Assembly (NCBI GenBank): GCA_046563655.1
Contig: CM102288.1
Location: 1 to 64,000, forward strand
DNA length: 64,000 nt
Source: Yuukianura sp. NJ FZ-2021
Taxonomy: Eukaryota
Direction of reading: 5' to 3'
The position numbers and the translations under genes are program-made. Positions 1 to 64,000 of the stretch are shown piece after piece. Numbering within the stretch: position 1 is the first letter of the stretch; each line of letters begins with the position of its first letter. The notes under the pieces were generated by a model that worked only from the letters and a program-made list of their open reading frames with translations, did not search any database and was not told the origin of the DNA.

Positions 1-517
1 TCACACTCTTTTGTGACGAGGAGACAAATGAGGAGAACGATGAGGAAGACGGTCGTCTTGCCCAGAGCGATCCCCAAAATAAAGGGCCAGTTGACTGACC
101 TTGAAACAAAAGTAGAACTTTAATTGTTTTCCGCTGAACGTTTGGAGTTGAGATTGTTGATGCATTGCTTACCCCAAATCCAACTGGGCGATGGAGATGA
201 AGACCAAGGCGGGGAGGGAGAAGGATCCGATGAAGGTGTTGAGTCCTTTCGTTTCCGCTCCAGAAACAAGTCCCCACTTCCCGGCCAAGTACCTAATCAT
301 ATGATTGCATTCATGAATTCATGTCGTGGAGGTCACACTTAAGGTTGGAAGGTGGATCTGACCCCAGGATGATGACACTGAAGCATTGAATGACTGCTGG
401 GTACAGGGCTTGGATTCCATCTCCAGAATGATCCACCTATTCCAAATCTCAAATCAGCTCCTTTGTCCACTTAACAGATCCCTAATATTAAAATTGTCAA
501 CTTACCGTATTGGCCAT
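1..517 (-). CDS. GPR155: Second copy (paralog or other haplotype) of the GPR155 5' exons; runs off the window start
   Basis: Reverse complement of 36286-36802. ATG at 517 and splice sites are retained. The exonic differences I checked are synonymous (acc/acg, aaa/aag, cca/ccc, ggc/ggg). Confidence 0.8.
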
Positions 518-1289
518 GTCACCTTGTTGACCCTTTTATTGAAAGAGCATACTCCAAAGTGTCAAAACGGATGAGAAGGAAATGGTGGTTCGTGGATGAA
601 TACTGCCACGCAGCTGAATGAGATTGAGTAGGAAGCTGATCGGCGTCAAGGGTAGACTTGTGTTGGAATGCTTAGGAATTTGATTAAAAAGCGGAGATGA
701 GTTCCTTGCCTGTTGATCTACTTCCCCTTTGGAACAGCTGACGGGAATAAAAGAGAAAGTGAGAGGAATTTCTCATCTTGACAACAGAATGGGATGGAGA
801 AAGTGCTCTAAATACCCGCAGTCGCCATTCCATTTTCATCCTCAAACTGAAATGATTGGTCCGTAGCTTCCTGTACTTCTTAGTTCTCAAGTTGAGGATT
901 GGATGATGGCTCAATGATGTGATTGAGGAGTGAGTAGGAAGAAGAGACATCAATTCTAACCGATGACCAAATGACTGGATTTTAATCGACTACTCTTACT
1001 TCACTTTAATTGTGTTGTTCCTTACCTTGACCTTTGAAAAATACTTCATCCAGCTTCAGCTCGTAGTTGTGCTGGTTGTAGATTTACTAAAACTTAGTTA
1101 ATCGGTTCAATTAATTAGTTAATCGTGAACTTTGCACTTATTAGTAAGTAGAAGGAAGATATGAACAAAACAACTGAAATGTTTAATTTTTAAAAGAAAA
1201 TCAGCTGGCGCATGCGTGAACTTGGAATAACAAAGTTGAAAATTTTGAGTAGAGGTCGGCGCCTCACACTCAACTGCCATAAAAATGGC

Positions 1290-2080
1290 AAATTAACTTT
1301 AATTAAATTAATTACTTAATTACTCGTTAATTAAAGCATCTAAAACTCCGGGATTTGTTATCTCACACAACTAATAATGTATTCTTTGTGATATAACGTA
1401 TTCCGGAGTTTTAATATGCGAAATTAGCCTAATTTTTACTATTGTACCAAACCGATAGTCGCAGCTACTTGCGATAACTACGATTGCTGATTACACCTTA
1501 ACTAATCGATTTAAAATCCTGAAATGTGTTATGTCAGCTTGTAATCCATTAGCTCTTTGACGTATTACGTATTTCAGAGTTTTAAAATGCTTAAATGGCT
1601 TAATTTCTTTACTAACGTATCAGAAGTCAAAATCGCAGGTACTCGCGAAAGCTGCGATTGCTTATTATACCTTAAGTAATTAATTTAAAACTCTGAAATG
1701 TGTTATCGCAGCTTGTAATCGATTAGTTCTTTGCCAAATGACGTATTCCAGAATTTTAATTTGCATAACTAACTTAATTAACGCCTATTGTCCTAAACAT
1801 AAGTTTTTGCTTAATTACTAGGTAATTATGCAAATTAAAATTCTGGAATACGTTATCTCGATTTGTAATTCATTAGTTCTTTGCCGTATAACGTATTCCA
1901 GGATTTTAAAATGACGTGTTATGCTAATTTCTGGCTATTGTACAACACAAGAGTTTCCGCTAATTACTCGTTAATTACTTGGTCTAAAATTACAGAATTG
2001 GTTTTCTTGAGAAGGAATTAGCTAATTCTTAATGATATGACATAGTTTAGAGTTTTAGAATACTTAATTAATGTAATTAG
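1290..2080. repeat. Degenerate tandem of AT-rich hairpin-forming units, probably a DNA-transposon/MITE remnant (mirrored at ~34720-35510)
   Basis: The motif ttaaaa(c/t)tctg(g/a)aat..gttat ... taacgtatt(c/t)cag(a/g).ttttaa recurs at ~1340, 1510, 1685, 1835 and 1985, and each unit is self-complementary. Confidence 0.55.
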
Positions 2081-2569
2081 TGCCTATTGTTCTGCAACTG
2101 TGCAATTTCAAAGTTTTGTGCAAAATTGCGCACTTTAAAATGAATTATCTCTGGAACTAATTGATGGAATTCGAATCCAATTAGTACACAGTGCTTATAT
2201 AAGTGTACTACATTCGAAAATTGATTAAAAGTTTTAATTTTCATAAAAAATATAATGCTCTGACCTTGAATTGATCTGGCAGCTTTTTTGAAAACTGCAA
2301 AAAGGGGCGGAGTCTGCTGAGTTGAGGTATGCGCCACCGGTAAAAAATCCAACATCAACAAAATTCGTCAGAAAAACGTAAATAACGTTTCGAAAACGTT
2401 TTGTAGAGCCCCGAATTTGGTCCTAAAAAATCGGGAATGAATTATTTTATTGATTTTGATACCAAAATCACGCCTATCGGTGGATTTTGGCGCTTTTTTT
2501 TGCCAAAAACATCATTTTTGGGCAAAAAAACAGAACATAAATACAAGTTTTGATTCCTATTCTTCTAGT

Positions 2570-2720
2570 GTTGTCATAATAGCATTCAGGTCAGTGCACG
2601 GGCCTGCTTGCATTATGGACGGTGGTTCGAGTCCACCCAGCGGTGTGGGTATTTAGAGACGCCGTAGCTATGCACCAGGCTCTCCTACCCCCCGTGTTGT
2701 TTGTTTGGGGGGTAGGGGGG
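2570..2720 (+). other. tRNA-like Pol III box (possible SINE head) followed by a GC hairpin
   Basis: B-box GGTTCGAGTCC at ~2624-2634 with a weak A-box upstream. Hairpin CCTACCCCCC-13nt-GGGGGGTAGG at ~2684-2716. Mirrored at ~34085-34235. Confidence 0.35.
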
Positions 2721-2789
2721 CCTGGGGGTGGTAGGGCATGGGGGGAAGTATTCTAAAAAATAGAAAATTAATAATTAAATTAATTTTTT

Positions 2790-3355
2790 GTTCAAAGTTC
2801 AATTTTTTTCAAAGTACTTTTTCCCACTGTCATTTTTTTTTCAAAGTTCATTTTATATCCCCACCTTCATTTTTTTCCCACAGTCATTTTTTTTTTCAAA
2901 GTTCATTTTATATCCCCACCTTCATTTTTTTCCCACAGTCATTTTTTCCCCACCGTAATTTTTTTTTCCAAAGTTCATTTTATTTTCACAACTTCATTTT
3001 TTTCCTACAGTCATTTTTTTGAAAGTTCAGTTTATTCTGACACCTTCATTTTTTTTTCAAAGTTCAATTTATTTTACCATATTAATCTTTTTTCCACAGT
3101 CTCTTTTTTTCAAAGTTCAGTTTATTCTCCCACCTTCGTTATTTTCTCACAGTCATTTTTTCTCACGTTCATTTCTTCAAAGTTCAATTTTTTCACAAGT
3201 TCACGTTTTTTCAGAATGGCGATGCAGTATTATATTTTCAAGATTCTGCATTAGAAAGGCCATTGCCAGCAGTTTGCTGGTGTTTGACATTTCAGAAAAT
3301 TTTGCATTACACCTTTCGTTGTGGGGGGTTTGAGATATGTCCAAAAGCTCTATAA
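2790..3355. mobile_element. Non-coding flank of a tandem-repeat-bearing interspersed element family (second member at 54893-58570)
   Basis: T-rich sub-repeats (ttcaaagttcattttat..ccaccttcatttttttcccacagtca). The ~170-bp block at 3170-3340 is the reverse-complement homolog of 55157-55335. Confidence 0.7.
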
Positions 3356-6340
3356 AGGTTTTCATTACATTCGTTGGATCTGCGCTGCCGATCTCTAGGG
3401 TTTTCATTACATTCGTTGGATCTGCGCTGCCGATCTCTAGGGTTTTCATTACATTCGTTGGATCTGCGCTGCCGATCTCTAGGGTTTTCATTACATTCGT
3501 TGGATCTGCGCTGCCGATCTCTAGGGTTTTCATTACATTCGTTGGATCTGCGCTGCCGATCTCTAGGGTTTTCATTACATTCGTTGGATCTGCGCTGCCG
3601 ATCTCTAGGGTTTTCATTACATTCGTTGGATCTGCGCTGCCGATCTCTAGGGTTTTCATTACATTCGTTGGATCTGCGCTGCCGATCTCTAGGGTTTTCA
3701 TTACATTCGTTGGATCTGCGCTGCCGATCTCTAGGGTTTTCATTACATTCGTTGGATCTGCGCTGCCGATCTCTAGGGTTTTCATTACATTCGTTGGATC
3801 TGCGCTGCCGATCTCTAGGGTTTTCATTACATTCGTTGGATCTGCGCTGCCGATCTCTAGGGTTTTCATTACATTCGTTGGATCTGCGCTGCCGATCTCT
3901 AGGGTTTTCATTACATTCGTTGGATCTGCGCTGCCGATCTCTAGGGTTTTCATTACATTCGTTGGATCTGCGCTGCCGATCTCTAGGGTTTTCATTACAT
4001 TCGTTGGATCTGCGCTGCCGATCTCTAGGGTTTTCATTACATTCGTTGGATCTGCGCTGCCGATCTCTAGGGTTTTCATTACATTCGTTGGATCTGCGCT
4101 GCCGATCTCTAGGGTTTTCATTACATTCGTTGGATCTGCGCTGCCGATCTCTAGGGTTTTCATTACATTCGTTGGATCTGCGCTGCCGATCTCTAGGGTT
4201 TTCATTACATTCGTTGGATCTGCGCTGCCGATCTCTAGGGTTTTCATTACATTCGTTGGATCTGCGCTGCCGATCTCTAGGGTTTTCATTACATTCGTTG
4301 GATCTGCGCTGCCGATCTCTAGGGTTTTCATTACATTCGTTGGATCTGCGCTGCCGATCTCTAGGGTTTTCATTACATTCGTTGGATCTGCGCTGCCGAT
4401 CTCTAGGGTTTTCATTACATTCGTTGGATCTGCGCTGCCGATCTCTAGGGTTTTCATTACATTCGTTGGATCTGCGCTGCCGATCTCTAGGGTTTTCATT
4501 ACATTCGTTGGATCTGCGCTGCCGATCTCTAGGGTTTTCATTACATTCGTTGGATCTGCGCTGCCGATCTCTAGGGTTTTCATTACATTCGTTGGATCTG
4601 CGCTGCCGATCTCTAGGGTTTTCATTACATTCGTTGGATCTGCGCTGCCGATCTCTAGGGTTTTCATTACATTCGTTGGATCTGCGCTGCCGATCTCTAG
4701 GGTTTTCATTACATTCGTTGGATCTGCGCTGCCGATCTCTAGGGTTTTCATTACATTCGTTGGATCTGCGCTGCCGATCTCTAGGGTTTTCATTACATTC
4801 GTTGGATCTGCGCTGCCGATCTCTAGGGTTTTCATTACATTCGTTGGATCTGCGCTGCCGATCTCTAGGGTTTTCATTACATTCGTTGGATCTGCGCTGC
4901 CGATCTCTAGGGTTTTCATTACATTCGTTGGATCTGCGCTGCCGATCTCTAGGGTTTTCATTACATTCGTTGGATCTGCGCTGCCGATCTCTAGGGTTTT
5001 CATTACATTCGTTGGATCTGCGCTGCCGATCTCTAGGGTTTTCATTACATTCGTTGGATCTGCGCTGCCGATCTCTAGGGTTTTCATTACATTCGTTGGA
5101 TCTGCGCTGCCGATCTCTAGGGTTTTCATTACATTCGTTGGATCTGCGCTGCCGATCTCTAGGGTTTTCATTACATTCGTTGGATCTGCGCTGCCGATCT
5201 CTAGGGTTTTCATTACATTCGTTGGATCTGCGCTGCCGATCTCTAGGGTTTTCATTACATTCGTTGGATCTGCGCTGCCGATCTCTAGGGTTTTCATTAC
5301 ATTCGTTGGATCTGCGCTGCCGATCTCTAGGGTTTTCATTACATTCGTTGGATCTGCGCTGCCGATCTCTAGGGTTTTCATTACATTCGTTGGATCTGCG
5401 CTGCCGATCTCTGAGGGTTTTCATTACATTCGTTGGATCTGCCGATCTCTAGGGTTTTTGTTGAATTTGGATCTAACCTGCCGATCTCTAGGGTTTTCAT
5501 TACATTCGTTGGATCTGCGCTGCCGATCTCTAGGGTTTTCATTACATTCGTTGGATCTGCGCTGCCGATCTCTAGGGTTTTCATTACATTCGTTGGATCT
5601 GCGCTGCCGATCTCTAGGGTTTTCATTACATTCGTTGGATCTGCGCTGCCGATCTCTAGGGTTTTCATTACATTCGTTGGATCTGCGCTGCCGATCTCTA
5701 GGGTTTTCATTACATTCGTTGCCGATCTCGAGGGTTTTTGTTGAATTCGTTGGATCTGCGCTGCCGATCTCTAGGGTTTTCATTACATTCGTTGGATCTG
5801 CGCTGCCGATCTCTAGGGTTTTCATTACATTCGTTGGATCTGCGCTGCCGATCTCTAGGGTTTTCATTACATTCGTTGGATCTGCGCTGCCGATCTCTAG
5901 GGTTTTTCATTACATTCGTTGGATCTGCGCTGCCGATCTCTAGGGTTTTCATTACATTCGTTGGATCTGCGCTGCCGATCTCTAGGGTTTTCATTACATT
6001 CGTTGGATCTGCGCTGCCGATCTCTAGGGTTTTCATTACATTCGTTGGATCTGCGCTGCCGATCTCTAGGGTTTTCATTACATTCGTTGGATCTGCGCTG
6101 CCGATCTCTAGGGTTTTCATTACATTCGTTGGATCTGCGCTGCCGATCTCTAGGGTTTTCATTACATTCGTTGGATCTGCGCTGCCGATCTCTAGGGTTT
6201 TCATTACATTCGTTGGATCTGCGCTGCCGATCTCTAGGGTTTTCATTACATTCGTTGGATCTGCGCTGCCGATCTCTAGGGTTTTCATTACATTCGTTGG
6301 ATCTGCGCTGCCGATCTCTAGGGTTTTCATTGAATTCGTT
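3356..6340. repeat. 42-bp satellite, ~70 near-identical copies
   Basis: Unit agggttttcattacattcgttggatctgcgctgccgatctct; the sequence repeats exactly every 420 nt (10 units). Confidence 0.98.
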
Positions 6341-6830
6341 GAATCCTAACCTGCCGATCTCGAGGGTTTTTGTTGAATTTGAATCCTAACCTGCCGATCT
6401 CGAGGGTTTTTGTTGAATTTGAATCCTAACCTGCCGATCTCGAGGGTTTTTGTTGAATTTGAATCCTAACCTGCCGATCTCGAGGGTTTTTGTTGAATTT
6501 GAATCCTAACCTGCCGATCTCGAGGGTTTTTGTTGAATTTGAATCCTAACCTGCCGATCTCGAGGGTTTTTGTTGAATTTGAATCCTAACCTGCCGATCT
6601 CGAGGGTTTTTGTTGAATTTGAATCCTAACCTGCCGATCTCGAGGGTTTTTGTTGAATTTGAATCCTAACCTGCCGATCTCGAGGGTTTTTGTTGAATTT
6701 GAATCCTAACCTGCCGATCTCGAGGGTTTTTGTTGAATTTGGAATCCTAACCTGCCGATCTCGAGGGTTTTTGTTGAATTTGAATCCTAACCTGCCGATC
6801 TCTGGGGTTTTCATTACATTCGTTGGATCT
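6341..6830. repeat. 40-bp satellite variant derived from the 42-bp unit, ~11 copies
   Basis: Unit gaatcctaacctgccgatctcgagggtttttgttgaattt shares ctgccgatct..agggtttt with the 42-mer. Hybrid units occur at ~5450 and ~5725. Confidence 0.95.
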
Positions 6831-6930
6831 NNNNNNNNNNNNNNNNNNNNNNNNNNNNNNNNNNNNNNNNNNNNNNNNNNNNNNNNNNNNNNNNNNNNNN
6901 NNNNNNNNNNNNNNNNNNNNNNNNNNNNNN
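6831..6930. other. Assembly gap (100 N, scaffold join)
   Basis: Run of exactly 100 N between two different satellites. Confidence 0.99.
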
Positions 6931-9900
6931 TTTGGGAATTTTGTAGTTTAGATTTTAGTGTTTTAGGACTTTTAGGTTTTTCGAATTTTAGAATTTTGTA
7001 GTTTAGGATTTTTAGTGTTTTAGGACTTTAGGATTTTTCGGATTTTAGGAATTTTGCAATTTAGGATTTTAGTGTTTTAGGACTTTAGGGTTTTTGACTT
7101 TTTGGGAATTTTGTAGTGTAGATTTTAGTGTTTTAGGGATTTTAGTGTTTTCGGATTCTCGGATTTTTCGATTTGGGAATTTTTGTAGTTTTAGGATTTT
7201 AGTGTTTGTGACTTTAGGGTTTTCGAATTTTCGGATTTTGGGAATTTTGCAGTTTAGGATTTTAGTGTTTTAGGACTTTTAGGATTTTCGGAATTTAAAT
7301 TTGTTTAGGGATTTTAGTGTTTTATGTTTTAGATTTAGATTCTCGGATTTTGGGACTTTGTAGCTTAGGATTTTAGTGTGTTTTAGGACTTTAGGATTTT
7401 CGAATTTTTGGGAATTTTGTGGAAATAGGGATTTTAGTGTTTAGGACTTTAGGATTTTGGAATTTTTTGTAGTTTAGGATTTTAGTGTTTTAGGGACTTT
7501 AGGTTTTTGGATTTTGGGAATTTTGGCAATTTTGAGGACTTTTTAGGATTTTCGGATTTTTAACTTCTTGGTTTAGATTTTAGTGTTTTAGGACTTTAGG
7601 ATTTTGGGAATTTTGTAGTTTAGGATTTTTAGTGTTTTAGGAGACTTTTGTGGTTTAGGATTTAGGTGTTACTTTAGGGTTTTCGAATTTTGGGAATTTT
7701 TGCAATTTAGGATTTTGAGTAAGTTTTAGGACTTTAGGATTTTGTTTTAGGAATTTTTGTAGTTTAGGATTTTAGTGTTTTAGGACTTCAGGTTTTGAAT
7801 TTTTGGGAATTTTGGTAACAATTTAGGATTTTAGTGTTTTAGGACTTTAGGGTTTTCGGATTTTGGGTAATTTTTTGTAATTTAGGATTTTAGTGTTTTC
7901 TTAGGACCTTTAGGTTTTTCGGAATTTTGAATTTTGTAGTTTAGGATTTTAGTGTGTTTTAGGACTTTAGGATTTTGGGAATTTTTTAGGATTTTATTGT
8001 TTTTTTGCAGGATTTAGGGAATTTAGTTTAGGATTTTAGTGTTTTAGGACTTTAGGATTTTGGATTTTGAATTTTTGTAGTTTAGGATTTTAGTGTTTTA
8101 GGACTTTAGGATTTTGGGAATTTTGTAGATTTTAGTGTTTTAGGACTTTAGATTTTGGGAATTTTGAACTTTAGGATTTTAGTGTTTTAGGCCTTAAGGG
8201 TTTTCGGATTTTGGGAATTTTGAAGTTTAGGATTTTAGTGTTTTAGGACTTTAGGTTTTTCGGATTTTGGGAATTTTGTAGCTTTAGGATTTTAGTGTTT
8301 TAGGACTTTAGGATTTTGGGAATTTTGTAGTTTAGGATTTTAGTGTTTTAGGACTTTAGGATTTTGGGAATTTTGTAGTTTAGGATTTTAGTGTTTTAGG
8401 ACTTTAGGATTTTGGGAATTTTGGGAATTTTGTAGCTTAGGATTTTAGTGTTTTAGGACTTTAGGATTTTGGGAATTTTGTAGTTTAGGATTTTAGTGTT
8501 TTAGGACTTTAGGGTTTTCGAATTTTGGGAATTTTAGTTTAGGATTTTAGTGTTTTAGGACTTTAGGATTTTCGAAGAATTTTGCAGTTTAGGAATTTAG
8601 TGTTTTAGGATTTTCGGATTTTGGGAATTTTGCACTTTATTGTTTTAGGACTTTAGGATTTTGGGAATTTTGTAGTTTAGGATTTTAGTGTTTTAGGACT
8701 TTAGGATTTTGGGAATTTTGCAGTTTAGGATTTTAGTGTTTTAGGACTTTAGGATTTTGGGAATTTTGTAGTTTAGGATTTTAGTGTTTTAGGACTTTAG
8801 GGTTTTCGATTTTGGGAATTTTGTAGTTTTAGGATTTTAGTGTTTTAGGACTTTAGGATTTTGGGGAATTTTGTAGTTTAGGATTTTAGTGTTTTAGGAC
8901 TTTAGGTTTCAGATTTTAGGGAATTTTGCAATTTAGGATTTTAGTGTTTTAGGACTTTAGGATTTTGGGAATTTTGTAGTTTAGGATTTTAGTGTTTTAG
9001 GACTTTAGGGTTTTCGAATTTTGGGAATTTTGTAGTGTAGGATTTTAGTGTTTTAGGACTTTAGGATTTTGGGAATTTTGTAGTTTAGGATTTTAGTGTT
9101 TTAGGACTTTAGGGTTTTCGAATTTTGGGATTTTTGCAATTTAGGATTTTAGTGTTTTAGGACTTTAGGATTTTGGGAATTTTGTAGTTTAGGATTTTAG
9201 TGTTTTTAGGATTTTCGGATTTTGGGAATTTTGTAGTTTAGGATTTTAGTGTTTTAGGACTTTAGGATTCTTGGATTTTGGGGATTTTGTAGTTTAGGAT
9301 TTTCGGATTTTGGGAATTTTGTAGTTTAGGATTTTAGTGTTTTAGGACTTTAGGATTTTGGGAATTTTGCAGTTTAGGATTTTAGTGTTTTAGGATTTTC
9401 GGATTTTGGGAATTTTGCAGTTTAGGATTTTAGTGTTTTAGGACTTTAGAATTTCGGATTTTGGGAATTTTGTAGTTTAGGATTTTAGTGTTTTAGGACT
9501 TTAGGATTTTCGGAATTTTTTAGGGATTTTGTAGCAATTTAGGATTTTAGTGTTTTAGGACTTTAGGGTTTTCGGATTTTGGGAATTTTGTAGTTTAGGA
9601 TTTTAGTGTTTTAGGACTTTAGGGTTTTCGGATTTTGGGAATTTTGTAGTTTAGGATTTTAGTGTTTTAGGACTTTAGGATTCTCGGATTTTGGGAATTT
9701 TGTAGCTTAGGATTTTAGTGTTTTAGGACTTTAGGATTTCGAATTTTGGGATTTTCACATTTAGGATTTTAGTGTTTTTAGGACTTTAGGGTTTTCGGAA
9801 TTTTGGGAATTTTGCAATTTAGGATTTTGAGTGTTTTTTTTTAGGCCTTCAGGGTTTTCGGAATTTTGGGAATTTTGTAGCTTTAGGATTTTAGTGTTTT

Positions 9901-12900
9901 AGGACTTTAATTTTGGGAATTTTGTAGTTTAGGATTTTAGTGTTTTAGGACTTTTAGGATTTTGGGAATTTTGTAGTTTAGGATTTTAGTGTTTTAGGAC
10001 TTTAGGGTTTTCGAATTTTGGGAATTTTGCAATTTAGGATTTTAGTGTTTTAGGACTTTAGGATTTTGGGAATTTTGTAGTTTAGGATTTTAGTGTTTTA
10101 GGACTTTAGGGTTTTCGGATTTTGGGAATTTTGTAGTTTAGGATTTTAGTGTTTTAGGACTTTAGGATTTTGGGAATTTTGTAGTTTAGGATTTTAGTGT
10201 TTTGGACTTTAGGATTTTCGGATTTTGGGAATTTTGCAATTTAGGATTTTAGTGTTTTAGGACTTTAGGATTTTAGGGATTTTGTAGTTTAGGATTTTAG
10301 TGTTTTAGGAGTTTAGGAATTTTGCAATTTAGGATTTTAGTGGTTTAGGACTTTAGGGTTTTCGGATTTTGGGAATTTTGTAGTGTAGGATTTTAGTGTT
10401 TTAGGACTTTAGGGTTTTCGGAATTTTGGGAATTTTGCAATTTAGGATTTTATTGTTTTAGGACTTTAGTATTTTCGGATTTTGGGAATTTTGCAGTTTA
10501 GGATTTTAGTGTTTTAGGACTTTAGGGTTTTCGGATTTTGGGAATTTTGTAGTTTAGGATTTTAGTGTTTTAGGACTTTAGGATTTTCGGATTTTGGGAA
10601 TTTTGCAGTTTAGGATTTTAGTGTTTTAGGACTTTAGGGTTTTCGGATTTTGGGAATTTTGTAGTTTAGGATTTTAGTGTTTTAGGACTTTAGGATTTTG
10701 GGAATTTTGTAGTTTAGGATTTTAGTGTTTTAGGACTTTAGGATTTTGGGAATTTTGTAGTTTAGGATTTTAGTGTTTTAGGACTTTAGGGTTTTCGAAT
10801 TTTGGGAATTTTGCAATTTAGGATTTTAGTGTTTTAGGACTTTAGGATTTTGGGAATTTTGTAGTTTAGGATTTTAGTGTTTTAGGACTTTAGGAATTTT
10901 GCAATTTAGGATTTTAGTGGTTTAGGACTTTAGGGTTTTCGGATTTTGGGAATTTTGTAGTGTAGGATTTTAGTGTTTTAGGACTTTAGGATTTTCTGAT
11001 TTTGGGAATTTTGCAGTTTAGGAGTTTAGTGTTTTAGGACTTTAGTATTTTCGGATTTTGGGAATTTTGCAGTTTAGGATTTTAGTGTTTTAGGACTTTA
11101 GGGTTTTCGGATTTTGGGAATTTTGTAGTTTAGGATTTTAGTGGTTTAGGACTTTAGGATTTTGGGAATTTTGTAGTTTAGGATTTTAGTGTTTTAGGAC
11201 TTTAGGATTTTGGGAATTTTGGGAATTTTGCAATTTAGGATTTTAGTGTTTTAGGACTTTAGGATTTTGGGAATTTTGTAGTTTAGGATTTTAGTGTTTT
11301 AGGACTTTAGGATTTTCGGATTTTAGGGATTTTCCAATTTAGGATTTTAATGTTTTAGGACTTTAGGATTTTCGGATTTTAGGGATTTTCCAATTTAGGA
11401 TTTTAGTGTTTTAGGACTTTAGGATTTTCGGATTTTGGGAATTTTGCAGTTTAGGATTTTAGTGTTTTAGGACTTTAGGATTTTGGGAATTTTGTAGTTT
11501 AGGATTTTAGTGGTTTAGGACTTTAGGATTTTCGGATTTTGGGAATTTTGTAGTTTAGGATTTTAGTGTTTTAGGACTTTAGGATTTTAGGGATTTTGTA
11601 GTTTAGGATTTTAGTGTTTTAGGAGTTTAGGAATTTTGCAATTTAGGATTTTAGTGGTTTAGGACTTTAGGGTTTTCGGATTTTGGGAATTTTGCAATTT
11701 AGGATTTTAGTGTTTTAGGACTTTAGGGTTTTCGGATTTTGGGAATTTTGTAGTTTAGGATTTTAGTGTTTTAGGACTTTAGGGTTTTCAATTTTGGGAA
11801 TTTTGTAGTTTAGGATTTTAGTGTTTTAGGACTTTAGAATTTCGGATTTTGGGAATTTTGTAGTGTAGGATTTTAGTGTTTTAGGACTTTAGGATTTTCG
11901 GATTTTGGGAATTTTGCAGTTTAGGATTTTAGTGTTTTAGGACTTTAGGGTTTTCGAATTTTGGGAATTTTGTAGTTTAGGATTTTAGTGTTTTAGGACT
12001 TTAGTATTTTCGGATTTTGGGAATTTTGCAGTTTAGGAGTTTAGTGTTTTAGGAGGGTTTTCGGATTTTGGGAATTTTGCAATTTAGGATTTTAGTGTTT
12101 TAGGACTTTAGGATTCTCGGATTTTGGGAATTTTGTAGTTTAGGATTTTAGTGTTTTAGGACTTTAGGGTTTTCGGATTTTGGGAATTTTGTAGTTTAGG
12201 ATTTTAGTGTTTTAGGACTTTAGGGTTTTCGGATTTTGGGAATTTTGTAGTTTAGGATTTTAGTGTTTTAGGACTTTAGGATTTTCGGATTTTGGGAATT
12301 TTCCAATTTTGGATTTTAGTGTTTTAGGACTTTAGGATTTTCGGATTTTGGGAATTTTGCAGTTTAGGATTTTAGTGTTTTAGGATTTTCGGATTTTGGG
12401 AATTTTGCAGTTTAGGATTTTAGTGTTTTAGGACTTTAGAATTTCGGATTTTGGGAATTTTGTAGTTTAGGATTTTAGTGTTTTAGGACTTTAGGATTTT
12501 CGGATTTTGGGAATTTTGTAGTTTAGGATTTTAGTGTTTTAGGACTTTAGGATTTTCGGATTTTGGGAATTTTGTAGTTTAGGATTTTAGTGTTTTAGGA
12601 CTTTAGGATTTTAGGGATTTTGCAGTTTAGGATTTTAGTGTTTTTGGACTTTAGGATTTTCGGATTTTGGGAATTTTGCAGTTTAGGATTTTAGTGTTTT
12701 AGGACTTTAGGATTTTCGAATTTTGGGAATTTTGTAGCTTAGGATTTTAGTGTTTTAGGACTTTAGGGTTTTCGAATTTTGGGAATTTTGCAATTTAGGA
12801 TTTTAGTGTTTTAGGACTTTAGGATTTTGGGAATTTTGTAGTTTTAGTGTTTTAGGACTTTAGGGTTTTCGAATTTTGGGAATTTTGCAATTTAGGATTT

Positions 12901-14940
12901 TAGTGTTTTAGGACTTTAGGATTTTGGGAATTTTGTAGTTTAGGATTTTAGTGTTTTAGGACTTTAGGATTCTCGGATTTTGGGAATTTTGTAGCTTAGG
13001 ATTTTAGTGTTTTAGGACTTTAGGATTTTGGGAATTTTGTAGTTTAGGATTTTAGTCTTTTAAGACTTTTTTCGAATTTTGGGAATTTTGCAATTTAGGA
13101 TTTTAGTGTTTTAGGACTTTAGGATTTTGGGAATTTTGTAGTTTAGGATTTTAGTGTTTTAGGACTTTAGGGTTTTCGAATTTTGGGAATTTTGCAATTT
13201 AGGATTTTAGTGTTTTCGGACTTTAGGGTTTTCGGATTTTGGGAATTTTGTAGTTTAGGATTTTAGTGTTTTAGGACTTTAGGGTTTTCGAATTTTGGGA
13301 ATTTTGCAGTTTAGGATTTTAGTGTTTTAGGACTTTCGGATTTTGGGAATTTTGTAGTTTAGGATTTTAGTGTTTTAGGACTTTAGAATTTCGGATTTTA
13401 GGGATTTTGTAGTTTAGGATTTTCGGATTTTGGGAATTTTGTAGTTTAGGATTTTAGTGTTTTAGGATTTTCGGATTTTGGGAATTTTGCAGTTTAGGAT
13501 TTTAGTGTTTTAGGATTTTCGGATTTTGGGAATTTTGCAGTTTAGGATTTTAGTGTTTTAGGATTTTCGGATTTTGGGAATTTTGCAGTTTAGGATTTTA
13601 GTGTTTTAGGACTTTAGAATTTCGGATTTTGGGAATTTTGTAGTTTAGGATTTTAGTGTTTTAGGACTTTAGGATTTTGGGAATTTTGTAGTTTAGGATT
13701 TTAGTGTTTTAGGACTTTAGGGTTTTCGAATTTTGGGAATTTTGCAATTTAGGATTTTAGTGTTTTAGGACTTTAGGATTTTGGGAATTTTGTAGTTTAG
13801 GATTTTAGTGTTTTAGGACTTTAGGGTTTTCGAATTTTGGGAATTTTGCAATTTAGGATTTTAGTGTTTTAGGACTTTAGGGTTTTCGGATTTTGGGAAT
13901 TTTGTAGTTTAGGATTTTAGTGTTTTAGGCCTTCAGGGTTTTCGGATTTTGGGAATTTTGTAGTTTAGGATTTTAGTGTTTTAGGACTTTAGGTTTTTCG
14001 GATTTTGGGAATTTTGTAGTTTAGGATTTTAGTGTTTTAGGACTTTAGGATTTTGGGAATTTTGTAGTTTAGGATTTTAGTGTTTTAGGACTTTAGGATT
14101 TTCGGATTTTAGGGATTTTGCAAGTTAGGATTTTAGTGTTTCAGGACTTTAGGGTTTTCGGATTTTGGGAATTTTGTAGTTTAGGATTTTAGTGTTTTAG
14201 GACTTTAGGATTTTCGGATTTTAGGGATTTTGCAATTTAGGATTTTAGTGTTTTAGGACTTTAGGGTTTTCGGATTTTGGGAATTTTGTAGTGTAGGATT
14301 TTAGTGTTTTAGGACTTTAGGATTCTCGGATTTTGGGAATTTTGCAGTTTAGGATTTTAGTGTTTTAGGACTTTAGGATTTTCGGATTTTGGGAATTTTG
14401 CAGTTTAGGATTTTAGTGTTTTAGGACTTTAGGATTTTCGGATTTTGGGAATTTTGCAGTTTAGGATTTTAGTGTTTTAGGACTTTAGGATTCTCGGATT
14501 TTGGGAATTTTGTAGCTTAGGATTTTAGTGTTTTAGGACTTTAGGATTTTGGGAATTTTGTAGTTTAGGATTTTAGTGTTTTAGGACTTTAGGGTTTTCG
14601 AATTTTGGGAATTTTGCAATTTAGGATTTTAGTGTTTTAGGACTTTAGGGTTTTCGAATTTTGGGAATTTTGCAATTTAGGATTTTAGTGTTTTAGGACT
14701 TTAGGGTTTTCGGATTTTGGGAATTTTGTAGTTTAGGATTTTAGTGTTTTAGTGTTTTAGGACTTTCGGATTTTGGGAATTTTGCAGTTTAGGATTTTAG
14801 TGTTTTAGGACTTTAGGGTTTTCGGATTTTGGGAATTTTGTAGTGTAGGATTTTAGTGTTTTAGGACTTTAGGATTTTCGGATTTTAGGACTTTGGGATT
14901 TTATGACTTTGATTTGGGACTTCATGATTTTGGTAATTTG
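6931..14940 (+). repeat. Telomere-like complex satellite, left array: 48/56-bp units built from ~8-bp TTTTAGGA-like subunits
   Basis: Unit ttttgggaa-ttttgtag-tttagga-ttttagtg-ttttagga-ctttagga-[ttttcgga]. The + strand is G/T-rich and almost C-free, with many TTAGG. The sequence is noisy near the gap. Confidence 0.97.
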
Positions 14941-15626
14941 GTAGAAGCGTTTCGGCGTTGTAGAACTAGCATTTTTAATTTTTCAAATTTTGTTATACCG
15001 GGTTTAAACATTCTGTTACAATGACATGAACATGCGTCAACATTTGCGTTCATAATATGCCGTGTAATGTGGTTGCACTTGAACACGTAAAAAACAAAGA
15101 GGTCGAAAAACTTAACCTAACAGTATCATTAGAAAGGTTAATATCCCGTGTATGTCTGTTGATGTTTGTCTTTTCGACCTTTCGAATTGTGATCAATTTA
15201 CATCATACTGTAAATTTCAGTATAAACCAAAAATTCAAAAAAGAAAAAAACAACAGAAACAACAACGGCATTGGAGTATAAATATACAGTGAGGAGCACG
15301 AAAACGGGCACGAAAACTTGCACACCTCAAAAATGTTTTTGTTTATTTCGATAAATTGTGAGGGGAACTGGTTTCACAAGGAATCCCAAACTTAAAGTTT
15401 TGCATCAAATTCGACGTGTTGAAGAAAAAAGTTACGTTTTCCCATCAACACTTTTAGTTGTCACCATAAAAACTAATTGGGTGCGCAGTTCTCCCGGCAC
15501 ATTTGGACTTTCTTTTAAAAAAAAATTAGTGCGTGAGTGGGAAATATAGGGTGTAATATTTATTAAATGAGATAAATGTTTGACTGAATTCCTTGCACCT
15601 ACACAACTATGATATCATAGCACATT

Positions 15627-18050
15627 TTACTTTTCGGAAGCTTTCGTCGACTTTTTCTTTTTTTGGGTTTTAGCCGTTTCCTTACTCACGCTGCTTGATT
15701 TTTTTCTTTTCTCGTTACCTTTTTTTTTCTCGTCTGGTGCACTAGGACACGGCATCGGCACATTTGATGTGAGTTTTGAAGACACGACAGCTTTCCCTTT
15801 TGCTGGCACCTCCGATCCAGTCTTTGGCATACGTGAACCTTTTGGGTTATCCCTTTGTTGCAGTGGTACGGAACACTTGAGGCCTATGCTGCCCAGTCTG
15901 TCTATAAACTTGACGAAACTATAGCTCGAATAGATGCTACTGTAAAAAAAACACTTGTTATTGCAACGTTTAAAAGAATTCAAAAATCTATCAATGGTCT
16001 TACAACATCAGTAGTCTTATAAAATTGGCTTCATCGCCAGATCGGATGACGTTTGGTTTAATGATATTCAGCAAAATGTCTTCCTCATTGGCAACACTAG
16101 GACTTCTAAAATATAAAAAATCAGTTGGTGTAACAATATATTTAACATTACACATGTACTTGTACATTACCCAATGAAGTTGTAGATGATTTGTACCACT
16201 CTGAAATTATTAAACTCACAGTAAAATCACCTTATTACTTATAATACTTTTACTATTATACAATTTTACTATAATAGGTACTTAATACTTACATAGTTAG
16301 AAATCAATCAAATCACAAATTTAAAAGCAATACCTATGAATGTTTCCAGCAATTAGTTGCATCTCCCGCATATCAGATGACTTGTGCGCCTTCACGGAGT
16401 TGTACATGTTGCAGTAAGCCTCAGCTTGGTCAGTAGTGAAAACAATGTCATCTATTTGGAACATATTAATACTTTAAACAGCAACGTCAACAACAAAAGC
16501 AAAAATGTGGTTGAGTTACCAATTTCTTTGCGGTCATTGATTACGGCTTGCGGTTGGTTGCTTGGTAAGACGTCATTTTCATCCGACCTAAAACGTAAAA
16601 AAAAGTGAAATGTGTTCATATTCATACAAAAGGGACAAGTTTTGTGCTTCAAAAGCATACGTTTTGTGTTAATTTAAGTAAGATGTTGCTCACATTTCTA
16701 TGGAAGATGTAAGTCCTTCTTTTGTTTGCAATTCGGTAAGGACTCCAAACCCTTCACTGGCATATGGCATTTCCTTGTTACCCTTTCCTGCTGGTTCTTC
16801 ACATTTTTTGGCCTCATTAGGCGAAGTATACTCATTAGAAGAAGTATTATCCACACTTTCCTCTGCTACATTCAGGCATTGAATTTCTTCAGGTTTCTTT
16901 GCTTGCAGCATCAAGATGGCTGGCTGTACTGTAGCAATACCTTAAAAAAATTTGCGCAACGGTATTATTAAGAAAGCAGCAATTTATCAGTTTATTAAAG
17001 TCTTACCTTCTTGATCTTTGGATGGACAATAAACTTTTCCAGATTCCTTGGCTGAATTACTTTGTGCCGCCTCTTCTTCAGGGTATGAGATTACTGGATC
17101 ATTTCCAATTAGTTTTGCACCCATGGTTAAAAATGGCCTACCATGTGCTCCAACGATGGACGAATATCTGTCTTTACAGTCGATTGCTGTTCGGCTCCCA
17201 TTCTAAAAATAAAAACGCAAAAAGAAGAATTCCAGAAATTCAAATGGATAAATCATAAATTAGAGGCAAGTAATACCTACCGTGACTAATGAAAATTTCT
17301 GCCAGAAGTCAAATGTCATGGGATCAGCTTCAGGCCTTTTCTCAGCAAAGGTAATAAGCTGACCAATTTCAGATGGCAACCAATTCATGGCGGTTTTGAC
17401 CCTTGGATTGTTATACTCCGATGAAACTAAACTCAAAAAGAATACCCTTGAACAATAGTAAACGCAAAATTTAAATTTCTAACTAGCTTTGTAGCGCGAC
17501 CACTCAATCCAACCGCCAAAACGCAACTGACATTGGACAGCCAAAAACCCCTGGTTATACTGAATGTAGATTTTGGCAATCATGCTTAATTCATTTGATT
17601 CAGCTTTATACTGAATTCAGCTTAATTCAACTTTCGTACAACTTTATGGAATGTTATACATTTTTCAACTTTATATAGTTTTACCCGCTTGGTCAGTACG
17701 ATGCAATTGGCTAGGTAAGTTAAATATTCGTTCTTTGTCACCATCCCAGTAGTTCCATGAAGAAGTGCTTGAACGCCAAGTTGCTTGAGACACTACCACA
17801 CAACTGTATCTATCGCGGCAGCTTCTAGCAGTATGGCGTCCGTGCTAAAAAAAAATTACAATTCAGTATACAAACAGTATAACATAGCGTAATATGTTAA
17901 TGAACTTACCACAACCGCAGAAAATTTATCCCAAAACTCGATACACATAGGGTCACCTCGAGTTGTATTCTTTGCAAATTCAATAAGTTGACCAACTTCC
18001 CCTGGAAGCCAATGCTTTCGTCGAAAACAATTTGTTACACTTTTCTCCAT
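15627..18050 (-). CDS. Island gene A: ~10-exon protein with two Myb/SANT repeats, conserved unknown domain X and a basic K-rich tail
   Basis: Manual GT-AG splicing keeps frame. Myb1 WLPGEVGQLIEFAKNTTRGDPMCIEFWDKFSAVV|HGRHTARSCRDRY (intron 17909-17845); Myb2 WLPSEIGQLITFAEKRPEADPMTFDFWQKFSLVT|NGSRTAIDCKDRY (intron 17280-17203). Further exons run to the stop at 15627. One internal exon (~17605-17485) is uncertain. Confidence 0.75.
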
Positions 18051-18217
18051 ATTGTAATAAAATCTTTTTTAAGTAAATACAAAATTGAGCTGAAGTTTAA
18101 TTAATTGAACTACTCTCTGTCACAACCAAAAGACAACTAAAAATAACTAATAGTATATACAAAGCTGTGTAATTAAAACTTATGCAGAGAAGCCTATGGT
18201 TGATAAAAAAAAGTGGT

Positions 18218-20523
18218 TCAAAACACAGGAAATGGTTCCTGAAATAATATACTGTATTCGTCGGATTGATTCCTCGTCGCGTCATCAATTTCTTGAAATA
18301 ACTGCGCAATTAAGTGTTGTAACTTAATGGACGATCTCTGACTGGTGGTTAACTTTTCTACTGACCGCTGCAGTATAACTTCTACTTTTGCAGCTAAAAC
18401 TGATTCGTCAAACAGTCCATCCAGGTCCTCCACAAAACTGCTAATAACCTTAACCCAAATAGGAACTGCTCGCTCAACACTGATTAACGTAAGACAACTA
18501 TATGGTAAGACTACAATACAATTCTTCCCAAGTTCGCCGTAGTTGAAGCACACAAAGTCAAGCCATTTGAATCCGCAATACTCCAACTCAAGAGCTAGTG
18601 AATGGTCCCATGCATCAGCTAAACTGAAAGCTTGCGTCACATTCTTACTTTCTTGGAGTATCCAAACGATGGAGCTTGTACTTTGCAAAAGAAGTTTAGC
18701 AGCTTCATACCCACTTCCAATTGTTATGTTTTGACATTGACGTGTAGATCGATGTGTCAATGAGACATTTGTAGTTGGCATGTCTTTTCCGATCAAATGG
18801 TAAATGGTGCTAGCCAAAATAAAATCGGCAACTGCTTTTGCGGCGGAATGCAGTTTTCCACGTTGTTTTAAGTCACTAAATAAGTCTCCAAATGTATAAG
18901 GGCTTTTCTGGTTCAATTTCATATTTTTCAAATAAACTGGAAAAAATTCGCTAGGTCCAGTGAAACATATTCTTCTGTTCTCTTCCTTCAAGACATGTGA
19001 ACTTGCCCGAAAAATATATTCCGATCGACTATATGATTCTCTAAAAAAAGGCGGCAAAACTTGCAATATACGAAGTAAGGAATTCTCGTGTGTTGGAAAT
19101 CCTTGTTGTGGCTTAAATCTTGCGGTTCCTCTGAGCATGAAACAAATAATTGCCTCGCACGCCAACAGCGTTTTGTACTTTTCAATGGATAAAGTAAATG
19201 TTGTGTTTGTTTCAATCGCTTTCTTTGCCGTTTCGAGTTCTTCATAAATTGTATCTAAGCAACAGCCAACAGTTTGATCCATCAACACGTGAATTCGCAA
19301 TGAGGAGAATTGCTGGACCAACTTAATTGGATTGATGTATTCAACAATGGAATCACATAGGCGTCGAACATCTTCCAATGTTTCATGTACTGTATCACGA
19401 ATAGGAGCGTTGACAATTAACTCACATCTTGCATATTGTTCTTCCGTTGTAATATTCTCAATTAAACCCCGCACACAGTGTACGTCTTCCATGCAAGAAG
19501 TCAATGTTGACTGAAGTCTGTTTTCTGCATTGTCGAAAACGGAAAGTTCCAAAAGTCGTTTGGAAATAATTGGTTCAGTAAATGGTACGTTGGTTTGACT
19601 GCTAATGTATTTTGCAAGTGATGAGTAAAATTTGATCTTCCTGAGATGTGTGCTTCCACAAATTGGGATTGGAGTGTCTTTTTTTGATTCGAACGTGAAA
19701 TTGCCAAAACCGGGGATTCCACATACATAGTACTCGTAAAAATACAAGTTCTTCGTCTGGATTGTTTCAAGTATTGAATTTCTGTTCCACAGAAGTGTTT
19801 TGCCGTTTTCAGCACGTATATCATATGCTACGTGGATAATAATTTCGCAAACGTCTTCTGTCGATGAAATAAATGATAGAAGGGACATCATCCGTTCAAT
19901 AGGCGCACTCTGTCCGAATCTACACAAGACAAAAATGGGTTCATGTATGGATAATCGCTTGTCGAGATACTGGTGAAATACATCGCCAAACACTTTAATG
20001 TCTTCGAGGAATATGATAAATGGGTTGGCTGTGAAAACGTCTTTACACCGGAGTTGATTATAACGGATGAAGGTATTTGAATTTCTCATCTAAAATTAAA
20101 ATAAATTGTCATATTTAAATGTTGACTTAGTTCGATCAAGGATATTTTAAACACTACTACAAATTGCTCTATTAAAAAATAATCAAACGCTACATAGCCA
20201 TGACGACAAGTACTACTTACAGTTGGATCATTTATCGCCTCGTAAATCGCCGTGTAAGTTTCGCTCAATGTATAACGGAAGGTAAGCCGTCTGTCACTTC
20301 GGAGAACCAGATTTAACTCCAGCCCTGAATACTCAGCCAACCTAATTCTTGTCAGTACAGGACTCGAAGCAATTAAAGATCCCTTAACCCAAGATGAAGG
20401 AGGATTATCGCACTCGAGTCGATGATGTAATTTCATGCCATTAAGTGAAAGTAGTGGTAGACACTTCCATGAGTTTGTAGTAATGACAATTCCGTCGAAG
20501 TTGACATCTGTAATTAGTGACAA
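18218..20523 (-). CDS. Island gene B: ~750-aa uncharacterised protein, possibly a Rep_trans/MOBT-like tyrosine nickase
   Basis: A 623-aa open frame (18218-20089) plus a 145-aa upstream ORF, joined either by a short phase-0 intron or by an ATGA overlap. Motifs DVNFDG, RFGQ, IHVAYD, LLW, GFGNF, KFYSSLAK, ARCELIV. The 5' end is unresolved and the function is inferred. Confidence 0.7.
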
Positions 20524-21131
20524 ATTGTTAGGGTTAGGAAAATTTGAATGTAAAATGTTCTGATTAAATGTTCTGAATCAAAACTCCTGACCACTCTGGT
20601 TAGCTTGTGAAATGCAAAATACAAAAATAACCCCAAAGCAAATTAAATATAATACCCATGTTTGTATGTTGATGTCGAGTTACTTGGAATCTATTATGAA
20701 TGATACGGATAGGTTAGACCAGTATTTTGAAATCCTGTAGCTGTAAAACAGAAGGAGTTTAGAGATAACAGCTAAGGAATTCTAAGGATTGTACTTTATT
20801 TACTAAACTTACCATTACACAGCTTCAGAAACGCTACAGAATAGACAGTGCTTCCGCTCTGATATTAAGCTGAGTTGAAACTGATAAATTATCAGTAATA
20901 AATAATTATTGTACTAAAAAACGTAGCCTTCATATGAACGAACAAGTTCAAATTGGTTTAATGACAAAGGATGTTGTTTTTTGGCACAGCGAAGACTCAA
21001 ATAGTACTCACATCCGGAAGATACTGCACCAGTTCACATTAAATGCACCTGATTTTTTCAACTTTTCAAGTGTGCAGTAAAAGAAAAATGGCGAAACAAA
21101 GAAGAAATCCAATATCATGAGCACTTTCATT

Positions 21132-21537
21132 AGACACTTAGGCGAGCTGTTGTTAGCTTTAGGATTTAGCTTTATGATTTAAGAAATTAACGCTAAGTTA
21201 TAAACTTTAACGACGATAGTTAGGCTAATCAAGTTTTAATTTTCAATAGCATTAAGTTTTAGTGAGGTCACGTGTTAAAGTGGGTGGTGAGAGAGCGGGT
21301 GGAAGTCCTATGTCCACAGCAAGAATTTCAAACTCTGGGGGAGCGCGCCAATCGGATGTTTCAAAAAGTAGGAGTGGCTTCAAAACTAAAGCTGCCTTAT
21401 CTCTGTCTTTAATTTTTGAAATTTTAACGACAGATTTAGCTTTATGTCTTTAGATTTAAGAAAAGGGGAGGAGTCGAGTTAAAATTTAAAAAACTATTCA
21501 CTAAAGCTAACGCTAACGACAGCTCGCCTAAGTGTCT
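21132..21537. mobile_element. MITE with terminal inverted repeats, possibly PIF/Harbinger-type
   Basis: TIR agacacttaggcgagctgt / acagctcgcctaagtgtct, flanked by a 3-bp direct repeat ATT (21129-21131, 21538-21540). A TA target-site reading is also possible. Confidence 0.8.
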
Positions 21538-21921
21538 ATTAACTCAAGTTAAACAATTTTAAAATTAGTGCAAGTGTATTACACAACCTGACACAATAGA
21601 GGGAACAGACACAAGATGCTTCTGGGTCAAAAGTTAAACAGAGACTCGCGGTGAAGCACAAGACTCCGCATCCAAATCCATGAGAAGCTTGGACTTGGCG
21701 TCACACTCTTTTTTGTGATTAAACAACATGCCTCTTGATGTCTTAGAAAAGCAACACTTGACAGTGTAAAAACAAGTAAATAAAAAACAATATGACATGT
21801 TACTTAAGGTTGTTTAACTTTTGAAATAATTTTGATTTTATTAATGATTTTGAGTATGCATATTGCATATGGGGTAATTTTGAAATAAAACGCTCAAATA
21901 CTTATAGTATAGGTTACAATT

Positions 21922-24900
21922 TTATGCTTGGTTCTGTAAGTCAAACTCTACAAAAATCTTGACATTTTTCTTCGTAGAAGTTCCAACAAATGCAAGCAGT
22001 AGCCGTTCTACATTACCACAATCCGATTCTTCAAACTCAATGTAAGCGTTGGTGGCCTCATTTTGTTTTAAACTAAACATATTATTAGAACAGAAGGACG
22101 GTTTCAGTTTTAAGAAGCCGTAACATTCCTCTTCCCGCATTGGATTATCAACAAGGCAAACATCCATTTTTTCATTAAAATGATTTTCAAAAACTAAAAG
22201 TATTTTGTTCTTGCGGGTGGGATTTGGGATTAAAAGCAAAATTTCAGCTTCAGTTGCACCACATTTGAGGTAAACCACCGACGTAAGGTAATCCTTATAC
22301 AACTGGAATTCCAATAGGAGTATATCCGGCATGTTGCTGATCAGTACCGCTTTCTTGGTTTGAATATGATGCTCAATTTCTTGAATTTTCTGAAAAAAGA
22401 AATTACGGTAAAAAATTTATGTTACTTATGCCCAGTTCGTCCATTGCAGGTTAAATTTTAACGGAATTTAAATATTTAACCGGAGATTAAAAAATTTAAC
22501 TGGAGAAAATCGGCCGGTTAAATTTAACCGGACTTTAACCGGCGGAGGAATACAAGAATTTTGATACCTTGTATGCCAAGATTAATTGACGCATAATTAA
22601 GTTAATTGAGTTTAAAGGTGGAACTAGTTTGCACTAAACTCCGTTTAACTTTAACTTGCAATGGTCGAACTGGCCATTAAAGTTTAACTTAGTTGTTGTA
22701 CTTACAAGTTTGAGCAAAACAACTTCGGATAACGCCCAAGCCGGATTAAAAAAAACAATTTTTCTCGACTTCGTTTCTTTGTTGCAAATGCGATTTCCGA
22801 CAACCACATCGCCTACAGAGATTAAGGACCTCAAAGTAGCCCCAAAATCTACCACAATTTGTCGCAATAGTTGAGCTGTCCTTGTGATTTCATAAACAGA
22901 GACGAACGTTTCTGATTCCGACAAAATTGAGTTAACGCTGATCTAGCAACAACAAATTTAGAACAAAATGTACAAGATACCTAATACAGTACCAATACAT
23001 TGTAGTGTAATTATAAACACTATTATCAACTCACAAATACCAACTCAGTAACATCTACAACTTTTCCAGTCAACGTGGATAAAATTCCTGACGCCATGTC
23101 CAGCACGGTAGAAATTTTTTGTACTGCGCTGCCGTTTCGGTGTATGCCATATGCTCGCATCAAATCACAAACGCAGATCCGTCCAATATAATCCTGGAAG
23201 AAATGTGTCAAGGTAGACATAAAAGTTAAAATATTGAGTTTCGCCGTAAAAGTAAAATGTTTTGCAAATTACCATTGTTGACACGCAGTTAGCTGGTAAT
23301 TCTTCATCTAGAACCTCTGACTGTGCGTCAATCAAAGAATTAGTCGACGACTTTGTACTTTCCGACACAGTTGGAGCACATGTTGATTCCAGTTCCACTG
23401 CCGGCTTATTAGACAACTGTGTAGTTTCTGGTACACCGGCATCATGTGAGGTTTCGAATTCCACCGGCGGGTTAGTAGACAACTGTGTAGTTTGTGGTAC
23501 ACCGGCATCATGTGCGGTTACAAATTCCACCGGCGGGTTAGTAGACAACTGTGTAGTTTGTGGTACACCGGCATCATGTGCGGTTACAAATTCCACCGGC
23601 GGGTTCGTAGGCGACTGTGTAGTTTCTGGTACACTTTCGTCATGTGCGGTTTCAACTTCCAAACTGTTGGATTCATTTCTAGATGACGGTTGTTCGTTAA
23701 TTGAATTAGATTGCAAAACTGATTGCGACGTTGGACCAATTGACACTGATGATGCGTTTGTTGATGATCCTTGTAAAAGTTGAGTTTGTTGGATAGAGCC
23801 TAGCTTGAAGCCAATGCTGGCAAACTTTTCCACAAATCGAACGTTGTTGCAGCTGGCGTAAATGTTGCTGAAAAACAATACAACTTAGAGATTATACATT
23901 ATACAAAAAAATATGTACAAAAACACCTTACAACATTAGTAGCTTCATCAAATTGGCCCTGTCTCCAGTTGAAGTTCCTGGTATTAAAATTGCTTCCAAC
24001 TTTTTTTCTGGAGCACAATCGTCGTTGAATCTATAATTGCAAAGACAATTACAGCTGAATGTCTCACAACTAATATCATCAGCAGATATAGGTTAGATTA
24101 CCCGAGCATAGTGTAGACAATGTGTACGACTCTATAACAAAAAAGTATTTCCATCGTATTGAATTTTGTTACGAACGAAACCTATAGATTATAATCATAA
24201 AATGTACAACATACTTGTCAATATGGGTTGCTATTAAACGGATGTCGTTGAGATTAGAATCCTTATGCGATATCACCCTCCTGTACATATCCACGTATTT
24301 ATTGCAAGTTGCCAAATTGCATTTGAAAGATGCAGCTTGATCTGAAATTTGAGTTAATAGAAAATAAAATTACGTTTAAAAGAAAATGTCACAAATTGAA
24401 CACAATAGTAAACTGGCGTACCAGATGGGCTTTCAGAATCTGCATTGTTATGCAATGACAAAGAATTTTGAATACTTTGTCCTTCAGATGGAGTTGCAAT
24501 TTTTATTCCAGATGTAGGAATTTGAGACACTGTGTTGTCAGTCAATGCCACAGAGGGTTGAACAGTTGGAGGTTCAGATGTGTGCCCAATGTGCACGATA
24601 TCCTCAGAGATGCGTACTCTTTTCCGTTTTTTTTGTACTAGGTTCGTGGTAGTTCTGGTCATATTCGGTGAACTGTTTGTACGCGCTGTTATCTCTGCTA
24701 AGGCATCCTCGTCTGGAATAAGTTGGATGTAAAAATCTTTTAGACAGTCGTATATTTTAAGATTATTATTATATTACTATTCGAATAATATTACCATCGT
24801 CACTGTCAAAATATTGCTTTTTTGAATTTTCAATGGAGCTGAAAGAGCCTACTATTGAGCCAGGTGTACTTTCATTAATAGCAGAATGTGGAGTTGCTGA

Positions 24901-25685
24901 GTTTGTTGCCAATTTACGCGATTGCAGGTTTTTGGGGGAACTCTGGATGCAAAGCCCAAGCCCATTTATGATTTTTAAATCGTTTTTTCTTGCAGGAGTG
25001 CTATTCACGTTAAGCGGTGATCCCATTTTTATCTCTTCAATTATTTGAACTTCATCTATAAGGAAAGCGACGTTTAAAAGTTTTAAATTAAAACTTTATA
25101 AAGGTACAACCATTAAGGTACTCTACATTTTAACGTAAATAATTTTACCATCAAATGTTGTTTCCACGTTCTCCTGCACTGCTGTAAACTTACGTTGAGG
25201 TTTAAACAACTTGATCAACCCATTCGCATTATTTTTTGGGTACGGTGAAGAGGTATTAGGTCCTTTTGTAGTTGGTGGTGTGCTATAAGAACGAGCCTGG
25301 AAAGGTTCTGAACATTGGGTTGTGATAACATCCTTATACTTCTGCGACGCAGTATGAGTTGTCGCAGTTGCAGGTGTGCTAGTAGAAGAAGCATTGGATG
25401 CGTGGACGAGTTTATTTTTTGTTAGAAGGTTATATTTTACTCTACATGCCATAGCCGTACGTAAACCTTTCTGAAATACATATTCCATTATGTTATAGAA
25501 ATGATAGAGTTCAATTTATTATTATTTTTAAGAATTATTTTTAAACGCCTTACCGACACTAGAGGACATGTCTTCCAGAAATCGACATAAGCCGGCTTAT
25601 GGATAGAAGGTATTGCTGCAAAACTGTAAAGCACTTCGCATTCCGATTTGCTCCATGCGCGAAATTCTACACTATTTTTTCCCAT
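21922..25685 (-). CDS. Island gene C: ~12-exon paralog of gene A with one Myb/SANT repeat, S/T-rich linker, domain X, 22-aa repeats and an extra C-terminal domain
   Basis: Manual splicing joins ORFs 25488..25685, 25123..25488, 24769..25026, 24354..24662, three small exons, 23165..23878, 23026..23220, 22634..22924 and 21922..22332 in frame. Myb WSKSECEVLYSFAAIPSIHKPAYVDFWKTCPLVS|KGLRTAMACRVKY (intron 25553-25471). Confidence 0.75.
22429..22676. mobile_element. Tourist/PIF-Harbinger-type MITE in the last intron of gene C
   Basis: 27-bp TIR tgcccagttcgtccattgcaggttaaa / tttaacttgcaatggtcgaactggcca (3 mismatches), with a TTA target duplication at 22426-22428 and 22677-22679. Confidence 0.85.
23390..23655 (-). 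repeat. 66-bp coding minisatellite (~4 copies) in gene C
   Basis: Encodes TAHDAGVPQTTQLSTNPPVEFV-like 22-aa repeats. Confidence 0.9.
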
Positions 25686-26862
25686 TTCAGAATCTGAAAA
25701 CGAGTAAGAAGTTTGGATCAGTTATATCGATGACATAACCTATGTTGTAAAATTTAATCACCTTCAAAAAATGTTCAAACCACAAATGCGTCGTCGCATG
25801 TGTTGTTAGTTTGAAGGTTGAACAGCAACTAAAGTCTCAAAGTAGCAGCTGCGTCTACTCAAAGAATCGTTCAATTTGAACCTTGTGGCAAAACAAGTTG
25901 GCTTTCGTCGTCAACAATCTGCCTTTCAAAATTTTAACACCAGCTATAAAGGAGATTTTACGAAAGAAAGTCGCAAACTTCTGCAGGATTTTGCTTTTTG
26001 TGTGGTAAATATTACTTGTAGCACTAGTAAATGCGCTACGCAAAAGTATTTCAGGGATTTGTTTTCACTTACTGCCAAACAGAGGTGTCGCCACCGTCCA
26101 CAGAAAAAAAAAACACCGGAGAAACTACATGCTATAGTGCAAGCCAAACTTTAATTCCGCCAGTGTTGGACTTTTGGATTATCAACCCCTCCTCCATGTC
26201 AGCTAACCTAACCTGAAATGACATGATTTGAAATATTGGAACAACAGGGTGCTCTGAGGCTGTGATGTGATGAGTTGGTCGTGTAAAAGAGGGACAGAAA
26301 AGCAAAACCAGGAATTCGCACCAACCAATTTCAAATTGTGTGGGGAATCTTCCACTAGGCAGGCAAATAGTAGGAGATTTCATTCCAAGAATCCGTAAGG
26401 TTAGGTTAACACTCTGGCGGAATTTACAATAAGTTTGGCTTTCACAATAGTGCAGGTTTGTACTGCAAAACTGCAGAGAAAAAAGCATCCTAGTTAAAGC
26501 GACAAAGAGTGGATAACACTGTTATTGAAAGCTTTCTCTTCCCCCTCTCCTTCCAGCGATTTGGATCCCGGAGTGCCAAATGTGTTTGTGATTTAATTTA
26601 TTGGATTAATTATTTATAAAGTGATATACCTAGAACAACATATATAGTAAATTTAGTATATGAATAACATCAACTTAACATAAACACGATAAGAAGCTTC
26701 CTACTTTTTCCGTGTATATTTTGTTTCAAAATAAATTCGAGCATCAGAATTTTGAGGATAATATAACTTGTAGCGTGCATGTTTCATAAGATTATTGTAA
26801 AAGAAATTTTTTACACCACCCCAATTCCATTGCTTGGACTTGAAAGATGTAGTTTACCGGAT

Positions 26863-27880
26863 TCAACTAATTCGCAAACTTTTCCACTTGTAGATTCTTC
26901 CAAGTGACCGCATTCCGCTGATTTGAGCCACCTCATAAATAGAGTCAAATAATCGTTTTTCATCTATATTTTTGAGTAGACCTCTCGGAGTATGCTCCCT
27001 ACAAATGACAATTTTATAAACAAAAAGTGCATTGAAATTTAAAAAATTAAAGTCGAAGGAACAAGATTTTGGTTACTAACCTATGACAATTTTCATTTAC
27101 TTTAACAAATGAAGCTTGGCTGCAGGCAACAGTAGTATCGTTCATTTCCAGAGCAGCAGAAATAACATTAACTGCTTTTTACAATCAATGAGGCTCCTGT
27201 GCAGTTAGCATTTCTAAAATAAAGAAAAGTAAATTAGAAACGCAACCTCAATATTTATAATTAAAGAAAAATCAATTTTCATAGTTTCATGAAAATCCTA
27301 CTCCAAATCATCAGTTCGGTTCGACTATAGTCGTCGTCTTGTGTCATCCATGATGGGAGTAGACCGTTGGGTTAATGCCTGCTTTCAATCGTATCCGTAC
27401 AAGCAGATGATTTTGCTAAAGACAAATGATGCTAACGTTAAATAGGTTCGCTAACTTGGAACCCAAGAGTAGTTTGTATAACAAACAAATCATACCTCTT
27501 GGAATTTTCATTTACTTTAACTAAAGTGGAAAATTTAATGCAGAACTCGCTACTTCCAACAGTATCATCGTTCTAGGTTTCAAACGTCTAACTTTCTTCT
27601 TTGTAAATTCTTCCTTATAAAATTTATCATTGGGTGTTTCGTCTTCGATCAAATACGCAAAAGATACAGCTTTTTGCGCGTAAGTAGGCTCGTCCTCGAT
27701 CAAACAGCAACTTCTGGACTGCCCGACTGCACATTTCATACTTAAATTATACATTTCCATATACTTGCTGCGAACTGGCTTGGATGCAGGTCCAAACACA
27801 TACTTACTGAAACACTTGCTACTTAACTCGTATTCAACTCCCACACCATTTGCGACAGGTCCAGGCCGAATAAGCTCCTA
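26863..27880 (-). pseudogene. Island gene D: degenerate or poorly assembled spliced gene of unknown function
   Basis: 107-aa ORF plus two duplicated exon-like segments ending NDDTV..VKVNENSKR|gt and NDTTV..VKVNENCHR|gt. I could not build a stop-free model. Confidence 0.35.
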
Positions 27881-28429
27881 CAAAAGACTAAACAATATTA
27901 TAGTCCTGACAAAGAATATTGAGCCGGCTTTTGTGGTTTGAGAGTAAGACATTGAAATTACTTCTTACTACTCACTAATTGTGGAACCAATTTCTTTTAT
28001 AAAGATTTTCATTTTGGGAATTTTGCTCTTTAGGCTTGTATTTTGGCTTTCCTAACTTTTGCTCTTTAGGTTTTTAAACGAGCTAACTTTTTCTTATAAA
28101 TTTTGCTTCCTTATGTTTAATTTTGCTCTTAAAAGTTAGTGTTTTAGGATTTTCAGCATTTTGGGAAGCTCAGGAGTGTTTCCCTCGATCAAACAGCAAT
28201 TTTGGACTGCCCGACTGCACATTTTTATACTTCAAATTATACGGATTTTGGGAATTACTTGCTGCGAACTAGGTTTGATGCAGTGTCCAAACAGTACTTA
28301 CTGAAACAATTTTGCTTACTTAATTTTTTGTTTTAGGACAGGATTTGGGAATTTCCTCTTTAGGTTTTTTAGTGTTTTAGACAAAGAGAATTTTGCTCTT
28401 AGTTTTAGGATTTTCGGCTTTTGGGAGCT

Positions 28430-31400
28430 CAGGTTTTTAGTGTTTTAGGATTTTGGGAATTTTGTAGTTTAGGATTTTAGTGTTTTAGGACTTTAGGGTT
28501 TTCGGATTTTGGGAATTTTGTAGTTTAGGATTTTAGTGTTTTAGGACTTTAGGATTTTGGGAATTTTGTAGTTTAGGATTTTAGTGTTTTAGGACTTTAG
28601 GGTTTTCGAATTTTGGGATTTTTGCAATTTAGGATTTTAGTGTTTTAGGACTTTAGGGTTTTCGGATTTTGGGAATTTTGTAGTTTAGGATTTTAGTGTT
28701 TTAGGACTTTAGGATTTTGGGAATTTTGTAGTTTAGGATTTTAGTGTTTTAGGACTTTAGGGTTTTCGAATTTTGGGAATTTTGCAATTTAGGATTTTAG
28801 TGTTTTAGGACTTTAGGATTTTGGGAATTTTGTAGTTTAGGATTTTAGTGTTTTAGGACTTTAGGATTTTGGGAATTTTGTAGTTTAGGATTTTAGTGTT
28901 TTAGGACTTTAGGATTCTCGGATTTTGGGAATTTTGTAGCTTAGGATTTTAGTGTTTTAGGACTTTAGGGTTTTCGGATTTTGGGAATTTTGTAGTGTAG
29001 GATTTTAGTGTTTTAGGACTTTAGGATTCTCGGATTTTGGGAATTTTGCAGTTTAGGATTTTAGTGTTTTAGGACTTTAGGATTTTCGGATTTTGGGAAT
29101 TTTGCAGTTTAGGATTTTAGTGTTTTAGGACTTTAGGATTTTCGGATTTTGGGAATTTTGCAATTTAGGATTTTAGTGTTTTAGGACTTTAGGATTTTGG
29201 GAATTTTGTAGTTTAGGATTTTAGTGTTTTAGGACTTTAGGATTCTCGGATTTTGGGAATTTTGTAGCTTAGGATTTTAGTGTTTTAGGACTTTAGGGTT
29301 TTCGGATTTTGGGAATTTTGTAGTTTAGGATTTTAGTGTTTTAGGACTTTAGGATTTTGGGAATTTTGTAGTTTAGGATTTTAGTGTTTTAGGACTTTAG
29401 GGTTTTCGGATTTTAGGGATTTTGCAATTTAGGATTTTAGTGTTTTAGGCCTTCAGGGTTTTCGGATTTTGGGAATTTTGTAGTTTAGGATTTTAGTGTT
29501 TTAGGACTTTAGGGTTTTCGGATTTTGGGAATTTTGTAGTTTAGGATTTTAGTGTTTTAGGACTTTAGGATTTTGGGAATTTTGTAGTTTAGGATTTTAG
29601 TGTTTTAGGACTTTAGGATTCTCGGATTTTGGGAATTTTGTAGCTTAGGATTTTAGTGTTTTAGGACTTTAGGATTTTGGGAATTTTGTAGTTTAGGATT
29701 TTAGTGTTTTAGGACTTTAGGGTTTTCGAATTTTGGGAATTTTGCAATTTAGGATTTTAGTGTTTTAGGACTTTAGGATTTTGGGAATTTTGTAGTTTGG
29801 GATTTTAGTGTTTTAGGACTTTAGGGTTTTCGAATTTTGGGAATTTTGCAATTTAGGATTTTAGTGTTTTAGGACTTTAGGGTTTTCGGATTTTAGGGAT
29901 TTTGCAATTTAGGATTTTAGTGTTTTAGGCCTTCAGGGTTTTCGGATTTTGGGAATTTTGTAGTTTAGGATTTTAGTGTTTTAGGACTTTAGGTTTTTCG
30001 GATTTTGGGAATTTTGTAGTTTAGGATTTTAGTGTTTTAGGACTTTAGGATTTTCGGATTTTAGGGATTTTGCAATTTAGGATTTTAGTGTTTTAGGACT
30101 TTAGGGTTTTCGGATTTTGGGAATTTTGTAGTGTAGGATTTTAGTGTTTTAGGACTTTAGGATTCTCGGATTTTGGGAATTTTGCAGTTTAGGATTTTAG
30201 TGTTTTAGGACTTTAGGATTTTCGAATTTTGGGAATTTTGTAGCTTAGGATTTTAGTGTTTTAGGACTTTAGGATTTTGGGAATTTTGTAGTTTAGGATT
30301 TTAGTGTTTTAGGACTTTAGGGTTTTCGAATTTTGGGAATTTTGCAATTTAGGATTTTAGTGTTTTAGGACTTTAGGATTTTGGGAATTTTGTAGTTTAG
30401 GATTTTAGTGTTTTAGGACTTTAGGGTTTTCGAATTTTGGGAATTTTGCAATTTAGGATTTTAGTGTTTTAGGACTTTAGGATTTTGGGAATTTTGTAGT
30501 TTAGGATTTTAGTGTTTTAGGACTTTAGGGTTTTCGAATTTTGGGAATTTTGCAATTTAGGATTTTAGTGTTTTAGGACTTTAGGATTTTGGGAATTTTG
30601 TAGTTTAGGATTTTAGTGTTTTAGGACTTTAGGGTTTTCGAATTTTGGGAATTTTGCAATTTAGGATTTTAGTGTTTTAGGACTTTAGGATTTTGGGAAT
30701 TTTGTAGTTTAGGATTTTAGTGTTTTTGGACTTTAGGATTCTCGGATTTTGGGAATTTTGTAGCTTAGGATTTTAGTGTTTTAGGACTTTAGGATTTTGG
30801 GAATTTTGTAGTTTAGGATTTTAGTGTTTTAGGACTTTAGGGTTTTCGAATTTTGGGAATTTTGCAATTTAGGATTTTAGTGTTTTAGGACTTTAGGATT
30901 TTGGGAATTTTGTAGTTTAGGATTTTAGTGTTTTAGGACTTTAGGGTTTTCGAATTTTGGGAATTTTGCAATTTAGGATTTTAGTGTTTTAGGACTTTAG
31001 GGTTTTCGGATTTTAGGGATTTTGCAATTTAGGATTTTAGTGTTTTAGGCCTTCAGGGTTTTCGGATTTTGGGAATTTTGTAGTTTAGGATTTTAGTGTT
31101 TTAGGACTTTAGGGTTTTCGGATTTTGGGAATTTTGTAGTTTAGGATTTTAGTGTTTTAGGACTTTAGGATTTTGGGAATTTTGTAGTTTAGGATTTTAG
31201 TGTTTTAGGACTTTAGGGTTTTCGAATTTTGGGAATTTTGCAATTTAGGATTTTAGTGTTTTAGGACTTTAGGGTTTTCGGATTTTGGGAATTTTGTAGT
31301 TTAGGATTTTAGTGTTTTAGGACTTTAGGGTTTTCGAATTTTGGGAATTTTGCAATTTAGGATTTTAGTGTTTTAGGACTTTAGGATTTTGGGAATTTTG

Positions 31401-33877
31401 TAGTTTAGGATTTTAGTGTTTTAGGACTTTAGGATTCTCGGATTTTGGGAATTTTGTAGCTTAGGATTTTAGTGTTTTAGGACTTTAGGGTTTTCGGATT
31501 TTGGGAATTTTGTAGTGTAGGATTTTAGTGTTTTAGGACTTTAGGATTCTCGGATTTTGGGAATTTTGCAGTTTAGGATTTTAGTGTTTTAGGACTTTAG
31601 GATTTTCGGATTTTGGGAATTTTGCAGTTTAGGATTTTAGTGTTTTAGGACTTTAGGATTTTCGGATTTTGGGAATTTTGCAGTTTAGGATTTTAGTGTT
31701 TTAGGACTTTAGGATTCTCGGATTTTGGGAATTTTGTAGCTTAGGATTTTAGTGTTTTAGGACTTTAGGATTTTGGGAATTTTGTAGTTTAGGATTTTAG
31801 TGTTTTAGGACTTTAGGGTTTTCGAATTTTGGGAATTTTGCAATTTAGGATTTTAGTGTTTTAGGACTTTAGGATTTTGGGAATTTTGTAGTTTAGGATT
31901 TTAGTGTTTTAGGACTTTAGGGTTTTCGAATTTTGGGAATTTTGCAATTTAGGATTTTAGTGTTTTAGGACTTTAGGGTTTTCGAATTTTGGGAATTTTG
32001 TAGCTTAGGATTTTAGTGTTTTAGGACTTTAGGATTTTGGGAATTTTGTAGTTTAGGATTTTAGTGTTTTAGGACTTTAGGATTTTGGGAATTTTGTAGT
32101 TTAGGATTTTAGTGTTTTAGGACTTTAGGATTTTCGGATTTTAGGGATTTTGCAATTTAGGATTTTAGTGTTTTAGGACTTTAGGGTTTTCGGATTTTGG
32201 GAATTTTGTAGTGTAGGATTTTAGTGTTTTAGGACTTTAGGATTCTCGGATTTTGGGAATTTTGCAGTTTAGGATTTTAGTGTTTTAGGACTTTAGGATT
32301 TTCGGATTTTGGGAATTTTGCAGTTTAGGATTTTAGTGTTTTAGGACTTTAGGATTTTCGGATTTTAGGGATTTTGCAATTTAGGATTTTAGTGTTTCAG
32401 GACTTTAGGGTTTTCGGATTTTGGGAATTTTGTAGTTTAGGATTTTAGTGTTTTAGGACTTTAGGATTTTCGGATTTTAGGGATTTTGCAATTTAGGATT
32501 TTAGTGTTTTAGGACTTTAGGGTTTTCGGATTTTGGGAATTTTGTAGTGTAGGATTTTAGTGTTTTAGGACTTTAGGATTCTCGGATTTTGGGAATTTTG
32601 CAGTTTAGGATTTTAGTGTTTTAGGACTTTAGGATTTTCGGATTTTGGGAATTTTGCTCTTTAGTGTTTTAGTGTTTTAGGATTTTCGGATTTTGGGAAT
32701 TTTGCTCTTTAGGTTTTTAGTGTTTTAGGATTTTCGGATTTTGGGAATTTTGCTCTTTAGTGTTTTAGTGTTTTAGGATTTTCGGATTTTGGGAATTTTG
32801 CTCTTTAGTGTTTTAGTGTTTTAGGATTTTCGGATTTTGGGAATTTTGCTCTTTAGGTTTTTAGTGTTTTAGGGTTTTCGGATTTTGGGAATTTTGCTGT
32901 TTAGGTTTTTAGTGTTTTAGGGTTTTCGGATTTTGGGAATTTTGCTGTTTAGGTTTTTAGTGTTTTAGGGTTTTCGGATTTTGGGAATTTTGCTGTTTAG
33001 GTTTTTAGTGTTTTAGGGTTTTCGGATTTTGGGAATTTTGCTGTTTAGGTTTTTAGTGTTTTAGGGTTTTCGGATTTTGGGAATTTTGCTGTTTAGGTTT
33101 TTAGTGTTTTAGGATTTTCGGATTTTGGGAATTTTGCTCTTTAGGTTTTTAGTGTTTTAGGATTTTCGGATTTTGGGAATTTTGCTCTTTAGGTTTTTAG
33201 TGTTTTAGGATTTTCGGATTTTGGGAATTTTGCTCTTTAGGTTTTTAGTGTTTTAGGATTTTCGGATTTTGGGAATTTTGCTCTTTAGGTTTTTAGTGTT
33301 TTAGGATTTTCGGATTTTGGGAATTTTGCTCTTTAGGTTTTTAGTGTTTTAGGATTTTCGGATTTTGGGAATTTTGCTCTTTAGGTTTTTAGTGTTTTAG
33401 GATTTTCGGATGTTGGAAATTTTGCTCTTTAGGTTTTTAGTGTTTTAGGATTTTCGGATGTTGGAAATTTTGCTCTTTAGTGTTTTAGGGTTTTCGGATT
33501 TTGGGAATTTTGCTCTTTAGGTTTTTAGTGTTTTAGGATTTTCGGATTTTGGGAATTTTGCTCCTTCGTGTTTTAGGACTTTAGGATTTTTCGGACTTTG
33601 GGAATTTTGCTCCTTCGTGTTTTAGGACTTTAGGATTTTCGGACTTTGGGAATTTTGCTCCTTCGTGTTTTAGGACTTTAGGATTTTCGGACTTTGGGAA
33701 TTTTGCTCCGTGTTTTAGGACTTTAGGATTTTCGGATTAGGTTTTTAGTGTTTTAGGATTTTCGGACTTTGGGAATTTTGCTCCTTCGTGTTTTAGGACT
33801 TTAGGATTTTCGGATTTTGGGAATTTTGCTCTTTAGGTTTTTAGTGTTTTATGATTTTGGGAATTTGGGAATTTTGC
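28430..33877 (+). repeat. Telomere-like complex satellite, right array (same family and orientation as the left array)
   Basis: Same 48/56-bp units and shared rare variants. It switches to gctct/gctgt/gctccttcg variants from ~32650. Confidence 0.97.
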
Positions 33878-34077
33878 CATTCCCATATCACATTACGAAC
33901 CCTGTTTTCCCAAATTCTAGTATTGCAGCATGAGCTTGAGTGTTCATCGACCAAGCGTTATTGTCTGCGCGTTCATCGTTCATCCACCAAGCATTAGTCC
34001 TTATGCGTTCATTGAGAACCCATTCGATGAACCAACTCGATGAACACTGAACCTATCCAAACCTACTCTAACCCTCC

Positions 34078-36802
34078 CCGGGCCCCCCTACCCCCCAAAC
34101 AAACAACACGGGGGGTAGGAGAGCCTGGTGCATAGCTACGGCGTCTCTAAATACCCACACCGCTGGGTGGACTCGAACCACCCTCCATAATGCAAGCAGG
34201 CCCGTGCACTGACCTGTATGCTATTATGCCAACACTGAAAGGATAGGAATCAAAACTTGTATTTATGTTCTATTTTTTTGCCAAAAAATGAAGTTTTTGC
34301 CAAAAAAAAGTGCCAAAATCCACCGATAGGCGTGATTTTGGTGTCAAAATCAATAAAATAATTCATCCCCGATTTTTTAAGACGAAATTCGGGGCTCTAC
34401 AAACCGTTTTCGAAACGTTATTTACGTTTTTCTGACGAATTTTGTTGATGTTGGATTTTTTACCGGTGGCGCATACCTCAACTCTGCAGACTCCGCCCCT
34501 TTTTGCAGTTTTCAAAAAGCTGCCAAATCGATTCAAGGTCAGAGCATTATATTTTTTATGAAAATTAAAACTTTTAATTAATTTTCGAATTTAGTACACT
34601 TATGTAAGCACTGTGTACTAATTGGATTCTGATTCCATCAATTAGTTCCAGAGATAATTAATTTTAAAGTGCGCAATTTTGCACAAAACTTTGAAATTGC
34701 ACAGTTGCAGAACAATAGGCACTAATTACATTAATTAAGTATTCTAAAACTCTAATCTATGTCATATCATTAAGAATTAGCTAATTCATTCTCAAGAAAA
34801 CCAATTCTGTAATTTTAGACTAAGTAATTAACGAGTAATTATCGGAAACTCTTGTGTTGTACAATAGCCAGAAATTAGCATAACACGTCATTTTAAAATC
34901 CTGGAATACGTTATACGGCAAAGAACTAATGAATTACAAGTCGAGATAACGTATTCCAGAATTTTAATTTGCATAATTACCTAGTAATTAAGCAAAAACT
35001 TAAGTGTAGGATACTAGGCGTTAATTAAGTTAGTTATGCAAATTAAAATTCTGAAATACGTCATTTGGCAGAGAACTAATCGATTACAAGCTGCGATAAC
35101 ACATTTCAGAGTTTTAAATTAATTACTTAAGGTATAATAAGCAATCGCAGCTTTCGCGAGTACCTGCGAGTTTGACTTCTGATACGTTAGTAAAGAAATT
35201 AAGCCATTTAAGCATTTTAAGACTCTGGAATACGTAATACGTGAAAGAGCTAATCGATTACAAGCTGACATAGCACATTTCAGGATTTTAAATCGATTAC
35301 TTAAGGTGTAATCAGCAATCGTAGTTATCGCAAGTAGCTGCGACTATCGGTTTGGTACAATAGTAAAAATTTGGCTAATTTGGCATGTTAAAACTCTGGA
35401 ATACGATATATCACAAAGAATACATTATTAATTGTGTGAGATAACAAATCCCGGAGTTTTAGATGCTTTAATTAACGAGTAATTAAGTAATTAATTTAAT
35501 TAAAGTTAATTTGCCATTTTTATGGCAGTTGAGTGTGAGGCGCCGACCTCTACTCAAAATTTTCAATTTTGTTATTCCACGTTCACGCATGCGCCAGCTT
35601 ATTTTCTTTTAAAAATTAAACATTTCAGTTGTTTTGTTCATATCTTCCTTCTACTAATAAGTGCAAAGTTCACGATTAACTAATTAATTGAACCGATTAA
35701 CTAAGTTTTAGTAAATCTACAACCAGCACAACTACGAGCTGAAGCTGGATGAAGTATTTTTCAAAGGTCAAGGTAAGGAACGACACAATTAAAGTGAAGT
35801 AAGAGTAGTAGTCGATTAAAATCCAGTCATTTGGTCATCGGTTAGAATTGATGTCTCTTCTTCCTACTCACTCCTCAATCACATCATTGAGCCATCAACC
35901 AATCCTCAACTTGAGAACTAAGAAGTACAGGAAGCTACGGACCAATCATTTCAGTTTGAGGATGAAAATGGAACGGCGACTGCGGGTACATTTAGAGCAC
36001 TTTCTCCATCCCATTCTGTTGTCGAGATGAGAAATTCCTCTCACTTTCTCTTTTATTCCCGTCAGCTGTTCCAAAGAGGAAGTAGATCAACAGGCAAGGA
36101 ACTCATCTCCGCTTTTTAATCAAATTCCTAAGCATTCCAACACAAGTCTACCCTTGACGCCGATCAGCTTCCTCCTCAATCTCATTCAGCTGCGTGGCAG
36201 TATTCATCCACGAACCACCATTTCCTTCTCATCCGTTTTGACACTTTGGAGTATGCTCTTTCAATAAAAGGGTCAACAAGGTGACATGGCCAATACGGTA
36301 AGTTGACCATTTTAATATTAGGGATCTGTTAAGTGGACAAAGGAGCTGATTTGAGATTTGGAATAGGTGGATCATTCTGGAGATGGAATCCAAGCCCTGT
36401 ACCCAGCAGTCATTCAATGCTTCAGTGTCATCATCCTGGGGTCAGATCCACCTTCCAACCTTAAGTGTGACCTCCACGACATGAATTCATGAATGCAATC
36501 ATATGTTTAGGTACTTGGCCGGGAAGTGGGGACTTGTTTCTGGAGCGGAAACCAAAGGACTCAACACCTTCATCGGATCCTTCTCCCTCCCCGCCTTGGT
36601 CTTCATCTCCATCGCCCAGTTGGATTTGGGGTAAGCAATGCATCAACAATCTCAACTCCACACGTCCAGCGGAAAACAATTAAAGTTCTACTTTTGTTTC
36701 AAGGTCAGTCAACTGGCCATTTATTTTGGGCATCGCTCTGGGCAAAACGACCGTCTTCCTCATCGTTCTCCTCATTTGTCTCCTCGTCACAAAAGAGTGT
36801 GA
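34078..36802. repeat. Right arm of the large inverted duplication (partner 1-2725)
   Basis: Reverse complement of the window start, including the GPR155 upstream region and first exons. Confidence 0.95.
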
Positions 36803-39411
36803 CAAGTCGGGCTTGTTTGCAATCTTCTGCTCACAGAGCAACGACTTTGCAATGGGATATCCCATCCGTAACCTCTTGTCACTTCTAATACTTCCACAGC
36901 ATGAGTCAACTGTTCCTTTGTGTTTCAGTTTACGCTTTGTACGGGAAGGAGTACGCAGACTACTTGTATCTCCTCGGCCCAGTTTCCCTCGTCTTCCTCA
37001 ATCCAAGTAAGGATTTCATTTCTACGCTCCAGCCATCATATAATGAGCTCAAATACTTTGATTTTTCAATTGTGCGATAGTTGGGTTCGTGTTTATGGAG
37101 ATCTCAAAACAAAACCGTGTGGAAGGAAGGGCGATGGACACCGGCGCTCCTTCCCCTCCCTCCAAGACTTGTACGTTGGGCGTGATGAAGAAAGTGGTGG
37201 TGGGAGTGTGTCTCAATCCCGTTGTGCTCATGACTGCTCTTGGCATCGCTGCCAACTTCATTTTCCACCACTCCATTCCTCAGACGATAGCTGGAGTGCT
37301 CACGATGCTCGGCTCCGCCTTCTCAGCCTCTGCTCTCTTTTCTCTTGGACTCACAATGGTGGGAAGTGCTGCGTCACTCAAAGGACCTGGATTCGTTGTA
37401 CCTGGGATTCTGATTGCTCTCAAACTGTAAGGCACTTGATCACTTCTATTTATTCTACTTCTCACTTCTTTCCTTTGTTTCCTAGCATATTTCTGCCTGT
37501 CATTTCGAGGGAGTTTGTGAATGTGCTCAATCCACCACAGTTCGGAAACGACACAGTGACCATGGCCAACTACGCTTTCCTCTACGGCACACTTCCAACA
37601 GGTAACTCAAATTATTATACACACAATCTTCTTATCAATTCTAATATCAATCTTTCAACATTAGCACACACTTAATTTCTATTTTGACATCCATAGCTCC
37701 CGGTGTCTTCGTCTTTGCCTGTCAGTATGAAATTTATGTTGAGATGGTAAGGAAATTCCCCTTGTGCGCACAATTCCGGAGTCAGAATGTTGGAAATACT
37801 TGAAGATGAATTTGGATTTGTAGATTGCTGGAGCCATGGTTGCCTGCACTTTTATTTCTGCTCCACTCATGTTCCTCGCCTCCAGCATGATTTCTCTCAA
37901 AGATTTAGACCCCAGCGACTACATTGGAAACTTTGAGCAGTTCCTCCTCAACATCTCCATTGTTGGAATCGTCACTGCTGTCAGTACAAATCTACAAATT
38001 CCTATCACTTTTCCTAAAGTTATTCTTAAATATTTCAACTTTTTTGTTATTAGATGTGGGTGGTTGTGGTGTTCGTTTTGAGTGAGAAATGGAAAAGAGT
38101 TCCTCATTGCATTACGCTTTGTCTAGTATTGTCACAGGTACTACCTTACTTTTTACTACTGGACTCCTCTCATGTCGTAAAATGAAAAGAAAAAGTGTCA
38201 TTTTGTTTTAATGTTTGTTGTAGGTTGTGGCCTGCCTTGGTGGAATTGTGTGGTGCATTTTTGGAGTGGATGTGAAGAGCAGCATTGGCCTCTACTTCCA
38301 GTTTGCTCTTTTTTACTTTGGGATTTTGAGTACCCGCGTCTGGACAGCACTCTTGGCCACAACTCTTGTCTTTGTTCGATGCAGAAGTGTCTGCTTTCTA
38401 CTGCGCATGAGACCTTGGCTCACTCTCATTGGATGGGGGTAAGGAAAACGTAATTCCAATATCCAATTTCTAAATAGTACTGTACTTTCTGTTTCCTAGA
38501 ATTCCAGCCGTCATCACTGCTCTTCTACTCCTCACAGTGGGACATGAAACGGAAGAGAGGAGACAGAATCCGCTGTTTCAGTACGGAAAGTCACAAGCCA
38601 GTGTCTCCGCCCTCGTGCTCGTCGTCTGCTTTGTAGGTATGCTGCCCAGCCTAAGTATTACGTTATGTATATAGTTATTTACAACCCATATGTATATTTT
38701 TACATCTTGTTCTATGCAAATGTGTGTTGAATTGAAATGTTGAATTTGTTGACAGTGACTGTTGGTTGCTTGGTGTTGCAACAACGGTACGAGCGGAAGT
38801 GGACGCAGTTCAGAACGCAACTGACCGACTCTCAACTTCCTCCACCTCAACTGCTGGATGAAGACGAAGAGGAACTGCTTGGAAACGAGGAAAACAGTAA
38901 TGGAGTTGCCGCTGGCCCTTCCCTCCAGTGTGGAGGGTGTCCCCAAGCCTCGACCTGCACCAACACAAATTTGTCTCAAATTGAGGATTTGGTGGAGTCG
39001 GATGAAGAGAGTTTGTTGAGCTACTCTGCTCAACTCTGCTCTCCCTCCAAGCATCCTTGTGACGCCAGGCAAAGAACTCAATGTCGCTCCTTGGTCCAAC
39101 AATATCGAGCAGCCAATCCTCAAGTCGCAAGTGACGCAGATCCAGACGAGTTGCAGCTCCTGCGCCACATTGTGCTCCTCATCCTCCTCTCCATCTCCAT
39201 GTTTGTCGTAAGTGTGGAATCATTCTTACTTTTAACATTACTTTTGAATCAGTTACTTTTTCCTTCCCAGGGAATCGCTCTCTGTGTGTGGACACTCGTG
39301 ATGGAGACTTTGTCTGGAATCTATGTGGAGCTCATGTTCCTCGATGCAGGGCTCAATTTTGGTCAAGGTTTCCTCAGCTTCATGCTCTTTGGACTCACTT
39401 GGGCTGGCTAA
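36286..39411 (+). CDS. GPR155: Integral membrane protein GPR155 (LYCHOS/anchor), multi-exon; no DEP domain seen
   Basis: Spliced MANT|VDHSGDGIQALYPAVIQCFSVIILG|YLAGKWGL..GLNTFIGSFSLPALVF; later motifs SQSNDFAMGYPI, YAFLYGTLPTAPGVFVFA, AMVACTFISAPLMF, QLLRHIVLLILL, GIYVELMFLDAGLNFGQG. Confidence 0.9.
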
Positions 39412-39977
39412 GAACCTCCTCAATTGTGTCTCAAGGTACTTGACACTTTATTAGGACTTTTAATAAGTCTATTCATGGACACAGACAGGAATTCCCAACC
39501 TTCCTCTGGAAACGAACTGGAATTGAAATTTCATAGCCCTCTCATGAAGTGGGAATTCCAATTGTAAAAGTGTTAACTTTAACAAGGCGACAAAAGATGA
39601 CCAAATCTTATGGTGTCCCAGTTCTTTGTGGATCCTGGGGTGAGGTCATTCCAAGTCTCAAAGGCTAGTCCAATTTTAGGAATTTTATCACTTGACTCTG
39701 TTTTTTTTTTCCAATAAAATAGTAGTATTATTTTCAAAAACTAAGGACTTAAGTATCCTACTTGACGGTATCTCCTAATGACTATACGGCACCTAACTAA
39801 TCCATTTCCAACTATATTTCTAGATCTCGGGAGTTATCACAACTTCAGTTTAGTCCAAAATACAAAAGGCCACACTTCCGTCTCTTCCTTCAGCCAAATC
39901 ACAGAGGTCAAGTAGCTTGTTGTCTCCTAGCTACGCCACTTTCCGTCGGTGGGTGGGTGGGGTCAAGGTTACTGAGG

Positions 39978-42346
39978 TCAAGGGCAGCCGCACTCCTCGA
40001 CGATCATCTTGGGGAGATCTCTCTTGATGATGTTGAGATCGGGACCAAAGTAGATGAGAGACATGGAGGAGAACTTGGTGGGGGCACAGCAGGGCGTGAG
40101 GCCACTGAGCTCCATCTGCCCCTGCGCAGTTCTGCGATACTCCTCCATGACGTGTGTGTGGTAGTTGAGGAAAGTGTCAGGAGTGCGGTGGACTCCGCCG
40201 CAGTGCCCTTTGCAGTAGTTGGCGTAGTACCCCCGGGGGGCAATGATCCAGTCCTCCCATCCCAACTCCTGGAAACTCACAAAGAACCGCTGTTTGCAGC
40301 ACTGCTTCAAGCGGGGACTGCACTCCAGCGTCCTCCTCCGCTTCCTCTTCACTTGAGGGCCTGTCTCTGTCTCCAGGACTAAGAACGGCACTTCCAGGTT
40401 GTGGTGGGGCTCACTGGAGTTGTGGTGGGGCTCACTGAGTTGAGTGGGCGGGGGATCACTGAACAGAAGGGGCTTCACAGAAGTGCCGCATCCCGAGCAG
40501 TCTATGAGGATTGTGAGTTTGTGGCCTGGATGAGTGTGGTTGTGGTTGTGGGAATGTCGGATGCGGTGGCGACTCAGTTTTGAGTACCACCTTTGGACCG
40601 TGGCTGTCACATCTAGTTTCTGCCACCCCAAGGAGTCGATGGGCACTGTTTTGGAGACGACGAGGTCAAGGGTCACATCCTGTGATCAAAATCAAGTTAG
40701 AATGCTTAGTAGTGGAAGAATAAGAGTGTAGTCAGTGTGACTGACCTGAGGACGAAGGTGGTTGACCTGTGAGTGCGTGTAGTTGACCTGGAAGGCGTAG
40801 AGCGTGACCCCTTTGGGGTGGAGCACTTGCCCAAACTGCGGACCTAGTTTGGATTCATAGTTTACTTTCACCCACAACTGAGCTTTCTTCACCCGAACGC
40901 CGACCCCAACGGCATTTTGCCCAGCAAACGAGAACGTGAGTAGAGGCTGGTCATTTAGAACAGGGCCTGCAGGCACAACACAAAAGAGACGCTTAAACAA
41001 TTAGCCCTCCAAATTCTACTTTTGACCTCTCAAAACTTACTCAATTTGGAATTTTAACTTTCATCGACTAATAAAAAAAAGTCATAAACTAAAAACCAGT
41101 TATGCAGATCTCCATTTTCCTCATTTTTGTTATTCCCAATTTAGTAATGACAATTTGATTAGTTCAAGTCATTGGAGGGGGATGAAAAGTCGTGAGATTC
41201 AAGTGACAGGTCAAACCCGAGTTCACGTAAAATTCTCTCCGTTTCTCTCAAAACCTGTTTGTCATCTTTCCAAATTGTGTGCTGTTCGTGAGTACAAAAA
41301 AACAGTTTCAATTGTTTTTAGAACCATTGTATTTTTTTGCAAAAGATTAGTCAACTCTATTCTTGGGATGTTCATGATTTTGTTGAAATGCTAAGTATAG
41401 CATTAGAAGGACGTGTCTAGACGCTTGAGATATTTGTGAGCAATTTGCAAATGTTTAATAAATTTTGGACTGGAGAATGAAGGATAGTAATTATGATTTA
41501 AATTGGTTGGAGAGAAGAGCAAAAACAAAGTGATTATGATTTGAGTTGTTTGTGCAAAATTGCAGTTCTATTCCAAGTGCTGGAGCCAGTGGCAAAGTAA
41601 TTAAAAATGTATTGTGAAGGATATTGAATATTTAAATCCCTAACAGGTATGAAGGCAATTGAACAAAACATTGGAAAAACAAGTTTGAAGGGACGTGTGG
41701 CTCCAAGGTGGCGTCAACCACACCCACCCCAAAAAAAAAACTGCAGCAACGTGCTCCGTCTGGACCTCTAAAGTGGGACAACCGGCGACGAATTCTAGTC
41801 ACGTCAAAATGAAATCCAAAATTAAACTGGGTCTAAAGTAGTGGAATTAACGTTTGGTTTTAGTAATTTTATGGAAGTTGAAAATGGTTTGAGTGTTTGA
41901 AGAATGAGGAAGAGATGAAATGTGGTGGTTCATGGCAAGTGCCGTTCAGTCATCACAATTTTCTTAATTTTGAACGAGAATTGAAATGGAATCATTTGAA
42001 AAATGAACTGACCTTTTTCTGGGAAAGAGATGATTTCAGAAGTTTTTGCATAGTTGGACACTTCTTCTTCGTCTTGTGGGGAGTGCCCCCCTCCGATGGA
42101 GGGCCCTTGGAAGTCCTCCACGCCCTCTGCTCGTCTCAGCGTCTCCAGCACCAAGTCCCTGCTCAGCTTGTGACTCAAGTCCACGACTGGCTTCGTCGTG
42201 AGTCCGAGTCGCTGGAGGATCTGGGCCTTGATGTACTCTTTTCTCAAGGCGTCCTGGACGTGGGGCAGCGGTGGGGCCGGTTGAAGTGTGGCGAAGGTGG
42301 GGCGGAGCACTAGGACGAATAGAGCCACGACAGAGGTGAGGATCAT
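39978..42346 (-). CDS. Actbeta: Activin-beta (inhibin beta / TGF-beta family) precursor, 3 exons
   Basis: Signal peptide MILTSVVALFVLVL, prodomain IKAQILQRLGL, furin site RKRRR, and mature domain CCKQRFFVSF..GWEDWIIAPRGYYANYCKGHC..CCAPTKFSSMSLIYF..IIKRDLPKMIVEECGCP. The start codon is uncertain. Confidence 0.93.
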
Positions 42347-43686
42347 GATGAGCCCGGAGGAGACTCCATGGTGGCTACTGGTGGGGCATGGTGGCACTTT
42401 AGGTGGCTTGTGGTCAGAGGCCAATTCCAGTCTGTCCAGAAACTGAGCCAGTCTCCACACCAGACAGTTGAGGATGGGTGGCTATCACCCTCCCAACTTC
42501 ATCTTTGCATCTCCCTCACCCTCTGCATCTGTGGAGTGCCAAAAGTTGTTGTGCCAAGAACAGGAAGAGGGAATACCCAGAGGAGAGTTGTGTCCGGAGG
42601 TCAGAGGGCGATTAGCAGAGGTCAGCTCCAATCTCAAACACTCCTCCACTAATATTAGACATGACAAACAAATAGCGGAGTGATGAAATCCAAACTTAAT
42701 CTATTGTTCCTCCAAGTTGTCAATTTGAAATGTTGATGTTTGTTGAAGGGATTCGGATGAACATAAGATGGATAAGCCAACATGTTGTTGTGGATGGGAG
42801 TGGTTGGGTTTGAGTGATTGATGAGACAAAGATTGGCTGAGGGGATGTTGTCTGGATGTGCACAATGTTGTGACCCACTTCCAGTCCCCACTTAATCTTC
42901 ATCTTCACAACCATTTTCCACAATTCAGCATCTTTACCACTCGGAAATTAAATTACCCTTGAACTGTGACAACCGAAACACAGTCAAGGCCTTTCCCCAC
43001 TTTCTCCTCACATCACAAGGTTTTTAAGCATCTTCCACTCTATTTTTTCCTAACTTTCCACAACATACACTTACTCTAATTTAAACTACTCCAACAAAAA
43101 TAACTTTAACTTTAATAAAATGTATATAGCTTTATAATAGCCTTAATACATTATTGGATTACATACATATTAGATTCAGATTCTGAAAGCGGCCTTCCTT
43201 TGGTTCATGATTTTTGTGTAGAATTGTGTGACTTTGGTTTCCTTTTATACTATAAGAGAGAGGAGTAGCGTCTTTTACTCCTGTATTTATGTGATTCCTC
43301 TCCCGAGTGCGGACCGATAAGCTAAGGAAGTGCTTTCGAAATTAATCTTTTTTGTCTCAGCTGGGGCAAGGTGAGACCATTAAAGAGGCCGGCGGGATTT
43401 TTCGCCCAATTCAAAACACTTTTGCTCAGTTTCTAATTTCATGTGGATCAGCTGACTTTTCCTGTCTAATTGTGAATTGTGTAAGTGATTAAAATTTGTG
43501 GTTAAATTTTAGTTAATTACTGAGTTTGGATCAGATGTGGACTTGATAGGTAGGAGTACTTTGGTTGCAAAGCATGAGAAGGGACATATCCAGGATACGA
43601 AGGACACGTACACTTACTTTCTCTGGACGTCGCACACACGAAAGGTGACGTAGGATTCCATTAACGTCGTTTTATCCAGAATCAGA

Positions 43687-45609
43687 ATGGATCCAGCAGC
43701 TGGAGGTACTCACGAGGCAACTGCTGAATCAGAGTTTGCGGACGTCAAAAAACTGGTGTGGGGAAGTCATATCAAAGAAGAGCTCTTCAAACGCTGGTCA
43801 CAAGGTAACTTTACACCAACTAAAACAAAAGTTATTCCGTTAATTAATTGAGTGTTTCTTAATTTGGCTTAGGGTTCGTGTTCAGCCCAGAGGAACCAAC
43901 GGCCTTAGTCCAGTTGGAGGGTGGTCCTTGTGCCATCATAGCTCCAGTCCAAGCATTCATTCTCAAGCACATTTTAACTGACTCTTCTGTCCTCCAGGAG
44001 AATCGATGGAGAAGGGTAATTCCATTTCATCCTACTCGAAATAGCAACATCCACTGATTTCATCAACTTTTTATGTTGTTAGCTTCCGCCGCAGTCAGTG
44101 GACGTGTACTTTGTGAAAGCCTTGACGCAAATCCTGTGCCAAGCTCGAAATGTTCAATCCAAAGGAATTTTGCCCCCTCCAGCCCCACCACCCAACTCTC
44201 CTTCGTCCAAATTGGCCCAGATCCAGGGAAACCAACCATCGTCACCTTCCTTGAATGCTGCCAGTAGTGCCAGTTATGACTTGCACAAGTCTCCTCTTCA
44301 TCCCCCCACAGACCATTTCTCTTTAGTTTTTTTGAACGAACCTTTGTCCAGTCGAGTATCCCAAGAATCGGATCACGACTCAGACTCCATCACACCTCCC
44401 ACCATCCTCGAATCCAACAAAAGACTCCATCGCTCAGAACAACAAATCTTCCATCGGTAACTCCAAAACAATCACAGAAACTGAATTTGAGAGCAGAATT
44501 TGTTTCACTTTGTACATTTTCCGTTTGTTGTTTTAGGAATTTGCGAGTTCTTCGCCTGGAGAGTGAAGATCAGGTGGAGCGTGTTTTGATGGAGAAACTG
44601 GATGCGCTAAAGGGCTACTACGGAATTCTCCAGTTTCTTTACTCCGTTATCCTAACAAAGGGAATTGCTGAACTTGGTGTGGAGACATCTGAAGTGACGG
44701 AACTGATTGATCCTGTTCATGGTCATGGAAGCCAAAGTCTAATTAACTTGATGCTCACCGGAAGAGGCGTCAACTACGTTTGGGACCACGAACAGGACGT
44801 GGGAGGCCTAAGTAAAACAACTTTATGCAACTCTTTTTCTGAGTAAACAATTTTCAACTTTATTTACAACTTTTTCGTTTTTTACAGAGCTGGTGGGGAT
44901 TGTTGAGCCAGTGGAGATTGGTTTCTTGACTCTGCTGGAGAGACTGCGCTATTGCGAAGTTGGTTCCTTTTTTAAGAACCCCAAGTTCCCTATTTGGGTT
45001 GTGGGAAGCGAAACGCATCTAACAGGTCAGTCATCCTCTTCGTCTTTTCAACTTGTGTTCGTTTTATAAAAGTGTTTTGAATTTCAGTGCTGTTCTCCAC
45101 AAATATGAACTTAGTATGTCCAGAGACCCCGGCAGAAACAGCTCGACGAGTGTTTCATGGATTTGATCCCGAAGGAAACAACTTCATCTCCGCCGTTCTG
45201 CTGGAGGATGTCCTCAAGACCTTGGACTTGGTTTCAGACTCAGCTTAGTAAGCAACTCTTCCTCTTCTGCTTTCTCCTCACCAACTTGTCTCTTTTGTGT
45301 AGTGTGGAGGTCATGAAGAGTCGACTGGATCCAGAGACTTTGGGAATCATTTTACTCAACGATTTCATGGACGAATTTTTCCCGAATGAAAAGGTTGCTC
45401 GTCCAGACACCTTCAACCTCTTCCACTACAATGGACTAGCCCGCTCTTCCGTCAATGGGAAAGTGACTTATCAGGAAGGGAATGCCATTCTGCTGGAAAC
45501 TGACCTCCGGTGCCTGTCGGACGACAACAAAATCCTCACTTGTCTCCAGACGAAGTGGCCAAGCATCGACGTGTACTGGACTGCTGGCACTTGCCCCTCC
45601 ATCAACTAA
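43687..45609 (+). CDS. MINDY3: Ubiquitin carboxyl-terminal hydrolase MINDY-3 (FAM188A)
   Basis: Spliced FKRWSQGFVFS..ALVQLEGGPCAIIAPVQA (catalytic Cys), HGHGSQSLINLMLTG, GFLTLLERLRYCEVGS, GSETHLT, LFHYNGL, CLQTKWP. Confidence 0.92.
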
Positions 45610-46015
45610 ATCCAAGCATAACAGGAGCCAGTAATTCCCACTCTTGTTCAGTCCCTCTTAGGCAAGGAAGAGCATGGAACAATTGGAACATTAACTACTG
45701 GTAACTCTGATTCTTTAACAAATTAATAATAAAACTTGTATCCATTTCAACGCAGTACACAAAACTATTTAATTTGGATTTTGGATAAATTCCATTTCGG
45801 AATGGTAAGTCAATTCCGGGTATTAGACGGGCCCCAGGAAGGGGGAGTGGCCTATTCCTTTATTTTTGTTGTGCCTTGGAGCCATCAGCTGACGCCGCTT
45901 CATCCTCCAACCAAACTCTGTTTGGGTCACTGCACTCTGCGGCAATTGTTCCTTGGAGACATATGCTGGACGTTGTTCCCAACCTTCCAACGTAAGTGAC
46001 TTTATTACTTGTGCA

Positions 46016-49000
46016 ATGTCTCTTCCATCAATTGGGAAGGAAAGGAAGAAACCGCTGGAGCTGCTAACGCGCGAAGATGTAAGTCAATGTCACTTTGTCA
46101 AACTGGAGTCCAATTATTGAATTGTTGAATTGATTGCAGGGCGATGGAGCCTCCGAGTCCCACACCCCACCACCATCAGAACTCCAGTTGGACCAACATC
46201 CACTCTGCGCCTCCAGTGACGAAGAAGATGACAGGAGAGACACGCCTTTGACTCAACTCTCCTTCAACTTGGACCTCCTAGCACTTCTACTCTTTGTCCT
46301 CTCGGCTGCCACCAGATTCTACAACCTCAATTACCCTCAGCACATTGTGTAACTTAACAATTCACACAACATTAAATGGAATTTACATTTGTATTTACAT
46401 TTGTTTAGGTTTGATGAATTGCATTATGGGAAGTACGCTTCCCTGTACCTCCGTCGAGTTTTCTTCTTTGACCCCCATCCTCCCTTGGGCAAACAGTTGA
46501 TTGCTGCTTCAGCCTTCCTCTTTGACCCCAACTACAACGGAACTTTCAAGTTTGAGCGAATAGGAGCACCTTACCCCAGTTGGGTGCCGCTCTTCGGACT
46601 TCGCTTTGTCCCGGCACTCACTGGATCACTTATCCCTACTTCAGCATACGCTCTTGTTCGGGAAATTGGAATTCCACACCAGTTCGCTTTCCTCGCAGGA
46701 CTACTCATCATCATCGGTAACACTCAACGCTCTCAATTTACATCCTCATTTCTCAATTTACAAAATACTTCCAATTTCTTCATTTCAGACAATGCGATCC
46801 TCATCCAGTCTCGTCACATTCTCATGGAAATGCCCATGATACTCTTTGGTCTCCTCGCCATCCTATTCGCCCTTAAATTCACAAAAGCAAGAGTGACACA
46901 ACTCAATCCAAAAACATTCATTTTCATCGCTCTCTCCGCCTTTTTTGGAACGCTGTCCTTGTGGTACAAAATATTTACATTTTGAACTTTTCTATAACTT
47001 TCAAAATCCACTTTTTTCTCTTTCTTTATGTATTACATTGACAGTGTCAAGTACGTGGGATGCTTCTACTCCCTACTATCTTCAGGGATCATAGGAGGTC
47101 ATCTCTGGACCAAAGTTGTGCCAAACCGAAGTGTGTCTTCGTCCCGCGTTGTGCAGTTGCTACTCACTGCTGCTCTTGTGTATGGAGCAACTGCCTCTGT
47201 CACTTACATTGCTATTTTCTACGTCCATCTCAGTTGCCTCATCAATGCTGGGCCTCACGACTCTGTCATGACGTCTGCCTTCCAAGCCAGTCTCAACGTA
47301 AGGTCCAAATACTCAATTGAAAGAAAGTGATTTTGTTACAATTTGCCTGGACAGGGTGGACTGGCATCGATAGTGAGAGGGCAACCACTGGAAGTGGCCC
47401 ATGGATCACAAGTCACTCTGCGTCACTCTCTTGGAAGACCTTGTTGGCTCCACTCGCATCTCCACAACTACCCACTCAAATACACGGATGGAAGAGGCTC
47501 ATCGCACCAACAACAAGTCACATGCTACTCTTTCAAGGTTACGAAATCATCCCAATTCCTTACTGTCATTTTGTTTACTTTTTGGTTTCATTTGTCATTA
47601 TTTAGGATGTGAACAATTGGTGGATCGTGAAGCGTCCGAATGTGGATAACTTGGGAGTGAACGAGACGAGAGACATGATTCGAGATGGGGATGAAATTCA
47701 TTTAGTTCATGGCATGAGTGGCAGACTCCTCAACTCACACGACGTCGCAGCTCCACAAAGTCCTCAAAACCAGGTCACCACTTCCCACTTTCTATGTTTT
47801 AACGTAAAAGTTTGAAGTGACTATGTTATGAGGGCTAACTTTTGAATTGGGATTTAGGAAGTGAGTTGCTACATTGACTTCAACGTGTCCATGCCAGCAC
47901 AACCACTGTGGCGAGTGGACGTTGTTGGGGGTTGCAAGAGGAGTGGAGAGCGCTGTCCTTGGGAAGCTGTTCGATCCACTGTTCGGTTGGTTCATGTGAC
48001 CACTGGACAAGCACTGCGCATGAGTGGGAAGCAACTGCCCAAATGGGCATTCAACCAACATGAAGTCGTCACTGATCGCATAGTGGTGCAAGACGACACC
48101 ATTTGGAACGTCGAAGAACATCGCTATACCAAGAGTATCCAAACTAACTAATCACTTTTCAACTATAATATAATATAACTATAAAGTTAACCAAATTAAG
48201 TTTAAACAGACTGTTAATATGGTAGGTGAGAAGGATCGTGAGAAGGAGCTTCTGGAGGCTGAGATGATTCCGACTGAGCGGACAGTCCTTTCCTTCTGGT
48301 CCAAATTCCTGGAACTCCAGTGGAAGATGGTTGTGAGCAGTGGAAGTGGAGATGGGGACTCACATGCCTACTCATCCTCTCCTCTGGAGTGGCCACTTTT
48401 ATCCAGGGGTATTGCATATTGGGTTGCCCAGGGCAACAATGCTCAAATCCATCTCCTCGGAAATCCTATTCTTTGGATTTCAGCATCAATCTTCCTCCTC
48501 CTCTTTTTAATTGTTCTCATGATCCACCTCATGGCCAGACGCCGTCACTTCCAACTCCTCTCCGACAGTAAGGATTTGTTAATTTCTTCAACAGTTCCAT
48601 TTTACTCATGATTACTTTGAATTTAGATGAATTTTCACTGATCACATTCCAAAGTATGGTGCTGGGGGGAGGTTATTTCCTCACATACACTTACCACTTC
48701 TGCCTCGACCGAACGCTCTTCCTCCATCACTACTTGCCCTCCTACGTCTTCAAGATTCTGCTGGGCGTCGTTTTCCTCAAGCACATTGGCACTCTAGCAG
48801 AGTAACATCCAAATACTGGCAGCATTATTTTGGCAAGCACTAATTGTTGATTTGGTTACAGGCGAAAGGGACTTGGTTGGCTGTTTACTGGCGGCCTCTT
48901 CCTCTGGATTGTGTCTCTCCTGTGGGCCTTTGTGCAGTTGGGTCCCTTGACCTATGGAAATCCACCGTTGCATAAAAGTGAACTGGAAGCTCTTCGCTGG

Positions 49001-49039
49001 AGGTCGGAGTGGGACTTCATTGTGCAGTCTAACGAATGA
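46016..49039 (+). CDS. POMT1: Protein O-mannosyltransferase 1 (rotated abdomen ortholog)
   Basis: [83 protein letters not shown] (MIR), [10 protein letters not shown]. The start is inferred from splice phase. Confidence 0.93.
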
Positions 49040-49170
49040 CCTTTGACATTTAACGCAACTCCAATCTCATCTTCTCATCATTCACTCCGTCCAAATTCCT
49101 ACGTTAATTTATTCCAAGTTTAGGTTGTTCCGGGGCTAATATTTTAGGATTGTGAAGGGAAATTGACTTG

Positions 49171-51301
49171 CTAGGATTTAAGTATTTGTTGATTTAGTTT
49201 TCGGAGATTCCTGAGAATCAAATACTCAATCAATTGTTTGATTTAGTGTTTTTAACAAAGTAAAGTTATGTTTAAGTTTACCTGGAGTCAACAGCTGACA
49301 CTAGATCTGTTCTACCCATGAGCGGGAAGACAATCCTTAGAGAAGTCCAGATTGAGTTAGACATGAGACTGGACTCTTTTCCAGTCGACTGTTGGTTGAG
49401 TGCAGTGAGGAAATGCTGTGCAGCTTCTCTGAAAAACAAAGTATTATACATCAACATCAGTCCACATTTTTAAAAGTATATTTGAGAATAAAGCTAAAAG
49501 TTACTTGTTTGCTCCAAGATTGGAGCATGAAATCCCGAGGTTGTACCACGTTCGAATAAAACCTGGAGTCAGTTCCAGAGCACGGCGGTAGGCACTGATA
49601 GCCTCTGCTGATTTCCCACCATTCGCAAGCGTAGCGCCCAACCGATTCCACAGCAGAGAATCCTTCAAACAACATTTTTGTTGAATTTTACCATAATTGC
49701 ACATTTGACTATTCATTTTGTGACGAGGATTAAGGTTTGTTTTTGCTTACATTTGGACGAAGACTGAGAGCAGCTCGGAAACAATCAGCAGCCTTTTCGT
49801 AGTCGCTTCCAAGGTTAAACAAAATCCCAAGGCCACACTGTACGTCTGGATCCAAATCCTGATTGGGGTTGAGACGAGCAGCTTCAAGGAAGGATTCCTG
49901 GATAGCCCTTAATTCCTCTCTAAGTTAAAGGAAATGCTTAGTAAATCCATTTGAGAGTGAAATTGTTGTTGCTTACTTGGAGACGACACTGGAAATCCTG
50001 GACTCGGTTGGTTGGGATCCAGATGATGATGGGATGAGGTGAGAGTATTTGGGGTTTCCAATTAGCCAATTCTGTAAACAAACAACATTTTACAATTTGA
50101 ATTGACTGATAGTTGCTATATTTTGATTTGTACTGCCTTGAGAGTGTGTGCTGCCTGGAGCTGGAAGGCTTCATTGGTGAGAGAAGCAGCGAGGGCGAGG
50201 AGAGCAGCTAAATTGTGGGGCTGAATCCTGAGTGCGTGGTTGAGGGCTGGAATGGCCTTGGGGTCTTGTTCGTTCTGCGCCTGCGCCTTGCCCAGCTCCA
50301 CCCAACCTTCCAAGTCCTCTGGATTCCGCTGGACAGCTGCTTCAAAGGCAAGAACTGCACTCGGAATGTTCCCTTGTTCCAGCATGGCTCTTCCTTCGGC
50401 CAGTGGATCCTTACTTGACATAAATCCATTCTCTCCACTAAACTTGTACTCCTGCAATTCAAAAGCAAAGCTAAAAGGTAAAATATGAAACTAGTTGGTG
50501 TAATTAGGATTGTTGTAGTTGTAGTAGTTGCCTGATTAAGTGCTGGATTTGACGTTGGAGTTAGCCAGGAGTGTGTTTCTTCCGCCAGTTGTTGATCCCA
50601 TTCACTTTGCAGTTTGTGCAGAAACTGTTCCTGCTCATTCTGCATTGTGAATTCGTTGACCCAGTTGCTCGTTCCAGGATTGAATTGAAACTGGAATTCG
50701 TTGGCCCATTGACTAGCCAACTGTGATTCGTTGCTACTCAATTCCTTCTCGACTGTGGACATGAAATCAGCAGCACTAGGCAATTCCCTTGTCAATCTCC
50801 TTGGCTCCAACTCCTCTGTCCATTGTTGTCCAACTGATTCTGTCCATGCCTGGTCCATGTCCGGTGTCAACGTCACAAATTCGTCACTCCATACCTGCAA
50901 CAACCACTTTTCAATTCCTTTGAGGAAATTGTTATCTGAACTGTGAATTCAACTGACATTAGCCGCGTGTGAGTCCTGTGCAGATGAAAATTCCTGCGTC
51001 CACATTTGTTCCAGTTGTCCTTGGTCCAAGGATTGAATCTCCTGAGCCAGTGAATCCATTTGGAGCCTTGAGGCCACATTTTCCGTCGGTGGCTGACATA
51101 CCTTAGTTATAAAAACAACAGTTTAGCACCTTTTAATACTGCACTTAATATTGGAAGCACATACTTGCCAATTGTGATAAACAAAGTGGGAAGTACCTGT
51201 TGAGGTGGCTGTGTTTTGGTGAAAAGGGCAGCAGTGGCAGCAGCTCCTAGTCCCAATCCAGCAGCAATTGCTTCCCTCGTCGCAGCCGCGGAAACATTCA
51301 T
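49171..51301 (-). CDS. PEX5: Peroxisomal targeting signal 1 receptor PEX5
   Basis: WxxxF motifs (WTQEF, WSDEF, WANEF, WVNEF) and TPR domain [67 protein letters not shown]. The start is uncertain. Confidence 0.9.
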
Positions 51302-51965
51302 GTTCAATCAGCACTCTCCAACTCCTGTTAGGTAACTGATTAAACAAGAATGTCCAAGAGTATGCGTAGCAGTGAGCATGTCCTTATCCTTCCGTTATCG
51401 GGAGTTTGACCTTGTGACCTCTCTCTCTCTCCAAACAGCTGATTAGCCACAATATCCACATGAGATCTCGCGCTCTTTTCTCTCATCCCAAATCCACACA
51501 GATCAAGTGATTTCTATTCCCACTTGACATTGACTTTGGAGTGTCAAGTAATTTTAATTGTCTCCAGGCAGAACAAGTCCGGGAACTGGAAGGTAAGGCC
51601 ATCCTCATGTACATTATGACTATTTGGGTTACGTGTAACTCCTTTGTCATTTGTGGTCTTAGGTTTGGGTCAATTAATCTCCAACCACGCGACCACGCCT
51701 CCTCTCAGTCCCACTTCACTTCCCAATCACAGTATCCAACCTTCAAAACTATACAATCACATGGCAAAGTAATTCCAGCACTTCCTCCGCCACGCACCAG
51801 TATTCCCAAGTATTCGTAACTAAATCCCATCTCTACGACGGCAAACAAACTTTGTATTTCCTTCAAGCAACTTTTACAAAGAGGTTAGTAACAAGTTCAG
51901 CATTAATTAGGTTATGCCTCAATCAGTTACAAGTGTTCTTCTTTCTTCCAGATTCATCAGTAGTC

Positions 51966-54190
51966 ATGCTCTCTCGCAGTATTTCGCTCGTGTCCACACG
52001 CAACAACACATTCCACACGTACTAGTCAACATCACTTACTCCCTTTAGTTCCAAAAGTCTAATTTTGTCTTCTTGTAGCCACCGCTTCGTTAGTTCTGTC
52101 GTTCGGCCTCCTGTCTTTGAGGATTTTGCAATCAAGAATGAGCCCGTGTTGGCCTATGGGAAAGGAAGCAAGGAAAGAAGGACTTTGGAGTCTTCTCTCA
52201 AGATGTACGCCAAGGACACAATCGAAGTGCCAATTGTGATCGGAGGAGTAGAGTACAAGACAGATCGAGTCATGTACCAAGTCATGGTAACCAACTATGG
52301 AAATACTCACACAACTTTCAACTGCAACCATTAAATTAGTCTTTTTCCTTTGTAGCCACATGACCATCAACACAAACTGGCCAAGTTCTATCACGCAACA
52401 CCCGAACTGGTCCAGAAGGCTGTGGATACTGCAACGGAAGCACAACGATCCTGGGACCAAGTTCCTTGGCAAGACAAGTTCTCAATGTGGCTTAAAGCGG
52501 CTGACTTGATGGCGGGAACGTGGAGACAGAAACTGAATGCAACCACAATGCTGGGCCAATCCAAAACTGCCATCCAAGCAGAGATCGATGCGGCTGCGGA
52601 ACTGATAGACTTTTTCCGGTTCAACGCCTTCTTTGCCAAGGAACTGCTCAAGTACCAGCCAGTGAGTGAAGTTCCAAAGGCGTTCAGAAACCACATTCGA
52701 TACAGAGGGATGGAGGGATTCGTAGCTGCCATTTCACCCTTCAACTTCACAGCCATCGGAGGAAATCTTGCTTATACTCCCGCTCTCATGGTACAACTTT
52801 CTGATTTCATATTTTAAAAAATGAATTCATGTTCTAACATTCTTTCACTTTGTAGGGAAATGGTGTCGTTTGGAAGCCCTCAGACACTGCTCTCCTCTCC
52901 AACTACACAATATTCCAGATTTTGAAGGAAGTGGGAGTTCCAGCAGGAGTTGTGAACTTTGTGCCTTGTGATGGTCCACTCTTTGGAAAAGTCATCACCA
53001 CTTCCAAGCATTTGGCAGGAATCAACTTCACTGGATCAGTTCCGTAAGGCATTTCCTCACTTCAAAACAAAAGTTAAGAATTCTAATCTTTCTTTAATTT
53101 TCAGAACTTTTCAACATCTGTGGAGAGAAGTTGGAGTGAACTTAAGTCAGTATCGAAACTTTCCGAAATTAGTCGGTGAATGCGGCGGGAAGAACTATCA
53201 TTTCGTGCATCCCAGTGCCGATGTTCAGACAGTGGTAAATGCTACAATTCGGTCTGCATTCGAGTACAGTGGTCAAAAGTGTTCTGCGTGCAGCAGAATT
53301 TATGTGCCGGAGAGTCTGTGGTCACAAGTGAAGAGTGGACTTGTGGAGAACATGAAGCAAATCAAAATGGGGTAAGAAAGTCACAACGCAACTAAGTTGC
53401 TCAATTATTAATTGGATTCTTTGACTTCCCTCAGAGCTCCGTCTGACTTTTCTGTTTTCACGGGAGCTGTGATAGATGAAAAGTCCTTCAACAGAATTTC
53501 TGGATACATCGACCATGCAAAGGAAAAACTGGAAATTGTGCAAGGAGGAGGATATGACAAAAAGTAAGAAAAAGAGTTGATTTGTGTTTCCAAATTCTAA
53601 CTTTGTTTTTTATTTTCTTAGACAAGGCTACTTTGTGCAACCGACGTTGGTTGAGACGAAGGATCCTTTGGACAGAATCATGCGAGAGGAGATTTTCGGA
53701 CCAGTGTTGACAGCCTACGTTTATCCCGATGGAAAAGTCAAGGAAACACTCAAGATATTGGACGAATCAACCCCGTACGCCCTTACTGGCGCCGTTTTTG
53801 CTCTGGATGAGTAAGCTTCGCATCTTTTTTTTAGAAAATGGAAGTTGAATCGGCTCTAAATGTACTTGTTTTTGTAGGACGTTTTTAAGCGAGGTGCAGG
53901 AAAGTCTGAAGTACACGACTGGAAACTTTTACCTGAACGATCGATCGACAGGATCCGTGGTTGGGCAGCAACCGTTCGGAGGAGCGAGGATGTCGGGGAC
54001 AAATGACAAGGCAGGCGGACCCCACTACGTAAGTCTTTCTAACTTGAGACAACTAACAAGTGAATTCGTGTCAGAAAGTAGTTGTTTTGCACAGGTTGTG
54101 AAATGGACTTCCCCGCAAGTGACAAAGGAGACTTATATTAGAACAACTGACTGGAGATACTCCTACATGGACTCTGCGGAATCGGATTAG
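51966..54190 (+). CDS. ALDH4A1: Delta-1-pyrroline-5-carboxylate dehydrogenase, mitochondrial
   Basis: QSKTAIQAEIDAAAELIDFFRFN, AAISPFNFTAIGGNL, GECGGKNYHF, AFEYSGQKCSACSR, EEIFGPVL, TGSVVGQQPFGGARMSGTNDKAGG. Confidence 0.97.
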
Positions 54191-54892
54191 AATTGCAATC
54201 TTTTAATAAACATTTTAATCCAGTCTTCCATTCCACAACAGCCTACCAACCACGTTAATCAATTACTTTCCTAATTCTTAGACGAAATACGAATCAGAGT
54301 AGAATCCCATTGAGTAATTATTTAGTACCTAGTTAATTTCAAGATTATCATCAGCTGTGTAGAGAATATAGTATAAGTAGCTATATGTACTAGGAATCAT
54401 GGAATTATTAAATTTTTAAAGTAAAGCTGGTTCTATACTTGGAAAAATTCGAATTTTTCAATTTTTATAGTAAAGATGTTGCTAGACTCGGAAAAGGAGT
54501 TCGATTTGAGACGTCACCCTACAGACTTGTCACCGAGTTCCTCTCCTTCAGCCTCTATTCTGACCAAACTATTGTAGCTATTAAATCCTGCAATGGAAGT
54601 TGCTACATTTTGTTTAGAAAGTCTAATAAGTCTAATTGGAACATACGAATTCTCTGCCGCTGACCTAGCACAGTTTACCAATCTAAAAATTATTTTGGCG
54701 CTAAAACTTTCAAAACATTTGCAATTGCCGCTTCCGCGGGGCAATACCACGCCCATAAATGAAAAGCATCTCAACATTGTCATCCACGGTCTCCCACTAC
54801 ATCAGCTTTCCACGAAATCAATTTCTGATTGGATTCAACTACAGCTGAAAGTGAAAGTAACAGTTATTCGTTTACGTGCATTTGGTAAAAAA

Positions 54893-55157
54893 CAGATATA
54901 GCGATAACCCCGGGAAATCGCCCTCGCAGATCTACAACAGATATGGCGATAACCCCGGGAAATCGCCTTAGCAGATCTACAACAGATATGGCGATAACCC
55001 CGGGAAATCGCCTTAGCAGATCTATAACAGATATGGCGATAACCCCGGGAAATCGCCCTAGCAGATCTATAACAGATATGGCGATAACCCCGGGAAATCG
55101 CGCTAGCAGATCTATAACAGATATGGCGATAACCCCGGGAAATCCCCCTCGCAGATC
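54893..55157. repeat. 45-bp tandem repeat (~6 copies), homologous to the 42-bp satellite
   Basis: Unit gggaaatcgccttagcagatctacaacagatatggcgataacccc aligns with the reverse complement of the 42-mer (agagatcggcagcgcagatccaacgaatgtaatgaaaaccct). Confidence 0.9.
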
Positions 55158-55342
55158 TCAAAACCCTGCCAACGGACTTCGTAATGCAAAATTTTCAAAA
55201 ATGTCAAAAACAGGCAAACTCTTGGCAATCGCCTTTCTAACGGAGAATCATGAAAATATAATACTGCATGGAGATTCTGAACATGTTTAAAAACATGAAC
55301 TTGAATTGAACTTTGAAGAAAAAATTAACTTTGCAAAAAAAA

Positions 55343-58300
55343 GAAGGCAGGGCGATGCTCAAGGGTTGAGCATAGGTCTTCTGGAGGGAGTTGGCAACGG
55401 TTTTTACACCGGCTGTCCGCAAACGCAAGAAAAACGTTAAGAAACTGTTTTCACGAGATTTATGCAACGAAACGTGGCTCATAATTTTCAGTGGAGATAT
55501 GGGGCCTTTTTGTGCACAATTGCACAAAAATGCGAAAAAACCGTTTGCATGAAAATGTTGTTCAAGGTTAGCTCAGATTTCACTCTGTTCAAATTTTTCA
55601 AAAAGTTAAAAATTTACTATGAAAATCACTCTTTCTAATCAACTAAATTCCAAATTCCAAAAAGTTAAAAGTTTAGTAGGAAAATCACTCTTTCTAATCA
55701 ACTAATTTCCAAATTCCAAAACGTTAAAAGTTTAGTAGGAAAATCACTCTTTCTAATCAACTAATTTCCAAATTCCAAAAAGTTAAAAGTTTAGTAGGAA
55801 AATCACTCTTTCTAATCAACTAATTTCCAAATTCCAAAAAGTTAAAAGTTTAGTAGGAAAATCCCTTTCTAATCAACTAATTTCCAAATTCCAAAACGTT
55901 AAAAGTTTAGTAGGAAAATCACTCTTTCTAATCAACTAATTTCCAAATTCCAAAACGTTAAAAGTTTAGTAGGAAAATCACTCTTTCTAATCAACTAATT
56001 TCCAAATTCCAAAAAGTTAAAAGTTTAGTAGGAAAATCCCTTTCTAATCAACTAATTTCCAAATTCCAAAACGTTAAAAGTTTAGTAGGAAAATCACTCT
56101 TTCTAATCAACTAATTTCCAAATTCCAAAACGTTAAAAGTTTAGTAGGAAAATCACTCTTTCTAATCAACTAATTTCCAAATTCCAAAACGTTAAAAGTT
56201 TAGTAGGAAAATCACTCTTTCTAATCAACTAATTTCCAAATTCCAAAACGTTAAAAGTTTAGTAGGAAAATCACTCTTTCTAATCAACTAATTTCCAAAT
56301 TCCAAAACGTTAAAAGTTTAGTAGGAAAATCACTCTTTCTAATCAACTAAATTCCAAATTCCAAAAAGTTAAAAGTTTAGTAGGAAAATCACTCTTTCTA
56401 ATCAACTAATTTCCAAATTCCAAAACGTTAAAAGTTTAGTAGGAAAATCACTCTTTCTAATCAACTAATTTCCAAATTCCAAAAAGTTAAAAGTTTAGTA
56501 GGAAAATCACTCTTTCTAATCAACTAATTTCCAAATTCCAAAACGTTAAAAGTTTAGTAGGAAAATCACTCTTTCTAATCAACTAATTTTCAAATTCCAA
56601 AACGTTAAAAGTTTAGTAGGAAAATCACTCTTTCTAATCAACTAATTTCCAAATTCCAAAACGTTAAAAGTTTAGTAGGAAAATCACTCTTTCTAATCAA
56701 CTAAATTCCAAATTCCAAAAAGTTAAAAGTTTAGTAGGAAAATCACTCTTTCTAATCAACTAAATTCCAAATTCCAAAAAGTTAAAAGTTTAGTAGGAAA
56801 ATCACTCTTTCTAATCAACTAAATTCCAAATTCCAAAACGTTAAAAGTTTAGTAGGAAAATCACTCTTTCTAATCAACTAAATTCCAAATTCCAAAACGT
56901 TAAAAGTTTAGTAGGAAAATCACTCTTTCTAATCAACTAAATTCCAAATTCCAAAAAGTTAAAAGTTTAGTAGGAAAATCACTCTTTCTAATCAACTAAA
57001 TTCCAAATTCCAAAAAGTTAAAAGTTTCCAAATTCCAAAGAGTTAAAAGTTTAGTAGGAAAATCACTCTTTCTAATCAACTAAATTCCAAATTCCAAAAA
57101 GTTAAAAGTTTAGTAGGAAAATCACTCTTTCTAATCAACTAATTTCCAAATTCCAAAACGTTAAAAGTTTAGTAGGAAAATCACTCTTTCTAATCAACTA
57201 ATTTCCAAATTCCAAAACGTTAAAAGTTTAGTAGGAAAATCACTCTTCCTAATCAACTAAATTCCAAATTCCAAAGAGTTAAAAGTTTAGTAGGAAAATC
57301 ACTCTTTCTAATCAACTAATTTCCAAATTCCAAAGAGTTAAAAGTTTAGTAGGAAAATCACTCTTTCTAATCAACTAATTTCCAAATTCCAAAGAGTTAA
57401 AAGTTTAGTAGGAAAATCACTCTTTCTAATCAACTAATTTCCAAATTCCAAAACGTTAAAAGTTTAGTAGGAAAATCACTCTTTCTAATCAACTAATTTC
57501 CAAATTCCAAAAAGTTAAAAGTTTAGTAGGAAAATCACTCTTTCTAATCAACTAATTTCCAAATTCCAAAAAGTTAAAAGTTTAGTAGGAAAATCCCTTT
57601 CTAATCAACTAATTTCCAAATTCCAAAACGTTAAAAGTTTAGTAGGAAAATCACTCTTTCTAATCAACTAATTTCCAAATTCCAAAACGTTAAAAGTTTA
57701 GTAGGAAAATCACTCTTTCTAATCAACTAATTTCCAAATTCCAAAACGTTAAAAGTTTAGTAGGAAAATCACTCTTTCTAATCAACTAATTTCCAAATTC
57801 CAAAACGTTAAAAGTTTAGTAGGAAAATCACTTTTTCTAATCAACTAATTTCCAAATTCCAAAACGTTAAAAGTTTAGTAGGAAAATCACTCTTTCTAAT
57901 CAACTAATTTCCAAATTCCAAAACGTTAAAAGTTTAGTAGGAAAATCACTCTTTCTAATCAACTAATTTCCAAATTCCAAAATGTTAAAAGTTTAGTAGG
58001 AAAATCACTCTTTCTAATCAACTAATTTCCAAATTCCAAAATGTTAAAAGTTTAGTAGGAAAATCACTCTTTCTAATCAACTAATTTTCAAAATCCAAAA
58101 CGTTAAAAGTTTAGTAGGAAAATCACTCTTTCTATTCAACTAATTTCCAAATTCCAAAACGTTAAAAGTTTAGTAGGAAAATCACTCTTCCTAATCAACT
58201 AAATTCCAAATTCCAAAAAGTTAAAAGTTTAGTAGGAAAATCACTCTTTCTAATCAACTAATTTCCAAATTCCAAAGAGTTAAAAGTTTAGTAGGAAAAT

Positions 58301-58492
58301 CACTCTTTCTAATCAACTAATTTCCAAATTATTATATAAATTATTATTATTATATAAATTATTAAATAAATTATATAATTTCCGAACGGGATGTTTCAGT
58401 GGAAAGATTCCTAAAAAATGTGACACACAGACAGACAAAGTCGTATCAATAGTCTTCTTCAGCATGTCGTAGACATGCGTCTCCAGAAGACT
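55343..58492 (-). mobile_element. Non-autonomous Helentron (DINE-1/HINE architecture) with expanded central tandem repeats
   Basis: On the minus strand: T-run, subTIR GTCTTCTGGAG (58491-58481) with a partial inverted repeat and hairpin, (GTCT)n microsatellite at ~58428-58437, 59-bp tandem array, the other subTIR at 55376-55386, and 3' hairpin ATGCTCAA-ggg-TTGAGCAT (55355-55373). It sits in an A/T run with no other TSD. Confidence 0.8.
55621..58329. repeat. 59-bp satellite, ~46 copies
   Basis: Unit gaaaatcactctttctaatcaactaatttccaaattccaaaacgttaaaagtttagtag; phase shifts by 1 nt per 60-nt line. Confidence 0.98.
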
Positions 58493-59096
58493 AAAAATGA
58501 CTGCGAGAAAATAATGATGGTGGAAAGAAAATTAAGGTGGGAAAATAAAATGAACTTTGAAATAAAAATGTCACTAGGAACCCAGCATTACATGTCCAAA
58601 ATTTTCCGACAATGTCACCTTTTGAAAGGATCTAGCATAGGCATCTCAGATGACCTCTTGCCCCAAGACAGACTCCGGAATAAGTCAAAAAAAAATTTTC
58701 GAAAACGTCCCTCGCAATTGAAACAAATAGCTCCATTTCTAACTCACACTTGAATACGAAAATGCAACCTGCACAGTCCAGTTTCCCGTCCTTAGGTTAG
58801 GCTTAGATGAGCCAAGTACATCAACGTCCGTCATTTTGCTTCATTATTCCAATAATGATATTACTTTACAACCGAGGGAGGCCGGGCTCACCTCGCTCTT
58901 ACTACAAGGTCACATTCCAACCCTTCCTACGGACGTGTTGGAGGCCATTGACCCTTGTGACCCCAGTGAACGGTCCCAGGAAAATAAACCCACACATGAA
59001 GGCCCAAATGACAAGATTTTCGTGCGAAAAAGGAAAAAGAAGTCATCAAAAGGAGTATCCGCTTCCAGCATAGATCAGCAAATTCTGCATCCAAAT

Positions 59097-59631
59097 TCTA
59101 GTCACTCGAAAACTAATTACCAATTGTCACCAGATCAGAATATGGCTTATATTCGGCAAAACGGCGCTTCGATTTTTTACGATTAAAATGTCGTTTTATA
59201 TCAATTTTTGGGTGCAGATTCCGAATCTGAAATTCGTTTTTGGCGGTCACACCTCCTTCTTGGTGAGATTAATTAATTAAGATTCTAATTAACAGTGTGA
59301 ATTTGATATACAGAATGAGAATTTGTGGTGTAACCAACGGAAACCAAGGATTGTTGTTTGTTATATCTCCGCGCCGAAGGCGCGCGTTAGGTTTGGTTAG
59401 CATATAACAACAATAAATTCGAATCTCCCTTGGTTACAAACTCATTCTACATATGAAATGCACTCACTGTTAATTAAAATGTTAATTAATTAATCTTACC
59501 AGGAAGGAGGTGCGACCGCCAAAAACGGATTTCAGATTCGGAATCTACGCCCAAAAATTGATATAAAATGATATTTTAATCGCAAACAATCGAAGCGCCG
59601 TTTTGCCGAATTTGTTCCCACAAGTGACTAG
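59097..59631. mobile_element. Foldback MITE with long imperfect inverted arms
   Basis: 59151-~59300 is the reverse complement of ~59463-59611. Outer tctagtcact/agtgactaga inverted ends and a central cgcgcc-gaa-ggcgcg hairpin. Confidence 0.8.
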
Positions 59632-60255
59632 ATAAAGACAATGTCAATTTCCAGAATTCCAAGCTAAATGATGCATTTTTTTCTATTAATATTGTTACTA
59701 TTTTAAATTTTACGTGGAACAGTCGACGCAGAACTTTAATTAGCTTAATAGTTCCAACTAACTTTTAGAAAGAGTAATTGCTACTGTGCATAGTTGTGCA
59801 GGGGGCGTGTCTCAAATGTAGTACTTTGGGTAGAAATGGACTACCATTGCTACAGTGTAGCCATCGCTGTCGTTTTTGGACATCTCGACCCCAATTTACG
59901 CTAACTTCAATTCAATGCAGCCCAGTTTATACACTTTGACTTTGAAAATTTAATGGAACTTAATTAACCAATTGGTCGTAACCAGTCGGTTGTTATAAGA
60001 AAAAGTGGAGTTGATGTGTATACAAGTGGTGTTGTTTCGTTTATTTCAACCCTCTGTTGTCGAATGGAGTAGAAGGTTGCTCCTCTGGTGGTGATTTGGT
60101 GCAAATTTGGATTGTGTTTTTGGAGTGCGGTGAGAGGAGGTCTTTGCCATTCTCAATTAACTGCTTAATTTTATCAAGGATCGGTGAAACTCAATTAATC
60201 GGTAAGTTCTGAAGGTCACTGAAGGTCAAAGTGCCCTTTAGTTTCAATTTGAGTT

Positions 60256-61039
<784 letters not shown>

Positions 61040-62000
61040 ACAACGGACGAAATTTTACACTAAATAAACTTATTTCAGTCCTCTACTCTCCTCCGAAATT
61101 ATTCTTAGACTCAAATAGAAGTGAAATGGAATTTTGATGGCATTTATTTTTGGAACAGTGTCGCTAGTAAGTTAAAGTGTGAGATGCTCGATCGATTGTC
61201 TTAATTCCCGTGATTAATAATCACAATTACTTAGATGTAAGCGATTAATTGAATCGTTTGAAGAGTGAGGAATTGAGAGGTGTCAAGTGCCTCTGTATAA
61301 ATTCCCTCTGTTGCATGAGTGCAGAACTTCACCTGAGCCACGAGATTCCCACGGAATTTGATTTTGTGGACTTGAGAAGCCTAGGAATCTTTTGTTGGAA
61401 ACCACAAAGAACCGTTAATTGGATTCATCAGTTGTACTAATTACTTGTAGCATCTTTTAAGTGAAGGAATTAGTTATGTGGAGGGTCATTTAGTACATTG
61501 GTTAAACGTGAATTAGTCCAGTTGAGTTAATACTCTGCAAAGGTATACAAAGAGATAGAACAAGAGCACAGATTACAGAAAGAGAGAGAGAGAGTGGATT
61601 AAGTTCGTAATTAAGTTAATCAGTTAACTCATGTGTGTAAGGAAGGCGTGAATCGTGTCAAGAATCATCCTGGATCTACCCATGAAAGTCGTAAGTCAAT
61701 TCAAAACACGTTCTATCCTGTGTCTACGAAAACGATTTTCAGTCGTCACATCAAAGGAGCCCTTAGTAAGGTTCATTCATAAGGGATTCAGTAGCAGCAT
61801 AGTTGAAATCACTCTCACTATCTTTCTCTCCAGTCTCCCACAAAGCAAACCTTACGAAACACAAGTTTAACGTAAACTAATCGAATAAGTTCAGTTGTTA
61901 ATTATAAAATTAACAAGTAATTCAATTACTAGTACATTAGAAATTGGTGTCAATTTGTAATTGAGCGTTGTGTTTTTGCAGGAGAGGTGTCGTTTCCCTG

Positions 62001-64000
62001 ATGATGGATGATGTAAATGCGGCCGACCAACCGTTGTTGACCTTTGACCCAGACGTCGTCGACTTTGTCCTTGAGCTTGGCCCAGTCATCTCCCTCTCTC
62101 TAGAAGAATGTCGAGCCACCTTATCCACCGTCGGCACGAACAAAATCACGCCAGCCGCCGTAGCTCGCATAATGAACGGGATGCTCAAGGCATCGAGCGA
62201 CCGCGGCGCTGGCGGTGGAGGTGGTTGGGGGGAAGAAGCGAAGGGAGATTCAGAAGAAGCGATTCCCTGGAACGGGAAAGTGTTTGTAGAGGCTGTGCTG
62301 GATCTTGTGCCGACGTTCGTGTGGAAAGAAGTGTTCCATCAACTTGACTTCCCCGGCTTCTGCATCCCCTCTTCCTCTGCATTCCGAGCCCTCATCGAAG
62401 CCCTTCGCTATGGACTGACCCTTCAAGGCCAAACTCGGCCTGATCAGTTCCCAGTGGAGGCCTTCTACCGAACATGGAACAACTCTGATGCTCAGATGAG
62501 CCTCATTCGCCAAGGTCTCAACCCCAACAACTACGACGTCTTCTCCTTTGCTGACTTCCCCTTCCACTCCTCCTCTGTGGACATTCTCAAGAACTCTCAA
62601 GACAAAGGACACGAGTCCAAGGAAACTGCGACCTGGAAGAGTCTCGAGCTCATCGAAGTGCTGCTCAGTTTGTCTGACTCTGGACACTATGCCACAGTGA
62701 GTGACTGTTTCCAGTACCCCATTGCCCACTGTCCAGAAGTCCTCATCATCGGACTCATCCAGTTGTCCACTCCCATGAACGCCCTTCGTCAAGAGCTCCT
62801 CGCCACGCTCTTCCCCCTCTTCCTCAACACGCATGTCAGTTCAGGCGCAGTGCTCAACTTTGCCTGGCAACAGTCCGGCACGAACACAATTCGACCAGTA
62901 CTTATGATGGCCATGGCAGACTGGTACCTGTCCAGTGACTGTGACCAAGCGAGACTGAGCCGAGTGCTGGACATTGCCCAGGACTTGAAGGCCCTTTCTC
63001 TCCTCCTCAACGCCAACTCTACGCCCTTTGTTATAGACTTGGCCATCCTAGCCTCCCGAAGAGAGTTTCTCAAACTGGACAAGTGGTTGGGCGACAAAGT
63101 GAGGGAATTCGGAGAGCCCTTTGTGTCTGCCCTGGCCAATGTCGTCAAAAGAAGAGTTCCACAACTAGTTGGGAGAGATGAACCAGCGTCAGTCAAGGGT
63201 CATCTGCCCCCCGAAGTGCTGGCGACCATCATCAATGCACTGCATCAAGCCATTGGGAAAACAACCAACCAGGAACTGACAGACACCATCATGAGCATTG
63301 GAAACAACTACACCAGACTACTGGGAAAACAGAGACAACCATCACAACCACTGCCCTCAGCACAAACCGGTACTTTTATACTACTTTTTAAAACTGCTGG
63401 AACCAAATCATAAGAAAGTAAGAAACTGTCTCAAAAGTAGTTTTTTGTTTAGGTTTGGGCAACATTCTGAGATCTCATCGCAGTTTGGAGCCGAGTTTCA
63501 ACTCTCCGCCTCCGCCACCTCCGAATCTAAATCAATTCGGAACTGAGCCTTTGAACTCTCTGGGCTCAACGTTGGCTGGACTGAACTTGGCTGGAGTGGG
63601 GTCATTTGGTCTGAGTGGACTCAATTCTGTCACGCCGGGATCCCCCTCCAGACTCCTCGGACACAACATCGGACACTCTCATCAGCAGCAGCAACCACAG
63701 CAAAACTCTGGTTTCATGGGTTTAGGTGGGCCTCTGGGCCCACCGAATCGAAATGCATCCACCCCACCCATCGGCCCCATGGGGAATCCCCTCATGAGCA
63801 TGTTGAGTGGTCGGTTTGGAGCTAATCCCACCAGTCAACCCACCACACCCGAAACGAGGAGGAACAATGTGTCAGGCGACAGTGGGGCACTCGTCATCGG
63901 GGGACAGTCGTATGCGGAAATTCAGGGGACGGAGATCTCAAAAGAAGCAGAGGATGAGGCCAACGGATACTTTCACAGGATCTACAGCAAACCACCAGTA
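62001..64000 (+). CDS. CNOT1: CCR4-NOT transcription complex subunit 1, 5' portion (continues beyond the window)
   Basis: WKEVFHQLDFPGF, ATWKSLELIEVLLSLSD, HCPEVLIIGL, DQARLSRVLDIAQDLKALSLLLN, IDLAILASRREFLKLDKWL, EAEDEANGYFHRIYS. The start is uncertain. Confidence 0.93.

What the first reader, a model, noticed from the sequence alone, without database searches (positions are those of the whole stretch)
18218..20523. Gene B: possible eukaryotic Rep_trans/MOBT-like tyrosine nickase
Seen: DVNFDG in the upstream ORF; then, numbering within the 623-aa ORF, H86-V-A-Y-D90 after a hydrophobic strand, Y155xxxxK160, and R221-C-E223 followed by hydrophobic residues. The ORF is intact and nearly intronless, unlike its intron-rich neighbours. 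Known: Rep_trans/MOBT enzymes (pT181-family Rep, NicK) use an RxDxAxD motif, a catalytic Tyr and an RxE motif in this order. Inference: gene B is the catalytic transposition or replication enzyme of the island. The match is by eye only, and the H in place of D and the spacing differ from the canonical family.
Basis: inference. Interest (0 to 1): 0.75.

Follow-up and report, generated by a model that had tools for sequence, protein, structure and literature searches.

The report
Animal gene resembling rolling-circle DNA nickases
An intact, single-copy animal gene belongs to an undescribed protein family whose few invariant residues copy, in order, the active site of bacterial Rep_trans rolling-circle DNA nickases, enzymes not known from eukaryotes; the kinship is plausible but not proven.

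Summary
It is the last exon of a predicted three-exon, 720-aa gene; the upstream frame holding DVNFDG is its N-terminal exon.

The protein matches no Pfam, PHROGs or NCBIfam family. It does have 35 very divergent relatives among 1.84 billion representatives. In them H86, D90, Y155, R221 and E223 are invariant (35 of 35 rows), and so is the D-G of the upstream exon (25 of 25).

Motif order, register and strand order mirror Rep_trans as described in PMC4797284. However, HMM, hhalign and Foldseek comparisons with Rep_trans are all non-significant.

I found no sign that the island is mobile: the gene lies at unit depth and has introns, and the island shows no clear terminal repeats.

Verdict: a Rep_trans-like tyrosine nickase is the best reading, at about 0.5. 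Membership in the family is not shown.

The parts
20656..20659 (-). Inferred exon 1 end: start codon ATG plus the first base (G) of codon 2, followed by donor GTATTA
   Evidence: Sequence read. With the acceptor at 20508 the frame reads M-D-V-N-F-D-G, like the short N-termini of relatives. Inference only; there is no RNA evidence.
20508..20655 (-). Inferred intron 1 (148 nt, GTATTA...TTACAG)
   Evidence: The upstream frame has no ATG before DVNFDG. Inference.
20221..20507 (-). Exon 2: N-terminal module (96 codons with the split one) carrying the invariant D-G (20491-20496)
   Evidence: The family HMM matches this frame at E 7.7e-10, profile positions 5-108. It aligns along its whole length with the N-termini of 24 relatives, with D and G invariant in 25 of 25 rows.
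20090..20220 (-). Intron 2 (131 nt, GTAAGT...TTTAATTTTAG, phase 0)
   Evidence: It restores the frame between the two ORFs. In 24 relatives the two parts are one continuous frame.
18218..20089 (-). Exon 3: the 623-codon frame with stop TGA at 18218-18220. It holds the linker helices, the beta-sheet core (residues about 79-262), a helical region and a C-terminal alpha/beta region.
   Evidence: phmmer finds 35 relatives, the best at 1.1e-53. AlphaFold model: pLDDT 88.7, pTM 0.89.
19910..19915 (-). G59-Q60, invariant pair before helix 64-72
   Evidence: 35 of 35 rows
19820..19834 (-). H86-V-A88-Y-D90 on strand 82-92; proposed counterpart of Rep_trans D142-x-A144-x-D146 (strand 6)
   Evidence: H86 35/35, A88 34/35, D90 35/35. 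Strand assignment. The unsupervised block chaining pairs it with LDLAfD.
19691..19705 (-). G129-N130-F-T-F (family consensus GNFYF) on strand 128-135; possible counterpart of Rep_trans T176-x-Y178 (strand 9)
   Evidence: N130 35/35, G129 31/35, Y at position 132 in 23/35. The predicted pairing ranks only 6th of 1715 block pairs, which is weak.
19610..19633 (-). K153-F-Y155-S-S-L-A-K160: candidate nucleophile Tyr at the end of strand 149-156, with a basic residue at -2 as in Rep_trans R189-x-Y191
   Evidence: Y155 35/35, K153 33/35 (R in the other 2), K160 34/35. Paired with .RIYnK by block chaining.
19421..19429 (-). R221-C-E223 on strand 219-229; counterpart of Rep_trans R212-x-E214 (strand 11)
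   Evidence: R221 and E223 35/35. It is the best local hhalign match of the two core profiles, but not significant. Also paired by block chaining.
18096..18101 (-). Candidate polyadenylation signal ATTAAA, 117 nt after the stop
   Evidence: inference

Best explanation
Gene B is a real, intact, single-copy animal gene of three predicted exons (720 aa). It belongs to a rare, very divergent and so far undescribed protein family.

Its catalytic core is a curved antiparallel beta-sheet of the TBP-like / helix-grip class. I infer that the sheet is built from two modules: an N-terminal module encoded by exon 2, and a second module at ORF residues about 79-262.

The family's few invariant polar residues sit on successive strands: the Asp of D-G (first strand of the protein), H86/D90, N130, K153/Y155, and R221/E223. 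In the same order and the same i/i+2 register they reproduce the active-site constellation of Rep_trans rolling-circle initiators and MOBT relaxases:
- D46 on strand 1;
- R140-D142-A144-D146 on strand 6;
- T176/Y178 on strand 9;
- R189-Y191-K193 on strand 10;
- R212-E214 on strand 11.

The most likely mechanism is inferred by analogy, not shown. A divalent metal would be held by the N-terminal Asp, H86 (in place of D142) and E223. It would activate a phosphodiester. Y155 would attack it and form a covalent 5'-phosphotyrosyl-DNA link, releasing a 3'-OH. K153, K160 and R221 would stabilise the transition state. The about 330-residue C-terminal part would recognise the substrate.

In this genome the gene looks like a host or domesticated gene rather than part of an active element.
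For: - The gene is real. The frame is open for 623 codons (chance 7.6e-20). It has 35 relatives, the best at E 1.1e-53. The family HMM hits both exons (3.6e-156 and 7.7e-10).
H86, D90, Y155, R221 and E223 are 35/35; A88 and K160 are 34/35; K153 is 33/35 with R in the other 2. The D-G of the upstream exon is 25/25.
- The AlphaFold2 model built on the 36-row alignment has pLDDT 88.7 and pTM 0.89. It places the motifs on strands 82-92, 128-135, 149-156 and 219-229, with two strands (97-102, 115-120) between the first two. This is the same count as Rep_trans strands 6, [7, 8], 9, 10, 11 (PMC4797284 passages).
- An unsupervised search for the best collinear chain of ungapped blocks, between the full family profile (637 columns) and a profile of 13 Rep_trans proteins (333 columns), picks exactly three pairs: HvA.D with DLAfD, KFY with RIY, and R.E with RvE. 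All are in catalytic register, at block widths 5, 7 and 9.
- No Walker A motif occurs in any of the 36 rows. Bacterial Rep_trans proteins likewise borrow a host helicase (PMC4797284 passages).
Against: - No automated comparison with Rep_trans is significant.
  - No PF02486, Phage_CRI or DUF7845 hit in any of the 36 rows at E up to 10.
  - hhalign P 0.23 for the full profiles and 0.37 for the cores.
  - Rep_trans HMM against the 35 cores: real versus reversed, p 0.15.
  - The family HMM does not rank Rep_trans ORFs above neighbouring decoy ORFs, p 0.96.
- The block-chain score is only marginal. With width 7 and 3 blocks, 3 of 300 full shuffles reach it, but so do 19-36 of 500 shuffles that keep conserved columns clustered. 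With width 5 it is 42 of 300, and with width 9 it is 61 of 300.
- Rep_trans R140 and K193 have no conserved counterpart (V/I at residue 84, S/N at 156). H replaces the metal ligand D142.
- The Tyr-to-RxE spacing is 68 residues against 23 in RepC.
Spatial clustering of the residues was therefore not measured.
- The window's protein is acidic (pI 6.1), although the family's segments have a median pI of about 8.5.
- No origin-like hairpin or substrate was identified.
Confidence: 0.5

Rival explanations
1. The protein is an enzyme of another kind built on the same sort of curved beta-sheet. It could be a CYTH/triphosphate-tunnel-like phosphohydrolase, or an SRPBCC-type enzyme acting on a nucleotide, an RNA end or a small molecule. 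The conserved H, D, K, Y, R and E would then line a substrate pocket, and there would be no covalent tyrosyl-DNA chemistry.
Confidence: 0.22
2. One reading: the 13.5-kb island between the two satellite arrays is a mobile or self-replicating element, and gene B is its transposase or replication initiator, acting on the satellite.
For: The island is flanked on both sides by arrays of the same 56-nt satellite in the same orientation. If gene B is a nickase, rolling-circle chemistry could in principle amplify tandem repeats. This is speculation.
Against: In the DNA run X1 the gene lies at the same depth (about 58-61) as its unique flanks. It has two spliceosomal-type introns. The only long-range inverted repeat in the island is weak (27 nt, 74% complementary). 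The satellite decays gradually into the island on both sides, with no sharp junction and no target duplication. There is no second copy in the window, no helicase motif, and no Pfam family in the 28 neighbouring frames (plus the upstream exon frame) scanned.
Confidence: 0.07
3. The family is a distant RAI1/DXO-like (PD-(D/E)XK) nuclease acting on RNA 5' ends.
For: The protein-language-model search with relative P0007 gave its nearest named clusters as RAI1/decapping nuclease, eIF3d and NARG2_C, with scores of 0.89-0.84.
Against: The scores are below the tool's 0.9 bar, and 158 shared features is below the 170 typical of true family members. PF08652 is not hit in any of the 36 rows at E up to 10. 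No DXO or Rai1 chain appears among the listed Foldseek or VIA matches. I did not find the D...ExK spacing that I recall for this fold among the invariant columns.
Confidence: 0.05
4. A non-catalytic protein, either a ligand-binding START-like module or a structural protein. Its invariant residues would serve folding or binding rather than catalysis.
For: The helix-grip matches are to ligand-binding proteins. The window's copy has lost the semi-conserved H163 and R164 (S-S in the window; H in 28/35 and R in 19/35 rows).
Against: Six of the eight invariant positions are polar residues of catalytic type (Q60, H86, D90, N130, Y155, R221, E223, besides G59). They are kept across relatives that share only 18-28% identity with the window's protein. 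That pattern is typical of active sites.
Confidence: 0.1

Closest known systems
Rep_trans family (Pfam PF02486): pT181-family RepC/RepD/RepDE, RepSTK1, and the MOBT relaxases NicK/RelSt3
   Same: - The order and register of the conserved residues match: N-terminal F-D-x strand; x-[D/H]-x-A-x-D strand; a Y-F strand; [R/K]-x-Y strand; R-x-E strand.
- All motifs lie on beta-strands, with two strands between the first and second motif of the core (against PMC4797284 passages).
- The fold class is TBP-like (papers).
- Neither has a helicase domain.
   Different: - There is no detectable sequence homology.
- His stands in place of the metal ligand D142, and R140 and K193 are not conserved.
- A helical insertion of about 45 residues lies between the Tyr strand and the RxE strand.
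- The protein is about 720 aa with a large C-terminal region, against 300-400 aa.
- It is eukaryotic, has introns and is single-copy.
Rep-Arvir (DUF7845, PF25227), archaeal rolling-circle initiators (PMC13107129; abstract and passages seen)
   Same: It is a precedent. [quoted passage not shown] Foldseek against the PDB also failed to return RepDE for it. The BFVD entry that linked it to Rep_trans (A0A345MNV4) appears in my BFVD list, but only at rank 47 with E 1.3.
   Different: No PF25227 hit. Its Tyr context is different (KHYYM). It has a central wHTH domain that I did not test for here. It is archaeal and virus- or plasmid-borne.
SRPBCC / START / Bet v 1 / PYR-PYL helix-grip proteins and 'TBP-like protein' BDI_3606 (4jhy)
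   Different: No sequence similarity (3-11% identity in the alignments). These are mostly ligand-binding proteins with a hydrophobic cavity. They lack an invariant Tyr/His/Asp/Arg/Glu constellation on the sheet (my recall).
HUH Rep endonucleases of eukaryotic Helitrons and Replitrons (PMC10288648; search listing and abstract only)
   Same: They are the known eukaryotic enzymes that nick DNA through a tyrosine with a bound metal. They would be the functional analogue if the best reading is right.
   Different: There is no HUH motif (H86 is followed by V-A). The fold class is different. There is no fused helicase. Copy number is not repetitive.

Membership tests
Rep_trans (PF02486) / MOBT | Match to the Pfam profile above the gathering score | tested here: not met
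   No PF02486 match in the window's protein at E up to 1. None in the 35 relatives at E up to 0.01, and none in any of the 36 rows at E up to 10. As a positive control, the same profile finds RepC and NicK-like ORFs in bacterial records.
Rep_trans (PF02486) / MOBT | Profile-profile or HMM similarity to bona fide members | tested here: not met
   hhalign against an alignment of 13 Rep_trans proteins: P 0.23 (full length) and P 0.37 (cores). hmmsearch in both directions is null. The collinear block-chain score is marginal.
Rep_trans (PF02486) / MOBT | Catalytic Tyr on a sheet strand in an R-x-Y-x-K context (Y191; motif III YxxK) | tested here: inconclusive
   Y155 is invariant (35/35) on strand 149-156, with K/R at -2 (35/35). 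The +2 position is not basic; the nearby conserved Lys is at +5 (K160). Nucleophile function cannot be tested here.
Rep_trans (PF02486) / MOBT | Strictly conserved R140-x-D142-x-A144-x-D146 on strand 6 | tested here: not met
   The family has V/I84-x-H86-x-A88-x-D90. A and the last D are kept, His replaces D142, and there is no Arg.
Rep_trans (PF02486) / MOBT | R212-x-E214 on strand 11 | tested here: met
   R221 and E223 are invariant (35/35) on strand 219-229. They are paired with RvE in register by hhalign's best local match and by block chaining.
Rep_trans (PF02486) / MOBT | N-terminal metal-binding Asp (D46) on the central strand 1 | tested here: inconclusive
   An invariant D-G (25/25) lies at the start of the exon-2 module, in an F-D-G-I-V-I context. 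The D-to-D46 pairing ranks 5th to 9th of 23,220 block pairs. No structure of this module was obtained.
Rep_trans (PF02486) / MOBT | Ten-stranded crescent sheet of two 5-strand modules with TBP-like connectivity | tested here: inconclusive
Rep_trans (PF02486) / MOBT | Metal-dependent nicking with a covalent 5'-phosphotyrosyl adduct | not testable with these tools
   This needs biochemistry.
CYTH / triphosphate tunnel metalloenzymes | ExExK on the first strand and an eight-strand tunnel (features recalled by me) | tested here: not met
RAI1/DXO (PF08652) | Pfam profile match; PD-(D/E)XK motifs | tested here: not met
   No PF08652 hit in any of the 36 rows at E up to 10. There is only a sub-threshold language-model lead.
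HUH endonucleases | His-hydrophobic-His metal motif plus a Tyr motif | tested here: not met
   H86 is followed by V-A, not by hydrophobic-His. There are no Pfam Rep hits.

The most novel reading that the evidence does not exclude
Gene B and its 35 relatives would be the first eukaryotic branch of the TBP-fold (Rep_trans / Rep-Arvir) tyrosine-nickase superfamily. They would have a His in place of one metal-binding Asp and a large added C-terminal region. In this animal the gene would be fixed as a single-copy, intron-bearing gene. That would imply either an undiscovered class of eukaryotic rolling-circle elements or viruses whose initiator was domesticated, or a host DNA-processing enzyme of bacterial-plasmid type.
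Probability: 0.45. Interest if true: 0.85.

Novelty: new variant of a known kind. Interest (0 to 1): 0.68.

Why it matters
Two unrelated enzyme folds are known to start rolling-circle replication. The HUH fold occurs in all three domains of life. [quoted passage not shown] My two literature searches found no paper linking Rep_trans to a eukaryotic element:
- 'Rep_trans' with 'eukaryot': 24 papers, 15 listed.
- 'Rep_trans' / 'Helitron' / 'eukaryotic transposons': 12 listed, none holding Rep_trans.

A eukaryotic family with this active site would complete the fold's distribution across the three domains. It would point to unknown eukaryotic mobile elements, or to a domesticated nickase. It would also give a protein with named catalytic residues that can be tested directly. 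Even if the Rep_trans reading fails, this is a conserved, confidently modelled protein family with no entry in Pfam, PHROGs or NCBIfam.

Tried and rejected
- Word-index protein searches. The window's protein and alignment A1 gave nothing, and P0001 found only itself, from a run-assembly source without a name. So neither names nor taxa of the relatives are known.
No whole genome is held for this window.
- Single-sequence AlphaFold was useless (pLDDT 38).
- Profile of A1 against PDB sequences: nothing better than E 0.6.
- Foldseek against PDB and BFVD: nothing at E up to 0.001. No Rep_trans chain was among the rows shown by Foldseek or VIA-align.
- Complex prediction with the exon-2 peptide and ORF residues 1-300 gave 'no answer' (score 0.00). 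The alignments were not used and the partner's fold was uncertain.
- No RNA holder was listed for the locus, so the splicing has no transcript evidence.
- Scans for related loci found none: IMG/VR with three subfamily alignments, and JGI metagenomes with one alignment and one protein. The full alignment A1 was too divergent for that tool.
- Internal duplication, N-terminal module against the core: hhalign P 0.13.
- Walker A motif: none in 36 rows. A CC...CxxC insertion occurs in 5 of 36 rows.
- Charge analysis was neutral.
- Pfam on 28 neighbouring island frames and the upstream exon frame gave only sub-threshold hits.
- Rfam and tRNA scans of the window found nothing.
- Earlier-findings look-ups returned nothing on this genome or this protein.
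Full report
THE LOCUS

The window is a stretch of an animal genome. Frames at 36-64 kb carry TGF_beta, CNOT1_HEAT, PMT and aldehyde-dehydrogenase domains.

The finding lies in a 13.5-kb low-GC stretch (14.9-28.4 kb). It is bounded by two arrays of one 56-nt G/T-rich satellite, at 6947-14903 and 28403-33874.

On the minus strand there is a 623-codon open frame, 18218-20089. From the local base composition, a frame this long has a chance of 7.6e-20.

- H86-V-A-Y-D90, Y155-S-S-L-A-K160 and R221-C-E223 in the ORF;
- DVNFDG in the upstream stop-to-stop frame 20086-20577.

GENE MODEL

The ATG of the long frame is directly preceded by TTTAATTTTAG. In the upstream frame, GTAAGT follows ...AINDPT. Removing these 131 nt joins the two frames in phase 0.

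Three results show that the upstream frame is the N-terminal exon:
- A profile of the family matches it at E 7.7e-10 over profile positions 5-108. The long frame then continues from position 100.
- It aligns along its whole length with the N-termini of 24 relatives.
- In those relatives the two parts are one continuous frame.

The exon frame has no ATG before DVNFDG. An ATGG followed by GTATTA at 20659-20650 and an acceptor TTACAG ending at 20508 would give M-D-V-N-F-D-G... and a 720-aa product. That is the size of the longest relatives, 685-735 aa. This first intron is my inference.

No RNA data could be found.

An ATTAAA lies 117 nt after the stop. The next minus-strand ATG-initiated frame starts only about 170 nt after the stop.

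COPY NUMBER AND MOBILITY

In the contigs of a DNA run that holds the locus, the gene has the same depth as its unique flanks (about 58-61).

A few short contigs at depth 6-10 are a version about 87-91% identical over 19420-20748. This could be a diverged allele, a paralogue or a second genotype.

The family profile finds no other copy in the window.

Within the island:
- the only long-range inverted repeat is weak (27 nt, 74% complementary);
- the satellite decays gradually into unique sequence at both ends;
- the 29 frames scanned from the island (28 neighbours and the upstream exon frame) carry no Pfam family above threshold.

So nothing shows that the island is a mobile unit, or that gene B serves it.

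THE FAMILY

The protein matches nothing in Pfam, PHROGs or NCBIfam. A profile of the family matches nothing in the sequences of solved structures.

An exhaustive phmmer search of 1.84 billion cluster representatives found 35 proteins at E up to 0.001. Ten were at 1e-10 or better and two at 1e-30 or better; the best was 1.1e-53. None of the 35 has a Pfam domain.

They are very divergent. Identity to the window's protein is 18-28%, and most pairs share 20-35%. The one relative I could look up comes from a run assembly and has no name. The taxa of the relatives are unknown.

Scans of viral contigs and JGI metagenomes with subfamily alignments found no encoding loci.

CONSERVATION

Alignment A1 has 36 rows. 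One row, P0004, is a C-terminal fragment, so 35 rows cover the core.

| Position | Conservation |
|---|---|
| G59, Q60, H86, D90, N130, Y155, R221, E223 | 35 of 35 |
| A88, K160, F170 | 34 of 35 |
| K153 | 33 of 35, with R in the other two |

The D-G of the N-terminal module is invariant in 24 of 24 rows, and in 25 of 25 when the window's exon is added.

It chose its residues by laying the Rep_trans pattern on that sequence. All of them proved to be among these dozen positions.

STRUCTURE

Folded alone, the protein gave a useless model (pLDDT 38). With the 36-row alignment, AlphaFold2 gave pLDDT 88.7 and pTM 0.89.

The motifs lie on beta-strands:

| Strand (residues) | Conserved residues |
|---|---|
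| 82-92 | H86, A88, D90 |
| 97-102 | none named |
| 115-120 | none named |
| 128-135 | N130 |
| 149-156 | K153, Y155 |
| helices 160-212 | K160 |
| 219-229 | R221, E223 |
| helices and a short strand, up to 293 | none named |

Fold searches:
- Foldseek found nothing significant in the PDB or in BFVD.
- VIA-align against 48,161 representative chains, and against Foldseek's 884 best, aligned residues 79-261 to helix-grip and TBP-like proteins:
- The other rows are helical bundles on residues 155-322.
- The model lacks the N-terminal module, and I could not read its coordinates. The spatial clustering of the invariant residues was not measured.

COMPARISON WITH REP_TRANS

From passages of PMC4797284, Rep_trans proteins have a 10-stranded crescent sheet of two 5-strand modules with TBP-like connectivity.
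- Strand 1 is central and carries D46.
- The conserved residues lie on adjacent strands: 6 (R140, D142, A144, D146), 9 (T176, Y178, G180), 10 (R189, Y191, K193) and 11 (R212, E214).
- The metal is held by D46, D142 and E214.

In the pT181 RepC frame and 12 further Rep_trans proteins that I collected, these read TRLDLAFD, ETKYFG, RIYNK and WRVE, with F-D near the N-terminus.

The new family has, in the same order and the same alternate-residue register:
- [I/L]-D-G at the first strand of the protein;
- [V/I]-x-H-x-A-x-D;
- G-N-F-Y-F;
- K-F-Y-S;
- A-R-x-E.

Two strands lie between the first and second core motifs, as strands 7 and 8 do in Rep_trans.

Differences:
- His replaces D142.
- R140 and K193 have no counterpart.
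- The Tyr-to-RxE spacing is 68 residues against 23, because of a helical insertion.

OBJECTIVE TESTS OF THE RESEMBLANCE

- hhalign of the two alignments is not significant: P 0.23 for the full profiles and P 0.37 for the cores. The best local match of the cores is, however, AR.E.I against wR.E..L.
- The Rep_trans HMM scores the 35 cores no better than their reversed sequences (p 0.15).
- The family HMM does not rank Rep_trans ORFs above neighbouring ORFs (p 0.96).
- I then searched, without supervision, for the best collinear chain of ungapped blocks between the full profiles (637 by 333 columns).
  - At block widths 5, 7 and 9 the chain is built on the same three pairs, all in catalytic register: H86/A88/D90 with D142/A144/D146, K153/Y155 with R189/Y191, and R221/E223 with R212/E214.
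  - Its score is only marginal. At width 7 with three blocks, it is reached by 3 of 300 full column shuffles. It is also reached by 19, 20 and 36 of 500 shuffles that keep conserved columns together.
  - At width 5 it is reached by 42 of 300, and at width 9 by 61 of 300.
- The predicted N130/Y132-to-T176/Y178 pairing ranks 6th of 1715, and the D-G-to-D46 pairing ranks 5th to 9th of 23,220. Both have low scores.

So sequence alone does not establish kinship. [quoted passage not shown]

WEIGHING

For a Rep_trans-like mechanism:
- the successful blind prediction of the invariant residues;
- the agreement in motif order and strand order;
- the fold class;
- the absence of a helicase domain.

Against it:
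- no significant automated match;
- middling structural scores shared with SRPBCC and CYTH proteins;
- two Rep_trans residues with no counterpart;
- an acidic protein in this window (pI 6.1, against family medians of about 8.5);
- no substrate or origin identified.

A language-model lead to RAI1/DXO nucleases is below the tool's bar and unsupported by Pfam or the fold lists.

I put a metal-dependent tyrosine nickase of Rep_trans type at about 0.5. Another enzyme on a similar sheet gets about 0.2. A non-catalytic role gets about 0.1.

NOVELTY

The family itself is undescribed in the libraries searched.

According to PMC13107129, Rep_trans enzymes were thought to be restricted to bacteria until a distant archaeal family was added in 2026. 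My two literature searches found no report of a eukaryotic one. If the reading is right, this is the first eukaryotic branch of that superfamily, fixed here as an ordinary-looking host gene.

Noticed in passing
window 6947-14903 and 28403-33874: Two long arrays of one 56-nt satellite, built of TTTAGG-like 8-mers. GC is about 0.31 and GC skew about +0.7. They have the same orientation and flank the island. The satellite decays gradually into unique sequence at both inner ends.
   Followed up: partly
window 3357-6811, with an N run at 6831-6930: A 42-nt satellite with a 126-nt higher-order period (72 copies, 95-97% matches), followed by a related 40-nt repeat and a 100-N assembly gap. It creates long spurious open frames on both strands.
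   Followed up: no
window 54891-55158 and 55599-58330: Further tandem arrays: a 45-nt unit (6 copies) and a 59-nt unit with a 177-nt higher-order period (about 46 copies, 94-97% matches) in a very AT-rich stretch.
   Followed up: no
window 21131-21538: A MITE-like element with 32-nt terminal inverted repeats, 94% complementary and 344 nt apart. Depth is raised here (170-390 against about 60), several diverged contigs map to it, and one contig skips 21190-21452.
   Followed up: partly
window 22336-22500: A very highly repeated sequence, with summed contig depth of about 13,350 against about 60 for the flanks. It includes a 20-nt tandem repeat at 22451-22506.
   Followed up: no
window 19420-20748: Low-depth contigs (depth 5.8-10.3 against about 58-73) that are about 87-91% identical to gene B's 5' half, its intron and upstream region. 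They suggest a diverged allele, a paralogue or a second genotype in the sample.
   Followed up: partly
window 17908-18050 (minus): A further minus-strand frame starting with ATG at 18050, only about 170 nt after gene B's stop, and ending at a GTAAGT. This looks like the first exon of a closely packed downstream gene with no Pfam match.
   Followed up: no
window 23168-23884 (minus): An open frame with four 66-nt (22-aa) tandem coding repeats rich in P, T and E; no Pfam family.
   Followed up: no
window 21925-22416 (minus): A 164-aa frame whose first residues give a sub-threshold match to the EB1 C-terminal motif (E 0.0032, 18.2 bits against a cut-off of 27).
   Followed up: no
relatives P0011, P0013, P0020, P0026, P0032: A subfamily carries a CC-x(11)-C-x-x-C insertion between the N-terminal module and the core. 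It may be a zinc knuckle.
   Followed up: partly
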